Shown here: positions 1 through 64,000 of the stretch, piece by piece
Numbering within the stretch: the first letter of the stretch is position 1
Layout of the letters: each line of letters starts with the position of its first letter
Assembly: GCA_944384535.1 (NCBI GenBank)
Contig: CALWTS010000031.1
Location: 71,461 to 135,460 of the forward strand
Length of the DNA: 64,000 nt
Direction of reading: 5' to 3'
Origin: an uncultured Clostridia bacterium
Lineage (GTDB): Bacteria; Bacillota; Clostridia; Christensenellales; UBA1242
Notes under the pieces: generated by a model
The model's input: the letters and a program-made list of their open reading frames with translations, nothing else
What the model was told of the DNA's origin: nothing
The model's database searches: none
Position numbers and translations under genes: made by a program

Positions 1-1220
1 ATAAATTTCTTTTGATCCTTCAATAAAATTTCTTCTAAACTTTTATCAAAACTCTTAGCCCACCCCAACCATTTAAAATACAATTCCTCGCCTGACAATT
101 TGGAAATTATATTTTTTGAAATATCATTTAATTTAACAATATCAAATACAGGTGCGATTGTAGTTATGTCATTTATTCCAAACTTAAAGTCTCTCCAACT
201 TAAATTAGGATTGTTTTTTCTCCATGTTTCAAACCCTGAATTTATCAAATTCAACAAATATTCAAGAACAGCCTCTTTTGGATAACCATTATTAATATAA
301 AATCTCATATCTGCTTCAGGATCTTTTCTTTTGGAAATTTTTCTTTTATTTCCATTTTCATCAATTTTCCAAATTAAAGGATTATGACAATAATGAATTG
401 GTTTAAAATTAAGATCTTCAAAAAGTTCAATATGCATTTGAGTTGAAGAAATATATTCTTCACCTCTCACAACAATTGTTGTTCCCATTAATGTATCATC
501 AATTGCATGAGCAAACGCATAAGGAGGAATTCCATCATTTTTTAATAAGATAAAATCTTTACTGTTTGCTTTAACATCTATCTCACCTTTAATTAAATCA
601 TAAAACTTAATCCTTTGAGAACCATCATTTCGAGTTTTAAGTCGAATTGCAAAAGGTTCTTTATTTTCTAAATGTCTTTTAACTTCTTCATATGATAAAT
701 CTCTACAAGGATCATATTCTTTTTCATCATCTTGTTCAAACTTAGACTCTCTAAGTCTTAAAACATCTTCTTTTCCCTCCGTTTTCTTACAAAAACAAGG
801 AAAAGCTTTTCCTTCTGCAACAAGTTTTTTAGCAAAAGCTTTATAAATTTCAACTCTTTGACTCTGAACATAGGGACCATATTCTCCATGGTCAACACCA
901 TCAAGATCTTGATATTCATCTGGCCAAATTTCAAATTCTTTGAGAATTTGAAAAATAACATCTTTTGCTTCTTTAATTTCCCTTTTACTGTCAGTATCTT
1001 CAAATCTTACATAGAAAATCCCATTAGTATTTTTAGCTAAATTATAACTTATGAAAGCTTGAAAAAAATTACCAATATGCATAAGTCCTGTTGGACTTGG
1101 AGCATAACGAGTGACCTGACAGTTGTTACCCAATTCCCTTTTAGGATATTTTTTAAAAATCTCATCAATTGATAATTCTATATTAGGAAACAATAATTCA
1201 GCTATTTTTAAATTATTCAT
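1..1220 (-). CDS. gltX: Glutamate--tRNA ligase (3' part runs off the window)
   Basis: Manual translation from ATG at 1220 (SD AAGGAG upstream) gives MNNLKIAELLFP...VTRYAPSPTGLMHIGN (HIGH motif), RFEDTD, YGPYVQSQR and KISKRKD (KMSKS-like). Missing from the ORF track because it has no stop in the window. Confidence 0.95.
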   Translation of the reverse strand, partial: MNNLKIAELLFPNIELSIDEIFKKYPKRELGNNCQVTRYAPSPTGLMHIGNFFQAFISYNLAKNTNGIFYVRFEDTDSKREIKEAKDVIFQILKEFEIWPDEYQDLDGVDHGEYGPYVQSQRVEIYKAFAKKLVAEGKAFPCFCKKTEGKEDVLRLRESKFEQDDEKEYDPCRDLSYEEVKRHLENKEPFAIRLKTRNDGSQRIKFYDLIKGEIDVKANSKDFILLKNDGIPPYAFAHAIDDTLMGTTIVVRGEEYISSTQMHIELFEDLNFKPIHYCHNPLIWKIDENGNKRKISKRKDPEADMRFYINNGYPKEAVLEYLLNLINSGFETWRKNNPNLSWRDFKFGINDITTIAPVFDIVKLNDISKNIISKLSGEELYFKWLGWAKSFDKSLEEILLKDQKKF

Positions 1221-1228
1221 AATTCTCC

Positions 1229-2248
1229 TTATTCACTAACTACAATGTTTTCACGAATATAATGATGAGTTAATAAAATAATGCTATTTGTGTTGCAATA
1301 ATAATTATAAATTTGATTATAGTAAACATCAGCATTACTATTAACATTAACATAGGCGTCTATAGAACCCTCATAAGTGTTTAAATAATCATAAATCGAA
1401 AAATTATCTATAGCTTTATAGAAAATATCCCTTTGATTGTTTATAGCCGAAAAAACATAAACAACATCTTTCATATTTTCAGGAGTAAATGTTTTTAATT
1501 GTTTTACCTGTTCTGTAGCAATAAATTTTAAATAAGAATAAGAAGTATTATAAATGGAATTTCCACTCAAATCCTGTCCTTTACAACTTTGCAAAAGTGT
1601 TAAACGGAAATCATTATAAATTAGTAAAAATTGATGATCAATATAAAATTTTACTTCTTCATCTGTTTGTAAATCGGTTGCTAAATTTTCAGTATATTTT
1701 ACATTATTAATTAAGAACTCACCTAAATCTATAGCTGTTTGATAAACTTTGTTAATAAATTCTTTTGTATAAAGTTTATACCTTGCAAAATATCCATTAT
1801 AAATTTCATTTTCGGCAGTATCTTCAATATTTGCAACATTAAGATTTTCTATTTTTAACTCTTCATAACTTACATTCATTTCATCTATATCATTCATCAA
1901 AGTAGTATAGTTATAACTACCCTTTAAATTTTCAATCAAAACATAATATTTATCAATAAAATTTAAACCTGTTGCTGTTAAAATATAATATTGATAAAAA
2001 TCTTCAGAATTTAAACCATCATTATTTTTGACAAAAAAATTATTTAAATAAAAATCAGTTTCCATGTTTATTTCTGAAATTGTACTGTGAGAAAAAAGAT
2101 TAGTATTTTCTTTATATGTTTGCATCGTACTTTGAAATGCCTGAAAAGTGTCTTTTGCTGTCCCTATATCTCCACATGCAAAAAGAACCATACTTGAAGT
2201 AATCAAAATAGCGGTTAATAATGAAATAATAAGATTTTTTCTTTTCAT
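1229..2248 (-). CDS. Putative lipoprotein
   Basis: 339-aa ORF with a basic N-terminus, hydrophobic stretch and lipobox LFA-C. Confidence 0.7.
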   Translation of the reverse strand: MKRKNLIISLLTAILITSSMVLFACGDIGTAKDTFQAFQSTMQTYKENTNLFSHSTISEINMETDFYLNNFFVKNNDGLNSEDFYQYYILTATGLNFIDKYYVLIENLKGSYNYTTLMNDIDEMNVSYEELKIENLNVANIEDTAENEIYNGYFARYKLYTKEFINKVYQTAIDLGEFLINNVKYTENLATDLQTDEEVKFYIDHQFLLIYNDFRLTLLQSCKGQDLSGNSIYNTSYSYLKFIATEQVKQLKTFTPENMKDVVYVFSAINNQRDIFYKAIDNFSIYDYLNTYEGSIDAYVNVNSNADVYYNQIYNYYCNTNSIILLTHHYIRENIVVSE

Positions 2249-2251
2249 GTT

Positions 2252-3241
2252 TTACCCCCTACAATCTAAGAAATCTTTTACAGTGTTATAAAGACCTTCT
2301 TTATCGTTAACACCACTATAAACCTTAGAAATTACACCATCTGAACTACTGCTAATTGAAGCTAACACCTCATAAAAATTATTTTCTTCATATAACTCAA
2401 AAAATTTACTTATTTTTTCGTATTTCTCTTGAATTGTTTTATCAAAAGTATAATTTCTTATTTCACTTTTATTTGAAATATAATTATCAACAAAACTTTC
2501 AAAATAAAGTACAGTATTGTGAGATTTATAGTTATAATTACTGCTTGAAAGATTACTTTTTACATCAGAAGAAACAATCACTTTAAATTCATCTTTTATA
2601 ACATCTACATAATCGTTAATGGTATTTAATATAGTCGTAGATGCTAAGTTAGAAGTAACAGATTCTTTAAAACACCCTTCATAACATTTACTTAATCTCT
2701 CTAAAGCCTGTTGATAATTATTTAGCCAATTATAATATTCAGTACGCAAATCTATCATTGCATTTTGTAAGTAAGATGCAGCTGTTTCCGTTAATCTTGC
2801 AATTTCTGTTAAAATATTATTTAAATTTTTTTGATTTTCTTGAGCATTTTTTAAACTTTCATCAATACCTTTATAATTATCTTTCATAACATTATTTTGA
2901 TCAGCAAAAGCAATAAAATCATTATAATAAACCATTACATCACTCAATGTATCAGAAATTATAATTATGTCTGACATCTCTTCAGAATAATACTTCACGA
3001 TTGAATTGTTTTTAATTTTATTTTGAAAATCCTCATACTTATCTCTTTCATCTTGGTTCTTAAGAAATGAGGTGTCTGCTGTTGTTTGTAATGTTTCAAT
3101 CATTCCACTAGTATTTGCTGGAATAACCATTAAAATAATAACTACTGCTATAACAAGGAAAACTAAAACACCTAAAATAACCAACCATTTCTTATTGCCT
3201 GTTGTATAAACTTTTTCTTCACCAGACTTTTTCTTTCCCAT
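2252..3241 (-). CDS. Membrane-anchored helical protein of unknown function
   Basis: 329-aa ORF with one N-terminal TM helix and SD AAGGAGG; co-directional with dnaB. Confidence 0.7.
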   Translation of the reverse strand: MGKKKSGEEKVYTTGNKKWLVILGVLVFLVIAVVIILMVIPANTSGMIETLQTTADTSFLKNQDERDKYEDFQNKIKNNSIVKYYSEEMSDIIIISDTLSDVMVYYNDFIAFADQNNVMKDNYKGIDESLKNAQENQKNLNNILTEIARLTETAASYLQNAMIDLRTEYYNWLNNYQQALERLSKCYEGCFKESVTSNLASTTILNTINDYVDVIKDEFKVIVSSDVKSNLSSSNYNYKSHNTVLYFESFVDNYISNKSEIRNYTFDKTIQEKYEKISKFFELYEENNFYEVLASISSSSDGVISKVYSGVNDKEGLYNTVKDFLDCRG

Positions 3242-3253
3242 ATTTCCTCCTTA

Positions 3254-4690
3254 TTATTCTTCATCTCCAAAAACATCGATAGATGATGGGTTCTCAATAG
3301 GTTTTTCTTCTATTTTTTGTGCATCTATATACTCTTTTTTAGATAAATAAACTTTTTCATTTAAATTTGTAAAAGTTGTATATTCTCCAATCCACCTTAA
3401 TTTCACCGTTCCTTGTCTACCATTTCTGTGCTTCGCAATTATAAGTTCAACTGTACCTGGTTCATCTTCTTGTGGAACATCGTTATATTTTTCTGGATTA
3501 TATAAAAACAAAACAATATCTGCATCTTGTTCAATAGAACCAGAATCACGCAAATCTGAAAGCAAAGGTCTGTGATCACCTTGTCTACTTTCCACACTAC
3601 GTGATAATTGAGAAAGTGCTATTATTGGAACATTTAATTCTTTCGCCGCTATTTTTAAGCTTCTAGAAATCTCTGAAACTTCAATTTGACGATTCTCTGT
3701 TTTCTTTTTCCCAGAGTACATTAATTGAATGTAGTCAATCATTATTAAATTGATATCCTCTTTTGCTTTCAATCTTCTACATTTTGCCAGTACATCTGCT
3801 GGAGTTGTTAACGACGAATCATCAACGTATAATCCACTTTGTTCTAATTTTTTTGTAGCTGCCCAAATCCGTTTCCACTCTTCAGCATCCATCGTTCCAT
3901 TAAGTGCTTTTGCCATACTTACTTTAGCCAAAGAACATATTGCCCTTTGCATTAATTGTTCTCTACTCATCTCTAACGAAAAAATAGCACACTTTTTTCC
4001 TTCTTCAGTTGCTGCATGAACTAAAACATTCATAGCAAAAGATGTTTTACCAACTCCCGGTCTTGCAGCTAATAAAATTAAATCAGAGTTTTGTAAACCA
4101 TTTGTTATTTTATCAAACTCATAAAATCCTGTTGCTATACCATTAAGAGAGGTTGGATCTTTTGCAATTTTATCAAATTTATCTATAACATTTTTAATAG
4201 CACCATTTGTTATTCCAACATGTTCAAGAGTTGACCCTCCTTGCTTTTGAGAAATATCAAAAATTTCTTTTTGAGCAAAATTCAAAGTTTCTTCTTGATC
4301 GCTATTATCATAAGCATCTTCAATAATACGCTGTCCCGCATTAATAAGCTTTCTTCTTGTTGAATCAGCTTTAACAATATCGCAATAATAATTAAAATTA
4401 GCAGCTGAAGGAACAACATTTGACAATGTTGTAATGTATGAAATCCCTCCAACCTTTTCTAGTATTTTATCTTTATCAAGTTGATCAGATAATGTTACAA
4501 AATCGACAGGTATTGATTTTAAATAAACTTTATTCATAGCCATGAATATATCTTTATGAGCCTGTGAATAAAAATCATCCTCTTTCATAGTAGACAAAAT
4601 ATCAGCTTGACTTTGAACATCAATTAAAATACACCCCAAAACAGCTTGTTCTGCTTCAATATTGTGAGGCATAATTTTAAAGTTTTGCAT
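3254..4690 (-). CDS. dnaB: Replicative DNA helicase
   Basis: PHNIEAEQAVLG N-terminus, Walker A ARPGVGKT, IDYIQL, LSQLSR, DLRDSGSIEQDAD, KHRNG. Confidence 0.97.
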   Translation of the reverse strand: MQNFKIMPHNIEAEQAVLGCILIDVQSQADILSTMKEDDFYSQAHKDIFMAMNKVYLKSIPVDFVTLSDQLDKDKILEKVGGISYITTLSNVVPSAANFNYYCDIVKADSTRRKLINAGQRIIEDAYDNSDQEETLNFAQKEIFDISQKQGGSTLEHVGITNGAIKNVIDKFDKIAKDPTSLNGIATGFYEFDKITNGLQNSDLILLAARPGVGKTSFAMNVLVHAATEEGKKCAIFSLEMSREQLMQRAICSLAKVSMAKALNGTMDAEEWKRIWAATKKLEQSGLYVDDSSLTTPADVLAKCRRLKAKEDINLIMIDYIQLMYSGKKKTENRQIEVSEISRSLKIAAKELNVPIIALSQLSRSVESRQGDHRPLLSDLRDSGSIEQDADIVLFLYNPEKYNDVPQEDEPGTVELIIAKHRNGRQGTVKLRWIGEYTTFTNLNEKVYLSKKEYIDAQKIEEKPIENPSSIDVFGDEE

Positions 4691-4698
4691 AAATCCTC

Positions 4699-4965
4699 CT
4701 AATTATGCGAGAAAGGATCTTTCTTCCCAGACTTCTCAAGTTTTTCTTTCTTCTTTTTATCAATTTTAGCACAGATAAATAAAAAGAGCAAGTATAAAAC
4801 TGAGGTAATACAAATGATAATAAAACCACAAAGAACTTTATTTAATGATGTGTATGTCAAAAAAAGAAAACATATAAAAGCATCTAAAACAAAAACACCA
4901 ATTAAAAACCATATCAAACGCTTATAAGTAATTTTAAGATCTCTTTTTTCTTTAGGTAATAGCAT
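4699..4965 (-). CDS. Small two-TM membrane protein
   Basis: 88-aa ORF with SD AGGAGG and two hydrophobic helices. Confidence 0.7.
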   Translation of the reverse strand: MLLPKEKRDLKITYKRLIWFLIGVFVLDAFICFLFLTYTSLNKVLCGFIIICITSVLYLLFLFICAKIDKKKKEKLEKSGKKDPFSHN

Positions 4966-4985
4966 TTGTCACCTCCTTTTATAAA

Positions 4986-6818
4986 TTAAATTTCACCTCT
5001 TAAAACCTTTCCACGTTCTCTAAGGCGCATATTATGATCGAGGATAATTTTTCTAATTCTAAGACTTTTTGGAGTAACTTCTAAAATTTCATCATCAGCG
5101 AGAAACTCTATATCATCTTCTAGACTCATCTTTCGAGGTGGGGTAAGTCTTAGCGCTTCATCAGAACCTGAAGCACGACAATTTGAAAGATGTTTTCTTT
5201 TGCAAACATTGACAACAATATCATCTCCTTTTGGATTAGCTCCAACAACCATTCCTGCATAAACAGGGACTCCAGGTCCTATAAACAAATTTCCTCTTTC
5301 TTGTGCGTTAAATAAACCATATACTATAGATTCTCCACTTTCATGAGCAATTAAAGAACCGTAATCTCTTCTTTTAATCTCACCTTTCCAAGGTTCATAA
5401 TCATAGAAAATAGAATTTATAACACCTTCCCCTTTTGTATCAGTTAATAATTCACTTTTAAAGCCAAACAAACCTCTTGATGGAATAAGAAATTCCATTT
5501 TCATTCTATTTCCGTGTGGTGTCATTTGCACCAACTCACCTTTTCTAATTCCCATTTTTTGCATAACTGTCCCAGTACAATCTTCGGGAACATCTAAAAA
5601 CAATCTATCAATAGGTTCACATTTTACTCCGTTAATTTCTTTTATTAATACCTTTGGCATTGAAACTTGAAATTCATATCCATCTCGACGCATATTTTCA
5701 ATAAGTATTGATAAATGCATTTCTCCCCTACCGCTTACTTTAAACTGCTCTGCGGTTCTTCCATCTTCAACTCTTAATGATAAATCTTTAACAGCTTCTT
5801 TATATAACCTATCTCTTAAATGTCTTGATGTAACAAATTTCCCTTCTTTACCAGCAAAAGGACTATCATTTACCATAAAAGTCATTTCAACACTTGGTTC
5901 AGCAATTTTTACAAATTCTATTGGTTCAACATTTTCACTTGCACAAATGGTGTCTCCAATTTGGATTCCCTCCAAACCAGCAACACATACAATTTCTCCA
6001 ATATTTGCGGTTTGTACAGGTGTTTTCTTTAAACCTTCAAAAACAAATAAACTTACTACTTTAGATTTAATTTTTTTATTTTGGTCATGATAATTACATA
6101 AAACTACATTTTGCCCAACACTTAAACTACCTCGACTAATTTTACCAACTGCAAGTTTTCCAACATAGTCATTATGTTCAGCAGATGAAACAAGCATTTG
6201 ACATGGAGCCTTATCGTCTCCTTCTGGAGCAGGTATATATTCAATAATTTTTTCAAAAAGAGGATTCATGTTTTTTCCCATAATGTTTTTATCAATACTT
6301 GCAATACCTGCACGGGCAGATGCAAAAACAAATGGAGAGTTTAATTGCTCTTCATCTGCATCAAGCTCTAAAAACAATTCAAGAACTTCATCTATAACCT
6401 CATTAATTCTTGCATCATATCTATCAATTTTGTTTATAACAACAATAACTTTTAATTTTAAAGCAAGAGCCTTTTCTAGAACAAATCTGGTTTGAGGCAT
6501 AGGACCTTCATAAGCATCTACTACAAGCAAAACGCCATCAACCATTTTTAAAACACGTTCTACTTCTCCGCCAAAATCTGCATGTCCTGGAGTATCAATA
6601 ATATTTATTTTTACATCATTGTATAAACAAGAACAGTTTTTAGATAAAATAGTAATTCCTCTTTCTCTTTCCAAAGCATTTGAATCCATTACCCTATCTT
6701 CAACAACCTGATTATCTCTAAACACACTTCCTTGTTTAAGAAGTTCATTAACTAATGAAGTTTTTCCATGATCTACATGTGCAATAATTGCAATATTCCT
6801 AATCTTTTCGTTTTTCAT
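4986..6818 (-). CDS. typA: Translational GTPase TypA/BipA
   Basis: IRNIAIIAHVDHGKT, ERERGITIL, DTPGHADFGGEVER, NKID, GRGEMHLSILIE. Confidence 0.97.
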   Translation of the reverse strand: MKNEKIRNIAIIAHVDHGKTSLVNELLKQGSVFRDNQVVEDRVMDSNALERERGITILSKNCSCLYNDVKINIIDTPGHADFGGEVERVLKMVDGVLLVVDAYEGPMPQTRFVLEKALALKLKVIVVINKIDRYDARINEVIDEVLELFLELDADEEQLNSPFVFASARAGIASIDKNIMGKNMNPLFEKIIEYIPAPEGDDKAPCQMLVSSAEHNDYVGKLAVGKISRGSLSVGQNVVLCNYHDQNKKIKSKVVSLFVFEGLKKTPVQTANIGEIVCVAGLEGIQIGDTICASENVEPIEFVKIAEPSVEMTFMVNDSPFAGKEGKFVTSRHLRDRLYKEAVKDLSLRVEDGRTAEQFKVSGRGEMHLSILIENMRRDGYEFQVSMPKVLIKEINGVKCEPIDRLFLDVPEDCTGTVMQKMGIRKGELVQMTPHGNRMKMEFLIPSRGLFGFKSELLTDTKGEGVINSIFYDYEPWKGEIKRRDYGSLIAHESGESIVYGLFNAQERGNLFIGPGVPVYAGMVVGANPKGDDIVVNVCKRKHLSNCRASGSDEALRLTPPRKMSLEDDIEFLADDEILEVTPKSLRIRKIILDHNMRLRERGKVLRGEI

Positions 6819-6954
6819 TTTATTTTATCCCTTTTAACCGATATATTTTAGCATAATAAAAGCAATTTTACAAGTAAGATAAAATAAATTCTAGCAAAAT
6901 CAAAAATGAAACAAAAAAAAGAGCTTATTAAGGACTATAAACTTTGAAACTAGC

Positions 6955-6990
6955 AAAAAAATGAACCTAGAAATTTCTAGGTCATTTTTT
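6955..6990. terminator. Intrinsic terminator downstream of the AAA ATPase gene
   Basis: AAAAAAATGA-A-CCTAGAA/TTCTAGG-TCATTTTTT stem with flanking A/T tracts. Confidence 0.6.
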
Positions 6991-8782
6991 ATTCTTCTTC
7001 AAATTGTTTAAGTCTTCCTATATCTTCATTAGATACACTTGATTTTAATTCTTTTGAAACATTTAACGCATCTTCCATAGTTATTAAATGTTCTTCGCCA
7101 GTCTTAATACTTTGATTTATGGCTTGCATCTTCAGCCTTTCACAAAACTCTGTAATATCTGCGCCATTAAATCCGTTTGTTAATTTTGCTAATTCTTCAA
7201 AATCTAGTTCTTCAGTTGGAATACCTTTCAATTTTATTTCAAACAATTTTATTCTTGCTTCTTTGTCTGGCAATGGTATATAGATTTTTTCATCAAATCT
7301 TCCTGGTCTTAGAAAAGCACTATCTATTGACCAAGGCTTATTTGTTGCAGCAATCACAACAATAGTCGAGTCATTTGCAGAAGTTCCAACACCTTGCATT
7401 TCGGCAAGAATTTCCGGAACTAAATCATTATTCCCATTGTCTGCACTTTCTGTTCTTTTTGAGCCAATCGCCTCAAATTCATCAAAGAATATAACTGCTC
7501 TTTGGGCTTTTCTTGCTTTTGTAAAGATTTCTTTAACTTTCTGCTCAGATTCTCCATACCATTTTGACTTTATATCCGAGCATTTAACTGGCAAAAACAA
7601 AGCATCAACTTCATTAGATGCGGCTTCTGCAAACATTGTCTTTCCAGTTCCTGGCAATCCATACAGAAGAATTCCACCACCAGCTTTCTTACCAAATTTT
7701 TTGTATAACTCTGGGTGTTCAAAAGGCAAAATTACTTTTTCTCTAAAGGCATCTTTTGCTTTATCAAGACCTGCAATATCGTTAAATGTTATAGAACTTG
7801 TTTTAACTTTTTTATTGCTGTCATTAGATTTTTTACTTGATTTTTGCAACACCGAAGAATCTCCACCAGCGTAAGCGACTATAGCATTTATCAGATCAGA
7901 TTTTTTTGTTCCAGACGCAACAATACCTATTTTATCACAATACTCTGCCAAATCATCTTTTCTAATTTGTTGTAATGCACTTTTGTTTGTTCCACATTCA
8001 CTAACTAATGCCGTTAGTTTTTTATAATATTTTTCTTCCTTTTTATGTTCAATTTTCTCACTCATTTTTCCAAAAGGATTCAAGTTATTCATATCTAACA
8101 ATGCTTTTATTCCAGACATCAAAAGACATAATAAGACTGTCGCAACAACTCCAATTAAACATATTATTAACGGAAACCAATTTGCCGAGCCACTCACAAA
8201 AGGAGATATAAAACTTAAACCAAGAATTACTGCAGTTCCTATCCAAGTTCCTACACTTTCAAAAATATCTGACAATTCTAAATCTTTAAATAAAATAATA
8301 AAAAGATAAACTAACGCCAGTATAATAGGAGCAATGATTATTATCAGCCACCAAGTTTGATAAGTATTCCAAAGGTTATCAAATGTAGCAGTCCACGAAT
8401 CAAGTTCCAATTTGTCTATATTCCCGTCAACAACTATATAACTATTTCTTGTTCCATTATTATTAGCTTTAACACCAAAATCCCAATAAAATTTCACATT
8501 TTTAACAAACTGATTATCTTTATACAACCTAAAAGTGCAATCTTCTTTTATCATATTATATATGGTATTATTTTCAAAATATAGCAAAAAATCAATTCTT
8601 GTTGTGTCATTCTCAGCATTATATGTGTATGTAATTTCTTTTGAAGTTGCACAACCAGTTTGAGTTTTATCTGTTGATGCACAACCAGTAAATAAAGTCA
8701 TAACAAAAAATAATACAACAAATGCTAGAAATATTTTTAATATTAAACTTTTTCTATTATTAAGAGTTTCTAAATGTTCCAT
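6989..8782 (-). CDS. Membrane-anchored AAA+ ATPase (CDC48/Vps4-like AAA domain, N-terminal lipobox, TM helices, SAP/HeH-like segment)
   Basis: Walker A GLPGTGKT, SKWYGESEQ pore loop, Walker B FFDEFE, SRH AATNKPWSIDSAFLRPGRFD; LFTG-C lipobox. Start moved to ATG 8782 because the longer ORF start reads through the non-coding hairpin. Confidence 0.85.
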   Translation of the reverse strand: MEHLETLNNRKSLILKIFLAFVVLFFVMTLFTGCASTDKTQTGCATSKEITYTYNAENDTTRIDFLLYFENNTIYNMIKEDCTFRLYKDNQFVKNVKFYWDFGVKANNNGTRNSYIVVDGNIDKLELDSWTATFDNLWNTYQTWWLIIIIAPIILALVYLFIILFKDLELSDIFESVGTWIGTAVILGLSFISPFVSGSANWFPLIICLIGVVATVLLCLLMSGIKALLDMNNLNPFGKMSEKIEHKKEEKYYKKLTALVSECGTNKSALQQIRKDDLAEYCDKIGIVASGTKKSDLINAIVAYAGGDSSVLQKSSKKSNDSNKKVKTSSITFNDIAGLDKAKDAFREKVILPFEHPELYKKFGKKAGGGILLYGLPGTGKTMFAEAASNEVDALFLPVKCSDIKSKWYGESEQKVKEIFTKARKAQRAVIFFDEFEAIGSKRTESADNGNNDLVPEILAEMQGVGTSANDSTIVVIAATNKPWSIDSAFLRPGRFDEKIYIPLPDKEARIKLFEIKLKGIPTEELDFEELAKLTNGFNGADITEFCERLKMQAINQSIKTGEEHLITMEDALNVSKELKSSVSNEDIGRLKQFEEE

Positions 8783-8876
8783 AATTTTACCTTTAATAAA
8801 AATATCAATTTCATTATAACATATAAAATTGCAAATTGTGCTAATAAAATATAAATAATATATAAATTTTATTATT

Positions 8877-8947
8877 TGGCATTTAGGCGTGTGCTTGTCT
8901 TGATACAAGTCGGTGTCGCTTCGCTCCACCGAAAGACAAGCACACGC
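8877..8947 (+). repeat. Hairpin repeat copy 1; putative rolling-circle double-strand origin
   Basis: 15-bp stem GCGTGTGCTTGTCTT/AAGACAAGCACACGC enclosing an inner CGGTG..CACCG hairpin. Contains CTTGATA (8899-8905), the phiX174/pC194-type nick motif. Near-identical inverted copy at 53155-53222. Confidence 0.75.
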
Positions 8948-9231
8948 TAATAATCCAATTGTGTTACAAAAAGAGCGGTTGCTGGCAGAGCGTAACGCAA
9001 TCCGCTCTTTTGTTTTTTCTCTCTTTTTCTAGTATAAACGAATATTCTTTGTTGTCAATGTTAAATTGAATGTCTAAAAATTTGCAAATTGAAAATTATA
9101 ATAACAACCTATGACAACGGCAGAAGTATTCGTTTTTTTTGCAATTAAGAGAGAATTAAGCGCAAAAGAAAACATAGGTGGTTTTTACCTATGTTTCTCT
9201 TTAATATTCTGCTAGTTTCAAAATTGCTTGC

Positions 9232-10110
9232 CTAAGCACTCCTTTTTTTTCTATTTTTTTTTATTTTTATAATTAAAAAAGATAACAATATAAATAATAA
9301 TGTTATAAAAATTGCAAATACATACCACCAGCCATAATTGATTATTAATAGATAAATAGATACCAAATTTTCATCATTTATATTTTCAAACTCAACTGTC
9401 CAAATGTGATAAAAAATGTTATTGTTCGAAAATTGATAATTTGCATTAGATTGTATTTTATCAAAAACAGTAGAATAACTATAGATAAAACTAGGTTTAT
9501 AATTGTTCTTAATATAAGATTCAAATGATAAACCTTGAGAAGAATTTATAAACTTTTGAGCATAAATTTCTCCTATAGTTTTTTCCTCTCCATTCATTGT
9601 TGATTTGTTTGAAAAAATAAATTTTCCGTTTGAGATTTTTTTATTATAAAAAATATTTCCTTCTGATGGAACATTGCTAGATGAGTTGTTTCCATTACTA
9701 TTGTAATAACTCCAAGCCTGCAAGGAACTAAATACAACACTAAATCCTATTACCTTTTGATCACTATTGTAAGTTACATCTGATAGCAACACTCCTTTAT
9801 TAATTTTAAATTCCTCAATTGGATTTTGCAGGTAAGTCAAAGCATAATTAAATAAAAAATTATTTCGAATCTCAACAATCTCTTCCTTTAGGTTTTGTTT
9901 AAATATTTCAAAATCCTTTTCATTTGATAAAGAAATTATTTTGTCCTCATCTAACGAAAAATATAGCATTTGCTTAACTTGACTTTCACCAATATCTAAA
10001 GCAAAAACTATAAAATCATCAGTAGTATCATATAAAATAGAATTATTTTGAAATCCAGATAAAAATAAAAAAGAGAATATCAATATAATTATGAATGAGT
10101 ATTTTTTCAT
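9232..10110 (-). CDS. Exported protein with C-terminal TM anchor
   Basis: 292-aa ORF with a signal-like N-terminus and a C-terminal TM helix followed by a basic tail. Confidence 0.7.
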   Translation of the reverse strand: MKKYSFIIILIFSFLFLSGFQNNSILYDTTDDFIVFALDIGESQVKQMLYFSLDEDKIISLSNEKDFEIFKQNLKEEIVEIRNNFLFNYALTYLQNPIEEFKINKGVLLSDVTYNSDQKVIGFSVVFSSLQAWSYYNSNGNNSSSNVPSEGNIFYNKKISNGKFIFSNKSTMNGEEKTIGEIYAQKFINSSQGLSFESYIKNNYKPSFIYSYSTVFDKIQSNANYQFSNNNIFYHIWTVEFENINDENLVSIYLLIINYGWWYVFAIFITLLFILLSFLIIKIKKNRKKRSA

Positions 10111-10158
10111 ATTATTATGATATTCTCTTATTTTAATTTAATAACCTTTTATAGTTAA

Positions 10159-13100
10159 TTACTTTGTAATTGCCGCTTTATAAGTAGTTCCACTAACCAA
10201 ACTAACAACTAATTTGTACCCAGTTGATCCGCAATTAATTTGCATTTCCGTTAAAGCTTTTGTTGTTATATTAACTATTCCACTACCAATATTCGAATAA
10301 ACTGATCCTTTGATAGTAGGTATGCTAGAATAACTACTAAAACATTTAATATTTGAAGTATCAACTATATTATTAATTGTTCCGCCTAAAAGATTATATG
10401 AAATTCCGCTAGATCTTAATGTTGCAAAACTAGAGTTTTTTGTAAAACTTCCATTATTATAAACATACTCTAATGTGCCATTATCATTTGATAATGTAAT
10501 TCCTACAAAATAAGCTGTCACTTCCGCAGAACCTGATGTATTAATTACAAAATTACCATCATTTCCACAAGCAGATATCTTTCCTAAATTAATTATACTA
10601 ATTCCAGAACTAATTACAATATTATTGGTAACTGTCCCTGTAAAAATTTTATTTCCACTATTGAAACAACCTACGATACTTCCATTACTGGTGTTAAAAG
10701 CACATATTCCAGCGTAAGCGACCTTCAAAACTAATCGTTGTGCCATCGTATATGTAAAATCAACGGTATTTTTAGAATTCATAATTTGTCCATAATTAAT
10801 AGAAACAATAGATGAAATTATTACATTATTTCCATAACCATTACCATTAATATTTTCAAGATTAAATTCTGTTAAAGAAACATTATCAATATTTCCATAA
10901 TTATATAATGCCAGTGGAGCAAATAGAATATTGTTGTTTGAAAGTTTATTAAATGATAATTTGTAACTAATTATTAAATTTTTAATAGTTGCAGTTTTAT
11001 CTATTTTTTTAAAAATTGATGCAAATTTATTAAATGAAACACTGCCCATGCCAGAAACATTTGTAGAATACGCATCCATGTCGTAAATTGAATTCGTTTC
11101 AATTGTTATTTTATGATTATTTCCATCAAGAATGCCATAGAAAGTTTCCATTAAATGAATATAAATTTCGGCTCCAGTTTCTTCATCAAGTTGTGAAACA
11201 TAAAGGTCACTATTTTTTATAACGATATCGCTTGTTAATTTAAAATAGAATGTTTGACCTTCTAAATTTCTCTTACTTATATTTAAAAAGTCTTGAGAAT
11301 TATTTATTAGATAAGGATTATTTTTGGTTCCATCTCCGCCATCAAAAACATTAAATGTTATAACTTCATTGAGATTAATAGCATCACTAAATAAGTAAAT
11401 ATTTTGCATTGTATCATCTATTAATCTTACCCTTATCATAAACATACTTACTTCACCACTTCGTCTAGGCATATAGAAATAATTATAAGTATATGCATCA
11501 TCTCCTTCTGAACCTGAAACAGTATCGGGTTCTTTAATACCATCAATTAACATACTTACCCAGAACTGGTATCTTCCAGAATTTTCTGATTTCCACTTCC
11601 ATTCAAATTTGGCATCATTTTCATTCCATGAAACAGATAAATCACTTGCATCAGTATTATAGATATTGATTTTAACTATATCACTATTCAACAGTAATTT
11701 AGGGTTTGATTGTGTACTATCTTGTGCATCAATAACTTGTATAGATAAAACCTTCCCTACCATAGACGTATCTAATACAAATATTTGTTCTCCATTTTTG
11801 GATAGATATTTAACATTTTCTTCAACACCTTCAAAATTTTCAATTGAAACTTTTATTTGATAACAATAATAGTCATTATTTATACTTATTGCAGTAAAAT
11901 ACTTTGAAAAATCAATATATGTCTTGCCATCTTCATTAAGTTTAATTTCATAATATGCTTCAGAAACTTTTGTAAGCTTATTAATAGAAGAAATACATAA
12001 CGGTTTTGAATTTATTTTACCTTCGCAATAAATGTAAATTTTAATATCAAATTCTCCAATATTGTTTAATTGACCTTGATCAAGTGTAAATGTAACAAAT
12101 TTGTAATCTTTATTTCCTTGAGCAGAATCATCGGTAAATGAGAAACTTCCTGTCAATTTAATAGTATAAATTTTGGATAATCTTTCGTATTCTGCAAAAA
12201 TTGAAATTCTGTTGTTGATATCTTCACTAGAACCTGTATCTTCATAAAGTTTTTTATCAATAACAAAATTAATCTTCCCTTCATAAATTCCTGTTTGATT
12301 TTCTGTCAAGAATGGAGATTCTGTTCTTACTAAATATCCTTTTTCGGTACCATATAAAATCGTTTCTTGACTTCTTAAAACAGCAGTCTTGTTTGTATCT
12401 TCACTGTTATAATAAACAGTTTTTTCAAAGATGTAATATTCACCTTCAACAGTGTGTTTTGCTGAACTATTATTTTCATCCGAAGCTACTCCTGCTAAAG
12501 CATTAACAATAATTCTATAATAAGAATACTTCTCACTAATATAATTTGAAGACAATGTGTTTGATTTTGTATAGTAAACATCTTCATATCCTTGTTTAAC
12601 AAAAGTTTCCCCATCAACGTCTAAAACATAATACAAAACAGAAACTTCGTAAATCAACTCGCCTTTATTTCCATCAGCATCTACGAAATCTAAATCCTCT
12701 AAAGCTGTCCAACTTATATCACCACCTACTGCATTTATCAAGCTTATCTTAGAAATCATTTTTGCTTTCAAATATGTAACATCTGATGATAATACCGGAT
12801 ACCTACTGCTACCAACAAAATTTAATAAATGGTCAGCAGATTGCGTTTGTGTTGAAAAAGTTTCATCACTTTCCTCAAATCCTCCAGAATTACCATTCAA
12901 ATAAGCTTGAAATTGACTAGCTGTTAACTCTGATGGATATATGATATTTCCTTCTTCATCTTTTGAACCAATTATATAAGAAACTCCATTTGAATCTTTT
13001 GTAAAATCGTTTTGATAATAATATCCTTCATCACCTTTATCATAGCCATCACTTAAACTAATATTATTTCCCATATTAAATTTCAATGTTGGCATATAAG

Positions 13101-16100
13101 TTACTGAAATTGAGCTAAATGTTACTTGAATATTGTTATTAACAACTTTTAATATTGGTTCATCTAATTTGTAAACTTCTAATACAGCATAAGTATCACT
13201 TTCTATATTCATTAAATTGTAAGATATAGATCCATTGATTGATAAAATTAAGTATTCATAAAGTCCACTATCCTGCAAATTAATTTTTGCGACACCATCT
13301 GAAAAATTAGTTGTCATTGAATCCGGTGCCAATCCCTCCTTGACATACCTTACTAAAACCTCAAAAGTATTATCTAAACCTGCTTCAATTATGAATTGTC
13401 CATTTTCAAATTTTATGTTTTCTTGTATCAAATCCAAATAATTAATACTAAAAATAGCAGATTTACCGTTCACAACATAATCATTTTGTTCATGATTTGA
13501 TTCTTGTGACTTGTTTGAAACTAAATATGCAAAAATGTCTACATTAATTAAAGTATTAATAGGTATCAAATTTTTATCATCACAAGATTTTCTTAATGAA
13601 GTCAAATTTAATTTGAAACCAGGAATATCAAAAGAAGATTCTATATTGGATAAAATTGGAATATTTTCATCACTAGGCTCTATTTTTTCATTATTATATG
13701 ATATATCCCACTGATTACCTGAATATTGAATAATAAATTCTATAATTTTTTCTTCTTTGTTAGATGTTGTATATCTAAAAACCATTTTGTAAGACTGTGC
13801 AGTAACTATACTCAATAGGTTAGGTTCTCCATCATTTCCCCAGTTCTTAACATAGTAAGTTGAAACAGGTAAAATATTCACAGTATATTGACTTTTTTCT
13901 TGTATCTTTTCATTTTGTAAAGAAATTTCTGGCGCTGCAGTAACATAAACTTTACAAGATACAGATGACTCTGAATCGAGAAATACTCCTATTCCTGTTT
14001 GTTTCACGCTTACTGCATAATCCCCTGCTGGAATTTGACGCGCAATATCATCAAGTAAAATTGAATTATCACCAATTCCTTTATTTGTAGAAACAAGAGT
14101 AGTTACAAAAGTCTTAAAATTTTTTATTGCATTATTTTCTTCTCCACTTATTGACTGATAATCTTGCACTAATAAGTCAATATAAGACTTTTTTTGAGCA
14201 GAATAATCTAAATGAACAGAAATTTGGATATCTGGGAATAATTGAGATGCATTAACTACTATTTCATAACTTGTATTTGTCAAGGCACCATCTTTCTTTA
14301 ATGTGAATTTTAACACTAAATTTGTAACATTTGTTCCAAATTCACCAATACTAAAATATATAGGATCTTTCCATACTTGATTAAGTAAATCATAAATCTT
14401 TGTATCACTACCCTTAGGTTTATTATAGTGATCAATAATTGTTTGCATAAAACTTGTTTCTAAAAATTGCTTTTCGTTAAAGACTAATTTACCATCTTTG
14501 ACAGCAATGCCAATTGGTTGAGTATATTTTGTTGTAGAAACCGAATTTGATATATCAGAACTTATAATATTTGACTGTGAAGAAAAAGCAATAATAGAAA
14601 TATTATAATTATCTCCTCCATCAAGCATAACATCTAATAAATTCAAAGCTTTTTTATAAGAAATAATTTGAATTTTTGTCTGATCAATAGTATTTTCAAA
14701 AACAACATAAAATCCAGTTGGCTGAACATTTAAATATTGTTCGTTAACATCTATTTGATTCCATTGCCAATATAAAACATTATCTTCTATAATTATACTA
14801 TCTTGTTCTTGATTGGAAATAGGGGCTAATTTATAAACCTCAAAAGCGTATTCAGAATATTGCTCGAAAACATCATCATTCTTACCTATACGAGAAATTA
14901 AGAAATTAACTTGTCCAAACTGAATTTCTCCAATAATTTCATTGACAGATACTCCAAAACATTCTGTATAAGTAAATCCAACTTCTGTTCCTTTATCTTT
15001 GGTAAATTCAATTATAGAATTATCTGAATTTGTTTTCCAATATCCTAAACAGTCATCTGCTGTAAAATATTTAACATAACTATCTTCTTGTGTTTGTATA
15101 AGAACTCTAAAAGAAATTGTATTATCATTTTTGCTAAAAATTATATAATCTTGTGTTAAATTTGATTCTCTTTTTAAACTAGGTTCACTATCTATACAAT
15201 AATCAAATGTTAAATTTATCCAATCAGCATCAACAGAACCACTTTTTCGTACAGTAAAGTCAAATGATAAAGTTTGTCCTTGCAGTGTTAGTACATCGTT
15301 ATACAACTTTATTAAATCAATCATTGCAATTTTAAATTGGTTACTCGTATCCTCCTTAAATGGAGTAAATGATTTAATTATATAGTCGCTGCCTTTTTTA
15401 TATCTTACACTAAAAACAAGATCATTAAAATCATCAACAATTAATGTTAAGACAATGTTTCCATTGTTGTCTACACTTACATTATCTATTCCTTCAAGTT
15501 TATAACCTTTAATAACAACCTCAAGACTAGAAGGTAATTTTTGGAATGAATTATCAAATGCTACTATTTTAACAATATATGCTCCAATTTTTCCACTTAA
15601 ATATTCATTAGTCATAAGATTGATTTCTTTTGAAAAATTTTCCTGATCGACAATTAGTAATTTTTCTATTATTTGATCTTCTGTTGTAATTTGAATTAAA
15701 AATGATTGATTTTGATTGTCTGTAATGGTTAATACTCCAGAATCAGAAATTGCAATATCTTCAACACTCTTCAGTCTTTCAATATCAATAGACTTCACTT
15801 CAGAACTTATATTTCCCGTATTTATTACCTGAATATCTATTTTATTCAGTCCACTTTTAATAACATTTTTAAATAAAGTTAACTGATATGTTTGATCTAA
15901 ACTATCTAAAATTAATTTGTAATCATCATGGTTATCACCATTTTTTAATAACAATTCAACTTTTTCATCATTTTCATAATTAATAGTAATTTTAAATTTA
16001 ATATTTTCAAAAGTTGACCACTCATCATGCCATTTTATAACAGTATAAGCATTAAGTTTTTGATCTAATATTGTAGCTTTAGTTGTGTCATCAAAAATTT

Positions 16101-19100
16101 CCACTGTTGTATCGCTAATTTGATTTAACTTAAATAGATTTAAACTTGATGATGCTTTTTCTCCAAAATAACCTATTGCGTTACCATTTTGAGAAGATAA
16201 AGAATAATTTTCTGCTATGTTGGCGGTAATTATTATTTCAACATTATCATTAAGTTTCGCACTAATTTTATTTTCTATATCTTGAATAGAACAGCTTAAC
16301 TCCTTAGTAACAATATAATAATCCTTATCATTAATTATTTTAATTGTATATTCAACAGGATTAATGTCTGCCCCAGATAAATCTTTTACAACATTGTTCC
16401 ATACAATGGTATCATCTTGCAAAGAGACATCAAAATTGCAATCACTTAAATTATATAAAGTAAAAGTTGAGATATTTGAATTGATAAAATAATTTGTTTC
16501 ATTTAAATTTTTATAAATTAATTGAACATTAAATTCGTTTACCCCTAAGAAGTCTTTTATTTTAATTTTAGCTATATTCCCACCCTGTGAATAATCTACA
16601 TTATCAACACTTCCATTAACTTGAACCTCTTTAATATTTGCAGTGTTTGACAAAATAGGAATTGAAACTACCCAATCTTCACCATCTTTGGCGATATTAA
16701 TATTTGTTATAGTCTGTAATTTTTTGATAGAAATAACATTTGAATTATTTGAGTCTAAATATTGCTTATTATTACTTTTAACATATACATTTTTAGCAAC
16801 CAACCAATCAATGTCATTAATATCGTTTAAATTTAGACTAGTTGCAGAATAGTTTTCTATTTTTAAAACATCATCTACATATATATCATATGAAGTATTT
16901 TCAGAGACATTATTCCAACTTAAAATCATACTCTCACTATCAAAAGCAATTGTTGGGGCATCCAACTTATATATATCTAGTTTATTCTTACCTAATAAAG
17001 TTGTACCGTTGTCAGAAGGTAAATAATAAATGTTTCCAATTTCTCCGATTTTATGAGAGAACAACTCTACTTGTATATAATCAAGCATCCTATACGCATT
17101 TTTAAAATCCTGATTATTTTGTAATAAATCATTAATCTTTTCTTGCAAATTAAATGATAAACTATTATCTTCTGTAAAAAATCTATTATAATAATTACCA
17201 TTTTGGGAATTAACAATTGTAATAGTTACATAATAATTCTCTATTTTACTGCTATCTACACTATTAAATGTAATTATACCATCAGAATAACCAATCGCAG
17301 ACGGTGCTGATACCCTTTGAAAATTAATCTCTTTGAGTTCACTATTTAAATAATAATGATCATCTTTATTAGTAGTAGCAACATACATGATTGTCATTTC
17401 AAATTCTGTATCAAAAATTGAATAGTCAATCATATCTATAATTTTTTCATTGCTTTTATTTATGATTTCCCCATTTAATTTAATGACAGGATAAACTGCA
17501 TTGTCAATCATTTGAACTTCTAAGTATTCATGTATTTTTTTATCATTATCAAATTCGTCAAAAACCTCACTAATGTTAAATGTAGGTGTTGCAAGTTTTG
17601 TAATAACCAATTTGTAAGGATCACTATTTAAATGAATGTTTCCATCAAAAGAAGTTCCACTTGTTGCAATTATAGAAATGTTGTAATCTTTTGCTAATTC
17701 GAATCCTTCTTCAAAAGTATATTCTACATATTCTGGAAGATCGCCAGCGCCTAAAATTACTCCTCCATCATATTTCCCATCAACATAAATAGAGTATCCA
17801 CCACCAAATTCAACCGTGTTGATAATTAATCGATTTTGTCCTAAATTATTGTCAAAAACAACACTAGGAGTTTCTAAATCTTTTGTTACAATAATGTTTT
17901 TTGAATAAACATTTTGAATATTATTAAAATTTGAATCTAAATATAAATTAGTATTTTCTGATTTTGATGCAATTTCAATAACATAATAACCAAATTCAAG
18001 AGTTTCTTTAATTTGATTTGCTTTTGTATTCCCTGTAATGATAGCTTCTGAACTTTCATCTTTGATAAAATTTTTGTCTGTTTTGTAGATTTTATATTCA
18101 TAGTAAGTCATATCGTTATCTAAGATATTCCACTTAAAAGAACCATTTATTTGCTCTTCACTAATATCCGATACGATAGATAAAATGTCAAGTTCTTTAA
18201 CAATTTCTATTTTTGTAGAACATTCTATGTTTTGTTCATTTATCCTGTAGGCAACAATTTTGATAAAATATTTATCTCCAAAACTTTGATATCCTTTTAA
18301 ATTATTAAGACGTATCTCAATATATGTATTTTCATCTTTAACTTCGTAATTATTCGTATTTACCAATTCATCGTTAACATAAACTAAATAACTGTTTGCA
18401 TTATCAATTTTATCAACTTTTATAATAGAAATATTACTATAACTATCATAACTATGCTCTACGTAATTTAATTCATCTAAAACATAAAAGTCTAAGACAT
18501 AATCATCAGAGTTAAGTACATTTGAAGTTTTATTTCCATTAATTTCAATTTGTTGAACCTTTCCATCAACAACTGTTGGTAATGCGGTTATCCTAAAAGT
18601 ATATTTGCCAACATCTAAACCATTAAGATCTATAGTTTTTTCTAATCCATCTTGAGTATTAAAAATTATGCTTTCATCAGCCCAAGTAATTCTATAGTTT
18701 TCTACATAATCATTTTCCTTAAAACTAAATCTAACTTCTTTATTTTTAAAAGAAACTTCTACACTTGGAATTTGCAATTTCGCAACTAATAACTGTTCCT
18801 TAACCTCACTATTTAAATAATAAATATTATCTAAATTTTTACCACCTTTTGATATTACACTTACAAAATAAACTCCATATTCTTTACCTTCTAAAATATA
18901 ACTATTTTCAAAAGCATCTGCAGAATATTCTATAATTTCCTTTTGACCAATTGTTTGATTGTCAACTATCTCGAAGCAATAACCGCTTGCATTTTGAATT
19001 TCGTTAAAAGACAAGAAACCATTATTATTCTTTAGATTATATGTCAAATCAGGATAATCCAATTTTTGAAGGTAAACTATGGTTGATGATGACATTAATT

Positions 19101-19944
19101 GATTTGTTAAATCTTTGGAAACAATCTTAATAGTTACATATTTGTCAATGGAATAAATTTGATAATTTATCGTAATAAAATTATCAATAATATTTTCATA
19201 AATCTTTATACCATCAATATAAACATCATACTGAACATTCTGTTGTTTATCCCAAGACATAACAACTTCAGGTGTACCAAAATCATAACTATATGTAAAA
19301 TCAATATTTTCTAATATTCCAACTACACCCACATTAATAATTTCTTCTTGTGAAAATTCAGAATCATCTGTTGTTATATTATCCCCTAAAGCTCTAACCT
19401 TAACAAAATATGAACCTTTTTCTTCAAAAATAAAATAATTATCATCTATTATTTTGTAGACATACTCTATTCTTGAAAAATCTGTTGTGTCATCTATTAG
19501 ACAATATCCAATTTCATATTGTGTAGCGTAAACTTCATTTCCATCTACTACTGTAAATGATTTCTCCCAAGTATAAAATCCATTTTCCTCTAAAATGAAA
19601 CCTTTAGGAGTAATTTGATTATATTTTACTCTAACCTTAACAGAAGCAATCGTATTGTCATTATAATTTGCAAATACATACGCCTCTCCAGACTCAACAG
19701 CTTTAAAATTTGAGTTATCTTCTTTTTTTATAATATTTTCATTAGAAGATACAAATGAAATTTTATTTTTTTCAACTCCAGAAACATTTAAAGATTGAGA
19801 AAAATCTATTGAATCACCAATTGAAACAATATATTCTTTTTTATCAAAATTACCAATTACACTTGATTGACTGTTACAAGCTGTAAAACAAAATATCGTT
19901 AACAATGACAACATTATAACAGCAAATATATTTTTTTTCATCAA
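10159..19944 (-). CDS. Giant surface lipoprotein with repeated beta-sandwich (Ig/FN3-like) modules and a C-terminal GLUG/M26-like beta-helix region
   Basis: 3261-aa ORF with lipobox FTA-C; recurring KLxxP / xSW / DSxxS patterns; C-terminal FDGGDGTKNNPYLI...FKLTSDI...FYGILDGNNHKI followed by G/N-rich repeats. Confidence 0.75.
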   Translation of the reverse strand: MMKKNIFAVIMLSLLTIFCFTACNSQSSVIGNFDKKEYIVSIGDSIDFSQSLNVSGVEKNKISFVSSNENIIKKEDNSNFKAVESGEAYVFANYNDNTIASVKVRVKYNQITPKGFILEENGFYTWEKSFTVVDGNEVYATQYEIGYCLIDDTTDFSRIEYVYKIIDDNYFIFEEKGSYFVKVRALGDNITTDDSEFSQEEIINVGVVGILENIDFTYSYDFGTPEVVMSWDKQQNVQYDVYIDGIKIYENIIDNFITINYQIYSIDKYVTIKIVSKDLTNQLMSSSTIVYLQKLDYPDLTYNLKNNNGFLSFNEIQNASGYCFEIVDNQTIGQKEIIEYSADAFENSYILEGKEYGVYFVSVISKGGKNLDNIYYLNSEVKEQLLVAKLQIPSVEVSFKNKEVRFSFKENDYVENYRITWADESIIFNTQDGLEKTIDLNGLDVGKYTFRITALPTVVDGKVQQIEINGNKTSNVLNSDDYVLDFYVLDELNYVEHSYDSYSNISIIKVDKIDNANSYLVYVNDELVNTNNYEVKDENTYIEIRLNNLKGYQSFGDKYFIKIVAYRINEQNIECSTKIEIVKELDILSIVSDISEEQINGSFKWNILDNDMTYYEYKIYKTDKNFIKDESSEAIITGNTKANQIKETLEFGYYVIEIASKSENTNLYLDSNFNNIQNVYSKNIIVTKDLETPSVVFDNNLGQNRLIINTVEFGGGYSIYVDGKYDGGVILGAGDLPEYVEYTFEEGFELAKDYNISIIATSGTSFDGNIHLNSDPYKLVITKLATPTFNISEVFDEFDNDKKIHEYLEVQMIDNAVYPVIKLNGEIINKSNEKIIDMIDYSIFDTEFEMTIMYVATTNKDDHYYLNSELKEINFQRVSAPSAIGYSDGIITFNSVDSSKIENYYVTITIVNSQNGNYYNRFFTEDNSLSFNLQEKINDLLQNNQDFKNAYRMLDYIQVELFSHKIGEIGNIYYLPSDNGTTLLGKNKLDIYKLDAPTIAFDSESMILSWNNVSENTSYDIYVDDVLKIENYSATSLNLNDINDIDWLVAKNVYVKSNNKQYLDSNNSNVISIKKLQTITNINIAKDGEDWVVSIPILSNTANIKEVQVNGSVDNVDYSQGGNIAKIKIKDFLGVNEFNVQLIYKNLNETNYFINSNISTFTLYNLSDCNFDVSLQDDTIVWNNVVKDLSGADINPVEYTIKIINDKDYYIVTKELSCSIQDIENKISAKLNDNVEIIITANIAENYSLSSQNGNAIGYFGEKASSSLNLFKLNQISDTTVEIFDDTTKATILDQKLNAYTVIKWHDEWSTFENIKFKITINYENDEKVELLLKNGDNHDDYKLILDSLDQTYQLTLFKNVIKSGLNKIDIQVINTGNISSEVKSIDIERLKSVEDIAISDSGVLTITDNQNQSFLIQITTEDQIIEKLLIVDQENFSKEINLMTNEYLSGKIGAYIVKIVAFDNSFQKLPSSLEVVIKGYKLEGIDNVSVDNNGNIVLTLIVDDFNDLVFSVRYKKGSDYIIKSFTPFKEDTSNQFKIAMIDLIKLYNDVLTLQGQTLSFDFTVRKSGSVDADWINLTFDYCIDSEPSLKRESNLTQDYIIFSKNDNTISFRVLIQTQEDSYVKYFTADDCLGYWKTNSDNSIIEFTKDKGTEVGFTYTECFGVSVNEIIGEIQFGQVNFLISRIGKNDDVFEQYSEYAFEVYKLAPISNQEQDSIIIEDNVLYWQWNQIDVNEQYLNVQPTGFYVVFENTIDQTKIQIISYKKALNLLDVMLDGGDNYNISIIAFSSQSNIISSDISNSVSTTKYTQPIGIAVKDGKLVFNEKQFLETSFMQTIIDHYNKPKGSDTKIYDLLNQVWKDPIYFSIGEFGTNVTNLVLKFTLKKDGALTNTSYEIVVNASQLFPDIQISVHLDYSAQKKSYIDLLVQDYQSISGEENNAIKNFKTFVTTLVSTNKGIGDNSILLDDIARQIPAGDYAVSVKQTGIGVFLDSESSVSCKVYVTAAPEISLQNEKIQEKSQYTVNILPVSTYYVKNWGNDGEPNLLSIVTAQSYKMVFRYTTSNKEEKIIEFIIQYSGNQWDISYNNEKIEPSDENIPILSNIESSFDIPGFKLNLTSLRKSCDDKNLIPINTLINVDIFAYLVSNKSQESNHEQNDYVVNGKSAIFSINYLDLIQENIKFENGQFIIEAGLDNTFEVLVRYVKEGLAPDSMTTNFSDGVAKINLQDSGLYEYLILSINGSISYNLMNIESDTYAVLEVYKLDEPILKVVNNNIQVTFSSISVTYMPTLKFNMGNNISLSDGYDKGDEGYYYQNDFTKDSNGVSYIIGSKDEEGNIIYPSELTASQFQAYLNGNSGGFEESDETFSTQTQSADHLLNFVGSSRYPVLSSDVTYLKAKMISKISLINAVGGDISWTALEDLDFVDADGNKGELIYEVSVLYYVLDVDGETFVKQGYEDVYYTKSNTLSSNYISEKYSYYRIIVNALAGVASDENNSSAKHTVEGEYYIFEKTVYYNSEDTNKTAVLRSQETILYGTEKGYLVRTESPFLTENQTGIYEGKINFVIDKKLYEDTGSSEDINNRISIFAEYERLSKIYTIKLTGSFSFTDDSAQGNKDYKFVTFTLDQGQLNNIGEFDIKIYIYCEGKINSKPLCISSINKLTKVSEAYYEIKLNEDGKTYIDFSKYFTAISINNDYYCYQIKVSIENFEGVEENVKYLSKNGEQIFVLDTSMVGKVLSIQVIDAQDSTQSNPKLLLNSDIVKINIYNTDASDLSVSWNENDAKFEWKWKSENSGRYQFWVSMLIDGIKEPDTVSGSEGDDAYTYNYFYMPRRSGEVSMFMIRVRLIDDTMQNIYLFSDAINLNEVITFNVFDGGDGTKNNPYLINNSQDFLNISKRNLEGQTFYFKLTSDIVIKNSDLYVSQLDEETGAEIYIHLMETFYGILDGNNHKITIETNSIYDMDAYSTNVSGMGSVSFNKFASIFKKIDKTATIKNLIISYKLSFNKLSNNNILFAPLALYNYGNIDNVSLTEFNLENINGNGYGNNVIISSIVSINYGQIMNSKNTVDFTYTMAQRLVLKVAYAGICAFNTSNGSIVGCFNSGNKIFTGTVTNNIVISSGISIINLGKISACGNDGNFVINTSGSAEVTAYFVGITLSNDNGTLEYVYNNGSFTKNSSFATLRSSGISYNLLGGTINNIVDTSNIKCFSSYSSIPTIKGSVYSNIGSGIVNITTKALTEMQINCGSTGYKLVVSLVSGTTYKAAITK

Positions 19945-20071
19945 TCCCTCTACCCTTTAGTATTATCATGATAACATTTTTTTAATCTTTAAAGCAAATA
20001 TTTTGAGAACTTTTATTAATTATAATAATTATATACAATTACAAGTAATCCTCGATAGATGAATTAAAAAT

Positions 20072-20099
20072 AAAAAATAGGTTAGCTAACCTATTTTTT
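20072..20099. terminator. Intrinsic terminator
   Basis: AAAAAATAGGTTAG/CTAACCTATTTTTT palindrome just after the stop of the 494-aa gene. Confidence 0.6.
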
Positions 20100-20102
20100 A
20101 CC

Positions 20103-21587
20103 TTATTCACTTTCAACTTCATCTTCTACAACGTTTTCAACATCTAAGTCTCTCATTATATCACATAACTTCTCAAACTCATCTAAACTTAACCATAAAA
20201 TCATTTCTGTTTTTTGATCAATAGTTTCCCTATGAGTTTTTTCTTTTTCTAAACTTTGTAAAGATTTTTCTCTTTTTAGTTCTTTTCTTTCCTTATCATA
20301 TTTACCGACTATCTTTACAACTTCTTCTTTAAATCTTTTAGCTAAATAGCTCTTTTTGTTATCAAAAACAGTGATTCCAAACTTTTTTGCAAAATATTCT
20401 CTCAATTGATTACTATGTCCCAAATTAATATGCGAACTTAAATTTGGATTTTTAGCCATATCCTCAACTAATGATTCCTCAATTTTGCTTTTTGGTTGTT
20501 TTAAAAATCTCTTTAATTCTTTACTGCCTGTCAACTCTAACACTTTTTTTGCTATATCAATAAAAAGTTGTACGGTATCAACTTTAATTTTTTCTCTCTC
20601 TAATCCAATATTCTTAATTTCCTCATCATATTCAGCTTTATCATATCGTCCTTGATCAGTCAATCCATTAAAAACAACTATAGGTTTTCTCACGCTAATT
20701 GTATTTCCATTTTCATCTTTTTCATTAACAATCATCTCTGTAATTTCATATCTACCATGAATCACTGCATTTCTTATATCATCTGTAACAACATCCCAAT
20801 CTCTATTACCAACTCCATTTAAAAAGATTTTTCCACTGTAGTTATATCTTTCCTTATATTTTGGACTAGAAAAAACAAAAGATGAATAAGTGATAAGATC
20901 AAAAGCATGAATTGAATCGTTACTTTCAAAAAATTCATGCACGTTTTTGTTTTCTTCATTACCTGCATTCTGTTTATCCAATTCATCCAAAAACTTTTTC
21001 TTTAATTCACTCCATTTCATTTTGGGATTTTTAAACATTATTTCAGTTAATAATGCTGACCCTTTTACTAAATCAGAATATCTTGCGTCTAAATATTCGT
21101 TTTGAATTGTTCCATAAAATTTAAATAACTTGTTTCTTTGTCTTAACTCTGCAATATTATTTAAATTTGCAAGTTTTAAAATAACACCAACAATTTTTAC
21201 ATTACCAGAACTATCAATAAATGCATTTTCATTTATCGAATATTGAATTTCTCCATGAGCAAATTTATTCCTAAAAGACCTCCCTTTTTGTTCTTGTTCT
21301 TTAGCACCATTCAAAACCTTTACTGTAAAATTAGGATTGTATAGATTTTCTTCAAAAATATAATTGTTTTCAAGTAACTTATAAAAACTAGATATCAAAT
21401 TTTTATCCTTCAGTTTATCTACATATTCTTTAGCTTCAGGCTCATCTTTTAAAAAATTTTCAATTCCTTCTTCAAAGTTTAAATCATTTCTAATCATTCT
21501 TTCCCTAATCCTGACAAAAGAACTTAAAACCTTCCCGAAATATTGTGCATTTTCAAATTCTTTCGCGATTTTTTCTCTATCTATCAT
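20103..21587 (-). CDS. Hypothetical protein with two HEPN-like RNxxxH motifs
   Basis: FRNKFAHG and IRNAVIHG motifs; SD AAGGAG and its own TTGACT..TATAAT promoter. Confidence 0.6.
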   Translation of the reverse strand: MIDREKIAKEFENAQYFGKVLSSFVRIRERMIRNDLNFEEGIENFLKDEPEAKEYVDKLKDKNLISSFYKLLENNYIFEENLYNPNFTVKVLNGAKEQEQKGRSFRNKFAHGEIQYSINENAFIDSSGNVKIVGVILKLANLNNIAELRQRNKLFKFYGTIQNEYLDARYSDLVKGSALLTEIMFKNPKMKWSELKKKFLDELDKQNAGNEENKNVHEFFESNDSIHAFDLITYSSFVFSSPKYKERYNYSGKIFLNGVGNRDWDVVTDDIRNAVIHGRYEITEMIVNEKDENGNTISVRKPIVVFNGLTDQGRYDKAEYDEEIKNIGLEREKIKVDTVQLFIDIAKKVLELTGSKELKRFLKQPKSKIEESLVEDMAKNPNLSSHINLGHSNQLREYFAKKFGITVFDNKKSYLAKRFKEEVVKIVGKYDKERKELKREKSLQSLEKEKTHRETIDQKTEMILWLSLDEFEKLCDIMRDLDVENVVEDEVESE

Positions 21588-21732
21588 CTATATTTCTCCT
21601 TAATGTTCATTATATCATTTTAATAAAAAAAGTCAATAAAAGAGATTTTTTAAAATCATTTTTTACAAAAATATTTATATTTTTACAAAAAAAATACTTG
21701 ACTCACATTAAAAATATTTGTAAAATAAAACA

Positions 21733-21895
21733 ACATAGCAAATACTTGTTGCACTTTCTTGAGAACAAGCATTTTGCCGTGTTAAATCATATCTCCTAAA
21801 TAAAACATCAAATCGTTTAGAAAGATAAAAGTTTAAATAGAACTATTCTTTCATAAACAAAAAATGCTTACATCTTAAGATATAAGCATTTTTTT
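21733..21895 (+). ncRNA. Candidate small RNA (5' stem-loop, CU-rich anti-SD stretch, terminator)
   Basis: TTGACT-17nt-TAAAAT promoter at 21698-21726; stem-loop 21733-21782; ATCTCCT at 21791-21797; terminator 21859-21895; no credible ORF. Confidence 0.4.
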
Positions 21896-21920
21896 CTATA
21901 ATATTTTTTTAAACAAAAAA

Positions 21921-22850
21921 TTACTTATTTATCGCAAACAATACAATTTCTGTTGGATAAATGTCTCCGCCATAATAACGTAAATAGAATTTATAGTTTT
22001 TATTTATTGAATGAATATATTGAGGAATTTGCCAAAGATGATTATTTTTATGATAGATGGAAACCAAAAGTATGGGATTATCGTTTTTAATATGAGTTTT
22101 TGCTCCTTTAAGAGCCAAAAGTTCATCCCCTTCTATATCCATCTTTATTAAATCAATTTTTTCCATTACATCTTTATCTAAACAAATACTTTCTATCTTT
22201 ATATTACCTTCATTCGAAGTTTTATTGGATGAAAATTCAAAACTTTCGCTAAGATATAAAGTATCAAATTTGTTTTTGACTGCTTTATTTTTACAAAAAA
22301 TATTTTCATACTTGGATAAATTATTTTGTAATTTTTGAAAAACACTCGGTGTAATTTCATAACAATATGCTTTTTTGTAACTATTTTCACCATAACAACT
22401 TATATAATCAATCATGCTATCTCCATAATAAGCACCAACATCAATGATAACCTTATTTTTTAAATTTGGTAAAATATCTAAATCAAAATAATGTTTAAAT
22501 TTTGTTTCACATGCTTTTTTAAGAGATTTGAAATCATAATTGAAATAGTTATTTAAAATAGCAAATAAAATAAATTTGGAAGTATAGTCTTCTAATTTAT
22601 TATATAACCAAATTAGCTTATCTAAATATTTATTTAACAATACCGCCTTTCTTTCAATTTCATCAAAATTTCCAACTTTAATATCCAATTGACCCCAAAA
22701 TTTATATTTATTAAAGTAATTTTGCAAAATATTTTGAAAACTATAAGGTAATTTCAAAAAATTCAACTTAATTTTACCTAAAAGTTCTTCATAAGAGTTA
22801 TTTCTAATCTCTTTTATAAGTTTTTTAAATTTATAGTCAATCTCATTCAT
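21921..22850 (-). CDS. FkbM family methyltransferase
   Basis: IIDVGAYYGDS, IDLIKMDIEGDELLALKGA and SIYH motifs. Confidence 0.85.
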   Translation of the reverse strand: MNEIDYKFKKLIKEIRNNSYEELLGKIKLNFLKLPYSFQNILQNYFNKYKFWGQLDIKVGNFDEIERKAVLLNKYLDKLIWLYNKLEDYTSKFILFAILNNYFNYDFKSLKKACETKFKHYFDLDILPNLKNKVIIDVGAYYGDSMIDYISCYGENSYKKAYCYEITPSVFQKLQNNLSKYENIFCKNKAVKNKFDTLYLSESFEFSSNKTSNEGNIKIESICLDKDVMEKIDLIKMDIEGDELLALKGAKTHIKNDNPILLVSIYHKNNHLWQIPQYIHSINKNYKFYLRYYGGDIYPTEIVLFAINK

Positions 22851-22976
22851 ACTATCCTTCCTATATTAATTTATTACAAATTTACTCTCTTTGATACATA
22901 ACAAAATAAAATGCGGTAATGAAATAAAATCTAATTTATCATTGACAAAATAATAAAATATTTGTAAAATAATGAT

Positions 22977-23768
22977 ATGGAAGTCACAAACTTAAATGTA
23001 GATGCATATTTATTTGCAAAAGAAAAACATAAAGGTCAAAAACGCACAGGCTCTAATAAACCATATTTTTCGCATTGCATCAATACCGCAGACATAATAA
23101 TAAAACTTTTTAAAAAAAATAATCTTGTTAATTTTGACCAAACATTAGCAGAAAACATCGCCTTACTGCACGATGTATTAGAAGATACTGACACAACTTT
23201 TGAAGAAATAAAAAAAAAATTTGGAGAAAAAATTGCAAATTCTGTACAAGCACTTACAAAAAACAAAAATTTATCTTACAATGAACAATTGAAAGATAGT
23301 TTAAAAAGAATATCAAAATTAAGTAATGAAGTTGCTTTAGTAAAAATGGCTGACAGAATTGATAACCTTAGTTCATTAAATCCCATTTGGGATAAAGATA
23401 GAGCATTATGGTATGTTGAACAGTCTTTATTAATAGCTGATATGCTACAAACCAAATGCCCAGCAATGAGCTTAAAACTTATTGACTCCATCTATAGTTA
23501 TATGGATCTTATAGATAAAAAAACAAAGGAAGGAGGTTATATGATTTTTTTACAAGCCAAAGGAGGATATTTATTTGCGTACGACCCTGACACTGGAGTT
23601 ACTTTGAAATTTGTAGAGAACGATTGGCAACTTTCAGATATAAGTTATGCTGAACTTTCTCATGACACAGATTTAATACCACTCACTCCTGTAGAAGCTA
23701 AAATTATTTATAATGAAAAGAATCCTAAAGATAAAATAATAGATTTTGAAAATATTTTAAAGTTTTGA
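22977..23768 (+). CDS. HD-domain (p)ppGpp hydrolase-like protein (small alarmone hydrolase) with a C-terminal extra domain
   Basis: HKGQKRTGSNKPYFSH, ALLHDVLEDT, VQALTK, VKMADRIDNL. Confidence 0.85.
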   Translation: MEVTNLNVDAYLFAKEKHKGQKRTGSNKPYFSHCINTADIIIKLFKKNNLVNFDQTLAENIALLHDVLEDTDTTFEEIKKKFGEKIANSVQALTKNKNLSYNEQLKDSLKRISKLSNEVALVKMADRIDNLSSLNPIWDKDRALWYVEQSLLIADMLQTKCPAMSLKLIDSIYSYMDLIDKKTKEGGYMIFLQAKGGYLFAYDPDTGVTLKFVENDWQLSDISYAELSHDTDLIPLTPVEAKIIYNEKNPKDKIIDFENILKF

Positions 23769-23778
23769 GGAGGAAAAA

Positions 23779-24981
23779 ATGCTCGATAAACTCGCTAAAT
23801 ATTATGAATATTACAACATTAAAGCTCCTACAGAAAAATTTGATGTCATTCAAAATCCTGGAGCAAAAACAATATCTAGTTTAATTGATAAAGTTAAAAG
23901 AAATGTTGAAATACAGGGAAGAAAAAATTTTACATTGAATGATATCTCTGATATGGCCAGGTGCTCGGTTTTATTTAATTCATACAGCGACATACCACCT
24001 TTTTTGAAAGGATTAAAACAAAGAATTCCTAGTCTAACAGGATATATATCTAGATTTCCTAGTGGTTACCGTGGTATTCATCTTAATTTTGAAATTGATG
24101 GAATAACAGTAGAAATTCAACTGAGTACTCAACGTGCTTGGGAAGTAAAGCAATTAACAGAAAATTTTTATACAAAATGGAGAGGGTTTAATCTCCAACA
24201 AAAAAATAAAGAAATTATTGACTTATCAAATGAAATTAAGGATTTGGAACAAAAACTTACAAATTCAACAAATGACGAAAATTTAAAACAAAATTTAGAA
24301 GAAAAAAAATTACTATTGAGAAATTTAAAAAAAGACTTAAAAACAAGCATTGATTTACAAAATGCAGAAAGCAAAATGACAAAAGATTTATATACAGAAC
24401 TACATAGCGATGGTCAATTTGCTGTGGTTGAAGATGAAATAGAAAGTTTATTGTTATCATTCGAAGCAACAAAAACAATTTCACAAGAAAAAGAAGAACT
24501 TAAATTTTTAAAAGAAACATTTTCTATTGATCAAAATGGAAATGTTAATGAAAATGAAGTTAGATTACGTGCTACAAATGCAAATTCAATGGCACAATCT
24601 GTTCAAAAAAATTTAATAGAGAATGTTAAACAAACACTTCTAGTAAAAAATGATAACATCTTAGTAGACGATAAAATTAATGAGGGTATGAAATTAATAC
24701 ACAAAATTATTAATGCATACAATGAAAACTTACAAAAAGTATATCAAGGAAAAGAGGAAAATATTTTAGATAATATAAATATTATATCTTATCAGAGGTA
24801 CAACATAGCTGTTGAGGTAACAAAATTTGCTTTAAAACATAATTTAACAAAACAAGATATACCTACCCTTTTATACGAGTTCTACAATAATGTAGCAAAA
24901 AATCCAGATCAATTTTCATCTAAAAATTTAGATTTTCCAAATTTAGATAATTACCTAAAAGAAGAACTATTTTTAGAATGA
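23779..24981 (+). CDS. RelA/SpoT-type synthetase domain protein (small alarmone synthetase-like) with coiled-coil C-terminus
   Basis: KTISSLIDK, DISDMAR, SGYRGIHLNF and VEIQLST match the RelA/SpoT nucleotidyltransferase pattern; 10 nt after the HD gene with SD GAGGAGG. Confidence 0.7.
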   Translation: MLDKLAKYYEYYNIKAPTEKFDVIQNPGAKTISSLIDKVKRNVEIQGRKNFTLNDISDMARCSVLFNSYSDIPPFLKGLKQRIPSLTGYISRFPSGYRGIHLNFEIDGITVEIQLSTQRAWEVKQLTENFYTKWRGFNLQQKNKEIIDLSNEIKDLEQKLTNSTNDENLKQNLEEKKLLLRNLKKDLKTSIDLQNAESKMTKDLYTELHSDGQFAVVEDEIESLLLSFEATKTISQEKEELKFLKETFSIDQNGNVNENEVRLRATNANSMAQSVQKNLIENVKQTLLVKNDNILVDDKINEGMKLIHKIINAYNENLQKVYQGKEENILDNINIISYQRYNIAVEVTKFALKHNLTKQDIPTLLYEFYNNVAKNPDQFSSKNLDFPNLDNYLKEELFLE

Positions 24982-24997
24982 TAGAAGAAGTGTATTT

Positions 24998-25039
24998 GAT
25001 ATTATAGAAGCGGACATGAATGTCCGCTTCTATAATATC
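24998..25039. terminator. Long perfect hairpin between convergent genes
   Basis: 19-bp stem GATATTATAGAAGCGGACA/TGTCCGCTTCTATAATATC with a TGAA loop. Confidence 0.65.
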
Positions 25040-25091
25040 TACTAAAAACAATAGTTCTTAATACAAATCTGTTTTTTTATTCTTAAATCTT

Positions 25092-25848
25092 TCAGTCTTT
25101 TTTAGTTTCTGAATTCTCTTCTTTTATTATTTCATCTATTCTTAATTGCTCAACAATAATTTTCTTTTTATTAAACTTTCTTTTTATCAATTCATAGGAA
25201 ACCATAAAAATAACATACATCACACCTACAATCGGAGCCAAAACCCAAACAGTAAGAGGAGTCCCTGATAAAATTGGTTCAAAAATATAAAAAGAATCCA
25301 TTAAACCAAATACCGAAGTTAAAAAAGCACCTAATGTTATATAACACAAAAACCCTATTACAAAACTTGGCCATTTCTTATAATCTGGTTTAAACCACCC
25401 GACAAGACATAATAGAATAACCAAGTATAAACTGATTGCATGATGTAATAGCCCTGAAATTGTTTTTCCGTAGAAGAAGGAAATATTTTGTCCTATAAAA
25501 TCAGGATAAATTAGTGTTAAAACACTTCCTAAAAATACTAAATAAACAACAAAATGTAAAACAATATTATTTCTTTTTCCAAACATAACTGTTAACGATA
25601 AAACAAAACTACTCATACCACAAAAACTATTTGGAATAATGTACGCCCAATTGTTATTAGAAACGACTAATTCAATCCTATTCCATACAACCAAAATAAA
25701 AAGAAGGAGCCCTACACAACGAACGACTATATCTTGCTTTTTAATATCCTTAACAAAATGTTTAATAATAAATAAGTGTTACTATAGATAAAACTAAATA
25801 AACTGCCAAAAAAGTAAAATGTTCCCAACCAAAAACCTGAGGATTCAT
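25092..25848 (-). pseudogene. YwaF/TMEM164-like integral membrane protein, frameshifted near 25770
   Basis: SD AGGAG + ATG 25848 gives MNPQVFGWEHFTFLAV and then stops. A one-base shift near 25770 continues into ...IVVRCVGLLLFILVVWNRI... with PNSFCG, YPDF and LLHH motifs. May be a sequence error. Confidence 0.6.
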
Positions 25849-26031
25849 TTTTAATCTCCTTTAATCATAATTATTATACTCAAAATTTATGTTTTTGCAA
25901 ATAATTTAAAAACCTCTTTTAATAAAATAAACATGTTTATGAATTATCTTTTACAAAAAAAAGGAATTAATTATAATTCCTTCTTTTTAGTATTAACTTT
26001 TAAACAACATTTTTATTAATACAAAAAACTG

Positions 26032-26106
26032 TGGCTCCCCAGGTAGGATTCGAACCTACGGCCTATCGGTTAACAGCCGAGCGCTCCACCACTGAGCTAC
26101 TGGGGA
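26032..26106 (-). tRNA. tRNA-Asn (GTT)
   Basis: Reverse complement TCCCCAGTAGCTCAGTGGTGGAGCGCTCGGCTGTTAACCGATAGGCCGTAGGTTCGAATCCTACCTGGGGAGCCA folds as a cloverleaf with GTT anticodon and encoded CCA. Confidence 0.97.
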
Positions 26107-26263
26107 ATATAACATTTATTTACAAATGCAACAATATAATAACAAACTTTTCCCCCTTTGTCAATTATTTTTTTTACTTTTTCAATTATTTTTTTAAAAA
26201 AATTTCATCTTGTAATTCATAATTAAAAATGTTATAATCCTTATAAACATATGAGGTATTTTT

Positions 26264-28054
26264 ATGAATAGTGTAATAGTTAATAATGTAGATTTATTTA
26301 ATCCTATTGGCGACAATATGCCAAAAATCATTGAATATTTTGTAAAATTTTATGGTGAAAAGTATCGCAACCAAATTGAAAAAACTTTAAATAATTTAAA
26401 AATTATTATTGTAGGTGGAAACTCTTTATCAAATAGTCCTAAAAAGAATCTCAAATGTTATTATAATGACAAAATATATCAAATCGAAAAATCTTTTATT
26501 GACAGTCTCAAAACTAAGGATTTTTCAAAATTCTATTATATCCCTTTTGACAATATGGATAAAATAAAGAACTTATTAAACAGTACTTATTACAATGAAG
26601 TAATATTTGAAATCATTTCTACTTTTAATCCTAAAATAATAAAATCAGAAAAATATTACAATCAAACCCTTCAATGTAATAATGATGAACAACAAAATAA
26701 TTTAGTCAATAGTTGGCTTTCAGATGAATCATCAAAAAAAGAATTAACTGAAATTTTTGATAACATTATAAAATTTTGGGAAGAAAATTACTCTGCACAA
26801 TACAATCAATTAATCTCCGAAAAAGAAGAAAAAATGGAACTTTTGCAAGAATATGATAGTGCAATAATAAGCTCTATGTCAAAAAATGATGACTATAATA
26901 AAGATTTTGTTTTTCAAATTTTATCTCAAAATAAAATATTTAAAATATCAAATTTGAATGAATTAATTAATGATAAATCTTTTGTAAATGACTTTTTAGA
27001 AATAATAGAAAAATTTCCAATTTTTGAAATGTCATTTGACAGAAGTCGTTTTATAAAAGTTTTTAATCAACTTGGTTTTAATTTAGGAACAAGTTTACAA
27101 GAATATACCAACAACATGGATATAATTAAGTTATTTGACAACCAAGAATTAAAAGAAAAATATACAGACTTTAAAAAAGAAGTAAAAAAACAAGAAATAA
27201 TAAATAACAGAAACATTATGTCTATTATTAATGAACTTGTTCAAATGGGATTTTACGGAATAAACGATATTGTAAATGATCTGGTTTCTTTTTCTTATAA
27301 TTCGAGTTGTTTGGCATATGTTACTTTTGTACAACATGATGAAGGATTTACAGATTTATGCGTACTTCCAACTGGTGAAACTTTATGCAATCATACAGTC
27401 ATTCATGAATTTAACCATATTATAGAGACTAATATAATTTTTCACGATGGTAAATATGTTGCTAAATGCGGATATGATATTTTAAGAATTGACAGCACAA
27501 AAGATAAATTTGAAAAAGATAATTTATTTAGCGAAACTAGAAATTCCGGCAAAAGAGAGGCTGAACTTTTCAATGAAGTTATCAATGATTATCTATCAAA
27601 AAAAATTTGCAAATTGATGGAAAGAGACAATTTTCAAATAGGACTTAATGATGAAATAGATTCATCTTATAGCATAGGATTTGTTTTACTTGAAGATTTC
27701 ATAGAAGAAAATCTTGATATCATTATAGAATCAAGATTTTCGCCCGATATTAATGCTTTAGCAAATAAAATTGGAAAAAATAATTTAAATAGATTGACTA
27801 AACTCACTGACAAATTTTTAAAATTTTCAATATTTACCATCGCAGACTTTTTAAAACTAATGACATCAAAATATAATTTAACAAAAACTGAATTAAAAAA
27901 CTTTCTTTCTAATGGTAATTTATCAAAAGTAAAAGTATCAAAAACACATAAAGAAATATTAGATTGTTTTATTGAAATGAATAAAATAAAAAAATCAATC
28001 GAAGAATTTAAAAATTGTCAAAAAGATAATTTGGTCGATATAGAATCAGAATAA
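26264..28054 (+). CDS. Hypothetical protein with zincin-like HEXXH motif
   Basis: VIHEFNHIIE plus downstream FNEVIND (gluzincin-like third ligand); no signal peptide. Confidence 0.6.
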   Translation: MNSVIVNNVDLFNPIGDNMPKIIEYFVKFYGEKYRNQIEKTLNNLKIIIVGGNSLSNSPKKNLKCYYNDKIYQIEKSFIDSLKTKDFSKFYYIPFDNMDKIKNLLNSTYYNEVIFEIISTFNPKIIKSEKYYNQTLQCNNDEQQNNLVNSWLSDESSKKELTEIFDNIIKFWEENYSAQYNQLISEKEEKMELLQEYDSAIISSMSKNDDYNKDFVFQILSQNKIFKISNLNELINDKSFVNDFLEIIEKFPIFEMSFDRSRFIKVFNQLGFNLGTSLQEYTNNMDIIKLFDNQELKEKYTDFKKEVKKQEIINNRNIMSIINELVQMGFYGINDIVNDLVSFSYNSSCLAYVTFVQHDEGFTDLCVLPTGETLCNHTVIHEFNHIIETNIIFHDGKYVAKCGYDILRIDSTKDKFEKDNLFSETRNSGKREAELFNEVINDYLSKKICKLMERDNFQIGLNDEIDSSYSIGFVLLEDFIEENLDIIIESRFSPDINALANKIGKNNLNRLTKLTDKFLKFSIFTIADFLKLMTSKYNLTKTELKNFLSNGNLSKVKVSKTHKEILDCFIEMNKIKKSIEEFKNCQKDNLVDIESE

Positions 28055-28071
28055 AATAACCTTATCTACTT

Positions 28072-28242
28072 TTATTCTGATGGTAATATAGACTCTATTT
28101 CATCATTTTTATCCTTTAAATCATTTAACTCTTTTTGCTTGTAATTTATGACTATTGAAGTTATTATTACAAATAAAACAAGTATAGATATTCCTATCCA
28201 CATCAATAAATTATTTAATTTTCTTTTTTTCTTTTCTTCCAT
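28072..28242 (-). CDS. Small DivIC/FtsB-like bitopic protein (56 aa)
   Basis: Manual translation MEEKKKRKLNNLLMWIGISILVLFVIITSIVINYKQKELNDLKDKNDEIESILPSE: basic N-terminus, one TM helix, short coiled coil. Sits at the divIC position of yabP-yabQ-divIC. Confidence 0.6.
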   Translation of the reverse strand: MEEKKKRKLNNLLMWIGISILVLFVIITSIVINYKQKELNDLKDKNDEIESILPSE

Positions 28243-28589
28243 TTTGACTTCTCTACCATCTTTTTTTGTTTTAAATTAAACGCACTATACCACTTTTTTA
28301 TTAATTTACACCAAATTAACTTAATAATTAATCTTTCTAAAGTTAATCCTGCTATAAATAATACTATAACATAAATTCTAAATTGTCCATAATTAATTTT
28401 TAAATTTACAAAAAAGAAAATAAAAAAAGAAAATAAAATAGTTAAAAAATCAAAAAAAGATTTTGTAATCTTATCATTCCCACAAATCGCCGTTAAAAGT
28501 TTAAAAATATCAAAAATTCCCCCACATAACAATCCTGTGAGAAAAATAACAACTATAATTATTGGCTGATTAACTGTAGGATAAAGCAA
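28215..28589 (-). CDS. yabQ: Spore cortex biosynthesis protein YabQ-like
   Basis: GLLCGGIFDIF, FFDF and NYGQFRIYVI motifs; follows yabP. Confidence 0.75.
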   Translation of the reverse strand: MLYPTVNQPIIIVVIFLTGLLCGGIFDIFKLLTAICGNDKITKSFFDFLTILFSFFIFFFVNLKINYGQFRIYVIVLFIAGLTLERLIIKLIWCKLIKKWYSAFNLKQKKMVEKSKWKKRKKEN

Positions 28590-28598
28590 AATTCCTTC

Positions 28599-28850
28599 CT
28601 ATTTAAAAATCCTTTTTAATAAAGGAGTTTTTTTTGTATTTATAGAACCTAATTTTAAATTTAAAAAATTACCTGTAAGAACAACATCTTCATCTTCTAA
28701 ATCTAATTTTTTAACTTCAATATTATTACCTGTTATTATTACACCACTTGAACTTGTTTCAACAACCGCTTGTGTTTGTGTAGAAGAAACAACTTTTGTT
28801 GCACCTTTAATTTGTAAACAGTCTCCCTCTAAATGTATATAACTTTCCAT
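28599..28850 (-). CDS. yabP: YabP/YqfC family sporulation protein
   Basis: IKGATKVVSST...VETSSSGVIITGNNIEVKKLDLE...G pattern and LLKRIFK tail. Confidence 0.75.
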   Translation of the reverse strand: MESYIHLEGDCLQIKGATKVVSSTQTQAVVETSSSGVIITGNNIEVKKLDLEDEDVVLTGNFLNLKLGSINTKKTPLLKRIFK

Positions 28851-28932
28851 ATTATTCCCCCTCTTTAATTAATATTCTCATAAATTGCTAAAAATGATAG
28901 ATTAATTGTTAAAAATGTTTTAAAATATAAAT

Positions 28933-29760
28933 ATGGAAAAATTAGTGCTGATTTCAAATAAAAACGACAAACTTTTTAACATTTTATCTAATCAAGGATT
29001 TTCTTTTAATGCAATAAATAAACTTTTAAGAAAAAAAGATATAATAGTTAATGGACAACGAATTAAGGAAAATTTAGATATTTATATTCAAGATGAAATA
29101 ATTATTTTTTTTGACCCATCTATGAAAAACGAAAAAAAAATTGACATTGTTTACGAAGATGAAAACATCTTAATTGTAAATAAACCTATTGGTATAGAAG
29201 TAGAAGGCGAAAATGGTTTATCTAATATATTGAAAGCTATTCCTGTACATAGACTTGATAGAAATACAACGGGTTTGATTATTTTTGCTAAAAATGAAGA
29301 GTCTAAAGAGATTTTGTTTAAATCTTTTAAAGAACATAAAATAGAAAAAAAATATTTAGCTGAAGTGATTGGAAATACAAATTTTAAAAACACTATTTTT
29401 AATGCAAATCTAGTTAAGGATAGTAAAAACAGTATAGTAAAGATATACAAAAACAATGTAAAAAATTCTGTTAGAATTTCTACAATATTCAATACAATAA
29501 AATCTTCTCCTTCATCAAGTATCGTTGAATGCACTTTAATAACAGGCAAAACTCATCAAATAAGAGCTTCTTTAGCATACTTAGGTCATGCAATAATTGG
29601 TGATGGAAAATATGGGAAAAATGAAGATAATAAAAAGTTTAAAACTTTCACACAAAAATTGCATTGTTATTATCTAAAGATTAACGAAAAACAAAATATA
29701 CTATCTTATTTAAACGAAAAAACATTTATTGTATATCCAGATTGGTATTTCCAAAATTAA
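28933..29760 (+). CDS. RluA family pseudouridine synthase
   Basis: S4-like N-terminus, IVYEDENILIVNKP, HRLDRNTTG, TGKTHQIR, IIGDGKYG. Confidence 0.92.
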   Translation: MEKLVLISNKNDKLFNILSNQGFSFNAINKLLRKKDIIVNGQRIKENLDIYIQDEIIIFFDPSMKNEKKIDIVYEDENILIVNKPIGIEVEGENGLSNILKAIPVHRLDRNTTGLIIFAKNEESKEILFKSFKEHKIEKKYLAEVIGNTNFKNTIFNANLVKDSKNSIVKIYKNNVKNSVRISTIFNTIKSSPSSSIVECTLITGKTHQIRASLAYLGHAIIGDGKYGKNEDNKKFKTFTQKLHCYYLKINEKQNILSYLNEKTFIVYPDWYFQN

Positions 29761-29794
29761 TTTTAAAAATTTATTTTTACTCTTTTAGTTATTG

Positions 29795-29823
29795 TTGACA
29801 TATTTTTTTTTATAATGTATAAT
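29795..29823 (+). promoter_or_regulatory. Sigma-A promoter of the aspS-gatCAB leader
   Basis: TTGACA (29795-29800), 17 nt spacer, TATAAT (29818-29823). Confidence 0.8.
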
Positions 29824-29829
29824 CATGTA

Positions 29830-30090
29830 AAAGCGTTGATCAAGAAAAGTAACATAAAAACTTTTTTACAGAGAAGTGAGATTGCTGAGAACTCACTAAA
29901 AAGATTATGTGAAAGAACACTTGGGAGCTGTCTTTTCGAAAAATGATTTTAGTAGGGAAGATCGGGTCGCCCGTTATAGCGGTTTTAAATAAAGTGGAGA
30001 TTTATTCTCAAGTTAGGTGGCACCGCGAGTCATTCGTCCTAACACTAAGACAAATAGTCTAGTGCTTAAGGCGGATGACTTTTTGTTTTG
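29830..30090 (+). promoter_or_regulatory. T-box riboswitch, Asn specifier (AAC)
   Basis: Stem I with AGAGA and GCTGAGA motifs, specifier loop GAAAGAACAC (AAC at 29916-29918), AGTA and CCGTTA motifs, T-box AGGTGGCACCGCG (30015-30027), and terminator 30028-30090. Confidence 0.92.
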
Positions 30091-30127
30091 TTTGCATTTT
30101 ATTTAATATATTTTAAAGGAGGTTTTT

Positions 30128-31429
30128 ATGGAAGAATATATTAAAAGCAACCTTAAAGATGCTCAAGGTAAGGTTGAAGTTTGGGCATGGATTGAAAAAG
30201 TCCGTGATCAAAAAAGCATGCAATTTATTATTTTAAAAGACAGAAGTGGTATGCTTCAAATGACTGTTGAAAAAAGCGCTAAGCCAGAAATGGCAGAAAC
30301 TTTAGCTCACCTAACTCAAGATTGTTACATTAAAGTTCATGGAACCATAGTAGCTAATGAATATGTTAAATTGGGTAAAAAAGAGCTTATTCCTGATTAT
30401 TTAGAAGTCTTATCTAAAGCAGAGATTTCACCCATTGACAGTGAAAGCTCAATTGATCAAAGACTTGACTATCGCTGGATAGATTTAAGAGATCCTAAAA
30501 AAAGATTGATCTTTGAAGCTCAAACTGCCTTAACTCAAGGAATGAGAAATTACTGTATTGAAAATGGTTATATAGAAGTTCATTGTCCAACAACTATAAA
30601 AAATGAAAGCGAGTCTGGTTCAGGTGTTTTTGAGGTAAAATATTTTGACAAAAAAGCTTATTTAATACAAAGTCCTCAATTTTATAAACAAATGGCAATC
30701 GCTGCTGGTTTTGAAAAAGTATTTATCGCAACTCCTATATATAGAGCAGAAAAATCTTTTACACGTAAACATGCTACTGAATTTTCAGGTTTTGATCTTG
30801 AATTTGCTAACGTTTCTAGTGTAGAAGATGTATTGAAAGTTGAAGAAGAACTTATCCATGCTGGCTTAAAAGAAGTTCATGATAAACTAGGAGATAAAAT
30901 TAAAGAAATACTTGGAGTTGATGTTGTTGTTCCAACGCTACCTTTCCCTAGAGTTACAATGAAAGAAGTTTATAAAATTTTAGATGAAGAATGTGACTAC
31001 CCTCTTGATGAAGGTTCTGACCTTGACACTGAGGCTGAAAACTTGCTTACTGCTTATATGCTTAAAAAGAATAAACACCAATTTTTCTTTGTAAAAGATT
31101 ACCCAAGTGATGTTCGTCCTTTCTATTCTATGCGTAAAACAGATGATCCGGCATATAGTGAAACTTATGACCTTTATTACAAAGATGTCGAAATCACAAG
31201 CGGAGCTATGAGAGAACATCGTGCCGACATTCTTGCTAAACAAATAGCAGAAAAAGGAATTGATCCTAAAACAATGGAAGAAAATTATATTAATTTCTTT
31301 AAATATGGCTGTCCTCCTCACGGTGGCTTCGGAATAGGTCTCGATAGACTAACCATGCTTATGTTAGATATTCCTACTATTAAAGAAGCTATGTTTGTAT
31401 TCCGTGGACCAGACAGACTTAATCCTTAA
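30128..31429 (+). CDS. aspS: Non-discriminating (archaeal-type, short) aspartyl-tRNA synthetase
   Basis: RLDYRWIDLR, QSPQFYKQ, YRAEKSFTRKHATEF, PPHGGFGIGLDR; upstream of gatCAB. Confidence 0.92.
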   Translation: MEEYIKSNLKDAQGKVEVWAWIEKVRDQKSMQFIILKDRSGMLQMTVEKSAKPEMAETLAHLTQDCYIKVHGTIVANEYVKLGKKELIPDYLEVLSKAEISPIDSESSIDQRLDYRWIDLRDPKKRLIFEAQTALTQGMRNYCIENGYIEVHCPTTIKNESESGSGVFEVKYFDKKAYLIQSPQFYKQMAIAAGFEKVFIATPIYRAEKSFTRKHATEFSGFDLEFANVSSVEDVLKVEEELIHAGLKEVHDKLGDKIKEILGVDVVVPTLPFPRVTMKEVYKILDEECDYPLDEGSDLDTEAENLLTAYMLKKNKHQFFFVKDYPSDVRPFYSMRKTDDPAYSETYDLYYKDVEITSGAMREHRADILAKQIAEKGIDPKTMEENYINFFKYGCPPHGGFGIGLDRLTMLMLDIPTIKEAMFVFRGPDRLNP

Positions 31430-31439
31430 GGAGGTTTAA

Positions 31440-31733
31440 ATGAAAAAAACTAATGTTACAATCGAAGAGGTTAGAAGATTGGCAGCTCTTTCAGCTCTTG
31501 AATTTTCCGAAGAGGAACTACAAGCCTTTGTCCCTGAATTTGAAAATATCTTGGAACTTGTAGACCAAGTTAAAAATTGTGATGTTAGTGATGTTGAAGT
31601 TCAGTATTCATCACACAAACTATCACAACTAAGATCTGATATTGCAAAAGATAGTCTTCCTCAAGAAGAAATCTTATTAAACAGTCCAAAAACAAAAAAA
31701 GGCTCATTTTGTGTGCCTAAAATGTTGGATTAG
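31440..31733 (+). CDS. gatC: Asp/Glu-tRNA amidotransferase subunit C
   Basis: EVRRLAALSAL...LRSD...FCVPK; lies between aspS and gatA. Confidence 0.9.
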   Translation: MKKTNVTIEEVRRLAALSALEFSEEELQAFVPEFENILELVDQVKNCDVSDVEVQYSSHKLSQLRSDIAKDSLPQEEILLNSPKTKKGSFCVPKMLD

Positions 31734-31744
31734 GGAGGTGTTAA

Positions 31745-33175
31745 ATGAATTTTGAAAACATGTCTCTTATAGAACTTGCTTCTCTTATTCAAGAACAAAA
31801 AGTAAGCTCTGTCGAGGTGACAAAGTATTTTATAGATAAATGTGTTGAAAAACAAAACCTTAATGCAATCCTTGAAATTTTTGATGATGCAATATCTCAA
31901 GCTGAAGAAATGGACAAAAAAATTAAAAATGGATTTAAGGGAAAACTTGCTGGTGTACCTGTAATTATTAAAGATAATATCTTATATAAAGGGAAAAAAG
32001 CTTCATGTTCTTCAAAATTTCTAGAAAATTATGTGGCTCAATATAATTCAACCGTAGTTGATCATATGCTTAAAGAAGGAGCTATTATTCTAGGTCGAGC
32101 AAATATGGATGAATTTGCAATGGGTTCATCAACTGAAAACTCCGCTTTTGTAACTACTCTCAACGCCTTGGATCCTACTCGTGTTCCCGGTGGTTCAAGT
32201 GGTGGATCTGCCTGCGCTGTTGCTGCAGGTTTGTGTCCTGTTGCTCTTGGAACAGATACTGGAGGTTCTATTCGTCAACCTGCTTCCTACAATGGAGTTG
32301 TAGGAATTAAACCAACTTATGGTCGAGTTTCACGTTATGGAGTTGTCGCGTTTGCTAGTTCTCTTGAACAAGTTGGTCCTATAACCAAAAATGTTAAAGA
32401 TAACGCTTACATGTTAAGTGTGCTAGCTGGCGGAAGCGAAAACGATGAAACTTCTCTTAAAATTGATGTTCCTGACTTTCTGTCTTACATTAAAGATAAT
32501 ATAAAAGGTATGAAAATTGCCGTTTTAAAAGAAGTTGAAGAAGTTGTAAAAGGTTTAGATGTTGAAAAAACTTATCACGATGTTATAAAATTTTTATCAA
32601 ATAATGGTGCCGAAATAATCAATGCTTCAATTCCAGATTTTACTTTAACTCTTCCTTGTTATTACATTATTGCACCTGCTGAAGCAACAAGTAATCTTGG
32701 TCGTTTTGATGGAGTAAAATATTCTAGAAGAAGTCAATCTGCAACAAACATTGATGACATTTACCTAAAAAGCAGAAGTGAAGGTTTTGGAAAAGAAGTT
32801 AAAAGAAGAATTATGCTGGGAAACTTTGTTTTGAGTTCAGGATATTTTGATGCTTATTACAATAAAGCTAAAAAATTACAACAAAAACTAAAACTCGAAG
32901 CAAGCAAAGTCTTTTCAGTTTGTGATGCTATTATTCTTCCTACAACAACTGGAGAAGCTTTTAAGATTGGAGAAAAAGTAAACGACCCTATTTCTATGTA
33001 CAAGGAAGACTTGTTTACAATCTTGGCTAATGTATTAGGTGTTCCTTCTATTTCAATCCCTTGTGGAAAAGGTAAAAATAATCTTCCTTTTGGTATTCAA
33101 ATAATCGCAAACAATTTAAATGAAGGAATTATTTATGATATTGCTAACTTTATAGAAAAGGAATATAGGGGGTAA
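31745..33175 (+). CDS. gatA: Asp/Glu-tRNA amidotransferase subunit A
   Basis: Amidase signature PGGSSGGS, GTDTGGSIRQPA, NMDEFAMGSSTE, EVKRRIMLG. Confidence 0.97.
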   Translation: MNFENMSLIELASLIQEQKVSSVEVTKYFIDKCVEKQNLNAILEIFDDAISQAEEMDKKIKNGFKGKLAGVPVIIKDNILYKGKKASCSSKFLENYVAQYNSTVVDHMLKEGAIILGRANMDEFAMGSSTENSAFVTTLNALDPTRVPGGSSGGSACAVAAGLCPVALGTDTGGSIRQPASYNGVVGIKPTYGRVSRYGVVAFASSLEQVGPITKNVKDNAYMLSVLAGGSENDETSLKIDVPDFLSYIKDNIKGMKIAVLKEVEEVVKGLDVEKTYHDVIKFLSNNGAEIINASIPDFTLTLPCYYIIAPAEATSNLGRFDGVKYSRRSQSATNIDDIYLKSRSEGFGKEVKRRIMLGNFVLSSGYFDAYYNKAKKLQQKLKLEASKVFSVCDAIILPTTTGEAFKIGEKVNDPISMYKEDLFTILANVLGVPSISIPCGKGKNNLPFGIQIIANNLNEGIIYDIANFIEKEYRG

Positions 33176-33177
33176 TT

Positions 33178-34590
33178 ATGCAAGAATATGATATAGTTAT
33201 TGGACTTGAAGTTCATGCAGAATTAAAAACTGATAGTAAAGTCTTTTGTACTTGTAAAAATCAATTTGGTTCATCTCCAAATACTAATTGTTGTCCTGTT
33301 TGTGTAGGCTTACCGGGTGCACTCCCCGTTTTAAATAAAAAAGCTGTTGAACTTGTTATTAAGGCAGGACTAACAATGGATTGCGAAATTAATAATTTAG
33401 CTGTTTTTGAAAGAAAAAATTATTTTTATCCTGACCTTGCAAAAGCTTATCAAATTAGTCAACTTGTGAGACCTATATGTATCGGTGGACATATAAATTT
33501 AAAGAATAAATCGGTACGATTAAATAGAATACACCTCGAAGAGGATGCCGGTAAACTTATACACTCTACACAGGCAATAGGAACACTTATTGATTATAAT
33601 CGTGGTGGTGTTCCTTTAATGGAGTTAGTTACCGAACCGGATATCTCAAGTGCAGATGAGGCTGTTGAATTTTTAACAAAACTCCGTGCTAGGTTGATTT
33701 TTGCTGATGTTGCAGAATGTAAAATGGAACAAGGTGGAATGAGATGTGATGTTAATATTTCTGTTAAACCAAAAGGCAGTAAAATTTTTGGTCAACGAAC
33801 TGAAATGAAAAATCTTAACTCTTTTAAAAGTGTTTATAGAGCAATTAAATATGAAGCTAACAGACAAATTGAAATATTGTCTAATGGTGGAAAAATTACT
33901 CAAGAAACAAGGAAATGGGATGATAACCACGAAAAAAGTATTTCTATGAGAAAAAAAGAAACTTCACAAGATTATAGGTACTTCCCTGACCCTGATTTGC
34001 TCGCTGTGGAAATTAGCAAAGAAGAAGTTGATAAAATCAAAAAGACACTTCCACTTATGCCAGAAGAACTTAAACAAAAATATATTAAAGATTATTCCCT
34101 TACAGAATATGATGCAGATGTTATTACTAAAGATAAAGAGATTATAAATTATTTTGAAGAAACCATAAAATTCTATAATAATCCAAAAATTGTTGCGAAC
34201 TGGCTTTTAACAGATATCTTAAGTAAAATAAAAGATGAGGAAAATGCTGAAATAAAAATCACTCCAAAAAATCTTGCAAAAATATTAACTTTACTCGAAG
34301 AAGGAAAAATTTCTAGAACAGTTGCAAAAGATATTTTCGCAAAAGTATGGGAAGAAAATGCTGATATTGATGAACTCGCAAAACAGTTAGGTGGAAATGT
34401 AGATGAAAATAGTTTAAAAGATATTATTTCTTCTATTGTAAAAAACAACCCAAAAGCAGTTGAAGATTATAAAACAAGTGACACTCCAGACAAAGTATTT
34501 AGGTGGTTTGTTGGACAGGTTATGAAAGAAACGAAAGGAAAAGCCAACGCTATTATAGCGGAAAAAATAATAAAAGAATTTCTAAATTAA
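33178..34590 (+). CDS. gatB: Asp/Glu-tRNA amidotransferase subunit B
   Basis: IGLEVHAEL, RKNYFYPDL, HLEEDAGK, DYRYFPDPDL. Confidence 0.97.
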   Translation: MQEYDIVIGLEVHAELKTDSKVFCTCKNQFGSSPNTNCCPVCVGLPGALPVLNKKAVELVIKAGLTMDCEINNLAVFERKNYFYPDLAKAYQISQLVRPICIGGHINLKNKSVRLNRIHLEEDAGKLIHSTQAIGTLIDYNRGGVPLMELVTEPDISSADEAVEFLTKLRARLIFADVAECKMEQGGMRCDVNISVKPKGSKIFGQRTEMKNLNSFKSVYRAIKYEANRQIEILSNGGKITQETRKWDDNHEKSISMRKKETSQDYRYFPDPDLLAVEISKEEVDKIKKTLPLMPEELKQKYIKDYSLTEYDADVITKDKEIINYFEETIKFYNNPKIVANWLLTDILSKIKDEENAEIKITPKNLAKILTLLEEGKISRTVAKDIFAKVWEENADIDELAKQLGGNVDENSLKDIISSIVKNNPKAVEDYKTSDTPDKVFRWFVGQVMKETKGKANAIIAEKIIKEFLN

Positions 34591-35358
34591 AAAAAAGACG
34601 CTGTCGCGTCTTTTTTTTAGCCAAGTATTTTCTATGTTGTGGCAACTTACGACCATTGGAGGTGGATGTAATTCTTTCACACTTATTGTTCGCATGAAAG
34701 ATTTTATGATTTTATTGTATATTTTAAAATTATCTTTTACAACGTTGGACTGATTATATCTATAGGGATTTTTCCCTTCCGTCATAAAATTATATGATAA
34801 TTTTTTTTGTGTTGCATTTTTTATTGTTATTTCTTGCTTCTTTCTTGTCTTAATAAACTCAATATTTGTCATAACTAGCAAATATATCGCTTCAAATCCA
34901 TCTTCTAAAGCACTGGCATATGCCATAACCATAAAATCATAAATCGTCAATAATACATTAGGAAAAACATACATAATTTTTATTGTTTTAATATCTTTAA
35001 AGCACAATATGATTGAGAACCATACATACGTTACTATTGGGATAATATCCCAATATGATTCCATCATAAAATAGCCAATTACTATAAAAATAGTTATAAA
35101 CATTAAAACAATGATTTTGGGTATCTGTCTACTCTTTTTATCAAAAAAACTTATCAATAAATATTGTAAACATGACACAATAGCAATTATTCCTGCCCCT
35201 AATGAACCTATAAACAAAAAGGTTATTCCATAAATTACATCTCCAAACAAACCTAAAAATAAAAAATTTTTTTTATTTTTAGCATTATAAGACATACACA
35301 TTATTAATGTCGCCACAACCCCTAACACTTGAGCTATAATAAAATTGACATTAATCAT
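34582..35358 (-). CDS. YgjV-like inner membrane protein with soluble C-terminal extension
   Basis: IIAQVLGVVA...SYNAKNKK N-terminus and several TM helices. Confidence 0.65.
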   Translation of the reverse strand: MINVNFIIAQVLGVVATLIMCMSYNAKNKKNFLFLGLFGDVIYGITFLFIGSLGAGIIAIVSCLQYLLISFFDKKSRQIPKIIVLMFITIFIVIGYFMMESYWDIIPIVTYVWFSIILCFKDIKTIKIMYVFPNVLLTIYDFMVMAYASALEDGFEAIYLLVMTNIEFIKTRKKQEITIKNATQKKLSYNFMTEGKNPYRYNQSNVVKDNFKIYNKIIKSFMRTISVKELHPPPMVVSCHNIENTWLKKRRDSVFFLI

Positions 35359-35499
35359 GAATAATAAATAAGAATACCCCTTGTCGCCATAAATTTATAA
35401 CCTTGTTATCATAGACTAATTTTTACTTTTTAGTTTGCCATTACTTTATAAATAAAAATTCCACATAGTAAACAAGAATTTATGACTTAGTTTTCTCAA

Positions 35500-35636
35500 A
35501 AATTGAGATTTCAGGACTTGTGATGTTATACCAACCACCAGAAATGTTTTTTTGGATTGAAGACTTCTTCATGCAACACACATTTCTAATGGCTTATGAG
35601 ACAGTCCATAAATATAACACTTATCTACGCCTGACT
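35500..35636 (-). promoter_or_regulatory. Structured 5' leader (candidate cis-regulatory RNA)
   Basis: Follows a TTGACA-17nt-TATATT promoter (~35643-35670). Nested pairings TCAGG/CCTGA, TGTTATA/TATAACA, GCCATTAGAAATGT/ACATTTCTGGTGGT. Confidence 0.4.
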
Positions 35637-35705
35637 ATATAAATATAGCATATTTTAATAAAAATGTCAATTTGATAAAATTTTGCTTAAAATAAAAAAA
35701 CAGAC

Positions 35706-36059
35706 TTATTTGTCTGATTTTTTATTTTTATTGTTTAAAACTACTTTATTATCATCGATAAGTTTACCTTCTTTATAAATTTCTACCCTTAACTTATTTC
35801 CATATGAATTAGTTTGACATCTTATGTTATATTCTTTTTCATCAATCTTTATATCATAAACTTCACCATTTATTAATTGAGGCATAGATGCCGTTAAAAT
35901 ATTTTTATTATCTAACAAAATTTTTAACTTGCTTCCCCTATTATAAATTGTCAAATCTTTTTCATCAATTTTAAAAGTGTATTTCTTTATAGTTATTAAA
36001 TATGTTACTAAAATAAATAAAACAAACAATGAAACTATAACTATACAAGCTATTAACAT
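35706..36059 (-). CDS. Small membrane-anchored hypothetical protein
   Basis: 117-aa ORF with an N-terminal TM helix and SD AGGAG. Confidence 0.65.
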   Translation of the reverse strand: MLIACIVIVSLFVLFILVTYLITIKKYTFKIDEKDLTIYNRGSKLKILLDNKNILTASMPQLINGEVYDIKIDEKEYNIRCQTNSYGNKLRVEIYKEGKLIDDNKVVLNNKNKKSDK

Positions 36060-36093
36060 AACTCACTCCTAAAAACCATCTTTTGAAATATCT

Positions 36094-36489
36094 TTATTGT
36101 GGAAACTGCACAACAGGAGCAGTAATCATTGGCCCTATTTGAGAATGAAGGGTTAATCCAGATAAAATACAAGAAATATTACTAGCCAATAACCTTGCAA
36201 CAGGACTTGTTTTAAAATATTCCTCACAATCATCAAGTTTATCATACTCTGCCGTATTAATTAAAACCTCAACACTCAATGCAACTTCTATTGAAAAAAT
36301 ACATTCTGGTTCAGGTTTTACAAATCTTCTTAGGATAACCTTAACTGCATCAGATCTTAATCTTTCAACTTTTATTTCATCCCAAACTCTCATATTAACT
36401 GTTGCACTTGGTTGAGGTTCTCCTAATCTTTTATAATCAATTTCCTCAATTATAGGTTTAAAATTCATGTTTCTTATTACATTTGCCAT
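36094..36489 (-). CDS. SecB-like fold protein
   Basis: 131 aa; beta-rich core FSIEVALSVEV and C-terminal ISCILSGLTLHSQIGPMITAP, resembling the SecB Is-lT-g-P-ilPP motif. Confidence 0.5.
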   Translation of the reverse strand: MANVIRNMNFKPIIEEIDYKRLGEPQPSATVNMRVWDEIKVERLRSDAVKVILRRFVKPEPECIFSIEVALSVEVLINTAEYDKLDDCEEYFKTSPVARLLASNISCILSGLTLHSQIGPMITAPVVQFPQ

Positions 36490-36582
36490 ATTTATCTCCT
36501 TACATATACTATTCTATCTATAGTAGTCTATCATAATTTAATATTTAAAACAAGTAAACACAAGATTTTTAAAAATAAATTT

Positions 36583-36999
36583 TTAATCTTCTCGCAGGAT
36601 TTTCTTTAATTTCTCATCTTGAAGCTGACTATTTAAATTATCCTTTAAAAGATCTAGCTTTATTTTTTCAACGATTATTGAAATCAATTCACTGTTGGAT
36701 GGCTTATAATCATTTTTGTAAATTATTGTATTATAAACATTGTTAAGTCCTAAAAGGCCCTTACTTTTGTACGACTGATTTATAGCATTCCTTATACACC
36801 TTTCAATTATAGATGATTTAACAGAAAAATATTTTCCTACCATTGGATATAATTTTGTTGTAATATTATTTATTAAATCTTCATCTAAAACACACAATTC
36901 AATAGATTTTCTTAAATAGTCAAAACCAAGCATTTCAGGTTGTATCTTTAACTCTAATAGAATATTGGTAGCCTGCTCATATATTTTTTCTTCATCCAT
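36583..36999 (-). CDS. Spo0A C-terminal DNA-binding domain protein
   Basis: GFDYLR, ITTKLYPMVG, IERCIRNAI and KPSNSELI match the Spo0A effector domain; no receiver domain. SD AGGAG before ATG 36999. Confidence 0.85.
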   Translation of the reverse strand: MDEEKIYEQATNILLELKIQPEMLGFDYLRKSIELCVLDEDLINNITTKLYPMVGKYFSVKSSIIERCIRNAINQSYKSKGLLGLNNVYNTIIYKNDYKPSNSELISIIVEKIKLDLLKDNLNSQLQDEKLKKILRED

Positions 37000-37092
37000 A
37001 GTAATTCTCCTACTGAGTAATATACCATACAATATTAATTTTGTAAAATATTTTAATATTTTTTACAAAATAATTTATAAATATTTTGTAAA

Positions 37093-37571
37093 TTATGCGT
37101 ACTTTAATTTATTACGTATCTTTATAAATTTATAAAAGTAAGCATTTATAAGTTTTAATTTATTTGCCTTTAGATGAGCAGTAAAATTTTCTGTCTGCAT
37201 ATGAAACCCTGCTGTAACTGGAATATTATACTCATTAGCAATTTTTGTTGCAAACATACCTAACATTAATGGAAGCATAACATGTACAACATCTGATCCC
37301 TGTATTGTCGTTCTAACAATATTTTCATCTGGTTTAGCAAGTGTAACACCAACTTTTTTAACATATTTATCTATGATTTTAGGAAAATTATAATTTGGTA
37401 CTACGAAAAAACCTTGTTCTCCTTTTTTATTTTGATCAGCACAAAGAACTCTAACTATATGTCCTTGTGATTTTAAAAATCTAATAAGATTCATTTAAGA
37501 TTCATTGCAGCAATAGTCGTACCATTATTTTCTTCTCCCAAAACATCACAAACGATTGTAATTTTCGTCAT
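37093..37571 (-). pseudogene. Truncated, frameshifted GT4 glycosyltransferase (N-terminal part only)
   Basis: MTKITIVCDVLGEENNGTTIAAMNL is broken by an 11-bp tandem duplication (37485-37506). It continues as LKSQGHIVRVL...DVVHV...GFHMQTEN and ends before the C-terminal domain. Confidence 0.75.
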
Positions 37572-37776
37572 AGTACTCCTTTATATCAACAATAAAATAA
37601 TTATGGTTATAAATAAACTTATATAAAATGTTATTAACAATCTTTTTAATTATAAATATTTTTGGATACAAACTTCATTGGTTAACTTTTAAGCAATTTA
37701 ATTAAATTTTAATTTGTTTATGCGAGTATAAAAAAATTATAAGGTTAATATTTAAACAAAAATCAACTAATCTTTA

Positions 37777-38508
37777 TTAATTTTTAAAATCATTAGATTC
37801 AAAATTCTCAACATTTTCTTCATCTTTGATTTTGCTGTCTTTTTCTTCATTATAATTTTCTTTAAAATTATCTTCTTCTTTTATTTGAATTTCTAATTCG
37901 TTTCCTTTTTTCTTTTTTGACTTTTTTGATTTTCTATCAATGTGAAAAATACTCATAAATTTCCCAACAAATAATATTATTGGCTCACTATGAATCATAG
38001 AATACCTTTTCATTAAAGCTTTTCCAGAAATAATCAAAGCCGCAATAATAGCAGACACCAATGATGCAATAACTATTGTTAAAAATGTTGACATACTGTC
38101 TTTAATAAATGCAGCTGTTACAGTCGCTCCTGCAGCACCACTTAAGATACCACATATATCTCCTAATATGTCAGCAAATATGCTTGCAACTCTATCTGCA
38201 TGTTTTTTTAAAGATATTGCCTCTTTAGCTCCCCTTACTTTTCTTGATGCCATTGCTCTAAAATATTTGATATCAGCTGCAGTAACCGCTACACCTATCA
38301 TATCTGTAATTATCGAAATAATAAGAAAAACTAAAATAACGACTATTGATATTATAACACTTGCATTACTTAATGCAATTTCACTCAAAATACCAAACGC
38401 CATTGATAAAACAAATGATATTATTAACACAATTAACGGCCATTTATACCATAATGCAAACTTTGATTGTTGTTTTGTTGTTTTTTTCTTCTTGGAATGT
38501 TCTTCCAT
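37777..38508 (-). CDS. oapA: OLE-associated protein A (DUF21/CNNM-like membrane protein)
   Basis: Directly downstream of the OLE RNA; DMIGVAVTAA, FRAMASRKVRGAKEA and DILGDICGILSG (DxxGD) motifs; four TM segments. Confidence 0.85.
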   Translation of the reverse strand: MEEHSKKKKTTKQQSKFALWYKWPLIVLIISFVLSMAFGILSEIALSNASVIISIVVILVFLIISIITDMIGVAVTAADIKYFRAMASRKVRGAKEAISLKKHADRVASIFADILGDICGILSGAAGATVTAAFIKDSMSTFLTIVIASLVSAIIAALIISGKALMKRYSMIHSEPIILFVGKFMSIFHIDRKSKKSKKKKGNELEIQIKEEDNFKENYNEEKDSKIKDEENVENFESNDFKN

Positions 38509-38573
38509 TATATTTTTTACCTCTTTTAATTTTTAGTTTATTTTAAAAAATATAGAGCCTTGATAGGCTCTAT

Positions 38574-39123
38574 TTGAAGGTAATAACGCAAGTAAACCTT
38601 GTGCCATAGGTTCGGTCGGATTTCCCATTCTCGCACTCAACGTCACCGTTTAAGCAGTTTCCTTTTAAGCAAGACATAACACCGAATCGCCACTTAGGAC
38701 ACACTATAATCCTCACGTTATCTACAGAACGTAACAGTCTAGAAGTTTTCCTTAACATCTTAAAATATTATTCTCCTGTTTTGCAAATACTGTTTCATAA
38801 GCAGGTACATTTTTTATTGGCCGATAAAATTTGCACGTTTAAACTTAATCCCCAAGCATTCACTCAAGGCAGGCTACACTGCACACGACTTTTACCGCAA
38901 TACAGGTTCTTCTCAGTGAGTAATCGCTCACCCTTTCTGAGTCTCCACGATAATTGGGACGGATACTATATGCCGTTATAGTGCGCCCAAAAATCTTAAC
39001 TTCCAGCACCAGCCCCAGTTTGGGCAACCAAAGCAAGCACCAGAAACTTCACAGATATGCCAACCGATGCCATTAAATTCATCTTCCTAATATTTTAAAA
39101 ATGACTAGAATACTGCACCTTCA
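38574..39123 (-). ncRNA. ole: OLE RNA (ornate large extremophilic RNA)
   Basis: About 550 nt, GC-richer than its surroundings and lacking a credible ORF. Minus strand reads GGTGCAGTATTCTAGTCA...TGAAGTTTCTGGTGCT...GCCCA...TGGGGCTGGTGCTGGAAGTTAA, matching recalled OLE 5' segments; closing stem TGAAGG/CCTTCA; followed by oapA. Confidence 0.88.
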
Positions 39124-39131
39124 CACTTATA

Positions 39132-39160
39132 ATTATAGCATACTTTTGTAAAAAATGCAA
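39132..39160 (-). promoter_or_regulatory. Sigma-A promoter for OLE RNA
   Basis: TTGCAT-17nt-TATAAT with extended -10 TG on the minus strand. Confidence 0.7.
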
Positions 39161-39186
39161 TAGTGATAGTAAATAATTATAATAAT

Positions 39187-39861
39187 TCATTGTCTAACAT
39201 TGTGAAGAATATCGTATTCATAATCAAAACCTAATATATCTTCAGCAAACAAATGATTATATTTTGCACAATATGCATCTTCCTCATTTGTATATTGATT
39301 AAATTTTTTGCACAACCCAAAACAGTTTGTTCTTGTCATAGCACTTATCACATCATTATCAAAATAATTACCTAGATGCTTCAATGTATAAAATTGTTTT
39401 TGACTTAGGCCAACAATTGTTCTTTCTGTCTTACATTCTTCATATTGATAATTCCACTGCTCAATAATTTGCTCAATATTTTCTACATCCACAATCTTAC
39501 CGAAACAATCATATCCAGGATAAAATTCCAACCCAGACATAAAAGAAAAATACCTAACTGAATTCGTTAAATCAATACTATTCAACTTTAACCATAATGC
39601 CGTAATTATATGCTTATGACCAATAACTTTATAAATTTTTCCATCATTTGTAATAATCCCCTTATCTGGAAGATTAGTCATTTTAAGATCTACGTTTAAA
39701 ATATTTTTTGGCAAAACTTTAACATTTATTGAAGAAAAATAATCTAAAGGATACTCCTTAAAATACTTATTATAAATTTCTATAGCTTCTTTGTTATTTT
39801 TATTTATTTCATCTATTAATGAAGTTTTTCCTTCTAAAATATCTTTAATTAACTGACTCAT
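39187..39861 (-). CDS. Hypothetical protein
   Basis: 224-aa ORF with SD GAGG; no recognised motif. Confidence 0.6.
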   Translation of the reverse strand: MSQLIKDILEGKTSLIDEINKNNKEAIEIYNKYFKEYPLDYFSSINVKVLPKNILNVDLKMTNLPDKGIITNDGKIYKVIGHKHIITALWLKLNSIDLTNSVRYFSFMSGLEFYPGYDCFGKIVDVENIEQIIEQWNYQYEECKTERTIVGLSQKQFYTLKHLGNYFDNDVISAMTRTNCFGLCKKFNQYTNEEDAYCAKYNHLFAEDILGFDYEYDILHNVRQ

Positions 39862-40006
39862 TCATCTATACCTCAATTTAAATTATATAAACATTATAAT
39901 TTAAAAGTTCTTTTATGTAAATAAATTTTTTAAAATCTCTTTATTTTTTTCAACTTTGTTTTTTTATTAGTTAAGTTTCAAACATCTTGTGCTATAATAT
40001 TTTTAT

Positions 40007-40912
40007 ATGGAAAGTAGATATTATCATTTAAACGATTATTTAAAAAATCTTTTTAATGAAAAAGTTTTAAAAATTTGCATTAATGCAGACTTCTCATGTC
40101 CCAACAGAGATGGTAAATGCGGTTATGGAGGATGTATTTTTTGTAGCGAATCAGGAAGTGGTGAACATTTAAAAAAAATAAGTATATCTAATCAAGTTGA
40201 AACTTTTTTAAAAAGTTATAAGGGAAAACGAGCAAATAAATTTATAGTTTATTTCCAAAATTTTTCAAATACTTACGACAACATATCTTCACTCAAATTA
40301 AAGTATGATAGTGCGCTTATAAGTGATAAAATTGTAGGAATTTCAATAGCAACAAGACCAGATTGCATAGATGAAGAAATTGTAAAATTAATTTCTTCTT
40401 ACAAAGACAAGTATTATGTATGTGTAGAATTAGGACTGCAAACAGCAAATGATGAAACAGCATTATTAATTAATCGTTGCTATAAAACTAAAGTTTTTAA
40501 AAATGCTGTTCAATTATTGCATAAGTACAATATTCCTGTTGTTACACATATAATGATAGGTCTACCTAACGAAAAAGATTGTGATGTTTTAAATACAATA
40601 AAACTAATTAACGACCTAAATATAGAAGGAATAAAAATTCACTCAACTTATGTTGTAAAGAATACAAAACTTTGTCAAATGTATGAAAATAAAAAATATT
40701 CACCTATATTATTGGAAGATTATATAAAGACTACATGCCTTGCGCTTTCTTTTTTGAATCCAAATATTGTAATTCATCGCTTAAGTGGCGATGCTCCAAA
40801 AGAAATTTTAGTCGCACCGGACTGGAATTTACATAAAAAATGGATTTTAAATGGTATAAATAAATATTTAAAAGAGCACAATATTTATCAAGGTATGAAT
40901 TTTAATAAATAA
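40007..40912 (+). CDS. YhcC/YtqA-type radical SAM protein
   Basis: FSCPNRDGKCGYGGCIFC, YFQNFSNTY, IATRPDC, ELGLQT. Confidence 0.9.
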   Translation: MESRYYHLNDYLKNLFNEKVLKICINADFSCPNRDGKCGYGGCIFCSESGSGEHLKKISISNQVETFLKSYKGKRANKFIVYFQNFSNTYDNISSLKLKYDSALISDKIVGISIATRPDCIDEEIVKLISSYKDKYYVCVELGLQTANDETALLINRCYKTKVFKNAVQLLHKYNIPVVTHIMIGLPNEKDCDVLNTIKLINDLNIEGIKIHSTYVVKNTKLCQMYENKKYSPILLEDYIKTTCLALSFLNPNIVIHRLSGDAPKEILVAPDWNLHKKWILNGINKYLKEHNIYQGMNFNK

Positions 40913-40921
40913 AAATACAAG

Positions 40922-41419
40922 TTAAAATCCTTGTATTTTTTTTGCAAAATTTTTATAACTTTCTGACCTTTTAACCGCCACCACAGTGTCTTTTTCATCT
41001 TTATAAAATTCAACATCAAAACTTTTGTTATTTATTATTTGATACATACCACTTATATGCGGTGAAATTTTTTTGTTTTCTTGTGCAATAAAGCAAATTT
41101 CTTTATTATTGTTGTGGCTAAGAAGATAAAAAACCTCCATTCCCATACCTATAGAAGGTTCTGAAATGTCAACAACAACAAACTCGGCTTTATCTATACA
41201 TTTAATTGCCCTCTCAAATATTAGTTTATCGCGGTTTTTGTTGTCATTTATAGATTCAATAAATGCCTTTGTATGGTTTGGATTTGATGATAAAATTACT
41301 GTTTTGGTATCACCTTTAATTACATTACAATTTATATTAGCAGCTAAAAACTGATATTGTTTGAGCGGTATACTAGATGCTCCTAAAATCAAAATTTTTT
41401 CATCTATTTCATCTTTCAT
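40922..41419 (-). CDS. Nucleoside 2-deoxyribosyltransferase-like protein
   Basis: IFER...IDKAEFVVVDISEPSIGMGMEV and ISPHISG resemble the NDT/DNPH1 family. Confidence 0.6.
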   Translation of the reverse strand: MKDEIDEKILILGASSIPLKQYQFLAANINCNVIKGDTKTVILSSNPNHTKAFIESINDNKNRDKLIFERAIKCIDKAEFVVVDISEPSIGMGMEVFYLLSHNNNKEICFIAQENKKISPHISGMYQIINNKSFDVEFYKDEKDTVVAVKRSESYKNFAKKIQGF

Positions 41420-41549
41420 TTTATCTTAAAATTCCTTTTTTAAAGAATAGCACAAAACAGTTTAAAACTCAATCTTTATCTCAAAATAAAATCTTTTTTT
41501 CTTGATTTTTTAAAGAAAAAGTTATATAATGATGTGCGAGGTAAAAAAA

Positions 41550-42629
41550 GTGATATTTCTTTATATTTTCATTCTTATAGTAAGTCTTTTTTGTGTAATC
41601 TATGGTGGAAATCTTTTTGTAGATTCTTCTATTAAATTAGCTAAAAGAACAAAAATTCCAATGATTATAATTGGTGCAACTATTGTTTCTATTGCAACAA
41701 CATTACCTGAATTAATCGTAACAATTATATCTTCTAGTTCCGCTAATTATGAACTTGCTGTTGGAAATGCTTTAGGGTCGATTATTGCCAATACTGCACT
41801 TATTTGTGGACTTTCTATCGCAATTATTCCAATAATGATAAAAGATGGGTCATCTATGCTTAAATATGTTCTCGTTTTAATATCTTTCTTGGCTTTATCT
41901 TTATTCAGTATAGATTGTTCGGTAAGTTTATGGGAAGCTTGTATACTATTTTTATTGTTTATAGTTTTCATGTTGGTCAACACTTTAGAATCTGTTTATC
42001 AACATAAAAAAGAAAAACAATTTTCTTCTCCTGATCCAAATAAAGTGAAATTTTCTGACGAAACAGTTAATAAAGATATTAATAATAAAGATGTTAATCA
42101 AACTAACCTTACTAATGAAACTAGTTCCCCAGTTATAGAAAAAAGAAGTGATAAATTATATTTTATTATTATTATGTTTATAATAGGTGCTGCTTTAATT
42201 GGTGGCGGAGCTTATGGATTGGTACAAAGCGCAACAGAAATTTGTACTATAATAGGTCTAAGCGAACAATTCGTTGGATTGACAATTGTTGGATTAGGTA
42301 CCAGTCTCCCAGAGCTTGCAACAACAATTATTGCAATACGTAAAAAGAATTCAGCTCTAGGTTATGGAAACATAATTGGCGCAAATATAATTAATGCAAC
42401 ACTCTTGATAGGAGTAAGTGGTTTCTTTGCCAATAAAAATGGTCTTCCTCTTACACCTTTAACACTATATGTAAGTGTTCCTGTTATGGTCTTTGTAACA
42501 CTAATAATGATTCTTCCTATGATGATTAAAAAAAGAACTTATAGATGGCAAGGAATAACTTTACTTACAACTTTTGTATTATATTATATTTATCTTATCG
42601 TTATGACCTGTTTAGGATACACCGTTTAA
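41550..42629 (+). CDS. Calcium/sodium antiporter (YrbG family)
   Basis: Two alpha repeats, ATTLPEL...GNALGS and GTSLPEL...GNIIGAN; GTG start behind SD GAGGT. Confidence 0.9.
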   Translation: MIFLYIFILIVSLFCVIYGGNLFVDSSIKLAKRTKIPMIIIGATIVSIATTLPELIVTIISSSSANYELAVGNALGSIIANTALICGLSIAIIPIMIKDGSSMLKYVLVLISFLALSLFSIDCSVSLWEACILFLLFIVFMLVNTLESVYQHKKEKQFSSPDPNKVKFSDETVNKDINNKDVNQTNLTNETSSPVIEKRSDKLYFIIIMFIIGAALIGGGAYGLVQSATEICTIIGLSEQFVGLTIVGLGTSLPELATTIIAIRKKNSALGYGNIIGANIINATLLIGVSGFFANKNGLPLTPLTLYVSVPVMVFVTLIMILPMMIKKRTYRWQGITLLTTFVLYYIYLIVMTCLGYTV

Positions 42630-42863
42630 CAAATTTATAAAATAAAAAATCTAATCATTCTTAAATTGTTTGGTTAGATTTTTTTTGTTAAATAAAAACT
42701 ATCGCATTTTATTTTATATTCCTAAAACATTCTTATTAACTCATGATACAAACCAATTATTGCCTAAAATTTCAAAATTATTGATTAAAGATTTTAAACC
42801 AATCAAATAAAATTATTGACATTTATAAATTATATGTTAAAATATTTAAAAGGAGAGTAATTT

Positions 42864-43586
42864 ATGGTATTTCAAAAAGATGAAAAATTAACAAATTTTT
42901 TAAAAGATGTTTTTGAGAAAGAAGAAAAAATTACTATTGAAGGAGTCAATGGTTATGGTGTAAAATTTAAAACTTCTGGTATTATTGCAGCTGATGATCA
43001 TGGTCATCCTGGTATTTACGAAGACGACCTCATGATTCAATTTAAATTTAATAAGAATGGTCTTGGAATAGATCCTGAAGATAGAATACTGGCACCTTTT
43101 CATACCCAAAGAAATCAAGTTTACTTTATGGATCCTTCTCTATATATTTTTACAATTTATGACTCAAAAGGTAATAAAATCTACGAAAATCCAAACAAAA
43201 CACAAATTTTAGAAGAAATTAAAACTTTCAGCGCAGAACATAAAAAAAGAAAAAAACTTGAAAGAAGAGATCTTGTAGAATTTGATGATGTTACAAAAGA
43301 ACTTTTCAAATATATTGGAAAACCTATCATTTTAGTAGAAAAACAACAATGTTATACTGGTGTTCTTTCAGATATTAATGGTGCAAATAATGCTGGAGAA
43401 ACCATGATTAATATAAGAGTGGCTACATTGTGTGGTGGAATATCTGTTGGACCAGATACAACACTTTTTACAATAGATGATAAAAACAATATAAGGATAG
43501 TTGCTGATAATAGCCTTAATGCGAAAAATAAAGGTATAATGAAAAGACGTGTAGATAGAATTTTTGAAGATGTAGAAAATGAATAA
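42864..43586 (+). CDS. Hypothetical protein
   Basis: 240-aa ORF with SD AAGGAG and a TTGACA promoter upstream. Confidence 0.65.
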   Translation: MVFQKDEKLTNFLKDVFEKEEKITIEGVNGYGVKFKTSGIIAADDHGHPGIYEDDLMIQFKFNKNGLGIDPEDRILAPFHTQRNQVYFMDPSLYIFTIYDSKGNKIYENPNKTQILEEIKTFSAEHKKRKKLERRDLVEFDDVTKELFKYIGKPIILVEKQQCYTGVLSDINGANNAGETMINIRVATLCGGISVGPDTTLFTIDDKNNIRIVADNSLNAKNKGIMKRRVDRIFEDVENE

Positions 43587-43612
43587 AGAACATTGAAAGA
43601 TGTTCTTTATTT

Positions 43613-44137
43613 TTATAATTTTTTTTCTATAACCAAAATCTTTTCTTTTTTGCCAAACCTTTCCCCCTCATATTCATCAATTATCTTAAAACCTAAATCA
43701 AAAAAAACCTTCAGAGCAAATTCACGATCTTGTGGAACATTATCTATAAGAATTTCTATTCCTTCCTTTTTTGCTTGTTGACAAAGTTTAGATAACGCTG
43801 GTTTCATATAGCCTTTTCCTCTATACTTTGAATATATAACAATTCCCATTGATGCTACATTATCATTTTCTTTTTTATTAAAATTAATATATCCTACGAA
43901 TTCTTTTAAGTTGTTATCTAAAATATAAGCATAATAAAAATTGGGATTATTCATTTTTTGCTTATACCAATCTTTCCATTTTTCTTTTGGAAAATCAATA
44001 CAACCCGTATCATAGTGATATCCTTCATAATTTACATCATATCCTGCATTATAACTCATCGTTTCTTGGTCATTCATACATTTTTGTCTAAACCATAAAT
44101 CTTTTAATTTAGGTTTTATTAAAGAAATTCTATTCAT
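43613..44137 (-). CDS. GNAT family acetyltransferase
   Basis: VIYSKYRGKGY acetyl-CoA motif; ALKVFFDLGF. Confidence 0.85.
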   Translation of the reverse strand: MNRISLIKPKLKDLWFRQKCMNDQETMSYNAGYDVNYEGYHYDTGCIDFPKEKWKDWYKQKMNNPNFYYAYILDNNLKEFVGYINFNKKENDNVASMGIVIYSKYRGKGYMKPALSKLCQQAKKEGIEILIDNVPQDREFALKVFFDLGFKIIDEYEGERFGKKEKILVIEKKL

Positions 44138-44204
44138 TAAACACCCCTCTCTGAATTATAACAAACAAATTAAAAATAATTCAACTATTTTAAAAGGAAT
44201 AAAA

Positions 44205-44669
44205 ATGAATCAGTATTATTATAAAAAATCAAAATTTTATTACGAAACTTTTTTACAAAATAAATATGTCAAAAAAGTTTGTGCTATTATTAGAGATAAG
44301 AACAAATTTCTTGTTTTAATTAATAACAACAAAGTAAATAATGTAGGTGGAACAGTTGAAAATAATGAATCAACAAAAGAAGCTATTATTAGAGAAGTCT
44401 TTGAAGAAACAAATGGACTTATTGAAAAAATAAGGTATTTAACTAAAAGTTATTATTCAGTTGAATGGGAATTTGAAAATAAAAAGTTTTTAAGTAAAAG
44501 AGTTGAATATTTCTATTTGTGTGAATTAAAAAATACAAATCTAAAAATTAAAGGTTTAAAAAATGAATTTTCTAAAAATATCAATCTTAAATGGTGCACA
44601 ATAGAAGAACTAGAATATTTTAATCTCAATTCAACAGAACTAAATATTATAAAAAATTTAAAATTTTAG
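44205..44669 (+). CDS. NUDIX hydrolase
   Basis: GGTVENNESTKEAIIREVFEET Nudix box. Confidence 0.85.
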   Translation: MNQYYYKKSKFYYETFLQNKYVKKVCAIIRDKNKFLVLINNNKVNNVGGTVENNESTKEAIIREVFEETNGLIEKIRYLTKSYYSVEWEFENKKFLSKRVEYFYLCELKNTNLKIKGLKNEFSKNINLKWCTIEELEYFNLNSTELNIIKNLKF

Positions 44670-44709
44670 CAAAAACTGTAAAATAAAGAAACATTTATGG
44701 AGTTTAAAA

Positions 44710-45519
44710 ATGAAAGTAAACATTATCAATGTTCATAATTATTTATCTGTAAGCAAACTTCCCGACTCAGATTTTGTAATAAACCCTTATATTGGTTGTC
44801 CTCACTCTTGCAAATATTGTTATGCTTCTTTTATGAAAAAATTTACAAATCATTGCGAAAACTGGGGAGACTTTATTGATGTAAAAATATGTAATACACC
44901 AATTAACTTAAAAAAAATTAAAAATAAAAAAATTTTTTTAGGTTCTGTGACTGATTGCTATAATGATTTTGAAAAAGAATTTAAAATTACCCAAAATATT
45001 TTAAAACAGCTTATTAATTCAGATGCAGAAATAAGTATTTCTACAAAAAATAAATTAATTATTAGAGATATTGAAATTTTAAAAAATATTAAAAATCTAA
45101 CCGTTTGTATATCTATAAACACATTAGATGAAACTTTTAAAAATGATATGGATAAAGCAAGCTCAATAGAAGATAGAATAAAATCTTTAAAAATATTACA
45201 CGAAAACAAAATAAAAACTGTCTGTTTTATATCACCAATTTTTCCAATACTAACAGATTTTAAATCAATAATCGAACAAACAAAAAATTATTGTGATGAA
45301 TATTGGTTTGAAAATCTTAACTTAAGATATCCTTACAGAATTGAAATATTAAATTATATAAAAAACAAACATCCAAATTTATATCCTTTATACAAAAATA
45401 TATTTATTGATAATGATATAACATTTTGGCAAAATCTTGAAAAAGAAATTACTAATTATTGTTTATCAAATAAAATAAATTTCAAAAATTATTTTTACCA
45501 TGAAAAAATTAAAAAATAA
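44710..45519 (+). CDS. SplB-like radical SAM protein
   Basis: NPYIGCPHSCKYCYA, GSVTDCY, ISPIFP. Confidence 0.85.
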   Translation: MKVNIINVHNYLSVSKLPDSDFVINPYIGCPHSCKYCYASFMKKFTNHCENWGDFIDVKICNTPINLKKIKNKKIFLGSVTDCYNDFEKEFKITQNILKQLINSDAEISISTKNKLIIRDIEILKNIKNLTVCISINTLDETFKNDMDKASSIEDRIKSLKILHENKIKTVCFISPIFPILTDFKSIIEQTKNYCDEYWFENLNLRYPYRIEILNYIKNKHPNLYPLYKNIFIDNDITFWQNLEKEITNYCLSNKINFKNYFYHEKIKK

Positions 45520-46080
45520 TTAATTTAAAATTTCTCTTAAAAGTTGAAAAGCACTAATATTCCCTGAATAACCTTTTGGATTTAGAGGACTTGGATGATA
45601 AATTGGAAACACTTTATATTCCTCCCCTTCTATATTAATTTTAAAAATTTTACCAACATAATTAGAAAATTTTTTAATTTTTACACCTAACAATACTTGT
45701 GTCGGATAGATTCCCATAGGAACTAAAATTCTACAAGGAATGCTTTTTATTTGTTCCAACAAAATTGAAAAACAATTTTTCGAAGCCTTGGTAAGTAATT
45801 TTCTATCTTCTATTATACATTTACAACATTCTGTAAAATAAATATCTTTTATCGAATAATTAATTTCATTTAAAAGTTTTTCTAAAGTTCTTCCGCTTGC
45901 TTGAAGTTTAAAATCTTTATTGTAAAATGCTTTATGTGAAATAATCCAGCCATCTTTTGCAGGACTTTCTCCAATAATAATAAAAGGAGTGGTACCGATT
46001 TGAATTGATACCTCTTTTAATTTTTTTAAGTTACCACACTTACAACAATCTAAAATTTCATTCTGAATTTTTTCTATCAT
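45520..46080 (-). CDS. Uracil-DNA glycosylase family protein
   Basis: CCKC, IIGESPA, TECCKC, PIYHPSP. Confidence 0.8.
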   Translation of the reverse strand: MIEKIQNEILDCCKCGNLKKLKEVSIQIGTTPFIIIGESPAKDGWIISHKAFYNKDFKLQASGRTLEKLLNEINYSIKDIYFTECCKCIIEDRKLLTKASKNCFSILLEQIKSIPCRILVPMGIYPTQVLLGVKIKKFSNYVGKIFKINIEGEEYKVFPIYHPSPLNPKGYSGNISAFQLLREILN

Positions 46081-46199
46081 AACCTTACAATAAGAAATTA
46101 TATCGATTACCAACTTTTCTGTCAATAAAATATTTTTTATTATCAAAGGTTTTGTTTTAATTAAAAAGTTTACTATACTAGGCATATAAAGGAGGATTT

Positions 46200-46679
46200 A
46201 TGAAAAAATTAGTAGTTTATTTTAGTGCAACAGGACACACAAAAAAATTAGCCGAAAGAATTGCAAAACTTTCTAATTCAGACTTGTTTGAAATAAAACC
46301 TAAAATTCCATACTCCAATGATGACTTAAACTGGATGAATGATAAAAGTCGATCATCTTTAGAAATGAAAAATCTTGACTTTAGACCAGAAATAGATGAT
46401 GCGACAATTGAAATAAAAAATTATGATATTATATTTTTGGGATTTCCTATTTGGTGGTATATAGCTCCTACAATCATAAATACATTTTTAGAAAAATATA
46501 ATTGGCAAAATAAAACAATTATTCCTTTTGCAACTTCCGGTGGCTCCAATATGGGAAAAACTAATTTATACCTTTTACCATCTTGTAATAATGCAAATTT
46601 AATAGAAGGAAAAAGATTTTTAACAACTGTTTCTGATAAAGAATTAAAGAATTGGATTGATGAAAAAATAAAAACATGA
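46200..46679 (+). CDS. Flavodoxin
   Basis: VYFSATGHTK, GFPIWW, PFATSGGS. Confidence 0.9.
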   Translation: MKKLVVYFSATGHTKKLAERIAKLSNSDLFEIKPKIPYSNDDLNWMNDKSRSSLEMKNLDFRPEIDDATIEIKNYDIIFLGFPIWWYIAPTIINTFLEKYNWQNKTIIPFATSGGSNMGKTNLYLLPSCNNANLIEGKRFLTTVSDKELKNWIDEKIKT

Positions 46680-46750
46680 TTTAAATATCATGTTTTTTAT
46701 TTTATAAATTGTAAAAGCTTATATTTTTCTATTTCATAAATTAAAAAATT

Positions 46751-47080
46751 TTATTTTTCACATCCACACTCAAAATCATATGCATATTCACTTGGCTTAT
46801 TTTGATAGAAAACAGCATTATTGGCGGAAGCCCAAATATAATTATCACAACATTTTGTTGTAAATGTTGCAGACTCCGACTCAGAATCTGCCCAAGTACC
46901 TATTTGATGTAAAACATTATGTCCATTTTCTTCAACAACTACATACTTAAAAGTATTTTTACTATTTCCCCAATTATCAAAAACATTCCTATTTCCACAA
47001 CCAGAAAAAGTTACTAATGATGTTAAAGTAAGTGTTACCATTAAAGTCGCTAAAACTTTTCTTTTTGTATTGCTTTTCAT
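46751..47080 (-). CDS. Small lipoprotein
   Basis: Lipobox FSG-C; SD AAGGAG. Confidence 0.7.
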   Translation of the reverse strand: MKSNTKRKVLATLMVTLTLTSLVTFSGCGNRNVFDNWGNSKNTFKYVVVEENGHNVLHQIGTWADSESESATFTTKCCDNYIWASANNAVFYQNKPSEYAYDFECGCEK

Positions 47081-47141
47081 TTTTAATTTCTCCTTTTCGA
47101 AGAATATTATCTCATATTAGATACCTATTGTCAATATGTTT

Positions 47142-47594
47142 TTAAATTTTAAACAAGCCTTTCATTATCGATAAAGAAAAATCTAAACTCTCTTTTTTAT
47201 TTTCGGTACTACAATGAGTAATTGAATATATTATTTTATTATTAACTAATGTTATAACTACTATAGTAAAATTAATTCCATCATAAAATATTAAATAATC
47301 GATACTTCTTCCATCTTCAGAAATCAGTTTATCTCTTTCTGTGAGTTTTAATTTTGCTTTATTATTTGCATCAATATATTCATCGATTATTTCATTATAA
47401 TCGATTTTATTTCCATCTGTAAGATAATTTACAAGTAAAATCCAATTAGTGTTTTCCCTTCCCAAAACAAGCAAACAATCTTTTTTTTGTTGATAAGTAT
47501 AATTTAGTTTTTTTAAAAGTTCATCTTTTTTATAAATCATTGTTCCTGAAGGCAAATAAAATTTTATTCCCATTTTCTCAAAATTTACTTCCAT
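47142..47594 (-). CDS. Hypothetical protein
   Basis: 150-aa ORF with SD GAGG. Confidence 0.6.
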   Translation of the reverse strand: MEVNFEKMGIKFYLPSGTMIYKKDELLKKLNYTYQQKKDCLLVLGRENTNWILLVNYLTDGNKIDYNEIIDEYIDANNKAKLKLTERDKLISEDGRSIDYLIFYDGINFTIVVITLVNNKIIYSITHCSTENKKESLDFSLSIMKGLFKI

Positions 47595-47635
47595 AAAATC
47601 CTCTTATTTAATAATTTTAAAATTCCATAAATCAT

Positions 47636-48430
47636 TTATGGTAATTCTACTTCATATTCTTCATCAAACTCTTTAGCAGAAGTTTTCACAAAATTATATA
47701 AATCAATTAAAGAATTTAATTTTTCCGTCAAATTATCACTAGGTTTTACACATTTGTTAAATAATTCTATAAACGTGTCGTTAGGTTTTGTGTTTCCAGC
47801 ATCTTTACCTATATATTTATCATAATAATCCGGATTGTTATAAACTTTATAAGCTTTAGCAAATCCAACTTGTGCTTCTCCATTAAATTTTGAATAAAAA
47901 CTTCTTATCATTTCTAAAACATTGTAATATACATAATCAAATTCTACATCATTCTTATCAAAAATGTTTTTCAGACTAGAAATTCTATTAGAAATTTGAG
48001 CTAATTCAAGTTTTAAATTTTGATTTTGTTGTTTATGATTTTTCACATAATAATCTTTAGCTGTTTTTAAAAAATTATTAACTAAACCATAATTATCTAC
48101 TAAAATGAATCCATTTTGATACAAAGCAACCTGAGAAGGCGTGTTTGAATTTGTATATTTTATTGTCTCTGACAAAAATTCCTCTATAGGCTTAATAAAA
48201 TATTCAAACTTTTGTCCTCTAAAAACTTTAACTCCACGAGTAACAAAATCAGCTTTATTCACCAATAACAACATATCAATATCACTAGAATTTTGAAAAT
48301 TGCCAGTTGTTGAAGATCCATAAATTATACAACCTAATATATTTGTTGGATCTAACACTTTTTGCAATAACACCTCATTATAAAATGCCAATGATAATTT
48401 TTTTAAATTATCATCAATCTTTTCTAACAT
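47636..48430 (-). CDS. Pol-beta-like nucleotidyltransferase domain protein
   Basis: IYGSSTTG...SDIDMLL motif and FEYF third carboxylate; SD GAGGT before ATG 48430. Confidence 0.8.
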   Translation of the reverse strand: MLEKIDDNLKKLSLAFYNEVLLQKVLDPTNILGCIIYGSSTTGNFQNSSDIDMLLLVNKADFVTRGVKVFRGQKFEYFIKPIEEFLSETIKYTNSNTPSQVALYQNGFILVDNYGLVNNFLKTAKDYYVKNHKQQNQNLKLELAQISNRISSLKNIFDKNDVEFDYVYYNVLEMIRSFYSKFNGEAQVGFAKAYKVYNNPDYYDKYIGKDAGNTKPNDTFIELFNKCVKPSDNLTEKLNSLIDLYNFVKTSAKEFDEEYEVELP

Positions 48431-48585
48431 ATTTACCTCACACACAATTATAACATAAATCCAGGCTTTATGCATTATATTTTATAAAAATTATGCTATT
48501 ATTTTTATTTTACAAAATCTTAAATTTATGATAAAATGATTCAAAAGATAAAAGATAAATATAATAAAGATTATAAAGAGGAATT

Positions 48586-49092
48586 ATGTATTTTAGAAAA
48601 ATTACAACCTTAGATGCAGAAAAATTAAGTGGTTTAATTAAAGAAATGAATGAAAATTTATTTAACAAATCATGGTTTTTAACCATGGAAAGTGACTTAA
48701 ATAATGTTATAAAAATGATAAACAATGATCGTTTTTATATCCTTGGTGCTTTTGATGGTGAAGATTTAGCGGGTATTGCATCTCTTGATTATAAAAACGG
48801 AAAATTACCACAAAAATATGAATTTCCAAATTGGTGTAACATTAGTAAAATGGTTGAATTTTCTTTTAGTATAGTCGCTTTGAAATATAGAGGAAAAGGT
48901 TTAATGTATGACTTGCTTAAGAAAATAAAAGAAATTGCCATATCTCAAGGATTTGAATTTGCTTGTTGTACAGTGCACAATGATAACTACCCTAGTAAAA
49001 AAAATTTACTAAAAATAGGGTTTTCTTATTATATGTCAATTGAACAATATACCGAATTTCCTAGAAACTTAATGCTAATGAAATTAAATTAA
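48586..49092 (+). CDS. GNAT family acetyltransferase
   Basis: VALKYRGKGL and TVHNDNYPS..NLLKIGF. Confidence 0.85.
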   Translation: MYFRKITTLDAEKLSGLIKEMNENLFNKSWFLTMESDLNNVIKMINNDRFYILGAFDGEDLAGIASLDYKNGKLPQKYEFPNWCNISKMVEFSFSIVALKYRGKGLMYDLLKKIKEIAISQGFEFACCTVHNDNYPSKKNLLKIGFSYYMSIEQYTEFPRNLMLMKLN

Positions 49093-49112
49093 TTTTATTT
49101 AAAAGGATACAT

Positions 49113-49692
49113 ATGTTTAACCTTATATTTGTTACCTCGAATAAAGGAAAATTATTGTCTGCTCAAAATCAATTAAAAGATTTAGTAAATCTTGAATATT
49201 GTAATATTGATATAAAAGAACCAATGTAAATGATATTGATTATATTGCAGAGTATAAAGTTAAAGAAGCTTATAAAATTGTTAATAAACCTTGTATTGTG
49301 CTTGATGCAGGATTTTATATTGTTAATTATCCCGGTAATCCATTATTTCCCAGAGCTTACCCTCGAAGAGAACTATTAGAAAAAATAGGAATTAAGGGAT
49401 TATTAAAAAAAATGGAAAACATCGAAGATAGAAGTTGCTATTTTAAAGAATGTCTTGCGTATTTTGATGGGAAAATATTAAAAAAATTTTATGGAATGAG
49501 TTCTGGCTCTTTATCAAAGGAAATAAGAGGTATTGATACTGAAATAAATGGTCAGAATTATGGTATGTTTTTATTCCACAAAATTGCATAAAAACGCTTG
49601 CGGAAATGAATGATATGGAAAGACAAACTAGAAAAGATGGACACACAAATTCATTTTTAGAATTTAAAAAATGGGTTTTAAATTCTGAATAA
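49113..49692 (+). pseudogene. Ham1/ITPase-like non-canonical purine NTP pyrophosphatase, frameshifted
   Basis: MFNLIFVTSNKGK..., then (new frame) IAEYKVKEAY..PCIVLDAGFYI, then (new frame) WSELWYVFIP..KTLAEM; frameshifts near 49225 and 49545. Confidence 0.75.
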
Positions 49693-49798
49693 TGAAATAA
49701 ATAAAAAACAGACTAAATTAGTCATAGAAAATTGAAACTTGCAGTTTTTAGACTAAAAGATAAAGAGCATATATTTGAATATGCTCTTTTTTCTTTGC

Positions 49799-51307
49799 CT
49801 AGATTACTGAATAGACATCATAAGTTAAAGTTTTTGTTCTAGTTGTTCCACCTTTGAAAGTTCTAGTTATTTCAAGTGTTTCAGTAAATGCATAACTTTT
49901 AATTGGTACATATTCGGTATTGCTTTGGTTTATTGAATAGTTAAGTCCAATTTCTATTTTATCTTCATATACTTTAACAAACTTTAGAAATAAATCTATT
50001 GCTTTGTCAGGACATTCTTTCATTGTTAATTTAAAGAAATTTTGTATATCTTCTCTTGTTAATTCATAGCTAACTTTAGATTCTTCAATTATCAATTTTT
50101 CGCTTAAACCTTTTCTTTGTGTTTCAAGTTCTTCCAATCTAGATTTTGTTGTTTCAGTGATTATTCCTTTTTCTATTGCAGACATTATATTTGAAATAGC
50201 TGTATTTACTCTTTGCAAGTCAGATTTAATGCTTATAAGTGAATTGTTGTTCTTTGTTCGTTTCTTGTTTTCTTCATAGATTAAATCGGTTATTGTGTCT
50301 AGATTCTTTTGAATTGTGAATTGTTGTTTAAAGAATTTATCTACAACACCTTCTATAAAGTTCTTTTCAGTAATTCTTGTTAAGCAGTTGTCATCTTTCT
50401 TTGTTGAAATACATTTGTAATATCTTAAATAGTTTCCATTTCTAGATTTTGTTGAAAATGGATACATTTTTCTATTACAATGACCACAATATAGTTTGTC
50501 TTTAATTCTAAAGATTTCGTGATTATCTTTTCTGCAACCATATCTAGTTAAATTCATTCTTTTTTGTACTTTATCAAATAGTTCTTTAGTTATTATTTGT
50601 GGGTAAATTTTATCATATACTTTGCCATTAACTGAATATTCGCCAGTATATAGTTTTCTTTTGAGCATATCTCTTATTGTTTGTGGTATAAACTTATGTC
50701 CATTTCTTGTTATATTTTCTTTTTCAAAATCTCTTGATATTTGCAATATTGTTTTTCCACTAGCATAATCTTCAAATATTCTTTTTAAAATTATTGCTTC
50801 TTCTTCATTTATCTTTAACATTTTATTCTCCTTTATATAGCCGAAAGATACATCTCCTATAACATGTCCTTTCATCCTTGATTCGTGAAGTCCACGACTT
50901 ACTTTTTGAGCAAGTTCTTCACTAAAGTATTGATTCATTCCTTCGAGTAATGATTCAAGCAAAACTCCTTCAGGTGTTTCTGGAATATTTTCCATAGCGG
51001 ACAAAAGTTTTATTCCATTATCTTTTAAGTGTTTTCTGTGTATTGCAGCTTCATATTTGTTTCTTGCAAATCTGTCTAATTTATACACCAAAACATAGCT
51101 CCATTTTTTGTTGTTGCTATCTTTTAACATTCTTTGGAATGAATATCTTTCATCTGTTGTTCCACTTATTGCTCTGTCGATATATGAATCAACGATGATG
51201 ATGTTGTTGCGTTTTGCAAAGTCTTGACATACATGTACTTGACCTTCAATACTTTGTTCAGTTTGGTTTGTACTGGAATATCTAGCATATATTACTGCTG
51301 TTTTCAT
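49799..51307 (-). CDS. Large serine recombinase
   Basis: AVIYARYSS (catalytic Ser), VYKLDRFARN, recombinase domain, zinc ribbon CGHC...YYKC, coiled coil. Confidence 0.95.
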   Translation of the reverse strand: MKTAVIYARYSSTNQTEQSIEGQVHVCQDFAKRNNIIIVDSYIDRAISGTTDERYSFQRMLKDSNNKKWSYVLVYKLDRFARNKYEAAIHRKHLKDNGIKLLSAMENIPETPEGVLLESLLEGMNQYFSEELAQKVSRGLHESRMKGHVIGDVSFGYIKENKMLKINEEEAIILKRIFEDYASGKTILQISRDFEKENITRNGHKFIPQTIRDMLKRKLYTGEYSVNGKVYDKIYPQIITKELFDKVQKRMNLTRYGCRKDNHEIFRIKDKLYCGHCNRKMYPFSTKSRNGNYLRYYKCISTKKDDNCLTRITEKNFIEGVVDKFFKQQFTIQKNLDTITDLIYEENKKRTKNNNSLISIKSDLQRVNTAISNIMSAIEKGIITETTKSRLEELETQRKGLSEKLIIEESKVSYELTREDIQNFFKLTMKECPDKAIDLFLKFVKVYEDKIEIGLNYSINQSNTEYVPIKSYAFTETLEITRTFKGGTTRTKTLTYDVYSVI

Positions 51308-51407
51308 TTGGTTTTATCTCCTTTTATATTTTTTTATTTATCTTTCGATACCCAGCGAAAGAACAAAAAGGGATAATTATTTTTCAGTGTTATAATCTTT
51401 CTTTTAG

Positions 51408-51450
51408 TGGTCAAGGGTTGCGAAAAGCAATACAATTTACCCTTGACAAC
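51408..51450. repeat. Inverted repeat between rep and recombinase
   Basis: GTCAAGGGT...ACCCTTGAC stem with an inner TTGC-GAAAA-GCAA hairpin. Confidence 0.55.
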
Positions 51451-51484
51451 TAAGACTTTTTGTGCACAATTCGCGGGCGAAAGA

Positions 51485-52360
51485 TTAATAACCCTTTGGT
51501 AGCTTATCTATTAACTCTTTGCTAACAGTTCCTAAAACCTCTCCAGTAGAAAAGTTCAAACATCTAAAGTTGTCAAATAGCAGTATCTTTCTATCTTCTT
51601 GTCCGATAGTGCAAACAACATCATCTTCGAGTATATCTGTTATGAAAAATGTCTGTAAGTGTTTTGAATAGATTACTTTTTCACCAGTTTTTCGTATATA
51701 TTTAAGCATATACATAATGGATTCTTGAGTATGATTAGCATTTTCTATTTTGCTAAAGTCATTTCTTCCAAAACTCTCCAAAAAGAATATGTTTTGGTGT
51801 GTAATTTGCATTTGATGAGTTTTGGTTGAATAATCTCTAGTTTCTATAATTTCGCCAACCATTTCGGCTATTACAAATATTCCATGAAAATGTAATCTTT
51901 TTTGTTCAGGGCTTCGTTCAAAGACTCCTATATATTTCCAACCTTTGCGAGTGGAAAGGTGTCTTAAGCAATTTAGAAATTTAACTCTAAATTCTTCTTC
52001 AGTGAGTTTTGAAGAATCATAAGTGAAAGTGCAGAAGTAGTTCCATTGTTGTAAATTGGCTTTTCGGAATAATCTTGTAAGTCTTACAATTCTGTTTCGT
52101 TTTTCTTTTTCAATTACTTTGTTTACGATTTCTTTAGTTTTTTCAATATCTTTTACTTTTTCGTTTAGTTCATTTACAATTCGTTCTTTCTTTTCCTGTT
52201 TGGTTTCATCAGTACATTCATTTAACATTTCTTTAACTTTCGATTCTGTTTCAGTAGGTTTTACTGATTTATGCTTTTTCTTTTTCCAACTTTGAGTTGT
52301 TTTTGGTATGCCAATGTAATGACTACCATCGAAATATACTTTAGTTTCTTGATAGTCCAT
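51485..52360 (-). CDS. Rolling-circle replication initiator / relaxase (HUH endonuclease)
   Basis: Motif I FCTFTY, motif II RLHFHGI, motif III YMLKYIRK (two tyrosines); SD AGGAG before ATG 52360. Confidence 0.85.
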   Translation of the reverse strand: MDYQETKVYFDGSHYIGIPKTTQSWKKKKHKSVKPTETESKVKEMLNECTDETKQEKKERIVNELNEKVKDIEKTKEIVNKVIEKEKRNRIVRLTRLFRKANLQQWNYFCTFTYDSSKLTEEEFRVKFLNCLRHLSTRKGWKYIGVFERSPEQKRLHFHGIFVIAEMVGEIIETRDYSTKTHQMQITHQNIFFLESFGRNDFSKIENANHTQESIMYMLKYIRKTGEKVIYSKHLQTFFITDILEDDVVCTIGQEDRKILLFDNFRCLNFSTGEVLGTVSKELIDKLPKGY

Positions 52361-52469
52361 TTTGTTTCTCCTTTTCTTCAAGGATTAAATTAAGCATGGC
52401 AACAATAAACTCATGGTCGATAAGCGATAAATCTAGCACATTTTTGATTTCGTTAGTTGTTTTTTGCAT
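52341..52469 (-). CDS. 42-aa protein overlapping the rep start
   Basis: SD AAGGAG + MQKTTNEIKNVLDLSLIDHEFIVAMLNLILEEKEKQNGLSRN*. Confidence 0.5.
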   Translation of the reverse strand: MQKTTNEIKNVLDLSLIDHEFIVAMLNLILEEKEKQNGLSRN

Positions 52470-53007
52470 TTTTTTAACTCCTTTTTTAATTTTTTGGAAT
52501 TAAAAAAGACATAGAAAAAGATTGTTTTTCTACGCCAAAATGTTTACTGCCTTATATTTTCCCTTAAGGCTAAGGTCGGTACTTTTTTTATTTTTAATGG
52601 TTACTTAAAACCTAACTAACTTATTCTTATCTAAACTATACATCTGTAATCTTTCTAATTGTTCAACATTTGCGTTGTCCTTTTAATTCAGTTGTTTTTG
52701 TGTTTCTAACTTGTGCACCAATTAAAAACACAATTTAGTAATACCATTTGAAACTCAAAAAGTGAATGACATAACTTGACATCTTCTTGATGTTTATATG
52801 ACTTATTTTTGATTTCATTTGATATGACTTAGCTTTTAGTTAGTCGACTTTCAACTAAAGGCACTTTGAGAGTATCACGAAAATTTTGAAAAAACAAGAA
52901 AGTAAACCTATACTTTACCTATACAAAATCCAAACAAACATATACTTTACCCAAACTTAATGCAAACAAAAGTATAATGTTTGGGTAGTTTGTTAGGATT
53001 TGTATTC

Positions 53008-53145
53008 AAACTTGCTGCTTGAATGTTCCAGTGAAAATACATACATGAGCAAAAAAAAGAAGGCGTACCCACAATTGCTTTAGCATGTGGACGCCTTTTT
53101 TGCTCATGTTATTTTCCATTCAAGCAGTTTGGGCTCAGCAAGTTT
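53008..53145. repeat. Long imperfect hairpin next to the origin (possible single-strand origin)
   Basis: Nested arms AAACTTGCTG/CAGCAAGTTT, TGCTTGAATG/CATTCAAGCA, ACATGAGCAAAAAA/TTTTTTGCTCATGT, GGCGT/ACGCC, CCACA/TGTGG. Confidence 0.6.
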
Positions 53146-53154
53146 TATTTAGAA

Positions 53155-53222
53155 GTGTGCTTGTCTTCGGTGGAGCGAAGCGACACCGACTTGTATCAAG
53201 ACAAGCACACGTTTAAATGCCA
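53155..53222 (-). repeat. Hairpin repeat copy 2; putative double-strand origin upstream of rep
   Basis: Reverse complement matches 8877-8945 except for two substitutions and one indel; CTTGATA lies on the rep coding strand (53194-53200). Confidence 0.8.
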
Positions 53223-53229
53223 TACATTT

Positions 53230-56200
53230 TTATTTATCAAATGTTTGAATGATTTTATCGAGGAAATCTTTAGCAAGTGGCCTTCTTAAAAATTCATGGT
53301 ATTTTTGGTTTTTGTAGTTTTTAATACAATTATAACAAGCAACATCACAGCAATTTTGACTTACTTTTTCATATGCATATTGGAAAGCTTTTAACATTTC
53401 TTGTTTATTTAACAACCTTTTAACATGTCCAGCTCCTCCAGGAACAGTATCAAATAAAACAAAAACATGCTTATTATTTTCGTTTACATATATACCATCT
53501 ATGTCATTACGTTCTATATCAAAAGCAAAAGCAATCCCTTCTAATAATGCATACAAAGTAGAAATAGCTTGATTATAGCCCCCTTCAAAAGGAAGAGAGA
53601 TTACCATTTTTAATACGTCTGTTTTATATGAAAAGCCCAATCCTTGTCTAATTAGTTTTGTATTATTACATTTAAAATTGTTACCTTCATGTTTTTTATC
53701 TATATGTGGCAACATTGCATGTTCATTATCTATAATTGTATATCCACAATCTTCACATACAAAGAAAGGATTTTCGTTTACGATTAAAAGTTCATCATTT
53801 TTTGTATTATAAAATTGCAAATAATCATTTACCTTTATAACATCTCCATCCAAAGTACCATTTCCTATATATTTTACAGGAGAAGAATAAGATCTTTTAG
53901 GTTTTAACTCTGTAGCTGTATTTCTTTTTATTTCTCCTGTAAACCCAAACTTAGGTGTAATGAATTTACCCAATTCTTTCATTATTTCTTTATTTTTACA
54001 CTCTGGGCATTCAAATGATTCTTGTTCAGAATATCTGAGAACCGTTTTATGGCAATTTGGACATTCATAATAATAAGTTTGTAGTAAAGCGTTTGGCTTA
54101 TTGATATACCTAGACACTATAGTCTTTTTATCCACCATAATTTCTGAGTCAGGTGCGTATTCAGATAAAGCAATTTGCATATCTCTAGTTAAATCATAAT
54201 TATCAGTTTTAACAGATATGTCTTTTATTCTCATTTCTACTAAATCTGTTGGGAATCCATATTTAGGAATTAAATTGCCATCTGCTAATTTACATATAAG
54301 ATCTTTATCTTTTGTAATTAAATTGATTTGTTTAGCGAAATAAGAAATACCATTATCATCGTTATTATCTATTGCTTCCTGCTTTCCTTGTTCAAACTCA
54401 TTTAATAATGTATCAATTTTTTCTTTAGAAAGCTTTATATTTAATTCTGAATTACTCAAAACATTATCTATCCATGTCCCATTCATTAGTTCCTTTGCTT
54501 CTGAAGAACACAATACATCATTTGTACTTTTAATTAAAGATTCTGGTTTAGAATTTAAGAAATCAATAAATAGTTCATATCCACCATCCAAATAGAATGA
54601 TTTAACGCCATCAAATGCTGTAACATTTATTTTAAAAAATTCAGATAATGCCATAGCCAATAAATGTCTATATATTATTTTATGATTTTCCATAGTAAAA
54701 ACTGGAGTATTACATATTCCCTCCACCATTCTTAATGGATTTTCAAAAAAAGTATAATCGTGAGATGTTGGACTACAATATGTCAATACAAAAGCAGAAC
54801 TATCTTGAGCTCTTCCTGCTCGACCAGCTCTTTGTATGTAATTAGAAGGAGAAGGTGGCACATTCCTTAACAAAACATTTTCTAACGAACCAATATCTAT
54901 TCCCATTTCAAAAGTGGTTGAACAACTTAAATAATTTATTTTTTTGTTTTTAAATTCGTTCTGTCTTTCTTTGCCTGTCTCCGCAGAAAGTTGTGCTGTA
55001 TGCTCTTTGTAAACTAATTTTTCTATTTTCTTATTTACATATTGATATCTATAGTAATTATTCTTGAATAGTTCATCTGGATTTGTTAATTCTAATGTAT
55101 CCTTTTCAAAGCAGTGTTGACATATATTTTTTGCATTGAACCTTGTTATCTTACGGCATTTTTTACAATAATACCAATTTGTATCGCTGTATTTATGTAA
55201 ATAAAATTTATCCGCATTTATTGAATAAAGTTTATTCCTTGCATCATATTCATTTAATATCTTTGTTTGAATAAAAACATCCCAAACTTTTTCAATTAAT
55301 TTATCTGCTGTTCCCTTATCAATATTAAACATTTTTTCAGTATAGGTTTCTATTCTATTTGATTTATTAGAATTCGCAAGTAATCCATGAACTGATCTAG
55401 AAATATCTTTATTATCTGAGTCATGAATTTTGTCTGATTTTATTAATCTAACGTGATTATCAAACATTCTATAAGCAAAATAATTTTCTCTATCTTCCTT
55501 GGTTAATCCCTCATAATAGACTGCAGGAATTGTTCTTAGACTATTTATTATAAAATGAAGATATGCTTTAAAATCGTCGATTGTAATAGGTGTTGTAATA
55601 TTCAGACCTTCTTGTTTTATAAAACTGCTCACATCATCGTTATTTAAGTTTTGAACTAATTGTGTAACTGGCATATAATCAAAATAGTATAATCCAAGTC
55701 CTTCACCTCCGTATATACCATCCACATTCAATACTTCTCTTAATAAGGTAATTTTTGCTTGTTTTGTTGATGATAACAAATTATCTCCATTATTAGTATC
55801 AAATAAATCTTGTTTGTCTATTATTGAATCTAGTTTTGCTTCTGCTGTCTCAAATGACATTACTTCATTATCTTTCAGTATTTCAAACAATAGTCTTTTT
55901 CTTAATAATCTGTGATGATTATTTTCCGCAAATTTTACAGCAAAACTTGCTTGTTGTCGAGAATCTGAGAATGAAAGGATTTGTTTGGTGTTTTTATTTA
56001 ATTGATTATTTGAATTAGTATTCCCACCTAATAAAGGATTTGAGTGAACAACAACATCATTTTCTGTATTGTTATTATCTATAGCTTCAAAAAATATTTG
56101 TGTTATAAGAGCTGTTGCTGATTCCTTTCCCATACTTACAGTTCTTATAAGACCTTTCTTTGATTTTCCATTACAAATAGGACAATTTGTAAGATTGTTT

Positions 56201-57921
56201 TTAACTTTGCTGTCAACTTTATTTATTTTATATATAACTATTTTTTCAACATCATTATGCTCACATGCTAATAAAGATTTATCTGCTGTTCTTTCATCAA
56301 TCAGTTTACCACAAATAGGACATAATGAATACTTCTGTAAGTTTGAATAATCAACATCAATATTTTTTATTTCATCCTCTAACACGAAATAGTCTAGAAC
56401 GATGTTTTCATCTTCTTCATAGTTTTCATAAATATCTACTGAATTATTTTGATAAAGTTTACCATTCTTTTCTACCCCTATGATATACATAGAATTGCAT
56501 TTAGAACACGAACCTATCTCAAATGCTTTTTTACCTTTAATATATTCTCTTTGACTTAAAGATAATTGAGGGTTTTCGCCAAGTGTTATAAAAGCACCTG
56601 CAACAGATCTAACAAAAGAATGATACTTGAGATCCATAATTTTTAATCCACATTTTTTACATTTACATATCAAATCAATGAATGCTGACAACATTTCTAC
56701 TGTTTTGAAATCATATTGTTTCATTTTATTGTACAAATCAATAACAGACATTGATGCTGATAATGTGTTATTTAGCAAATATAAATTTCTATCACTAATT
56801 ACTAAGTCATATAACCTATTATCAATATTTGTTTCAGAAGAATTTACATTATACTTATATAGCAAGCTATTTAATGTATCCAAATTATAGTTATTGTAAA
56901 GATTTTCATAATCTATTGGATCAATTTTAAATTTAATGTTTGATGAATCTAATTCAATTCTATCTGAGAACAAAATGTCTTCTTTATTGTATTTTTTAGA
57001 CGTCAATCTATATCCAAACTCTTGTATCTTTTTTATTCCTTCTTCATTGTTTTCTCCAAGAGTAGCACTCGTTAAAATAAATTGTACATCATGACCTATC
57101 CTTTGTTGCAAACGTCTAAGCAACATACCAATTTCAATACCCAAAGCTCCTTTATATGTATGAGCTTCATCTAAAACAATAAATTTCCACTTTTCAGCAT
57201 TTTGTTTAGAAAGAAGTGTATCGTCTTTTGGTCTTAATAAAATATATTCCAACATCGAATAATTGGTAAAAAGAATATGAGGAGGATTCTTTCTAATAGA
57301 CTCCCTATCCAACAACTCATTTCTTCCGACATCATTTCCCGTGGTTGCTTTTATATATTCTCTTGTTCCATCAATATCTCCATCTGTGTTTTTTGTATTA
57401 CCTGTGAAATACCCATATTTGATTTCTGGGTATTTGTTTAAAATTTTTCTAACTCTATCAAATTGATCGTTGACCAAAGCGTTCATCGGAAACAAAAATA
57501 TTGCTCTTATCCCAGGTTCATCTATATTTTTTTCTTGAAGTATTTCATTAATAACTGGATATAAGAATGACTCAGTTTTTCCACTACCCGTACCTGTTGT
57601 TACGATTAAATTATGCCCTTGATGTATAAGTCTAATTGCTTTTTCTTGGTGTGATCGCAACTTTCTATCCAAGTGCATATCTCCAAGTAAACGAAAATCC
57701 TTATGAACAATACCTTCTTCAATAAGTTCATTTATTGTTTTAGTTGTTTTAAATTCTAAATTTTTACTGATATAGGGACCTTTTAAAAGTTGTGTATTAT
57801 TTAATTCTTGCTTAAATTGTTCCCTATATATATCACTTTCTAAATCATATGTAGAGGCTATATATTTTCTAAAGTTATTCTCTATATACTTAGCTTTTTC
57901 TATTGGATTTAAAGTTTGCAT
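53230..57921 (-). CDS. Large DEAD/DEAH helicase with C-terminal DUF1998-like Zn domain (DruE-like)
   Basis: TGTGSGKTESF, PMNALVNDQ, LDEAH, TSAT, STTFEMGIDIG, QRAGRAGR, several CxxC pairs, and C-terminal DTVPGGAG...CDVACYNC. Confidence 0.85.
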   Translation of the reverse strand: MQTLNPIEKAKYIENNFRKYIASTYDLESDIYREQFKQELNNTQLLKGPYISKNLEFKTTKTINELIEEGIVHKDFRLLGDMHLDRKLRSHQEKAIRLIHQGHNLIVTTGTGSGKTESFLYPVINEILQEKNIDEPGIRAIFLFPMNALVNDQFDRVRKILNKYPEIKYGYFTGNTKNTDGDIDGTREYIKATTGNDVGRNELLDRESIRKNPPHILFTNYSMLEYILLRPKDDTLLSKQNAEKWKFIVLDEAHTYKGALGIEIGMLLRRLQQRIGHDVQFILTSATLGENNEEGIKKIQEFGYRLTSKKYNKEDILFSDRIELDSSNIKFKIDPIDYENLYNNYNLDTLNSLLYKYNVNSSETNIDNRLYDLVISDRNLYLLNNTLSASMSVIDLYNKMKQYDFKTVEMLSAFIDLICKCKKCGLKIMDLKYHSFVRSVAGAFITLGENPQLSLSQREYIKGKKAFEIGSCSKCNSMYIIGVEKNGKLYQNNSVDIYENYEEDENIVLDYFVLEDEIKNIDVDYSNLQKYSLCPICGKLIDERTADKSLLACEHNDVEKIVIYKINKVDSKVKNNLTNCPICNGKSKKGLIRTVSMGKESATALITQIFFEAIDNNNTENDVVVHSNPLLGGNTNSNNQLNKNTKQILSFSDSRQQASFAVKFAENNHHRLLRKRLLFEILKDNEVMSFETAEAKLDSIIDKQDLFDTNNGDNLLSSTKQAKITLLREVLNVDGIYGGEGLGLYYFDYMPVTQLVQNLNNDDVSSFIKQEGLNITTPITIDDFKAYLHFIINSLRTIPAVYYEGLTKEDRENYFAYRMFDNHVRLIKSDKIHDSDNKDISRSVHGLLANSNKSNRIETYTEKMFNIDKGTADKLIEKVWDVFIQTKILNEYDARNKLYSINADKFYLHKYSDTNWYYCKKCRKITRFNAKNICQHCFEKDTLELTNPDELFKNNYYRYQYVNKKIEKLVYKEHTAQLSAETGKERQNEFKNKKINYLSCSTTFEMGIDIGSLENVLLRNVPPSPSNYIQRAGRAGRAQDSSAFVLTYCSPTSHDYTFFENPLRMVEGICNTPVFTMENHKIIYRHLLAMALSEFFKINVTAFDGVKSFYLDGGYELFIDFLNSKPESLIKSTNDVLCSSEAKELMNGTWIDNVLSNSELNIKLSKEKIDTLLNEFEQGKQEAIDNNDDNGISYFAKQINLITKDKDLICKLADGNLIPKYGFPTDLVEMRIKDISVKTDNYDLTRDMQIALSEYAPDSEIMVDKKTIVSRYINKPNALLQTYYYECPNCHKTVLRYSEQESFECPECKNKEIMKELGKFITPKFGFTGEIKRNTATELKPKRSYSSPVKYIGNGTLDGDVIKVNDYLQFYNTKNDELLIVNENPFFVCEDCGYTIIDNEHAMLPHIDKKHEGNNFKCNNTKLIRQGLGFSYKTDVLKMVISLPFEGGYNQAISTLYALLEGIAFAFDIERNDIDGIYVNENNKHVFVLFDTVPGGAGHVKRLLNKQEMLKAFQYAYEKVSQNCCDVACYNCIKNYKNQKYHEFLRRPLAKDFLDKIIQTFDK

Positions 57922-60676
57922 ATTGTTTTTCTCCCAATGTTAAATTAATTCTATATTTTGAAATATATGGAGCATCCTTACTACAACCATTTATTAAAGT
58001 TTTATTATTTGCATCATATTGTAAATAGTCTACCCATGCATCATCTTCAAAACTATCTTCATAGTAAACAGATATATCTGCATCACAACAATAATTATTG
58101 TCAATATAATAAACTTGTGAAATATTGATCAAAACTTCTTCAATTTTATTAAAAGATTCTATTTTGCCTTTAATGTTTTTATATAAAAATCCTAAGAAAT
58201 AAAATTCATTAAATCTTTTTACAAGTTTCAAGTTCAAATTTTGAGTATCTAACATTTCAGAATCATCTTCAGCATTTTGTAACAAAACTTTATCTATTAC
58301 CAAATATTTATTAATAAGGTCTGATAAAGGATAATAGGCAAAGTTTCCCTCGACTAAAGATTCCTCGCTTTCGATAGTTTTAAATCCTGAAAACGACTGC
58401 ACTTTTCTATAAACACAATAATGTACTTTTTGTATTTTACTGCCCAATTTAAATACATTAATATTGTCATAATTATTTACTATATCTTCTGCTATAACTC
58501 CATTTCTATTTGATAGTCTTATATAAATTATATCATTTGATTTTTTACCATATAGAACTGTTTTAAATTGTACTTCTTCACTATTTGAATCAACTGTATA
58601 ATATGATTCTTCCGAATCGAATACAATATTATTATAGATTCGCAAAAAATTCTTTTCGCTATTCTCGGATCTAAATGATATTTCTACTAAATTACAATTT
58701 TTAAAGTTAATAAACTCAGATAATTCTATATACTGTTTAGATTCAATAGTTTTAATAGTTAATTCATTAATTGTATCGTCTGCTTTATATATAACTTTAT
58801 CACAATTAGATACGTTAAAAAACAGCTTTGATTGGAATGTAAAATCTTCAGAAGTGAGATAGTGACTAAATGTATTTATGCTACCATCATCGATTTTATA
58901 ATATGGAACAGTTAATGAGAATTTACATTTGTATAAATCGTTGTTTATATTCAAATATAATTTCTTTTTATCTAAGTCATTAATTAAAAGACTAAAATCA
59001 GTGTAAATTCTGTTCGCTTTATCTGTAATTGCAAAATTACCATAATATTGAAAAGATATAGTATAATCATTCAATATCATTTGTTGAATCTCAATGCATG
59101 GATCATATAATAATTCATACTTGCAAACAGAGCTATTTTGTTGTATATCGACTAATTCTATTGTGTAGTAATTGGCTTCAATATGCATCTCTTGTATATT
59201 TAATATGTAAGCAATTGTATTCGGTTGTTCAATAATTTCTACAAACTCTGTAGAATCCACAAATTCTCCATTTATTTTAATTCTATTGGCAGATTTATTT
59301 AAATTATGACTAATTAATGCTATATTCTCAATGTTTTTATAAATAGGAATTATATCATCTTGTTTTGTTAAATCTAAACCTAAAATTCTATCACCTATCA
59401 CACCTGGCCTTATATTGTTAGAGAAAAGTATATAATATTTATTATCCAAAATAAATTCATCATTTTCGCAAACTGTTGCATACGATATTTTGTAAAAATC
59501 ATATTCTTTAAGTTTTGTTAATCGCAAATCACAATTTTGTTGATATATAAAATATACAATGCCATTATATGCTTTATTATTTTTAAGCTCTTTGTTGTCG
59601 TCGAATAACATGTAATTTCTAAAAAGATAATCTTTACTGTCATAAATAACTTCATTATCATAATAAATTTTACAACTTATTTTATTCAATGGGTTTTCTA
59701 TCTTATAATCACATTGAATAATTTCACTTCCACCAAGAAGCTGATTTATTCTTAAATTATCATTTTTATAAATCATCTTTTCATCTTCTAATATCTCAAT
59801 TGAGAATAACTTTGGATCATATGAGCCAAAGATTCTTTTAGTAGGAGTATGTAAATACACTGTGCCATTATTGTTTAAATACGTAAAATAAGGAAATTTG
59901 CTTTTTATAAAATTAGTTCTAGTTCTAGTCCTTGTTGTTACAGTTTCTTGTGTTTCTTCTAACCATTTATTAAATGATTCATCTATATAGCAGTTAGTAC
60001 TTACATTTTTACCTCTATAATAGTTATCTAGTTTCTTAATTATATCTTTTGTAAATAATAGAAGTTCATCTCTTTTAAAACCAGTTCTTATAATATTTTT
60101 TGTTGCTCTTATTAGTTTATATGTTTTAGAATTGTTTTGTTCATAATTGTATTTAAAGGAATCATCTGAATCATTTAAATTTCCACCAATCGCTTTAAAA
60201 ACATTTTCAATTTCTTCTTCAATATTATATTCAGAAATATTGCAATCCATATTCTTTACATAAATATCATTTGCAAATTCAATATAATTTGAAGCATATT
60301 TAAATGGAACAATTGCGTTCATAACAGGTATTTGATAGTGTTTTCTTTCGCAGTTATACCTTGTTGTTAGTAAACTTAATACACCATCTCTAATTTTTGA
60401 TTCCATTATCTTTTGATCTGGAAAAATCTCAGAGAATTTTTCATAAACATAGGGCCATAAAGCTCCATCATAATATTTTAATGCTAAGAATGTTAACCCT
60501 AAAATCGTCAAATCTCTTGATTCTTGCGAAGGAAAAGATCGCCATAACACTTCTTTAAATCCTTTCTTTGTAAATGATATTATTTCATCTTCAAAAATTG
60601 GATCATTTAAATGTTTTAACAAAGAATATGCTTGCGTCTTGCTATTTATTAACTCTTTCAATTCTTCTTCAAACAT
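57890..60676 (-). CDS. Large hypothetical protein overlapping the helicase start (Druantia accessory-like)
   Basis: 928 aa; helical N-terminus (KYYDGALWP, NAIVP) then a beta-rich region; overlaps the helicase gene by 32 nt. Confidence 0.65.
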   Translation of the reverse strand: MFEEELKELINSKTQAYSLLKHLNDPIFEDEIISFTKKGFKEVLWRSFPSQESRDLTILGLTFLALKYYDGALWPYVYEKFSEIFPDQKIMESKIRDGVLSLLTTRYNCERKHYQIPVMNAIVPFKYASNYIEFANDIYVKNMDCNISEYNIEEEIENVFKAIGGNLNDSDDSFKYNYEQNNSKTYKLIRATKNIIRTGFKRDELLLFTKDIIKKLDNYYRGKNVSTNCYIDESFNKWLEETQETVTTRTRTRTNFIKSKFPYFTYLNNNGTVYLHTPTKRIFGSYDPKLFSIEILEDEKMIYKNDNLRINQLLGGSEIIQCDYKIENPLNKISCKIYYDNEVIYDSKDYLFRNYMLFDDNKELKNNKAYNGIVYFIYQQNCDLRLTKLKEYDFYKISYATVCENDEFILDNKYYILFSNNIRPGVIGDRILGLDLTKQDDIIPIYKNIENIALISHNLNKSANRIKINGEFVDSTEFVEIIEQPNTIAYILNIQEMHIEANYYTIELVDIQQNSSVCKYELLYDPCIEIQQMILNDYTISFQYYGNFAITDKANRIYTDFSLLINDLDKKKLYLNINNDLYKCKFSLTVPYYKIDDGSINTFSHYLTSEDFTFQSKLFFNVSNCDKVIYKADDTINELTIKTIESKQYIELSEFINFKNCNLVEISFRSENSEKNFLRIYNNIVFDSEESYYTVDSNSEEVQFKTVLYGKKSNDIIYIRLSNRNGVIAEDIVNNYDNINVFKLGSKIQKVHYCVYRKVQSFSGFKTIESEESLVEGNFAYYPLSDLINKYLVIDKVLLQNAEDDSEMLDTQNLNLKLVKRFNEFYFLGFLYKNIKGKIESFNKIEEVLINISQVYYIDNNYCCDADISVYYEDSFEDDAWVDYLQYDANNKTLINGCSKDAPYISKYRINLTLGEKQYANFKSNRKS

Positions 60677-60696
60677 AGCGACTCCTTTTCTTTTGT

Positions 60697-61416
60697 TTAT
60701 TTTTTAAATATAAAAATATATTCATGTGCCAATAGTAAAAAGTTGTATTTTTGACTATTAGTTTTCCAAAAGCCTGTTGCTTTGCAATTATGCTGTTCTT
60801 TTATAATTATTTCTTTTTGTTTAAAGCCAGCATTTACAAACCTTTGCATAACCTCAAAACCAAGAGGTTGTACCATGCCATTCTTTCGAGTATCTCCCAT
60901 AACGATTGCACAAAATTTATCTTTTTTAAGAACTCTATAACATTCACTAGCAACTTTTTCAATTGTGGCTAAAAACTCTTTGTATTTTAAGTGAGATAAG
61001 TCGCCATCAATGTCATCACTATATTTGATAATATCTGCATAAGGTGGATGTGTGCATATTAAATCTATACTATTATCATCAACATTTTTTAAATCACAAG
61101 CATTTCCTAGTTGGACTTCAATATTGTTTTCAAATTCGCAATCAAAATCAAGTTTATCTTTTGTTAGTTCAACAGCTTTTGGGTTTATATCTATTCCAAT
61201 AGCATTTCTATTGTTTAACTTACATTCAACAAGAGTGGTACCACCGCCAACAAATTGGTCTAAAACTAAATCATTTGGTTGAGAGTATCTTAAAATTATA
61301 TTTTTTGCTACATAGGGCGAAAAATTCCCACGATATTTTGCATCATGTGTTGCCCATTTGCCACGATTAGGAAAGCTCCAAACCGTATTTGTTTCAAGTT
61401 CAAAATCTTCTTCCAT
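60697..61416 (-). CDS. DNA amino-methyltransferase (N6A/N4C)
   Basis: VLDQFVGGGTT SAM-binding motif, THPPY catalytic motif, HEYIFIFKK. Confidence 0.85.
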   Translation of the reverse strand: MEEDFELETNTVWSFPNRGKWATHDAKYRGNFSPYVAKNIILRYSQPNDLVLDQFVGGGTTLVECKLNNRNAIGIDINPKAVELTKDKLDFDCEFENNIEVQLGNACDLKNVDDNSIDLICTHPPYADIIKYSDDIDGDLSHLKYKEFLATIEKVASECYRVLKKDKFCAIVMGDTRKNGMVQPLGFEVMQRFVNAGFKQKEIIIKEQHNCKATGFWKTNSQKYNFLLLAHEYIFIFKK

Positions 61417-62276
61417 TATTTTAGGATTTCCTTTAATTTTCCTTGCTCCAATTCTTTTAGATTAAAGATGTTATCTAAAACATCAAAAGTTTCTTCAAGA
61501 TTGTTTTTTGCACCTTGCCAACCTAATCCATCTGTAATCCAAACAAAAGCAAATCCTTTAATGTTTTTACTTTCTTCAGCAATCATTTTATAACTTCTTG
61601 CTGTTTCATTTAATTTAGAACCATTGCTTGAATAAAAGTTCGTTTCAAATGCATAAATACAATTTTTTGTTTTTACAACATAATCAAATCTTTTTGCAAC
61701 TTTGCCAAGATTGGAAAGTTTTGATAAGTCAATGTTCCATTTTTTCTCAATATCACTCAAATACATTTCTTTGAAGTATGTTTGATTTTTTACAAAACCG
61801 GCTTTTTCAATATATCCTTGCAAAACATCTTCCATTAGATGACCGCCACGATTTTTCCTTCCATTTGAGCCAAGCCCAACTTCAACACCAGTAGCATAAT
61901 CAACAAGATTGTTAACTAAGTGATTTGATATCAAATCGAAAAGTCCTGTTTTTCTCATAAATCTTTTTAATAAATCAATATCATCTATTGTTTTGAAATT
62001 GTATTTAAGTTTTTCGCCTTCATCAATAACTTTAATTTCATTTTCTCTAACAGCAATAAGAAGTGGCAAACATTTTCTTATCTCTGGATATTTTTTGAAA
62101 AGATTATCAAAATCCTGTTCAATATTTTTTGAGCCAATAAGAGAATTCATAATATTAAGTTCAACTTTAAGTTTGTCAATATTTCTATAAACCACATTAA
62201 AATCGGTATAGTAATCATAAGTTGCGATACTATCTGTAAACTCATTAAACCATTCTTTAAAATCTCTTTTTATCAT
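61416..62276 (-). CDS. DpnII-family type II restriction endonuclease
   Basis: YYTDF, LNIMNSLIG, GVEVGLGSNGRKNRGG, KRFDYVV, ETNFYSSNGSKLNETARSY, WITDGLGW. Confidence 0.92.
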   Translation of the reverse strand: MIKRDFKEWFNEFTDSIATYDYYTDFNVVYRNIDKLKVELNIMNSLIGSKNIEQDFDNLFKKYPEIRKCLPLLIAVRENEIKVIDEGEKLKYNFKTIDDIDLLKRFMRKTGLFDLISNHLVNNLVDYATGVEVGLGSNGRKNRGGHLMEDVLQGYIEKAGFVKNQTYFKEMYLSDIEKKWNIDLSKLSNLGKVAKRFDYVVKTKNCIYAFETNFYSSNGSKLNETARSYKMIAEESKNIKGFAFVWITDGLGWQGAKNNLEETFDVLDNIFNLKELEQGKLKEILK

Positions 62277-63595
62277 GATCTTAATCCGCCGCCTCCTTCT
62301 CCTGTTTTTGAATAAGCACTTTCCCAACCGGTTTGTCCTTTTATACTAATTGCTTTTGGCGGTTGCAATGTTTTATTGATTTCATTACATATATTTTTAA
62401 AAGGACATTCAGTAATAAAAGGATACATTTTGCCAAAATCAGTGTTTCTTATAGCTATTTCGCCATCATCATCGCTGCATGGGAAAATTTTATTAATTAA
62501 AATGGCTTTTTTTGTTTTTATTCCATTTTTATAACATTTTTGACATGTCTTATTTCTTGAACTATGCCATTTAAACTCATGCTTTCCGTCTTCACATTTA
62601 AAAATTGCTAAAATTCTATTGCAGAATTGTTTTCCTATTACATTATAAATAAAATAGTCCAACAAACAAGGACTTTGTATTGTTTCAGTAGGATATTTTA
62701 ATTGCCATATTTCCCATACTTTTCTCCATGCTTTTGCATTCATATCTTCGATATAAGAATATTGATAATCAAAAATGTCTATAAAACTAGAGAGTAAAGG
62801 TATTTCTGTTTTTAATATTCCTGTTCTTAATGCAATTTTTATTGTATTTACATCACTTGCGACATCAATCTTATCGAAATTCTTAACATTGTCCCATATA
62901 CCCAAAACAACCATATCCCTAATTAGCATATCAGTTTTCTTATTTCCATATCCAGCACTAGGATAATTAATTAAGGCTTGGCGAAAAGCAAATACATCGT
63001 TATTAAATACATTTAATATAGTGTTAGGTTGAGCATTATGTTCTTTTAAAAATTTACATATATTTCGTGCATAGTCTATTCTTTTGTCATTTTGAGATAA
63101 TTTTGCAACTTTGATTTTTTTTGTAAATTCTGCAGGATCTTTTTCTATTATATCTATATCAAAAATTGAATTGTCGATGTTGTAAACATCTGCAAGTTCC
63201 TTAAATTCTCTAGAACCATTAAAATCTTGATTAGCTGTTAATAAACGAATTGTGCAAACTTCATCTTTTTTTAAACCATAAGTATCCCATATTTCAGAAA
63301 ATGCCTTTCCTTGAGTTTGTAAATATACATTATGCAAAGCATCAGCGACTTTTGAACATTTTGTCTCATCTACACTAGCATTTAATATTTCCTTATGGTG
63401 ATTATGCCAATACTTATGAAATTCTGAGAAATAAATACTTCCTGAATTTGATTCAATAAATTCAATATCTTTATATGTAAATAAAAAATTATTTAATTCT
63501 AGTATAATTTGCCTTGCTTGTTCAATTGGAATATTTGAGTTTAATTGAGAAGAAAAACCTTTTATCTTTTTAACAAAACTACTTAATTCATCCAT
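62273..63595 (-). CDS. HhH-GPD DNA glycosylase-like protein with Cys-rich C-terminus
   Basis: AGYGNKKTDMLIRDM (HhH-like with Lys) followed by IDVASDVNTIKIALRTGI (catalytic Asp region), and CEDGKH...CQKC; ATGA-coupled to the DpnII gene. Confidence 0.6.
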   Translation of the reverse strand: MDELSSFVKKIKGFSSQLNSNIPIEQARQIILELNNFLFTYKDIEFIESNSGSIYFSEFHKYWHNHHKEILNASVDETKCSKVADALHNVYLQTQGKAFSEIWDTYGLKKDEVCTIRLLTANQDFNGSREFKELADVYNIDNSIFDIDIIEKDPAEFTKKIKVAKLSQNDKRIDYARNICKFLKEHNAQPNTILNVFNNDVFAFRQALINYPSAGYGNKKTDMLIRDMVVLGIWDNVKNFDKIDVASDVNTIKIALRTGILKTEIPLLSSFIDIFDYQYSYIEDMNAKAWRKVWEIWQLKYPTETIQSPCLLDYFIYNVIGKQFCNRILAIFKCEDGKHEFKWHSSRNKTCQKCYKNGIKTKKAILINKIFPCSDDDGEIAIRNTDFGKMYPFITECPFKNICNEINKTLQPPKAISIKGQTGWESAYSKTGEGGGGLRS

Positions 63596-63597
63596 AT

Positions 63598-64000
63598 TTA
63601 TTTTCTCCTTTTGTAATTTCTTATAACAATTTCAGTTATATCTCCTCGTTTATCTGCTTGGCAATTTATCATTCTTTTTGCAAAAATCCTATCAATCTCA
63701 AATCCTTTGTAAAGCTCATCAAAGAAATTGTCATCAGGGTTGGTGTTTTTTGGATCTGAATTGCTAAGCATTACTAAACAATTTTGTTTATCAAGTTTTT
63801 TTACAAATTCAGCAAGTTCCTTTTGATTATTATCATTAAAACCTGATTTATCATAACCAACAAATGATGAGTTTTCTATAAGTGGACGATATGGTGGGTC
63901 AAAATATATAAAAGTTCTACCATTCACATATTCTTCACAAATAGAGTAATCTCCAAATCTAATTTCAACATTCTGTAAAAGGTTGCTTATTAGAGTTAAA
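63598..64000 (-). CDS. Dam/DpnM-type adenine methyltransferase (3' part only)
   Basis: FIYFDPPYRP, VMLSNS, R-IN...RG-ITE C-terminal motifs. Confidence 0.9.
   Translation of the reverse strand, partial: LTLISNLLQNVEIRFGDYSICEEYVNGRTFIYFDPPYRPLIENSSFVGYDKSGFNDNNQKELAEFVKKLDKQNCLVMLSNSDPKNTNPDDNFFDELYKGFEIDRIFAKRMINCQADKRGDITEIVIRNYKRRK

Follow-up and report, generated by a model that had tools for sequence, protein, structure and literature searches.

The DNA analysed here (64,000 nucleotides, referred to below as the window) carries at 6929-9236 a discrete mobile cassette, a 2,304-bp unit bounded by TAAG and 13-nt inverted repeats. Comparison of its copies defined the boundaries of the unit and revealed movement between sites and between species. 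The cassette is one of a large family of small recombinase-less mobile units in gut Clostridia, and is a new form among helper-dependent integrative elements. It has one long ORF, which codes for an ATPase; neither a Resolvase, Recombinase or zinc-ribbon gene nor a rep gene was found in it. The cassettes of the family probably depend on the serine recombinase of larger sister elements.

The ends of the cassette and the host sequences adjoining them are the following.

6913-6928, unstranded: host left target half, an A-run and a short stem-half, outside the mobile unit
6929-6932, plus strand: left TAAG, with the proposed 2-nt crossover core AA at 6930-6931
6933-6955, plus strand: P' (L-type) arm, a 10-nt inner arm and the 13-nt repeat TTTGAAACTAGCA
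9210-9232, plus strand: P (R-type) arm, the reverse-complement 13-nt repeat and a 10-nt inner arm
9233-9236, plus strand: right TAAG, with the core AA at 9234-9235
9237-9250, unstranded: host right target half, a stem-half and a T-run (direct reading, relatives)

Direct reading confirmed TAAG at both positions and a repeat exactly 10 nt inside each: TTTGAAACTAGCA occupies 6943-6955 and its reverse complement 9210-9222, with a perfect match. Counted from the junctions, the perfect repeats start 11 nt further in, and the two ends have different 11-nt inner arms. When the cassette ends are joined on paper, the result is an imperfectly dyad-symmetric site of about 50 bp (13+11+2+11+13 nt). The original prediction, that the ends are the two arms of such a site, agrees with the same geometry in 26 of 27 cassettes. 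The L-type consensus read from sibling cassettes is (T)AAGGGYTATAAAY followed by the 13-mer. The cassette is located in a terminator loop, between the typA upstream region and a gene for a 292-aa membrane protein. The right TAAG provides the stop codon of the latter gene, which by reading is TAG while the cassette is in place and would become TAA on its removal.

Cassettes with the same ATPase cargo were found in two other species, in genome G141 (95.1% identity over 2,315 nt) and in genome G157 (98.6% over 2,018 nt), in both cases on another contig and with unrelated flanks. ATPase proteins of 99% identity were found in these two genomes only. The DnaB-TypA DNA of those species is 63-72% identical. 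Homology among the three copies begins at AAGG, i.e. at the AA of the left TAAG, and at its junction the G157 copy has AA alone in common with the others. The sequence corresponding to 6913-6928 differs among the three copies, and relatives have a terminator hairpin with A and T runs here. In the G141 copy the inner right arm is of another sequence, and homology accordingly stops at 9223 and not at 9236; this fits poorly with arms that travel with the unit and would require arm exchange among family members. Logan contigs from two further studies (X7 rec 27 and X5 rec 18) have matches ending at 6929 and 6928, and two other Logan contigs, X3 rec 9 on the left and X1 rec 8 on the right, run across the junctions in the same arrangement as the window. 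Comparison with relatives, which had been suggested as a check, revealed the empty site: in G016 only 604 nt separate typA from the next gene downstream, vs 2,919 nt here, and a terminator hairpin is present at the G016 site. A terminator-like hairpin is also found at the empty site in G010, G017 and G157. G141 has no cassette at the typA site, and its intergenic sequence has no clear hairpin. A search of metagenome contigs for conspecific empty sites with the exact 30-nt typA start gave 0 matches. The claim of a discrete mobile unit bounded at TAAG and devoid of recombinase and rep was borne out.

Between its arms the cassette has the following features.

6964-6983, unstranded: bidirectional terminator hairpin immediately inward of the left arm, where the cargo gene ends
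6989-8782, minus strand: cargo, a 597-aa membrane-anchored AAA+ ATPase with the likely start ATG at 8782
8877-8953 (about), unstranded: conserved 60-70-nt hairpin, candidate rolling-circle origin (structural alignment)
8966-9010, unstranded: terminator-like hairpin 2, the loop of which is conserved, between an A-run and a T-run
9031-9058, minus strand: sigma-70-like promoter (TTGACA, 16 nt, TATACT), pointing inward to the hairpins and the cargo
9037-9135, unstranded: long imperfect inverted repeat with arms at 9037-9062 and 9108-9135 (by reading)
9170-9196, unstranded: small terminator-like hairpin just inside the right arm

The cargo ORF stays open to a GTG at 8929. Its product matched Pfam AAA (1.3e-36) and AAA_lid_3, and PADLOC IetA (5.7e-35) over the AAA domain. 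IetAS is defined by the pair of IetA and the IetS protease; here the sole match was the IetA-like one, and the cassette has no second gene.

Sibling cassettes with other cargo proved to be abundant, as had been anticipated. At least 27 units of 0.6-3.7 kb have the same architecture, consisting of P' arm, terminator, cargo, 60-70-nt hairpin, a module of about 290 nt with a promoter, and P arm. In the siblings, too, a hairpin comes after the L-type repeat. The same dinucleotide stands 11 nt outside both repeats in 26 of the 27 complete cassettes (AA in 22, AT in 4), and in these 26 the minimal repeat common to both junctions is 2 nt, no target duplication beyond that length being present. One sibling, carrying HTH, UDG-like and tubulin-like genes, is present in G000 and G005 with different flanks. 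The outer flanks of one cassette tend toward mutual inverted repeats and differ between cassettes. By eye, a flank word of at least 5 nt after the A-run was common to both sides in 15 of 26 cassettes; ungapped flank symmetry was in weak excess (7.9 vs 7.0 of 14 positions, and 3.4 vs 2.4 for the nearest 8), and some cassettes, e.g. that of G141, have non-palindromic flanks. Guidance of the bridge-RNA type was considered and dropped because no variation of the hairpin loops in step with the target flanks was seen. The family does not conform to DDE transposons or MITEs: the repeats are not at the tips, the junction repeat is 2 nt, and no transposase was found in any family member examined.

The window also contains much of an autonomous sister element.

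49717-49743, plus strand: R-type end of the sister element (about 15.8 kb), in inverted orientation
49799-51307, minus strand: large serine recombinase of 502 aa (Pfam Resolvase, Recombinase, Zn_ribbon_recom)
51485-52381, minus strand: HUH rolling-circle Rep with HFH and YMLKY motifs (Pfam PF23343, 1.5e-10; translation)
53147-53222 (about), unstranded: the sister element's own hairpin, in the opposite orientation to that at 8877-8953
53230-64000, minus strand: sister-element cargo, continuing past the window

The recombinase matched a PHROG integrase family (3.3e-92), with PHROG 'DNA invertase' as a secondary match. The cargo consists of a DruE-like helicase, a 928-aa unknown protein, an N6/N4 methylase, a DpnII endonuclease, a 440-aa unknown protein and a Dam-type methylase. 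The end at 49717-49744 reads as had been claimed, and the hairpin recurs inverted, 96% identical over 69 nt. The large element is not confined to the window: it extends from 49717 past the contig end into the next contig. The description of the cassette as the backbone of this element minus rep and recombinase holds for the architecture; at the sequence level, only the hairpin and the end motifs are common to the two.

The recombinase gene is linked to the same kind of end as the cassettes have. In 11 of 14 loci, counting a 97%-identical copy in G081, an R-type end lies 58-660 nt past the recombinase-gene stop, each time with a different outer flank. In G001 a 13-nt inner arm plus repeat is identical in one cassette and the helper. 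No Rep was found beside three full-length helper recombinases (L045, L046, L049), which makes the recombinase the constant partner. The 49799-51307 enzyme is a candidate for acting on the cassette, its gene adjoining the same end type. It is the sole cognate-type recombinase in this genome, and its arms are not those of the cassette: the 13-mer carries 2 mismatches and the inner arm has another sequence. The cassette's own inner right arm has one mismatch to the arm adjoining the recombinase genes of G102, G096, G067 and G060. Since it is nearer to that helper clade than to the helper in this genome, the 49799-51307 recombinase may not be cognate. No recombination directionality factor was identified.

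The explanation we favour, and regard as reasonably likely, is that the cassette is a non-autonomous integrative unit excised and re-inserted in trans by the multi-targeting large serine recombinase of a sister element. The two ends would be the P' and P half-sites of an attP of about 50 bp around the 2-nt core AA, each half-site being made up of the outer 13-nt repeat and an inner arm of 11 nt. The serine recombinase would catalyse the exchange in trans, with crossover at AA, and the target may be recognised through A and T tracts around a short palindrome. Inserted in the loop of a bidirectional terminator, with an A-run and a T-run on either side, the cassette would be a self-contained expression unit with its own promoter, terminators and single cargo gene. 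The helper could be the 15.8-kb element at 49717, or a closer-matched one since gone from this genome. The hairpin might be an HUH Rep origin, in which case the excised circle could be copied by rolling-circle replication.

The hairpin was found at at least 118 loci in public genomes. It has an invariant outer stem and a variable inner stem, which shows compensatory changes and ends in a mini-hairpin of the GCGAAGC type, unusually stable in DNA. In an alignment of 23 copies, 87.2% of the cells were paired vs 24-48% in slid controls, and compensatory pairs were present. The plus strand of the hairpin contains CTTGATA, the nick-site core of phiX174 and pC194; this word is not conserved across copies, and the conserved word, ACTTGTATMA, is on the opposite strand. 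The hairpin is a candidate origin of an HUH Rep; its compensated structure, the Rep-like genes at 37 of the 118 loci and the breaks that fall in it (below) would suit this part of the favoured explanation as well. One could also suppose that the HUH Rep moves the cassette at the hairpin, in an IS91- or Helitron-like manner or from origin to origin, and that the recombinase serves the large elements only. The Rep has the HUH and YxxKY motifs, and a Rep-like gene is present within the fetched locus more often than a recombinase-like gene (37 vs 20 of the 118 hairpin loci). Moreover, cassette homology between G000 and G157 is interrupted within the hairpin, where the junction of a composite 10.6-kb element also falls. 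We nevertheless consider this mode of movement unlikely: the boundaries of the unit are at the inverted-repeat arms and not at the hairpin, the ends have serine-recombinase site geometry, 26 of 27 cassettes having one and the same 2-nt core on both sides, the ends are unchanged in helpers that lack Rep, and no cassette encodes Rep.

A circular form, whose detection had been proposed as a check, was not seen in the material searched. The rejoined-end pattern (repeat, 20-28 nt, repeat reversed) gave 0 matches in viral contigs, in JGI metagenome contigs and in the 154 genomes of the genus. In Logan contigs of four runs compared with 6300-9900, no joint skipping 6929-9236 and none leading from the right end to the left was detected. 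The absence of circle and empty joints is weak evidence against the favoured explanation because contigs, as opposed to raw reads, drop rare forms. The lack of circle or empty-site polymorphism within the species in these four runs would suit the notion that the cassettes are dead deletion remnants of full elements, deprived of the recombinase and rep genes and spread by earlier movement of those elements. The same applies to the many-cassette genomes G002, G006 and G056, which gave no recombinase match at E<=1e-20 despite 7, 4 and 15 repeat copies and which also count against the favoured explanation. Against the notion of dead remnants, the recombinase-less 2.3-kb unit occupies three sites in three species at 95-98.6% identity, a second cassette occupies two sites in two species, and the module of about 290 nt is conserved as a unit in 33 copies. 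Because the same recombinase-less units occur at several sites and in several species, independent identical deletions are improbable, and we give this explanation even less credence than movement by Rep.

It is very improbable that the repeats delimit a DNA-inversion switch which flips a promoter segment in phase variation. The 13-nt repeats are indeed inverted with a promoter inside, and serine recombinases include invertases, a fact to which the secondary PHROG match may be added. However, the segment is present or absent at the locus rather than flipped, one of its arms is L-type and the other R-type, the core AA forms a direct repeat at the two junctions, favouring excision, and the interior is oriented alike with respect to the arms in all three copies.

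A chance match of the repeats in AT-rich intergenic DNA can be dismissed as practically negligible: although within the window matches to the 13-mer at 2 or fewer mismatches are no more numerous than expected (6 vs 6.05), exact copies are enriched genome- and genus-wide relative to control, and context and architecture are conserved. In the 1.24-Mb genome there are 5 exact copies and 3 with one mismatch, where a hand estimate from base composition gives about 0.1 exact copies. All 8 have the same context: an A-run is followed by about 7 variable nt, by T(A/T)A(G)G and, after some 9 nt more, by the 13-mer. TTTGAAACTAGCR is present in 95 of the 154 genomes of the genus vs 21 of 154 for the reversed-pattern control. 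The repeat-bounded structure of the cassette is far beyond chance.

Movement in trans by a helper recombinase can be extended to a broader picture, which we put forward more tentatively as possible rather than probable: a distributed, integron-like cassette economy based on serine recombinases in small-genome gut Clostridia, with excision in trans, circle amplification by HUH Rep and passage between species. Single-gene units with both attP halves, a promoter, terminators and a rolling-circle origin would sit harmlessly in terminator loops until excised by a helper's multi-targeting recombinase. They would shuttle defence genes (the IetA-like ATPase, Druantia, R-M and CBASS-like parts) and metabolic genes (PnuC, nicotinamidase, GNAT), and the hairpin would also act as a recombination hot spot reshuffling cargo and backbone. 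If moved in trans, the cassettes would form a second tier of gene mobility, a pool of ready-to-express single genes needing a passing helper. This would explain how, in bacteria of about 1 Mb, defence and accessory genes pass between species with only about 70% identity in their core genes. The terminator loop as target would be a natural safe harbour. The short, well-defined arms and diverse targets could help to study or borrow multi-targeting serine integrases, and the family offers a clean system for the co-evolution of non-autonomous elements with helper recombinases and Rep proteins.

Among known systems, SCC/ECC elements without a recombinase of their own are reported to rely on ccr in trans, and TnpX/TndX-type transposition uses multi-targeting serine recombinases. 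The cassettes resemble SCC/ECC in being integrative, in their tie to large serine recombinases, in their accessory cargo and in their dyad-symmetric att sites of about 50 bp, a size and symmetry given in the ECC paper. SCC/ECC use one site, the rlmH end, and often form arrays of tens of kb, whereas the cassettes are 0.6-3.7 kb long, mostly with one to few genes, and are dispersed among many terminator loops. Every cassette brings a promoter, terminators and conserved hairpin of its own, and abutting ends, as in arrays, were found in 0 of the 154 genomes. A preprint of Durrant et al. on multi-targeting large serine recombinases (10.1101/2021.11.05.467528) gives a conserved TT core and A/T-rich flanks; it describes autonomous elements, and the word 'non-autonomous' does not occur in its main text. 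As in the clade of Durrant et al., one clade has many targets, here with core AA/TT or AT and A and T runs; most of that multi-targeting clade has DUF4368, absent from the Pfam matches here. Supplements aside, the family was not found described in the literature, and neither the 12-nt end motif nor its reverse complement occurs in the related texts searched; the attachment-site tables in the recombinase catalogue of Durrant et al. might include helpers of this clade.

Like integron cassettes, these units are small and mostly carry a single gene; they have a conserved structured element (recombination site or hairpin), a recombinase encoded elsewhere and diverse cargo including defence genes. 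In integrons, the tyrosine recombinase IntI works with an attC folded from a single strand, and an array of promoterless cassettes is served by the shared promoter of one attI platform. The present units, unlike these, have two duplex half-sites, their own promoter and terminators, dispersed targets, a serine-type recombinase and no abutting ends. CIMEs, like other decayed integrative elements that are mobilised in cis or in trans, and MITEs are non-autonomous derivatives keeping only the sites for the enzyme of an autonomous relative, CIMEs with tyrosine integrases and tRNA or gene-end sites, MITEs with DDE transposases and no genes. The cassettes share with them the lack of autonomy and probably the supply of the enzyme by an autonomous relative, but have kept cargo, a promoter module and an origin-like hairpin. 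The sister Rep, with HUH and two-tyrosine (YxxKY) motifs, recalls the phiX174 and pC194 replicons, from which the cassette differs by having no rep gene and by the variation of CTTGATA among hairpin copies.

The non-coding module of about 290 nt between hairpin and right arm is kept as a unit in 33 copies. With Rfam, no family reached the gathering score on the cassette, and at the E-value threshold the module gave chance-level matches only. RNAalifold on the 33-copy alignment yielded just 4 pairs, with the subfamilies out of register, and for this reason the module hairpins are described from reading the alignment and not by counts. Hairpin 2 occurs in two fully compensated stem variants (read from alignment A2), and the stems of the hairpin at 9170-9196 show compensatory changes among the copies. 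The promoter at 9031-9058, the best promoter match of the region (11/12), is kept as TTGACA-N17-TAYACT in most of the 33 modules. The inverted repeat at 9037-9135 has TTGACA in each arm and a loop of variable length, and a divergent module subfamily, different in sequence otherwise, also has an inverted repeat with TTGACA in both arms.

The coordinates of the TAAG boundaries and of the 13-nt inverted repeat in the original prediction were all confirmed by direct reading. At both ends of the cassette the repeat lies inside the TAAG, at a distance of 10 nt. The order between the repeats is, from left to right, terminator, ATPase gene, hairpin and about 290 nt of non-coding DNA (here called the module), the ATPase being the only gene in this interval.

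4986-6818, typA/bipA, flanking gene
6929-6932, TAAG, left boundary
6943-6955, TTTGAAACTAGCA, left copy of the perfect 13-nt repeat
6964-6983, bidirectional terminator, just inward of the left repeat
6989-8782, minus strand, cargo gene for an AAA+ ATPase whose N-terminus has a membrane part (PADLOC IetA, 5.7e-35)
9210-9222, right copy of the repeat (reverse complement)
9233-9236, TAAG, right boundary
9232-10110, 292-aa ORF, the other flanking gene, with its stop codon exactly at the right TAAG

A single 3,261-aa ORF (10159-19944, minus strand) is located directly downstream of the insertion site. The genome (1.24 Mb in 50 contigs, approximately 27% G+C) derives from chicken-gut metagenomes, and the labels on related genomes include Clostridia, Christensenellales and Candidatus Caccovivens.

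Comparison with relatives indicates that the cassette is an insertion and that it has moved. Homology to typA ended near 6884-6893 in all 24 genus relatives searched. The empty site that had been anticipated in relatives was seen in G016, where the next gene follows typA at 604 nt, as compared with 2,919 nt in the window; the difference, 2,315 nt, nearly equals the 2,304-nt length of the unit. At the position of the cassette G016 carries a terminator hairpin between A and T runs, and three other relatives (G010, G017 and G157) resemble it at this site. The full-length ATPase was found at 99% identity in only two of the 153 other genus genomes, G141 and G157. The G141 copy of the cassette is 95.1% identical over window positions 6927-9223, the G157 copy 98.6% identical over 6909-8926, where its contig stops. 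Neither copy is on the typA contig, their flanks are unrelated, and the left junctions of the three copies share sequence only from AAGG inward. DnaB-TypA DNA identity among the three species is 63-72%. In Logan contigs from two further studies the match ends at 6929 (run X7, rec 27) and 6928 (run X5, rec 18), and Logan contigs spanning the junctions as in the window were found for the left (X3 rec 9) and the right side (X1 rec 8). The rejoined site of a circular form, which had also been predicted, was found neither in searches of sequence collections nor in the Logan contigs placed on the locus.

From 18 loci of relatives and 118 hairpin-bearing loci of public genomes, 27 complete cassettes of 0.6-3.7 kb were obtained; sibling units with other cargo do exist. 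Their cargo includes a metallo-beta-lactamase-fold hydrolase, a GDSL hydrolase, GNAT, a PnuC transporter, isochorismatase, UDG-like and radical-SAM proteins. All follow a common plan: L-type arm, terminator, cargo, hairpin, module, R-type arm. The L-type arm (the P' half of attP) is (T)AAGGGYTATAAAY followed by the 13-mer, and the R-type arm (the P half) is, from the outside inward, (T)TTAGTCACTYAMT followed by the 13-mer. For 8 of 10 cassettes the reading direction of the main ORF is away from the module, toward the terminator at the L end. The dinucleotide 11 nt outward of the two repeats is identical at both junctions in 26 of the 27 cassettes (AA in 22, AT in four); the left end of the exception is doubtful. 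Since the 2-nt core is shared and the arms are 11 nt long, the rejoined site is 13+11+2+11+13 = 50 bp, in agreement with the symmetric site of about 50 bp originally proposed. Judged from the sequences, such a shared dinucleotide is what a 2-nt serine-recombinase crossover would leave.

The two outer flanks of a single cassette tend to match one another in inverted orientation, and they differ from cassette to cassette. The putative target reads as the loop of a short hairpin between A and T runs, i.e. a bidirectional terminator. By eye, 15 of 26 flank pairs have a common word of at least 5 nt after the A-run. An ungapped test of flank symmetry gave a weak signal (7.9 versus 7.0 of 14 positions), and some targets, for example that in G141, are non-palindromic. 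In a preprint (10.1101/2021.11.05.467528), multi-targeting serine recombinases are described as having a TT core and A/T-rich flanks.

When two mismatches were allowed, the 13-mer was not enriched inside the window (6 matches versus 6.05 expected). The whole genome contains five exact and three one-mismatch copies, all intergenic and all in the same context: A-run, approximately 7 variable nt, T(A/T)A(G)G, approximately 9 nt, 13-mer. Of 154 genus genomes, 95 contain TTTGAAACTAGCR and 21 contain the reversed control. Assignment through overlaps of contig ends showed that the own-genome copies belong to four elements, the present cassette and the following three:

second cassette, approximately 2.05 kb: HTH, UDG-like and tubulin/FtsZ-like genes
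10.6-kb element without recombinase: PD-(D/E)XK, Macro, exonuclease, SMODS, DUF6602, WYL and AAA
approximately 15.8-kb element starting at 49717: serine recombinase, HUH Rep, DruE-like helicase and a DpnII-type restriction-modification system

The second cassette (C40:53470-55527 / C44:1-127; loci L001 and L002), whose third product is a GTPase, also occurs in the related genome G005 (L032), and its core is AT, not AA. PADLOC gave no match for its gene trio, which may represent an undescribed system. The 10.6-kb element (C31:1-3347 + C27 + C22:1-~740; L005, L003, L004) also has no rep gene. It carries L-type arms at both ends, identical outer flanks and one hairpin in the middle, and looks like a tail-to-tail fusion of two cassettes at the hairpin. 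Its cargo is defence-like, and the exonuclease has BRCT and TPR. Elsewhere in the genus, end motifs in the same orientation were found in pairs about 90 nt apart (G066:C1:106688 and 106779; G150:C23:7957 and 8047); possible explanations are solo ends and nested remnants.

The end of the large element at 49717-49744 was as originally described. Its recombinase (49799-51307), a 502-aa protein with Resolvase, Recombinase and zinc-ribbon domains, had matches at E<=1e-20 in 73 of 121 genomes of the genus. In 11 of 14 fetched recombinase loci, among them a 97%-identical copy in G081, an R-type end lies 58-660 nt beyond the recombinase stop codon, with a different outer flank each time. Of the remaining three loci, one is a truncated contig and two are orthologues at 50-53% identity. 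In G001 cassette and helper carry an identical 13-nt inner arm and repeat. Three genomes have repeat copies and no recombinase match at E<=1e-20: G002 (7 copies, completeness 97%), G006 (4 copies, 99%) and G056 (15 copies, 97%). This is consistent with orphaned non-autonomous units, and it also means that these genomes offer no helper.

The proposal that the cassette is the backbone of the large element minus rep and recombinase held in part: the two have hairpin and end motifs in common, and nothing else. Rep itself is found beside the recombinase in some helpers and is absent from others. The inner right arm of the cassette differs by one mismatch from that of a helper clade in G102, G096, G067 and G060, and is unlike that of the helper in its own genome. 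Because the G141 copy has an inner right arm of yet another kind, arms must be exchanged among family members.

The hairpin (~8877-8953) has an inverted copy at 53147-53222, as described earlier. Across an alignment of 23 copies, 87.2% of cells were paired, versus 24-48% with the partner slid. Compensatory changes (GC/CG/UA and CG/UA) occur in the inner stem; the sequence of the outer stem does not vary. Of the 118 hairpin loci, 37 contain a Rep-like gene and 20 a gene resembling the recombinase. The Rep of the large element (51485-52381) carries the motifs HFH and YMLKY. Homology between the cassettes of the window and G157 decays within the hairpin, and the junction of the composite 10.6-kb element is also there. 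Together with the Rep neighbours, these breaks are consistent with a rolling-circle origin, for which the hairpin would be an unproven candidate. Possible analogies are the phiX174/pC194 nick site, the GCGAAGC DNA mini-hairpin and single-strand origins having folded promoters. The G157 locus (L171) matches the window at 98.6% identity in cargo and left arm, and its hairpin loop (against 8890-8930) is another variant, indicating that cargo and backbone recombine at the hairpin. Summed contig depth in the hairpin bin (8841-8961) was several-fold that of the flanks in runs X1, X3, X5 and X7 (90.5 versus 11-14 in X3), consistent with many hairpin copies in those communities.

Alignment of 33 module copies revealed a terminator-like hairpin with two stem variants, both fully compensated, and a small terminator adjoining the right arm. 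A minus-strand promoter (11/12 match, the best in the region) sits within a long inverted repeat, each arm of which contains TTGACA. The Rfam search matched no family.

The nearest known kin are SCC/ECC elements, multi-targeting serine recombinases and integron cassettes. SCC/ECC and their recombinase-less forms are similar in enzyme class and in the ~50-bp dyad site, and multi-targeting serine recombinases in core and flank preference. Integron cassettes are comparable in their logic, being small units whose movement depends on an enzyme with its gene elsewhere. The combination of features was not found in the main texts of the published literature searched. It unites self-expressing units of 0.6-3.7 kb, each with both attP arms, dispersed terminator-loop insertion, a conserved origin-like hairpin and interspecies transfer.

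Three further observations concern the rest of the window. The interval 49113-49700, which separates the GNAT gene from the large element's R-type end, contains short broken reading frames and may be a decayed gene at the insertion site of that element. Two proteins encoded inside the large element between the DruE-like and DpnII-type genes, of 928 aa (57890-60676, minus strand) and 440 aa (62273-63595, minus strand), had no Pfam or PADLOC match and might be partners of the Druantia-like helicase. A full-length OLE RNA is present at 38561-39137 on the minus strand (359 bits, E 5e-102); the genome that contains it, from gut Clostridia, has about 1.2 Mb and about 27% G+C.

Follow-up and report, generated by a model that had tools for sequence, protein, structure and literature searches.

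Why does one and the same GC-rich hairpin occur twice, 44 kb apart and on opposite strands, in a stretch of 64,000 nucleotides of an uncultured Clostridia bacterium (hereafter "the window"), and why does only one of the two copies have a rep gene at its side? Judging from sequence comparison, the hairpins are most likely nick or origin sites of two related mobile elements in the genome of an uncultured gut Clostridia bacterium:

8877..8947, + strand: hairpin copy 1, putative Rep nick/origin site of the non-autonomous element E2
53155..53222, - strand: hairpin copy 2, putative Rep nick/origin site of the autonomous element E1

A preliminary description of this DNA had reported two near-identical hairpins at these positions and on these strands, and the sequence is indeed as described. 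The copies are 68-71 nt long and share a 44-nt core (GTGTGC...CACCGA) that is present exactly twice with 0 mismatches (0.00 expected, 100 shuffles); GG/AA at 8887-8888 and an additional A at 8933 are the only differences. With a G+C content of the window of 22-34% and nested stems, the earlier characterization as a GC-rich nested hairpin in AT-rich DNA is also appropriate. Its outer stem spans 16 bp and its inner stem 6 bp; between them is an 8-nt bulge on one side (GATACAAG), and the apex, GC-TTC-GC, reads GCGAAGC on the complementary strand, as had been noted. Folded as single-stranded DNA, the 86-nt hairpin stretch reaches -24.6 kcal/mol, compared to -8.1 +/- 2.1 kcal/mol for 200 shuffles (z -8.0; no shuffle folds as well). 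The sequence CTTGATAC is located in the unpaired bulge. In copy 1, CTTG comprises positions 8899-8902, ATA positions 8903-8905 and CTTG/ATAC, where the slash indicates the predicted cut, positions 8899-8906, i.e. the cut proposed earlier between G8902 and A8903 is correctly placed relative to the motif.

Copy 2 is situated 774 nt upstream of an ORF on the same strand that contains an HFH and a Y-x-x-K-Y motif, in line with the earlier statement that it precedes a two-Tyr HUH rep gene:

51485..52381, - strand: two-Tyr HUH Rep (PF23343, 1.5e-10; likely start ATG at 52360, giving 291 aa)

As judged from both motifs, Rep is a member of the two-Tyr (Y2) HUH class with predicted nicking activity. 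The motifs FCTFTY, HFH and Y217-x-x-K-Y221 do not vary among 14 aligned sequences with identities as low as 44%, and this includes H157, F158 and H159 of motif II (RLHFHG) as well as Y217, K220 and Y221 of motif III (Y217-M-L-K-Y221). Rep scores 41.7 bits against Pfam family PF23343 (cut-off 27.8), which, next to a spurious DHC_N2 match, is the only profile match of the ORF at E <= 0.001; at this threshold neither PF01446 (Rep_1 of pC194) nor PF05840 (phiX174 protein A) was matched, and the profile search gave no Y1_Tnp match. NCBIfam and PADLOC gave no match to Rep, PHROGs no Rep family and PDB sequences nothing below an E-value of 0.25. An AlphaFold2 model (core pLDDT 80-93) most closely resembles the HUH domain of the Helitron transposase (Z 7.5) and SIRV1 ORF119 (Z 7.4), but these scores are middling and S6-like ribosomal folds are tied with them (6.9-7.2), and Foldseek returned probabilities of 0.99 for SIRV1 ORF119 and 0.96 for wheat dwarf virus Rep at a best E-value of 0.011. 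The family contains more than 2000 proteins; among 120 listed, all 7 with a source name are called "hypothetical".

The exact cut positions within CTTG/ATA are known for pC194 and phiX174, and phiX174 protein A has a two-Tyr motif like Y-x-x-K-Y. As in the double-strand origins of the pC194 family and phiX174, CTTGATA is present in the hairpin and the origin would lie upstream of rep on the coding strand. Rep, in contrast, falls outside PF01446 and PF05840, so the argument from CTTGATA is an analogy across families, and the motif is found in the bulge of a long conserved hairpin, whereas the pC194 and phiX174 origins are not known to need such a hairpin. In print, the rolling-circle origin fragments of pC194 contain TCTTGATAATA, with the CTTGATA heptamer present in them (PMC7072734).

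Both hairpins lie within elements that are bounded by two inverted half-sites of ~23 nt (GCTAGTTTCAAA...) around a TAA core, which we interpret as the attL and attR sites used by a large serine recombinase (LSR). The ends sit inside palindromes composed of an A-run, a stem and a T-run that resemble terminators. E1 extends from position 49718 to beyond position 64000 (~15.9 kb), its left end-site RE2 being located on the next contig (C45:165-205), and it encodes orf42, Rep, the LSR as well as Druantia-like and restriction-modification cargo:

49703..49742, - strand: attR of E1, with RE1 GCAAGTTTCAATTTTCTATGAC (49742-49721), TAA core (49720-49718) and target half TTTAGTCTG T6 (49717-49703)
49799..51307, - strand: large serine recombinase, 502 aa (Resolvase 2e-27, Recombinase 1.2e-17, Zn_ribbon_recom 6.6e-7; phrog_95 integrase 3.3e-92)
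52341..52469, - strand: small ORF orf42, conserved upstream of rep in related elements
52990..53154, - strand: long imperfect palindrome directly downstream of hairpin copy 2 (-41.6 kcal/mol, z -8.7)
53230..64000, - strand: E1 cargo, i.e. DruE-like helicase (DruE 2.1e-169), 928-aa ORF, type II methyltransferase, DpnII, 440-aa ORF and Dam-like methylase

The much smaller E2 (6929-9235; 2.3 kb) consists of one gene for an IetA-like ATPase, the hairpin and a structured backbone of 260 nt:

6913..6954, no strand assigned: attL of E2, with target half A8 GAGCTTAT, TAA core (6929-6931) and inverted end-site RE2 GGACTATAAACTTTGAAACTAGC (6932-6954)
6989..8785, - strand: E2 cargo, AAA+ ATPase of 598 aa whose C-terminal half resembles IetA/IteA (IteA 3.8e-32, under the curated cut-off; PADLOC IetA 4.7e-35)
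8948..9208, + strand: conserved non-coding backbone of E2 with three hairpins, including the inverted repeat 9039-9057/9113-9133 (z -5.8)
9211..9250, + strand: attR of E2, with RE1 GCTAGTTTCAAAATTGCTTGCC (9211-9232), TAA core (9233-9235) and target half GCACTCC T8 (9236-9250)

The LSR combines Resolvase, Recombinase and zinc-ribbon domains, as is typical of its class, and the inverted half-sites at a short common core together with an empty attB in relatives are what characterizes an element mobilized by such an enzyme. The same RE1 motif ends E1 and E2, and in both elements the hairpin is located exactly at the junction of variable cargo and conserved backbone. The copy that lacks a rep gene is not a stray repeat, as it resides in a 2.3-kb element that has the end-sites of the rep-bearing element and neither a rep nor a recombinase gene of its own, the ATPase being its only ORF. 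As E2 keeps only its att ends, the hairpin, the backbone and one cargo gene it would have to borrow Rep and LSR, and as there is one Rep and one cognate recombinase in the whole genome, any E2 activity would have to be supplied in trans. Both the palindrome at 52990-53154 and the E2 backbone are candidate single-strand origins, and we may only guess that orf42 serves in copy control or as directionality factor. The possibility that the two hairpins bound a single 44-kb element or inversion was rejected because the stretch between them contains core genes as well as an OLE RNA, a T-box and a tRNA, and because each copy has a separate att pair. Similarly, the hairpin was dropped as left terminus of a 3.5-kb element once the inverted RE2 end-sites had been found, which make it internal, and it is no attB or split target since the other end of the element contains no half-hairpin.

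Comparison with congeners indicates that E2 is an insertion. The distance from bipA to the homologue of p292, which is adjacent to bipA in 12 of 29 congener loci, is 110-250 nt in the 5 congener loci measured and 2417 nt in the window; no homologue of the ATPase is present at this locus in the 29 congeners, and genome G023 has an intact A8-GAGA-ATTAA-CTCTC-T6 palindrome at the position of E2. Moreover, the outward flanks of 13 end-pairs match each other with a score of 11.5, compared to 7.4 for 156 non-cognate pairings, only 0.6% of which reach the cognate median. A 5.5-kb contig of an independent metagenome run (X8) also contains E2, 13 differences being found within 1972 nt, and its match ends at 6930 with 179 nt following beyond; uncovered parts in runs X5, X7 and X8 were not counted as absence. 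A loose pattern for the joined attP gave 120 stretches, nearly all of them chance matches, and a single informative one, a tandem at locus L218 where RE1, TAA and inverted RE2 abut. With the strict pattern, a single coding match, itself irrelevant, came up in the genome_contigs collection and 4 likewise irrelevant ones in the JGI metagenome contigs, collections that may not cover the relevant samples, and no circular form was seen in assembled contigs.

The hairpin is linked to rep and LSR well beyond the window. In 9 of 10 public Rep loci it lies 0.5-1.9 kb upstream of rep, the tenth having only 755 nt of upstream flank, and in those nine the order on one strand is hairpin, 0.5-1.9 kb, (orf42), rep, LSR. 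The same order is found in the genomes G051, G053 (twice), G012 and G095, with a decayed copy in G044. In a second architecture (3 mapped loci) rep faces the hairpin at ~0.17-0.19 kb and a gene for a Zot-like ATPase adjoins. We classified 37 hairpin instances, i.e. 39 minus one reverse-strand regex artefact and one double of the G044 locus: in 14 cases rep follows downstream on the strand of the hairpin, in 3 cases it is in the facing arrangement and in 11 an RE1 end-site lies within 0.15-0.5 kb; 6 have too short a flank (less than 500 nt) to be judged and 3 do not conform to these patterns in spite of a flank of at least 1.5 kb. This count includes the hairpin on contig C27, which lies inside a 10.5-kb RE-bounded element; upstream distances of 94-650 nt obtained with a looser RE2 pattern are probably due to chance and were left out. 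As is typical of a double-strand origin, the putative nick motif is exposed in a stem-loop that is near rep and co-inherited with it.

The hairpin is present in 33 of 60 congeners with 1-12 copies per genome, most of these congeners having no detectable rep in the genome: in 22 of the 33 no Rep was detectable with the window Rep as query, an example being G040 with 12 hairpin matches. Consequently, many copies are maintained with no helper in the same genome, which fits stranded hitch-hikers and equally a Rep-independent role. Among 36 distinct copies the left arm and the loop are invariant or nearly so, and the outer stem is nearly invariant as well. The inner stem covaries, with 7 double changes each at pairs 42-58 and 43-57, and 88% of all cells are paired compared to 25-50% if the partners are slid. 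Two of the rep-linked copies (L075, L105) have T or A in place of the G that precedes the predicted cut. No recognizable hairpin was found near four Rep loci at 43-50% identity (G060, G093, G085, G080) or near any of the more distant Reps (36-39% identity), where a looser search yielded weak AT-rich inverted repeats only. The congener spread, the att ends, the terminator-like targets and the position of the hairpin at the cargo/backbone boundary had escaped the preliminary description. Its central proposal, i.e. that the hairpins are Rep origins and that the copy without rep is served in trans, is supported by the comparison, namely by the linkage to Rep in two architectures, the conserved loop and the covarying inner stem.

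Based on these findings we consider it probable that the hairpin is the cis site which is recognized and nicked by the element-encoded two-Tyr HUH Rep and serves as rolling-circle origin of small integrative elements. In such a scheme the LSR would excise the element by recombination of attL and attR, each comprising one ~23-nt half-site of the GCTAGTTTCAAA... type, the TAA core and a target half. Rep would then nick the circle at its hairpin, the cut falling in the unpaired bulge between G and A of CTTG/ATAC, and prime leading-strand synthesis, the palindromes just downstream would turn the displaced strand back into duplex DNA, and the LSR would insert the circle anew, with a further A-run/stem/T-run palindrome as target. 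Nicking at this site could in addition feed the conjugation pore of a helper.

It is this latter role to which the hairpin might be confined, i.e. it could be an oriT only, Rep a non-canonical relaxase and the elements IMEs that ride the pore of a helper, with a circle that is not replicated vegetatively. The gene content (integration module, putative relaxase/oriT, no pore genes) fits an IME, and elsewhere in the host genome there are a gene for a VirD4-type coupling protein (C30, 1.7e-35) and a weak AAA_10/VirB4-like match (C10, 33.5 bits). Furthermore, in streptococcal IMEs the integrase is combined with a putative relaxase that has its relatives among rolling-circle initiators (Rep_2, PHA00330, Viral_Rep; PMC5704250, PMC5357655), and a 2026 preprint describes integrative elements with an oriT alone and defence genes nearby (Ares-Arroyo et al.). 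Yet neither E1 nor E2 contains a coupling-protein or pore gene, strong single-strand palindromes follow right after both hairpins, as lagging-strand origins would, the pairing of hairpin and Rep also occurs with a Zot-like morphogenesis ATPase, pointing to phage-like genome replication, and transfer and replication are compatible with each other; we regard a pure oriT as rather unlikely. We further consider it unlikely that the hairpin is chiefly a site of cargo exchange, with Rep starting and stopping on different elements or the hairpin being a second site for the recombinase, and replication being secondary. In favour of such a function, E1 and its 93-97% identical copies elsewhere match from the first base of the hairpin to ...GACTAA while their cargo upstream is unrelated, contigs of all four metagenome runs match the E2 region from 8874-8877 onward and diverge before, one contig joins 6960 directly to 8875 without the cargo (its short side being only 22 nt), and the two outermost stem pairs are mismatched in 20 and 17 of 36 copies, as if the arms were of different parentage. 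A sharp boundary is, however, also expected where constraint begins in AT-rich DNA, a recent swap is seen in only one closely related pair (the window and L100), L105 matches E1 for 24 further bases upstream of the hairpin, and no half-hairpins were found in this genome.

The persistence of hairpins in the 22 congeners lacking a detectable Rep, along with a depth over the hairpin ~5-18 times that of the adjacent cargo (in the three of four gut metagenome runs that contain the cargo), might also indicate a selfish or host-recruited palindromic repeat of the REP/MITE kind that is independent of Rep and came to lie near rep by hitch-hiking or target preference. This is very unlikely. The genome contains 4 hairpin copies, none free-standing and all in larger RE-bounded units or beside rep, and among relatives, too, copies with sufficient flank are in end-site-bounded elements or next to rep; typical REP families reach copy numbers tens of times higher. 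Besides, Rep is, by its motifs, a two-Tyr enzyme in an LSR mobile module rather than a single-copy Y1 RAYT flanked by REPs, and the asymmetric bulge has a fixed orientation relative to the backbone in every copy. Finally, a transcription or RNA element of the flanking genes, such as a terminator, an RNA stabilizer or a small RNA, is extremely unlikely, even if the RNA folds equally well on either strand (-36.6 and -37.9 kcal/mol) and copy 2 begins 8 nt past the stop codon of the helicase gene, for there is no T-run behind the hairpin, separate terminator-like hairpins come after it, copy 1 is antisense to both neighbouring genes and copy 2 sense, no Rfam family is matched at the gathering threshold and the bulge sequence itself is invariant, beyond pairing. 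Integron attC, IS200/IS605 ends and IS91 ori/ter were also discarded, as neither a tyrosine integrase nor a Y1 transposase is nearby and as the window copies are inverted relative to each other, unlike an ori/ter pair.

The rolling-circle origin remains our preferred reading. E2-type elements are 1.1-2.3 kb in size with one to three genes each, and such rep-less mini-elements are more numerous than rep-bearing elements among relatives. Their non-coding backbone, which in E2 is 77-86% identical in 7 other species, was not found in autonomous elements, and owing to this conserved backbone they are a lineage of their own and not fresh decay products. One may speculate, tentatively, that they form an undescribed cassette system, in which dozens of 1.1-2.3 kb units are driven by a rarer Rep+LSR master and cargo is shuffled when Rep starts on the hairpin of one element and ends on that of another, which would explain why the cargo/backbone junction is always at the hairpin. 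Each unit would then, equally tentatively, carry between one and three accessory or defence genes, the shared origin hairpin and serine-recombinase att ends, and would be inserted in the loop of a different terminator-like palindrome.

Most likely the elements are a variation on a known type of integrative element and involve no new principle. Clostridial Tn4451/Tn4453 form an LSR-excised circle and carry an oriT, a mobilization protein and cargo, with a MobV (Mob/Pre) relaxase and GA-dinucleotide targets; they share with our elements the cargo and the LSR that, as proposed here, excises a circle, but not the Y2 HUH Rep and the palindromic targets. Mobile insertion cassettes (MICs) and MITEs are short, non-autonomous and reduced to the ends of an autonomous element, in some cases plus a passenger gene. 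They exceed their masters in number, as do the E2-type elements, which differ in having serine-recombinase att half-sites and a retained putative rolling-circle origin. Among streptococcal IMEs, 16 have serine integrases, insertion is into gene ends or tRNA genes, and a dual role, in transfer as well as in upkeep of the excised circle, has been proposed (Coluzzi 2017, PMC5357655; Guedon 2017, PMC5704250). Like such Firmicutes IMEs (Rel_PHA00330, Rep_2, Viral_Rep classes) the elements are small and have their own integrase, an HUH rolling-circle-type protein and cargo and no pore genes. They differ in their host, an uncultured Christensenellales-like gut Clostridia bacterium, in a Rep of Pfam PF23343, a family that may correspond to the CDD model PHA00330, in a putative origin that is a defined hairpin situated 0.5-1.9 kb before rep, in terminator-like palindromes as targets, in the absence of a TcpA coupling protein and in the many rep-less mini-elements. 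E2 has both att sites and no recombinase or transfer/replication gene, as is characteristic of a CIME. Similar to CIMEs (cis-mobilizable elements) and "iOriT" islands (PMC5704250; Ares-Arroyo et al. 2026), E2 keeps attL, attR and a putative origin, would need a related helper, lacks recombinase and Rep genes, be they lost or never acquired, and has a defence gene beside the origin; in contrast to these, E2-type elements are only 1.1-2.3 kb with one to three genes and share a conserved non-coding backbone of 300 nt of their own.

Taken together, the origin hairpin, the att half-sites, the TAA core and the palindromic target provide a testable anatomy for a family of Reps that numbers more than 2000 members. 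Rep-less mini-elements that outnumber their masters in the manner of MITEs are little documented for integrase-based elements, and a serine integrase that accepts many short palindromes armed with A/T-runs would exhibit unusually relaxed attB recognition and may be a possible tool. If the cassette reading is true, the system would functionally correspond to integron cassettes, with a plasmid origin and a phage-type integrase as its components. For the organisms themselves, the elements illustrate a way in which genes may move among uncultured gut Clostridia with small genomes, both those of defence systems (Druantia-like, restriction-modification, IetA-like, SMODS) and ordinary accessory ones.

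The near-identical hairpin of the preliminary description is present at 8877-8947 (+) and 53155-53222 (-) with the sequence claimed. The two copies share an identical 44-nt core that is absent from the rest of the window (0.00 expected, 100 shuffles); the window's G+C content is 22-34%. As single-stranded DNA the hairpin has a predicted folding energy of -24.6 kcal/mol (z -8.0), a value that none of 200 shuffles reached. Its parts are:

Outer stem, 16 bp
One-sided bulge, 8 nt, GATACAAG
Inner stem, 6 bp
Small apex, GC-TTC-GC

CTTG/ATA (8899-8902 and 8903-8905) sits at the 5' edge of the bulge; on the opposite strand the apex reads GCGAAGC, and d(GCGAAGC) is known to be stable. Across 36 distinct aligned copies there is little or no variation in the left arm, bulge and right arm, and the inner stem varies through paired substitutions (CGGTG/CACCG, GCTG/CAGC, GGC/GCC, GTCG/CGAC, GTTC/GAAC), with seven double changes each at pairs 42-58 and 43-57. 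Paired cells make up 88% of the alignment vs 25-50% with partners slid by 1-3 columns, and the covariation score is 0.103 vs 0.061 in shuffles. The apex may be lost, e.g. in the copy on contig C27, and the G preceding the predicted cut is T at one locus (L075) and A at another (L105). No Rfam family matches the hairpin. Such a pattern is what a cis-acting site would show if a sequence-specific protein recognised it on a structured substrate.

The sole Rfam matches within the window are OLE RNA (full-length, 359 bits, 38561-39137 (-)), a T-box leader (29827-30044) and a tRNA (26035-26106); the host of this OLE RNA is a gut Clostridia genome of 1.24 Mb and ~27% G+C.

As had been described, rep lies 3' of copy 2 and shares its strand, in this order:

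1563-aa helicase gene (-), stop codon 8 nt before hairpin copy 2
53155-53222 (-), hairpin copy 2
165-nt palindrome (-), fold z -8.7
Non-coding DNA, ~600 nt (-)
42-codon ORF, orf42 (-)
51485-52381 (-), 298-aa ORF, putative two-Tyr HUH Rep, Pfam PF23343
502-aa large serine recombinase, LSR (-), last in order

The 298-aa protein matches PF23343 (REP_ORF2-G2P) at 1.5e-10, and its motifs FCTFTY, HFH and Y217-x-x-K-Y221 show no variation in 14 homologues with identities down to 44%. The closest folds to its AlphaFold2 model (mean pLDDT 70.6, core 80-93) are HUH nucleases, with a Helitron transposase at Z 7.5 (rmsd 3.0, 135 residues aligned); SIRV1 ORF119 scores Z 7.4. As unrelated ferredoxin-like folds nearly equal the HUH nucleases in score, the model is only supportive of an HUH nuclease fold. 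The exact cut sites in pC194 and phiX174 are known, and CTTGATA had been described as the nick motif of these families. pC194 origin fragments printed in PMC7072734 contain the heptamer. Rep matches neither the pC194 (PF01446) nor the phiX174 (PF05840) profile of Pfam. At E <= 1e-5 the Rep family comprises 2226 members; among the 120 listed, seven are named, all seven as 'hypothetical'. Many of the homologues listed are on contigs of ~2.8-3.6 kb, a length that fits a hairpin-rep-LSR unit without cargo; such contigs could represent circular forms that were assembled.

The window's genome (1.24 Mb, 50 contigs) contains four hairpins, one Rep and one cognate LSR. The hairpin was found in 33 of 60 congeners (1-12 matches each) and Rep in 13, as compared with 3 and 7, respectively, of 40 genomes from other families of the order. 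The co-occurrence check put forward in the preliminary description gives, for the 60 congeners, both in 11, hairpin only in 22, Rep only in 2 and neither in 25, counts that come from relatives and are thus not independent. Public contigs with Rep belong to MAGs of Clostridia or Christensenellales, and the runs containing the stretch are mostly chicken-gut metagenomes. Nine of ten public loci have the hairpin 0.5-1.9 kb 5' of rep, on the same strand; at the tenth, where it was not found, the upstream flank is just 755 nt. LSR follows rep at 9/10, the contig of the tenth stopping too early for it. The hairpin-rep-LSR module also occurs in genomes G051, G053 (twice), G012 and G095, with a decayed copy in G044. 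In several genomes, no recognisable hairpin was found close to Reps of lower identity (36-50%).

In a second arrangement rep faces the hairpin at a distance of ~0.17-0.19 kb (mapped in G027, G053 and G095; from coordinates in G025 and G057). There, rep closes an operon that also encodes a Zot-like ATPase (phrog_197, 1.4e-7). This arrangement may therefore represent an inovirus-like prophage with the origin/Rep module in common. At L074 7331-14289 (G053:C26) and L075 7799-15090 (G095:C14) the hairpin is ~0.19 kb 3' of rep in opposite orientation; Rep has 348-365 aa and belongs to the same family as that of the window, and the other operon ORFs are unknown. One congener (G040, loci L080-L088) has 12 hairpin matches and several complete 1.2-2.2 kb elements bounded by the end-sites (RE) described below, and no Rep was detectable with the Rep query used; the genome gives the impression of a burst of mini-elements that lacks a resident master.

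Hairpin copy 2 is part of the autonomous element E1. In a comparison with 93-97% identical copies located elsewhere, the similarity runs from the hairpin's first base to ...TTTCTATGACTAA, ~80 nt past the LSR gene. All LSR-related elements share the terminus GC(T/A)AGTTTCAAA-N9-GACTAA, after which come 7-10 variable bases and a T-run. Copy 1 stands at the head of ~360 nt of non-coding DNA; seven other species carry this unit at 77-86% identity, and it has the same terminal motif. In a motif scan the end motif occurs as outward-facing pairs flanking the hairpin, the second, inverted motif (...CCTTA) being 0.8-1.9 kb or more 5' of it. The variable bases outside both ends, read outward, match within one element and differ between elements: 13 cognate pairs score 11.5 on average vs 7.4 for 156 non-cognate pairs, 0.6% of which reach the cognate median, and the window's own pair has the weakest cognate score, 8. 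In the simplest reading of these sequences, the end motifs would serve as half-sites P and P' of an attP of ~49 bp whose core is TAA, and the attB target would be a short palindrome (A-run/stem/loop/stem/T-run) resembling a bidirectional terminator. The circular junction (attP) was not found in the collections scanned. In an Oscillospiraceae MAG (L218, 1960-2130) the end-site RE1 directly abuts inverted RE2 (...CAAC-TAA-GGAC...), because a ~100-nt unit of RE2, 50 nt and RE1 only is in tandem with a second RE2-headed element; this unit is a minimal element or else what is left of a tandem integration.

Four elements can be delimited in this genome:

6929-6931 (TAA) to 9233-9235 (TAA), E2: ATPase gene 6989-8785, hairpin copy 1, structured backbone (z -5.8)
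From end 49718-49742, E1: LSR, rep, orf42, 165-nt palindrome, hairpin copy 2, then cargo, i.e. DruE-like helicase (PADLOC 2.1e-169), 928-aa ORF, type II methylase, DpnII, 440-aa ORF, Dam-like methylase
C40:53496 to C44:~150, third element, rep-less: HTH, UDG-like and tubulin-like genes
C22:1-720, C27 (whole) and C31:1-3375, fourth element, rep-less, RE-bounded, ~10.5 kb: SMODS, DUF6602, RNase_T exonuclease, Macro and PD-(D/E)XK genes

E1 extends past the window, and its length is put at ~15.9 kb because its contig C31 shares 127 nt with C45, where RE2 at C45:165-205 has E1's rare GCAAGTTTCAA variant and E1's flank GTCTGTTTTTT. The hairpin of the ~10.5-kb element is a shortened variant without apex; both ends of this element are of the ...CCTTAA type with the common flank TCTTCGT8. 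The E2 ATPase is IetA-like (PADLOC 4.7e-35; NCBIfam IteA 3.8e-32, under the curated cut-off), and there is no rep or recombinase within E2. A HAM1/RdgB-like gene (N-terminus FVTSNKGK, 49113-49692 (+)) adjoins E1 attR and is followed by the terminator-like palindrome split by E1; it is split over three frames (49113-49229, 49298-49591, 49606-49692), being either a pseudogene or an assembly error.

The query for the E2 locus matched in all 60 congeners, and 29 fetched loci were examined. In none of these do the 330 nt 5' of bipA, the gene flanking the locus, contain an inverted RE motif, and two forward matches with one mismatch look like chance. A homologue of the window's 292-aa ORF adjoins bipA in 12/29, at 110-250 nt in the five loci measured vs 2417 nt in the window. 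At the position of E2, G023 has the intact palindrome A8-GAGA-ATTAA-CTCTC-T6, and the window reads A8-GAGCTTAT-TAA-...-TAA-GCACTCC-T8. By this comparison, E2 is an insertion relative to the congeners. The stop codon of the 292-aa ORF (9232-10110 (-)) is provided by the E2 end; a 3261-aa ORF without Pfam match (10159-19944 (-)) precedes it. In metagenome run X8, E2 is on a 5.5-kb contig with 13 differences in 1972 nt; the match ends at 6930, and the contig continues for 179 nt. Contigs of all four runs compared match from 8874-8877 on and diverge before, and depth at the hairpin is ~5-18x that of adjacent cargo in the three runs holding cargo.

As Rep is the only protein consistently linked to such a site, the hairpin is taken as its putative nick site and origin. 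Rep would nick the hairpin at the predicted position, the excised circle would replicate, the palindromes 3' of hairpins might act as single-strand origins, and Rep and LSR would reach E2 in trans. The predicted nick may serve replication, transfer or both: the genome has a VirD4-like gene (1.7e-35) and a weak VirB4-like match, and rolling-circle Reps are reported to function in mobilisation (PMC5714925). The view of the preliminary description, that both hairpins are origin sites and that the copy without rep relies on Rep in trans, is supported as far as comparison goes.

Tn4451, MIC and the group II intron offer parallels to these elements. The nearest described kind is the IME that combines an integrase with a rolling-circle-initiator-like protein (PMC5357655 and PMC5704250), E2 corresponding to a CIME (described in PMC5704250) or an oriT-only island. 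In contrast to known IMEs, the elements here have a different Rep family, a defined hairpin origin, palindromic targets and single-gene minis of 1.1-2.3 kb that form a population and share a conserved backbone of their own. The cargo of these minis, named from motifs, is diverse (short-chain dehydrogenases, a GDSL-like hydrolase, a methyltransferase-like protein and others). A narrow full-text search found no paper on serine integrases targeting terminator-like palindromes. Taken together, the family of elements is a variation on a described kind, the IMEs.
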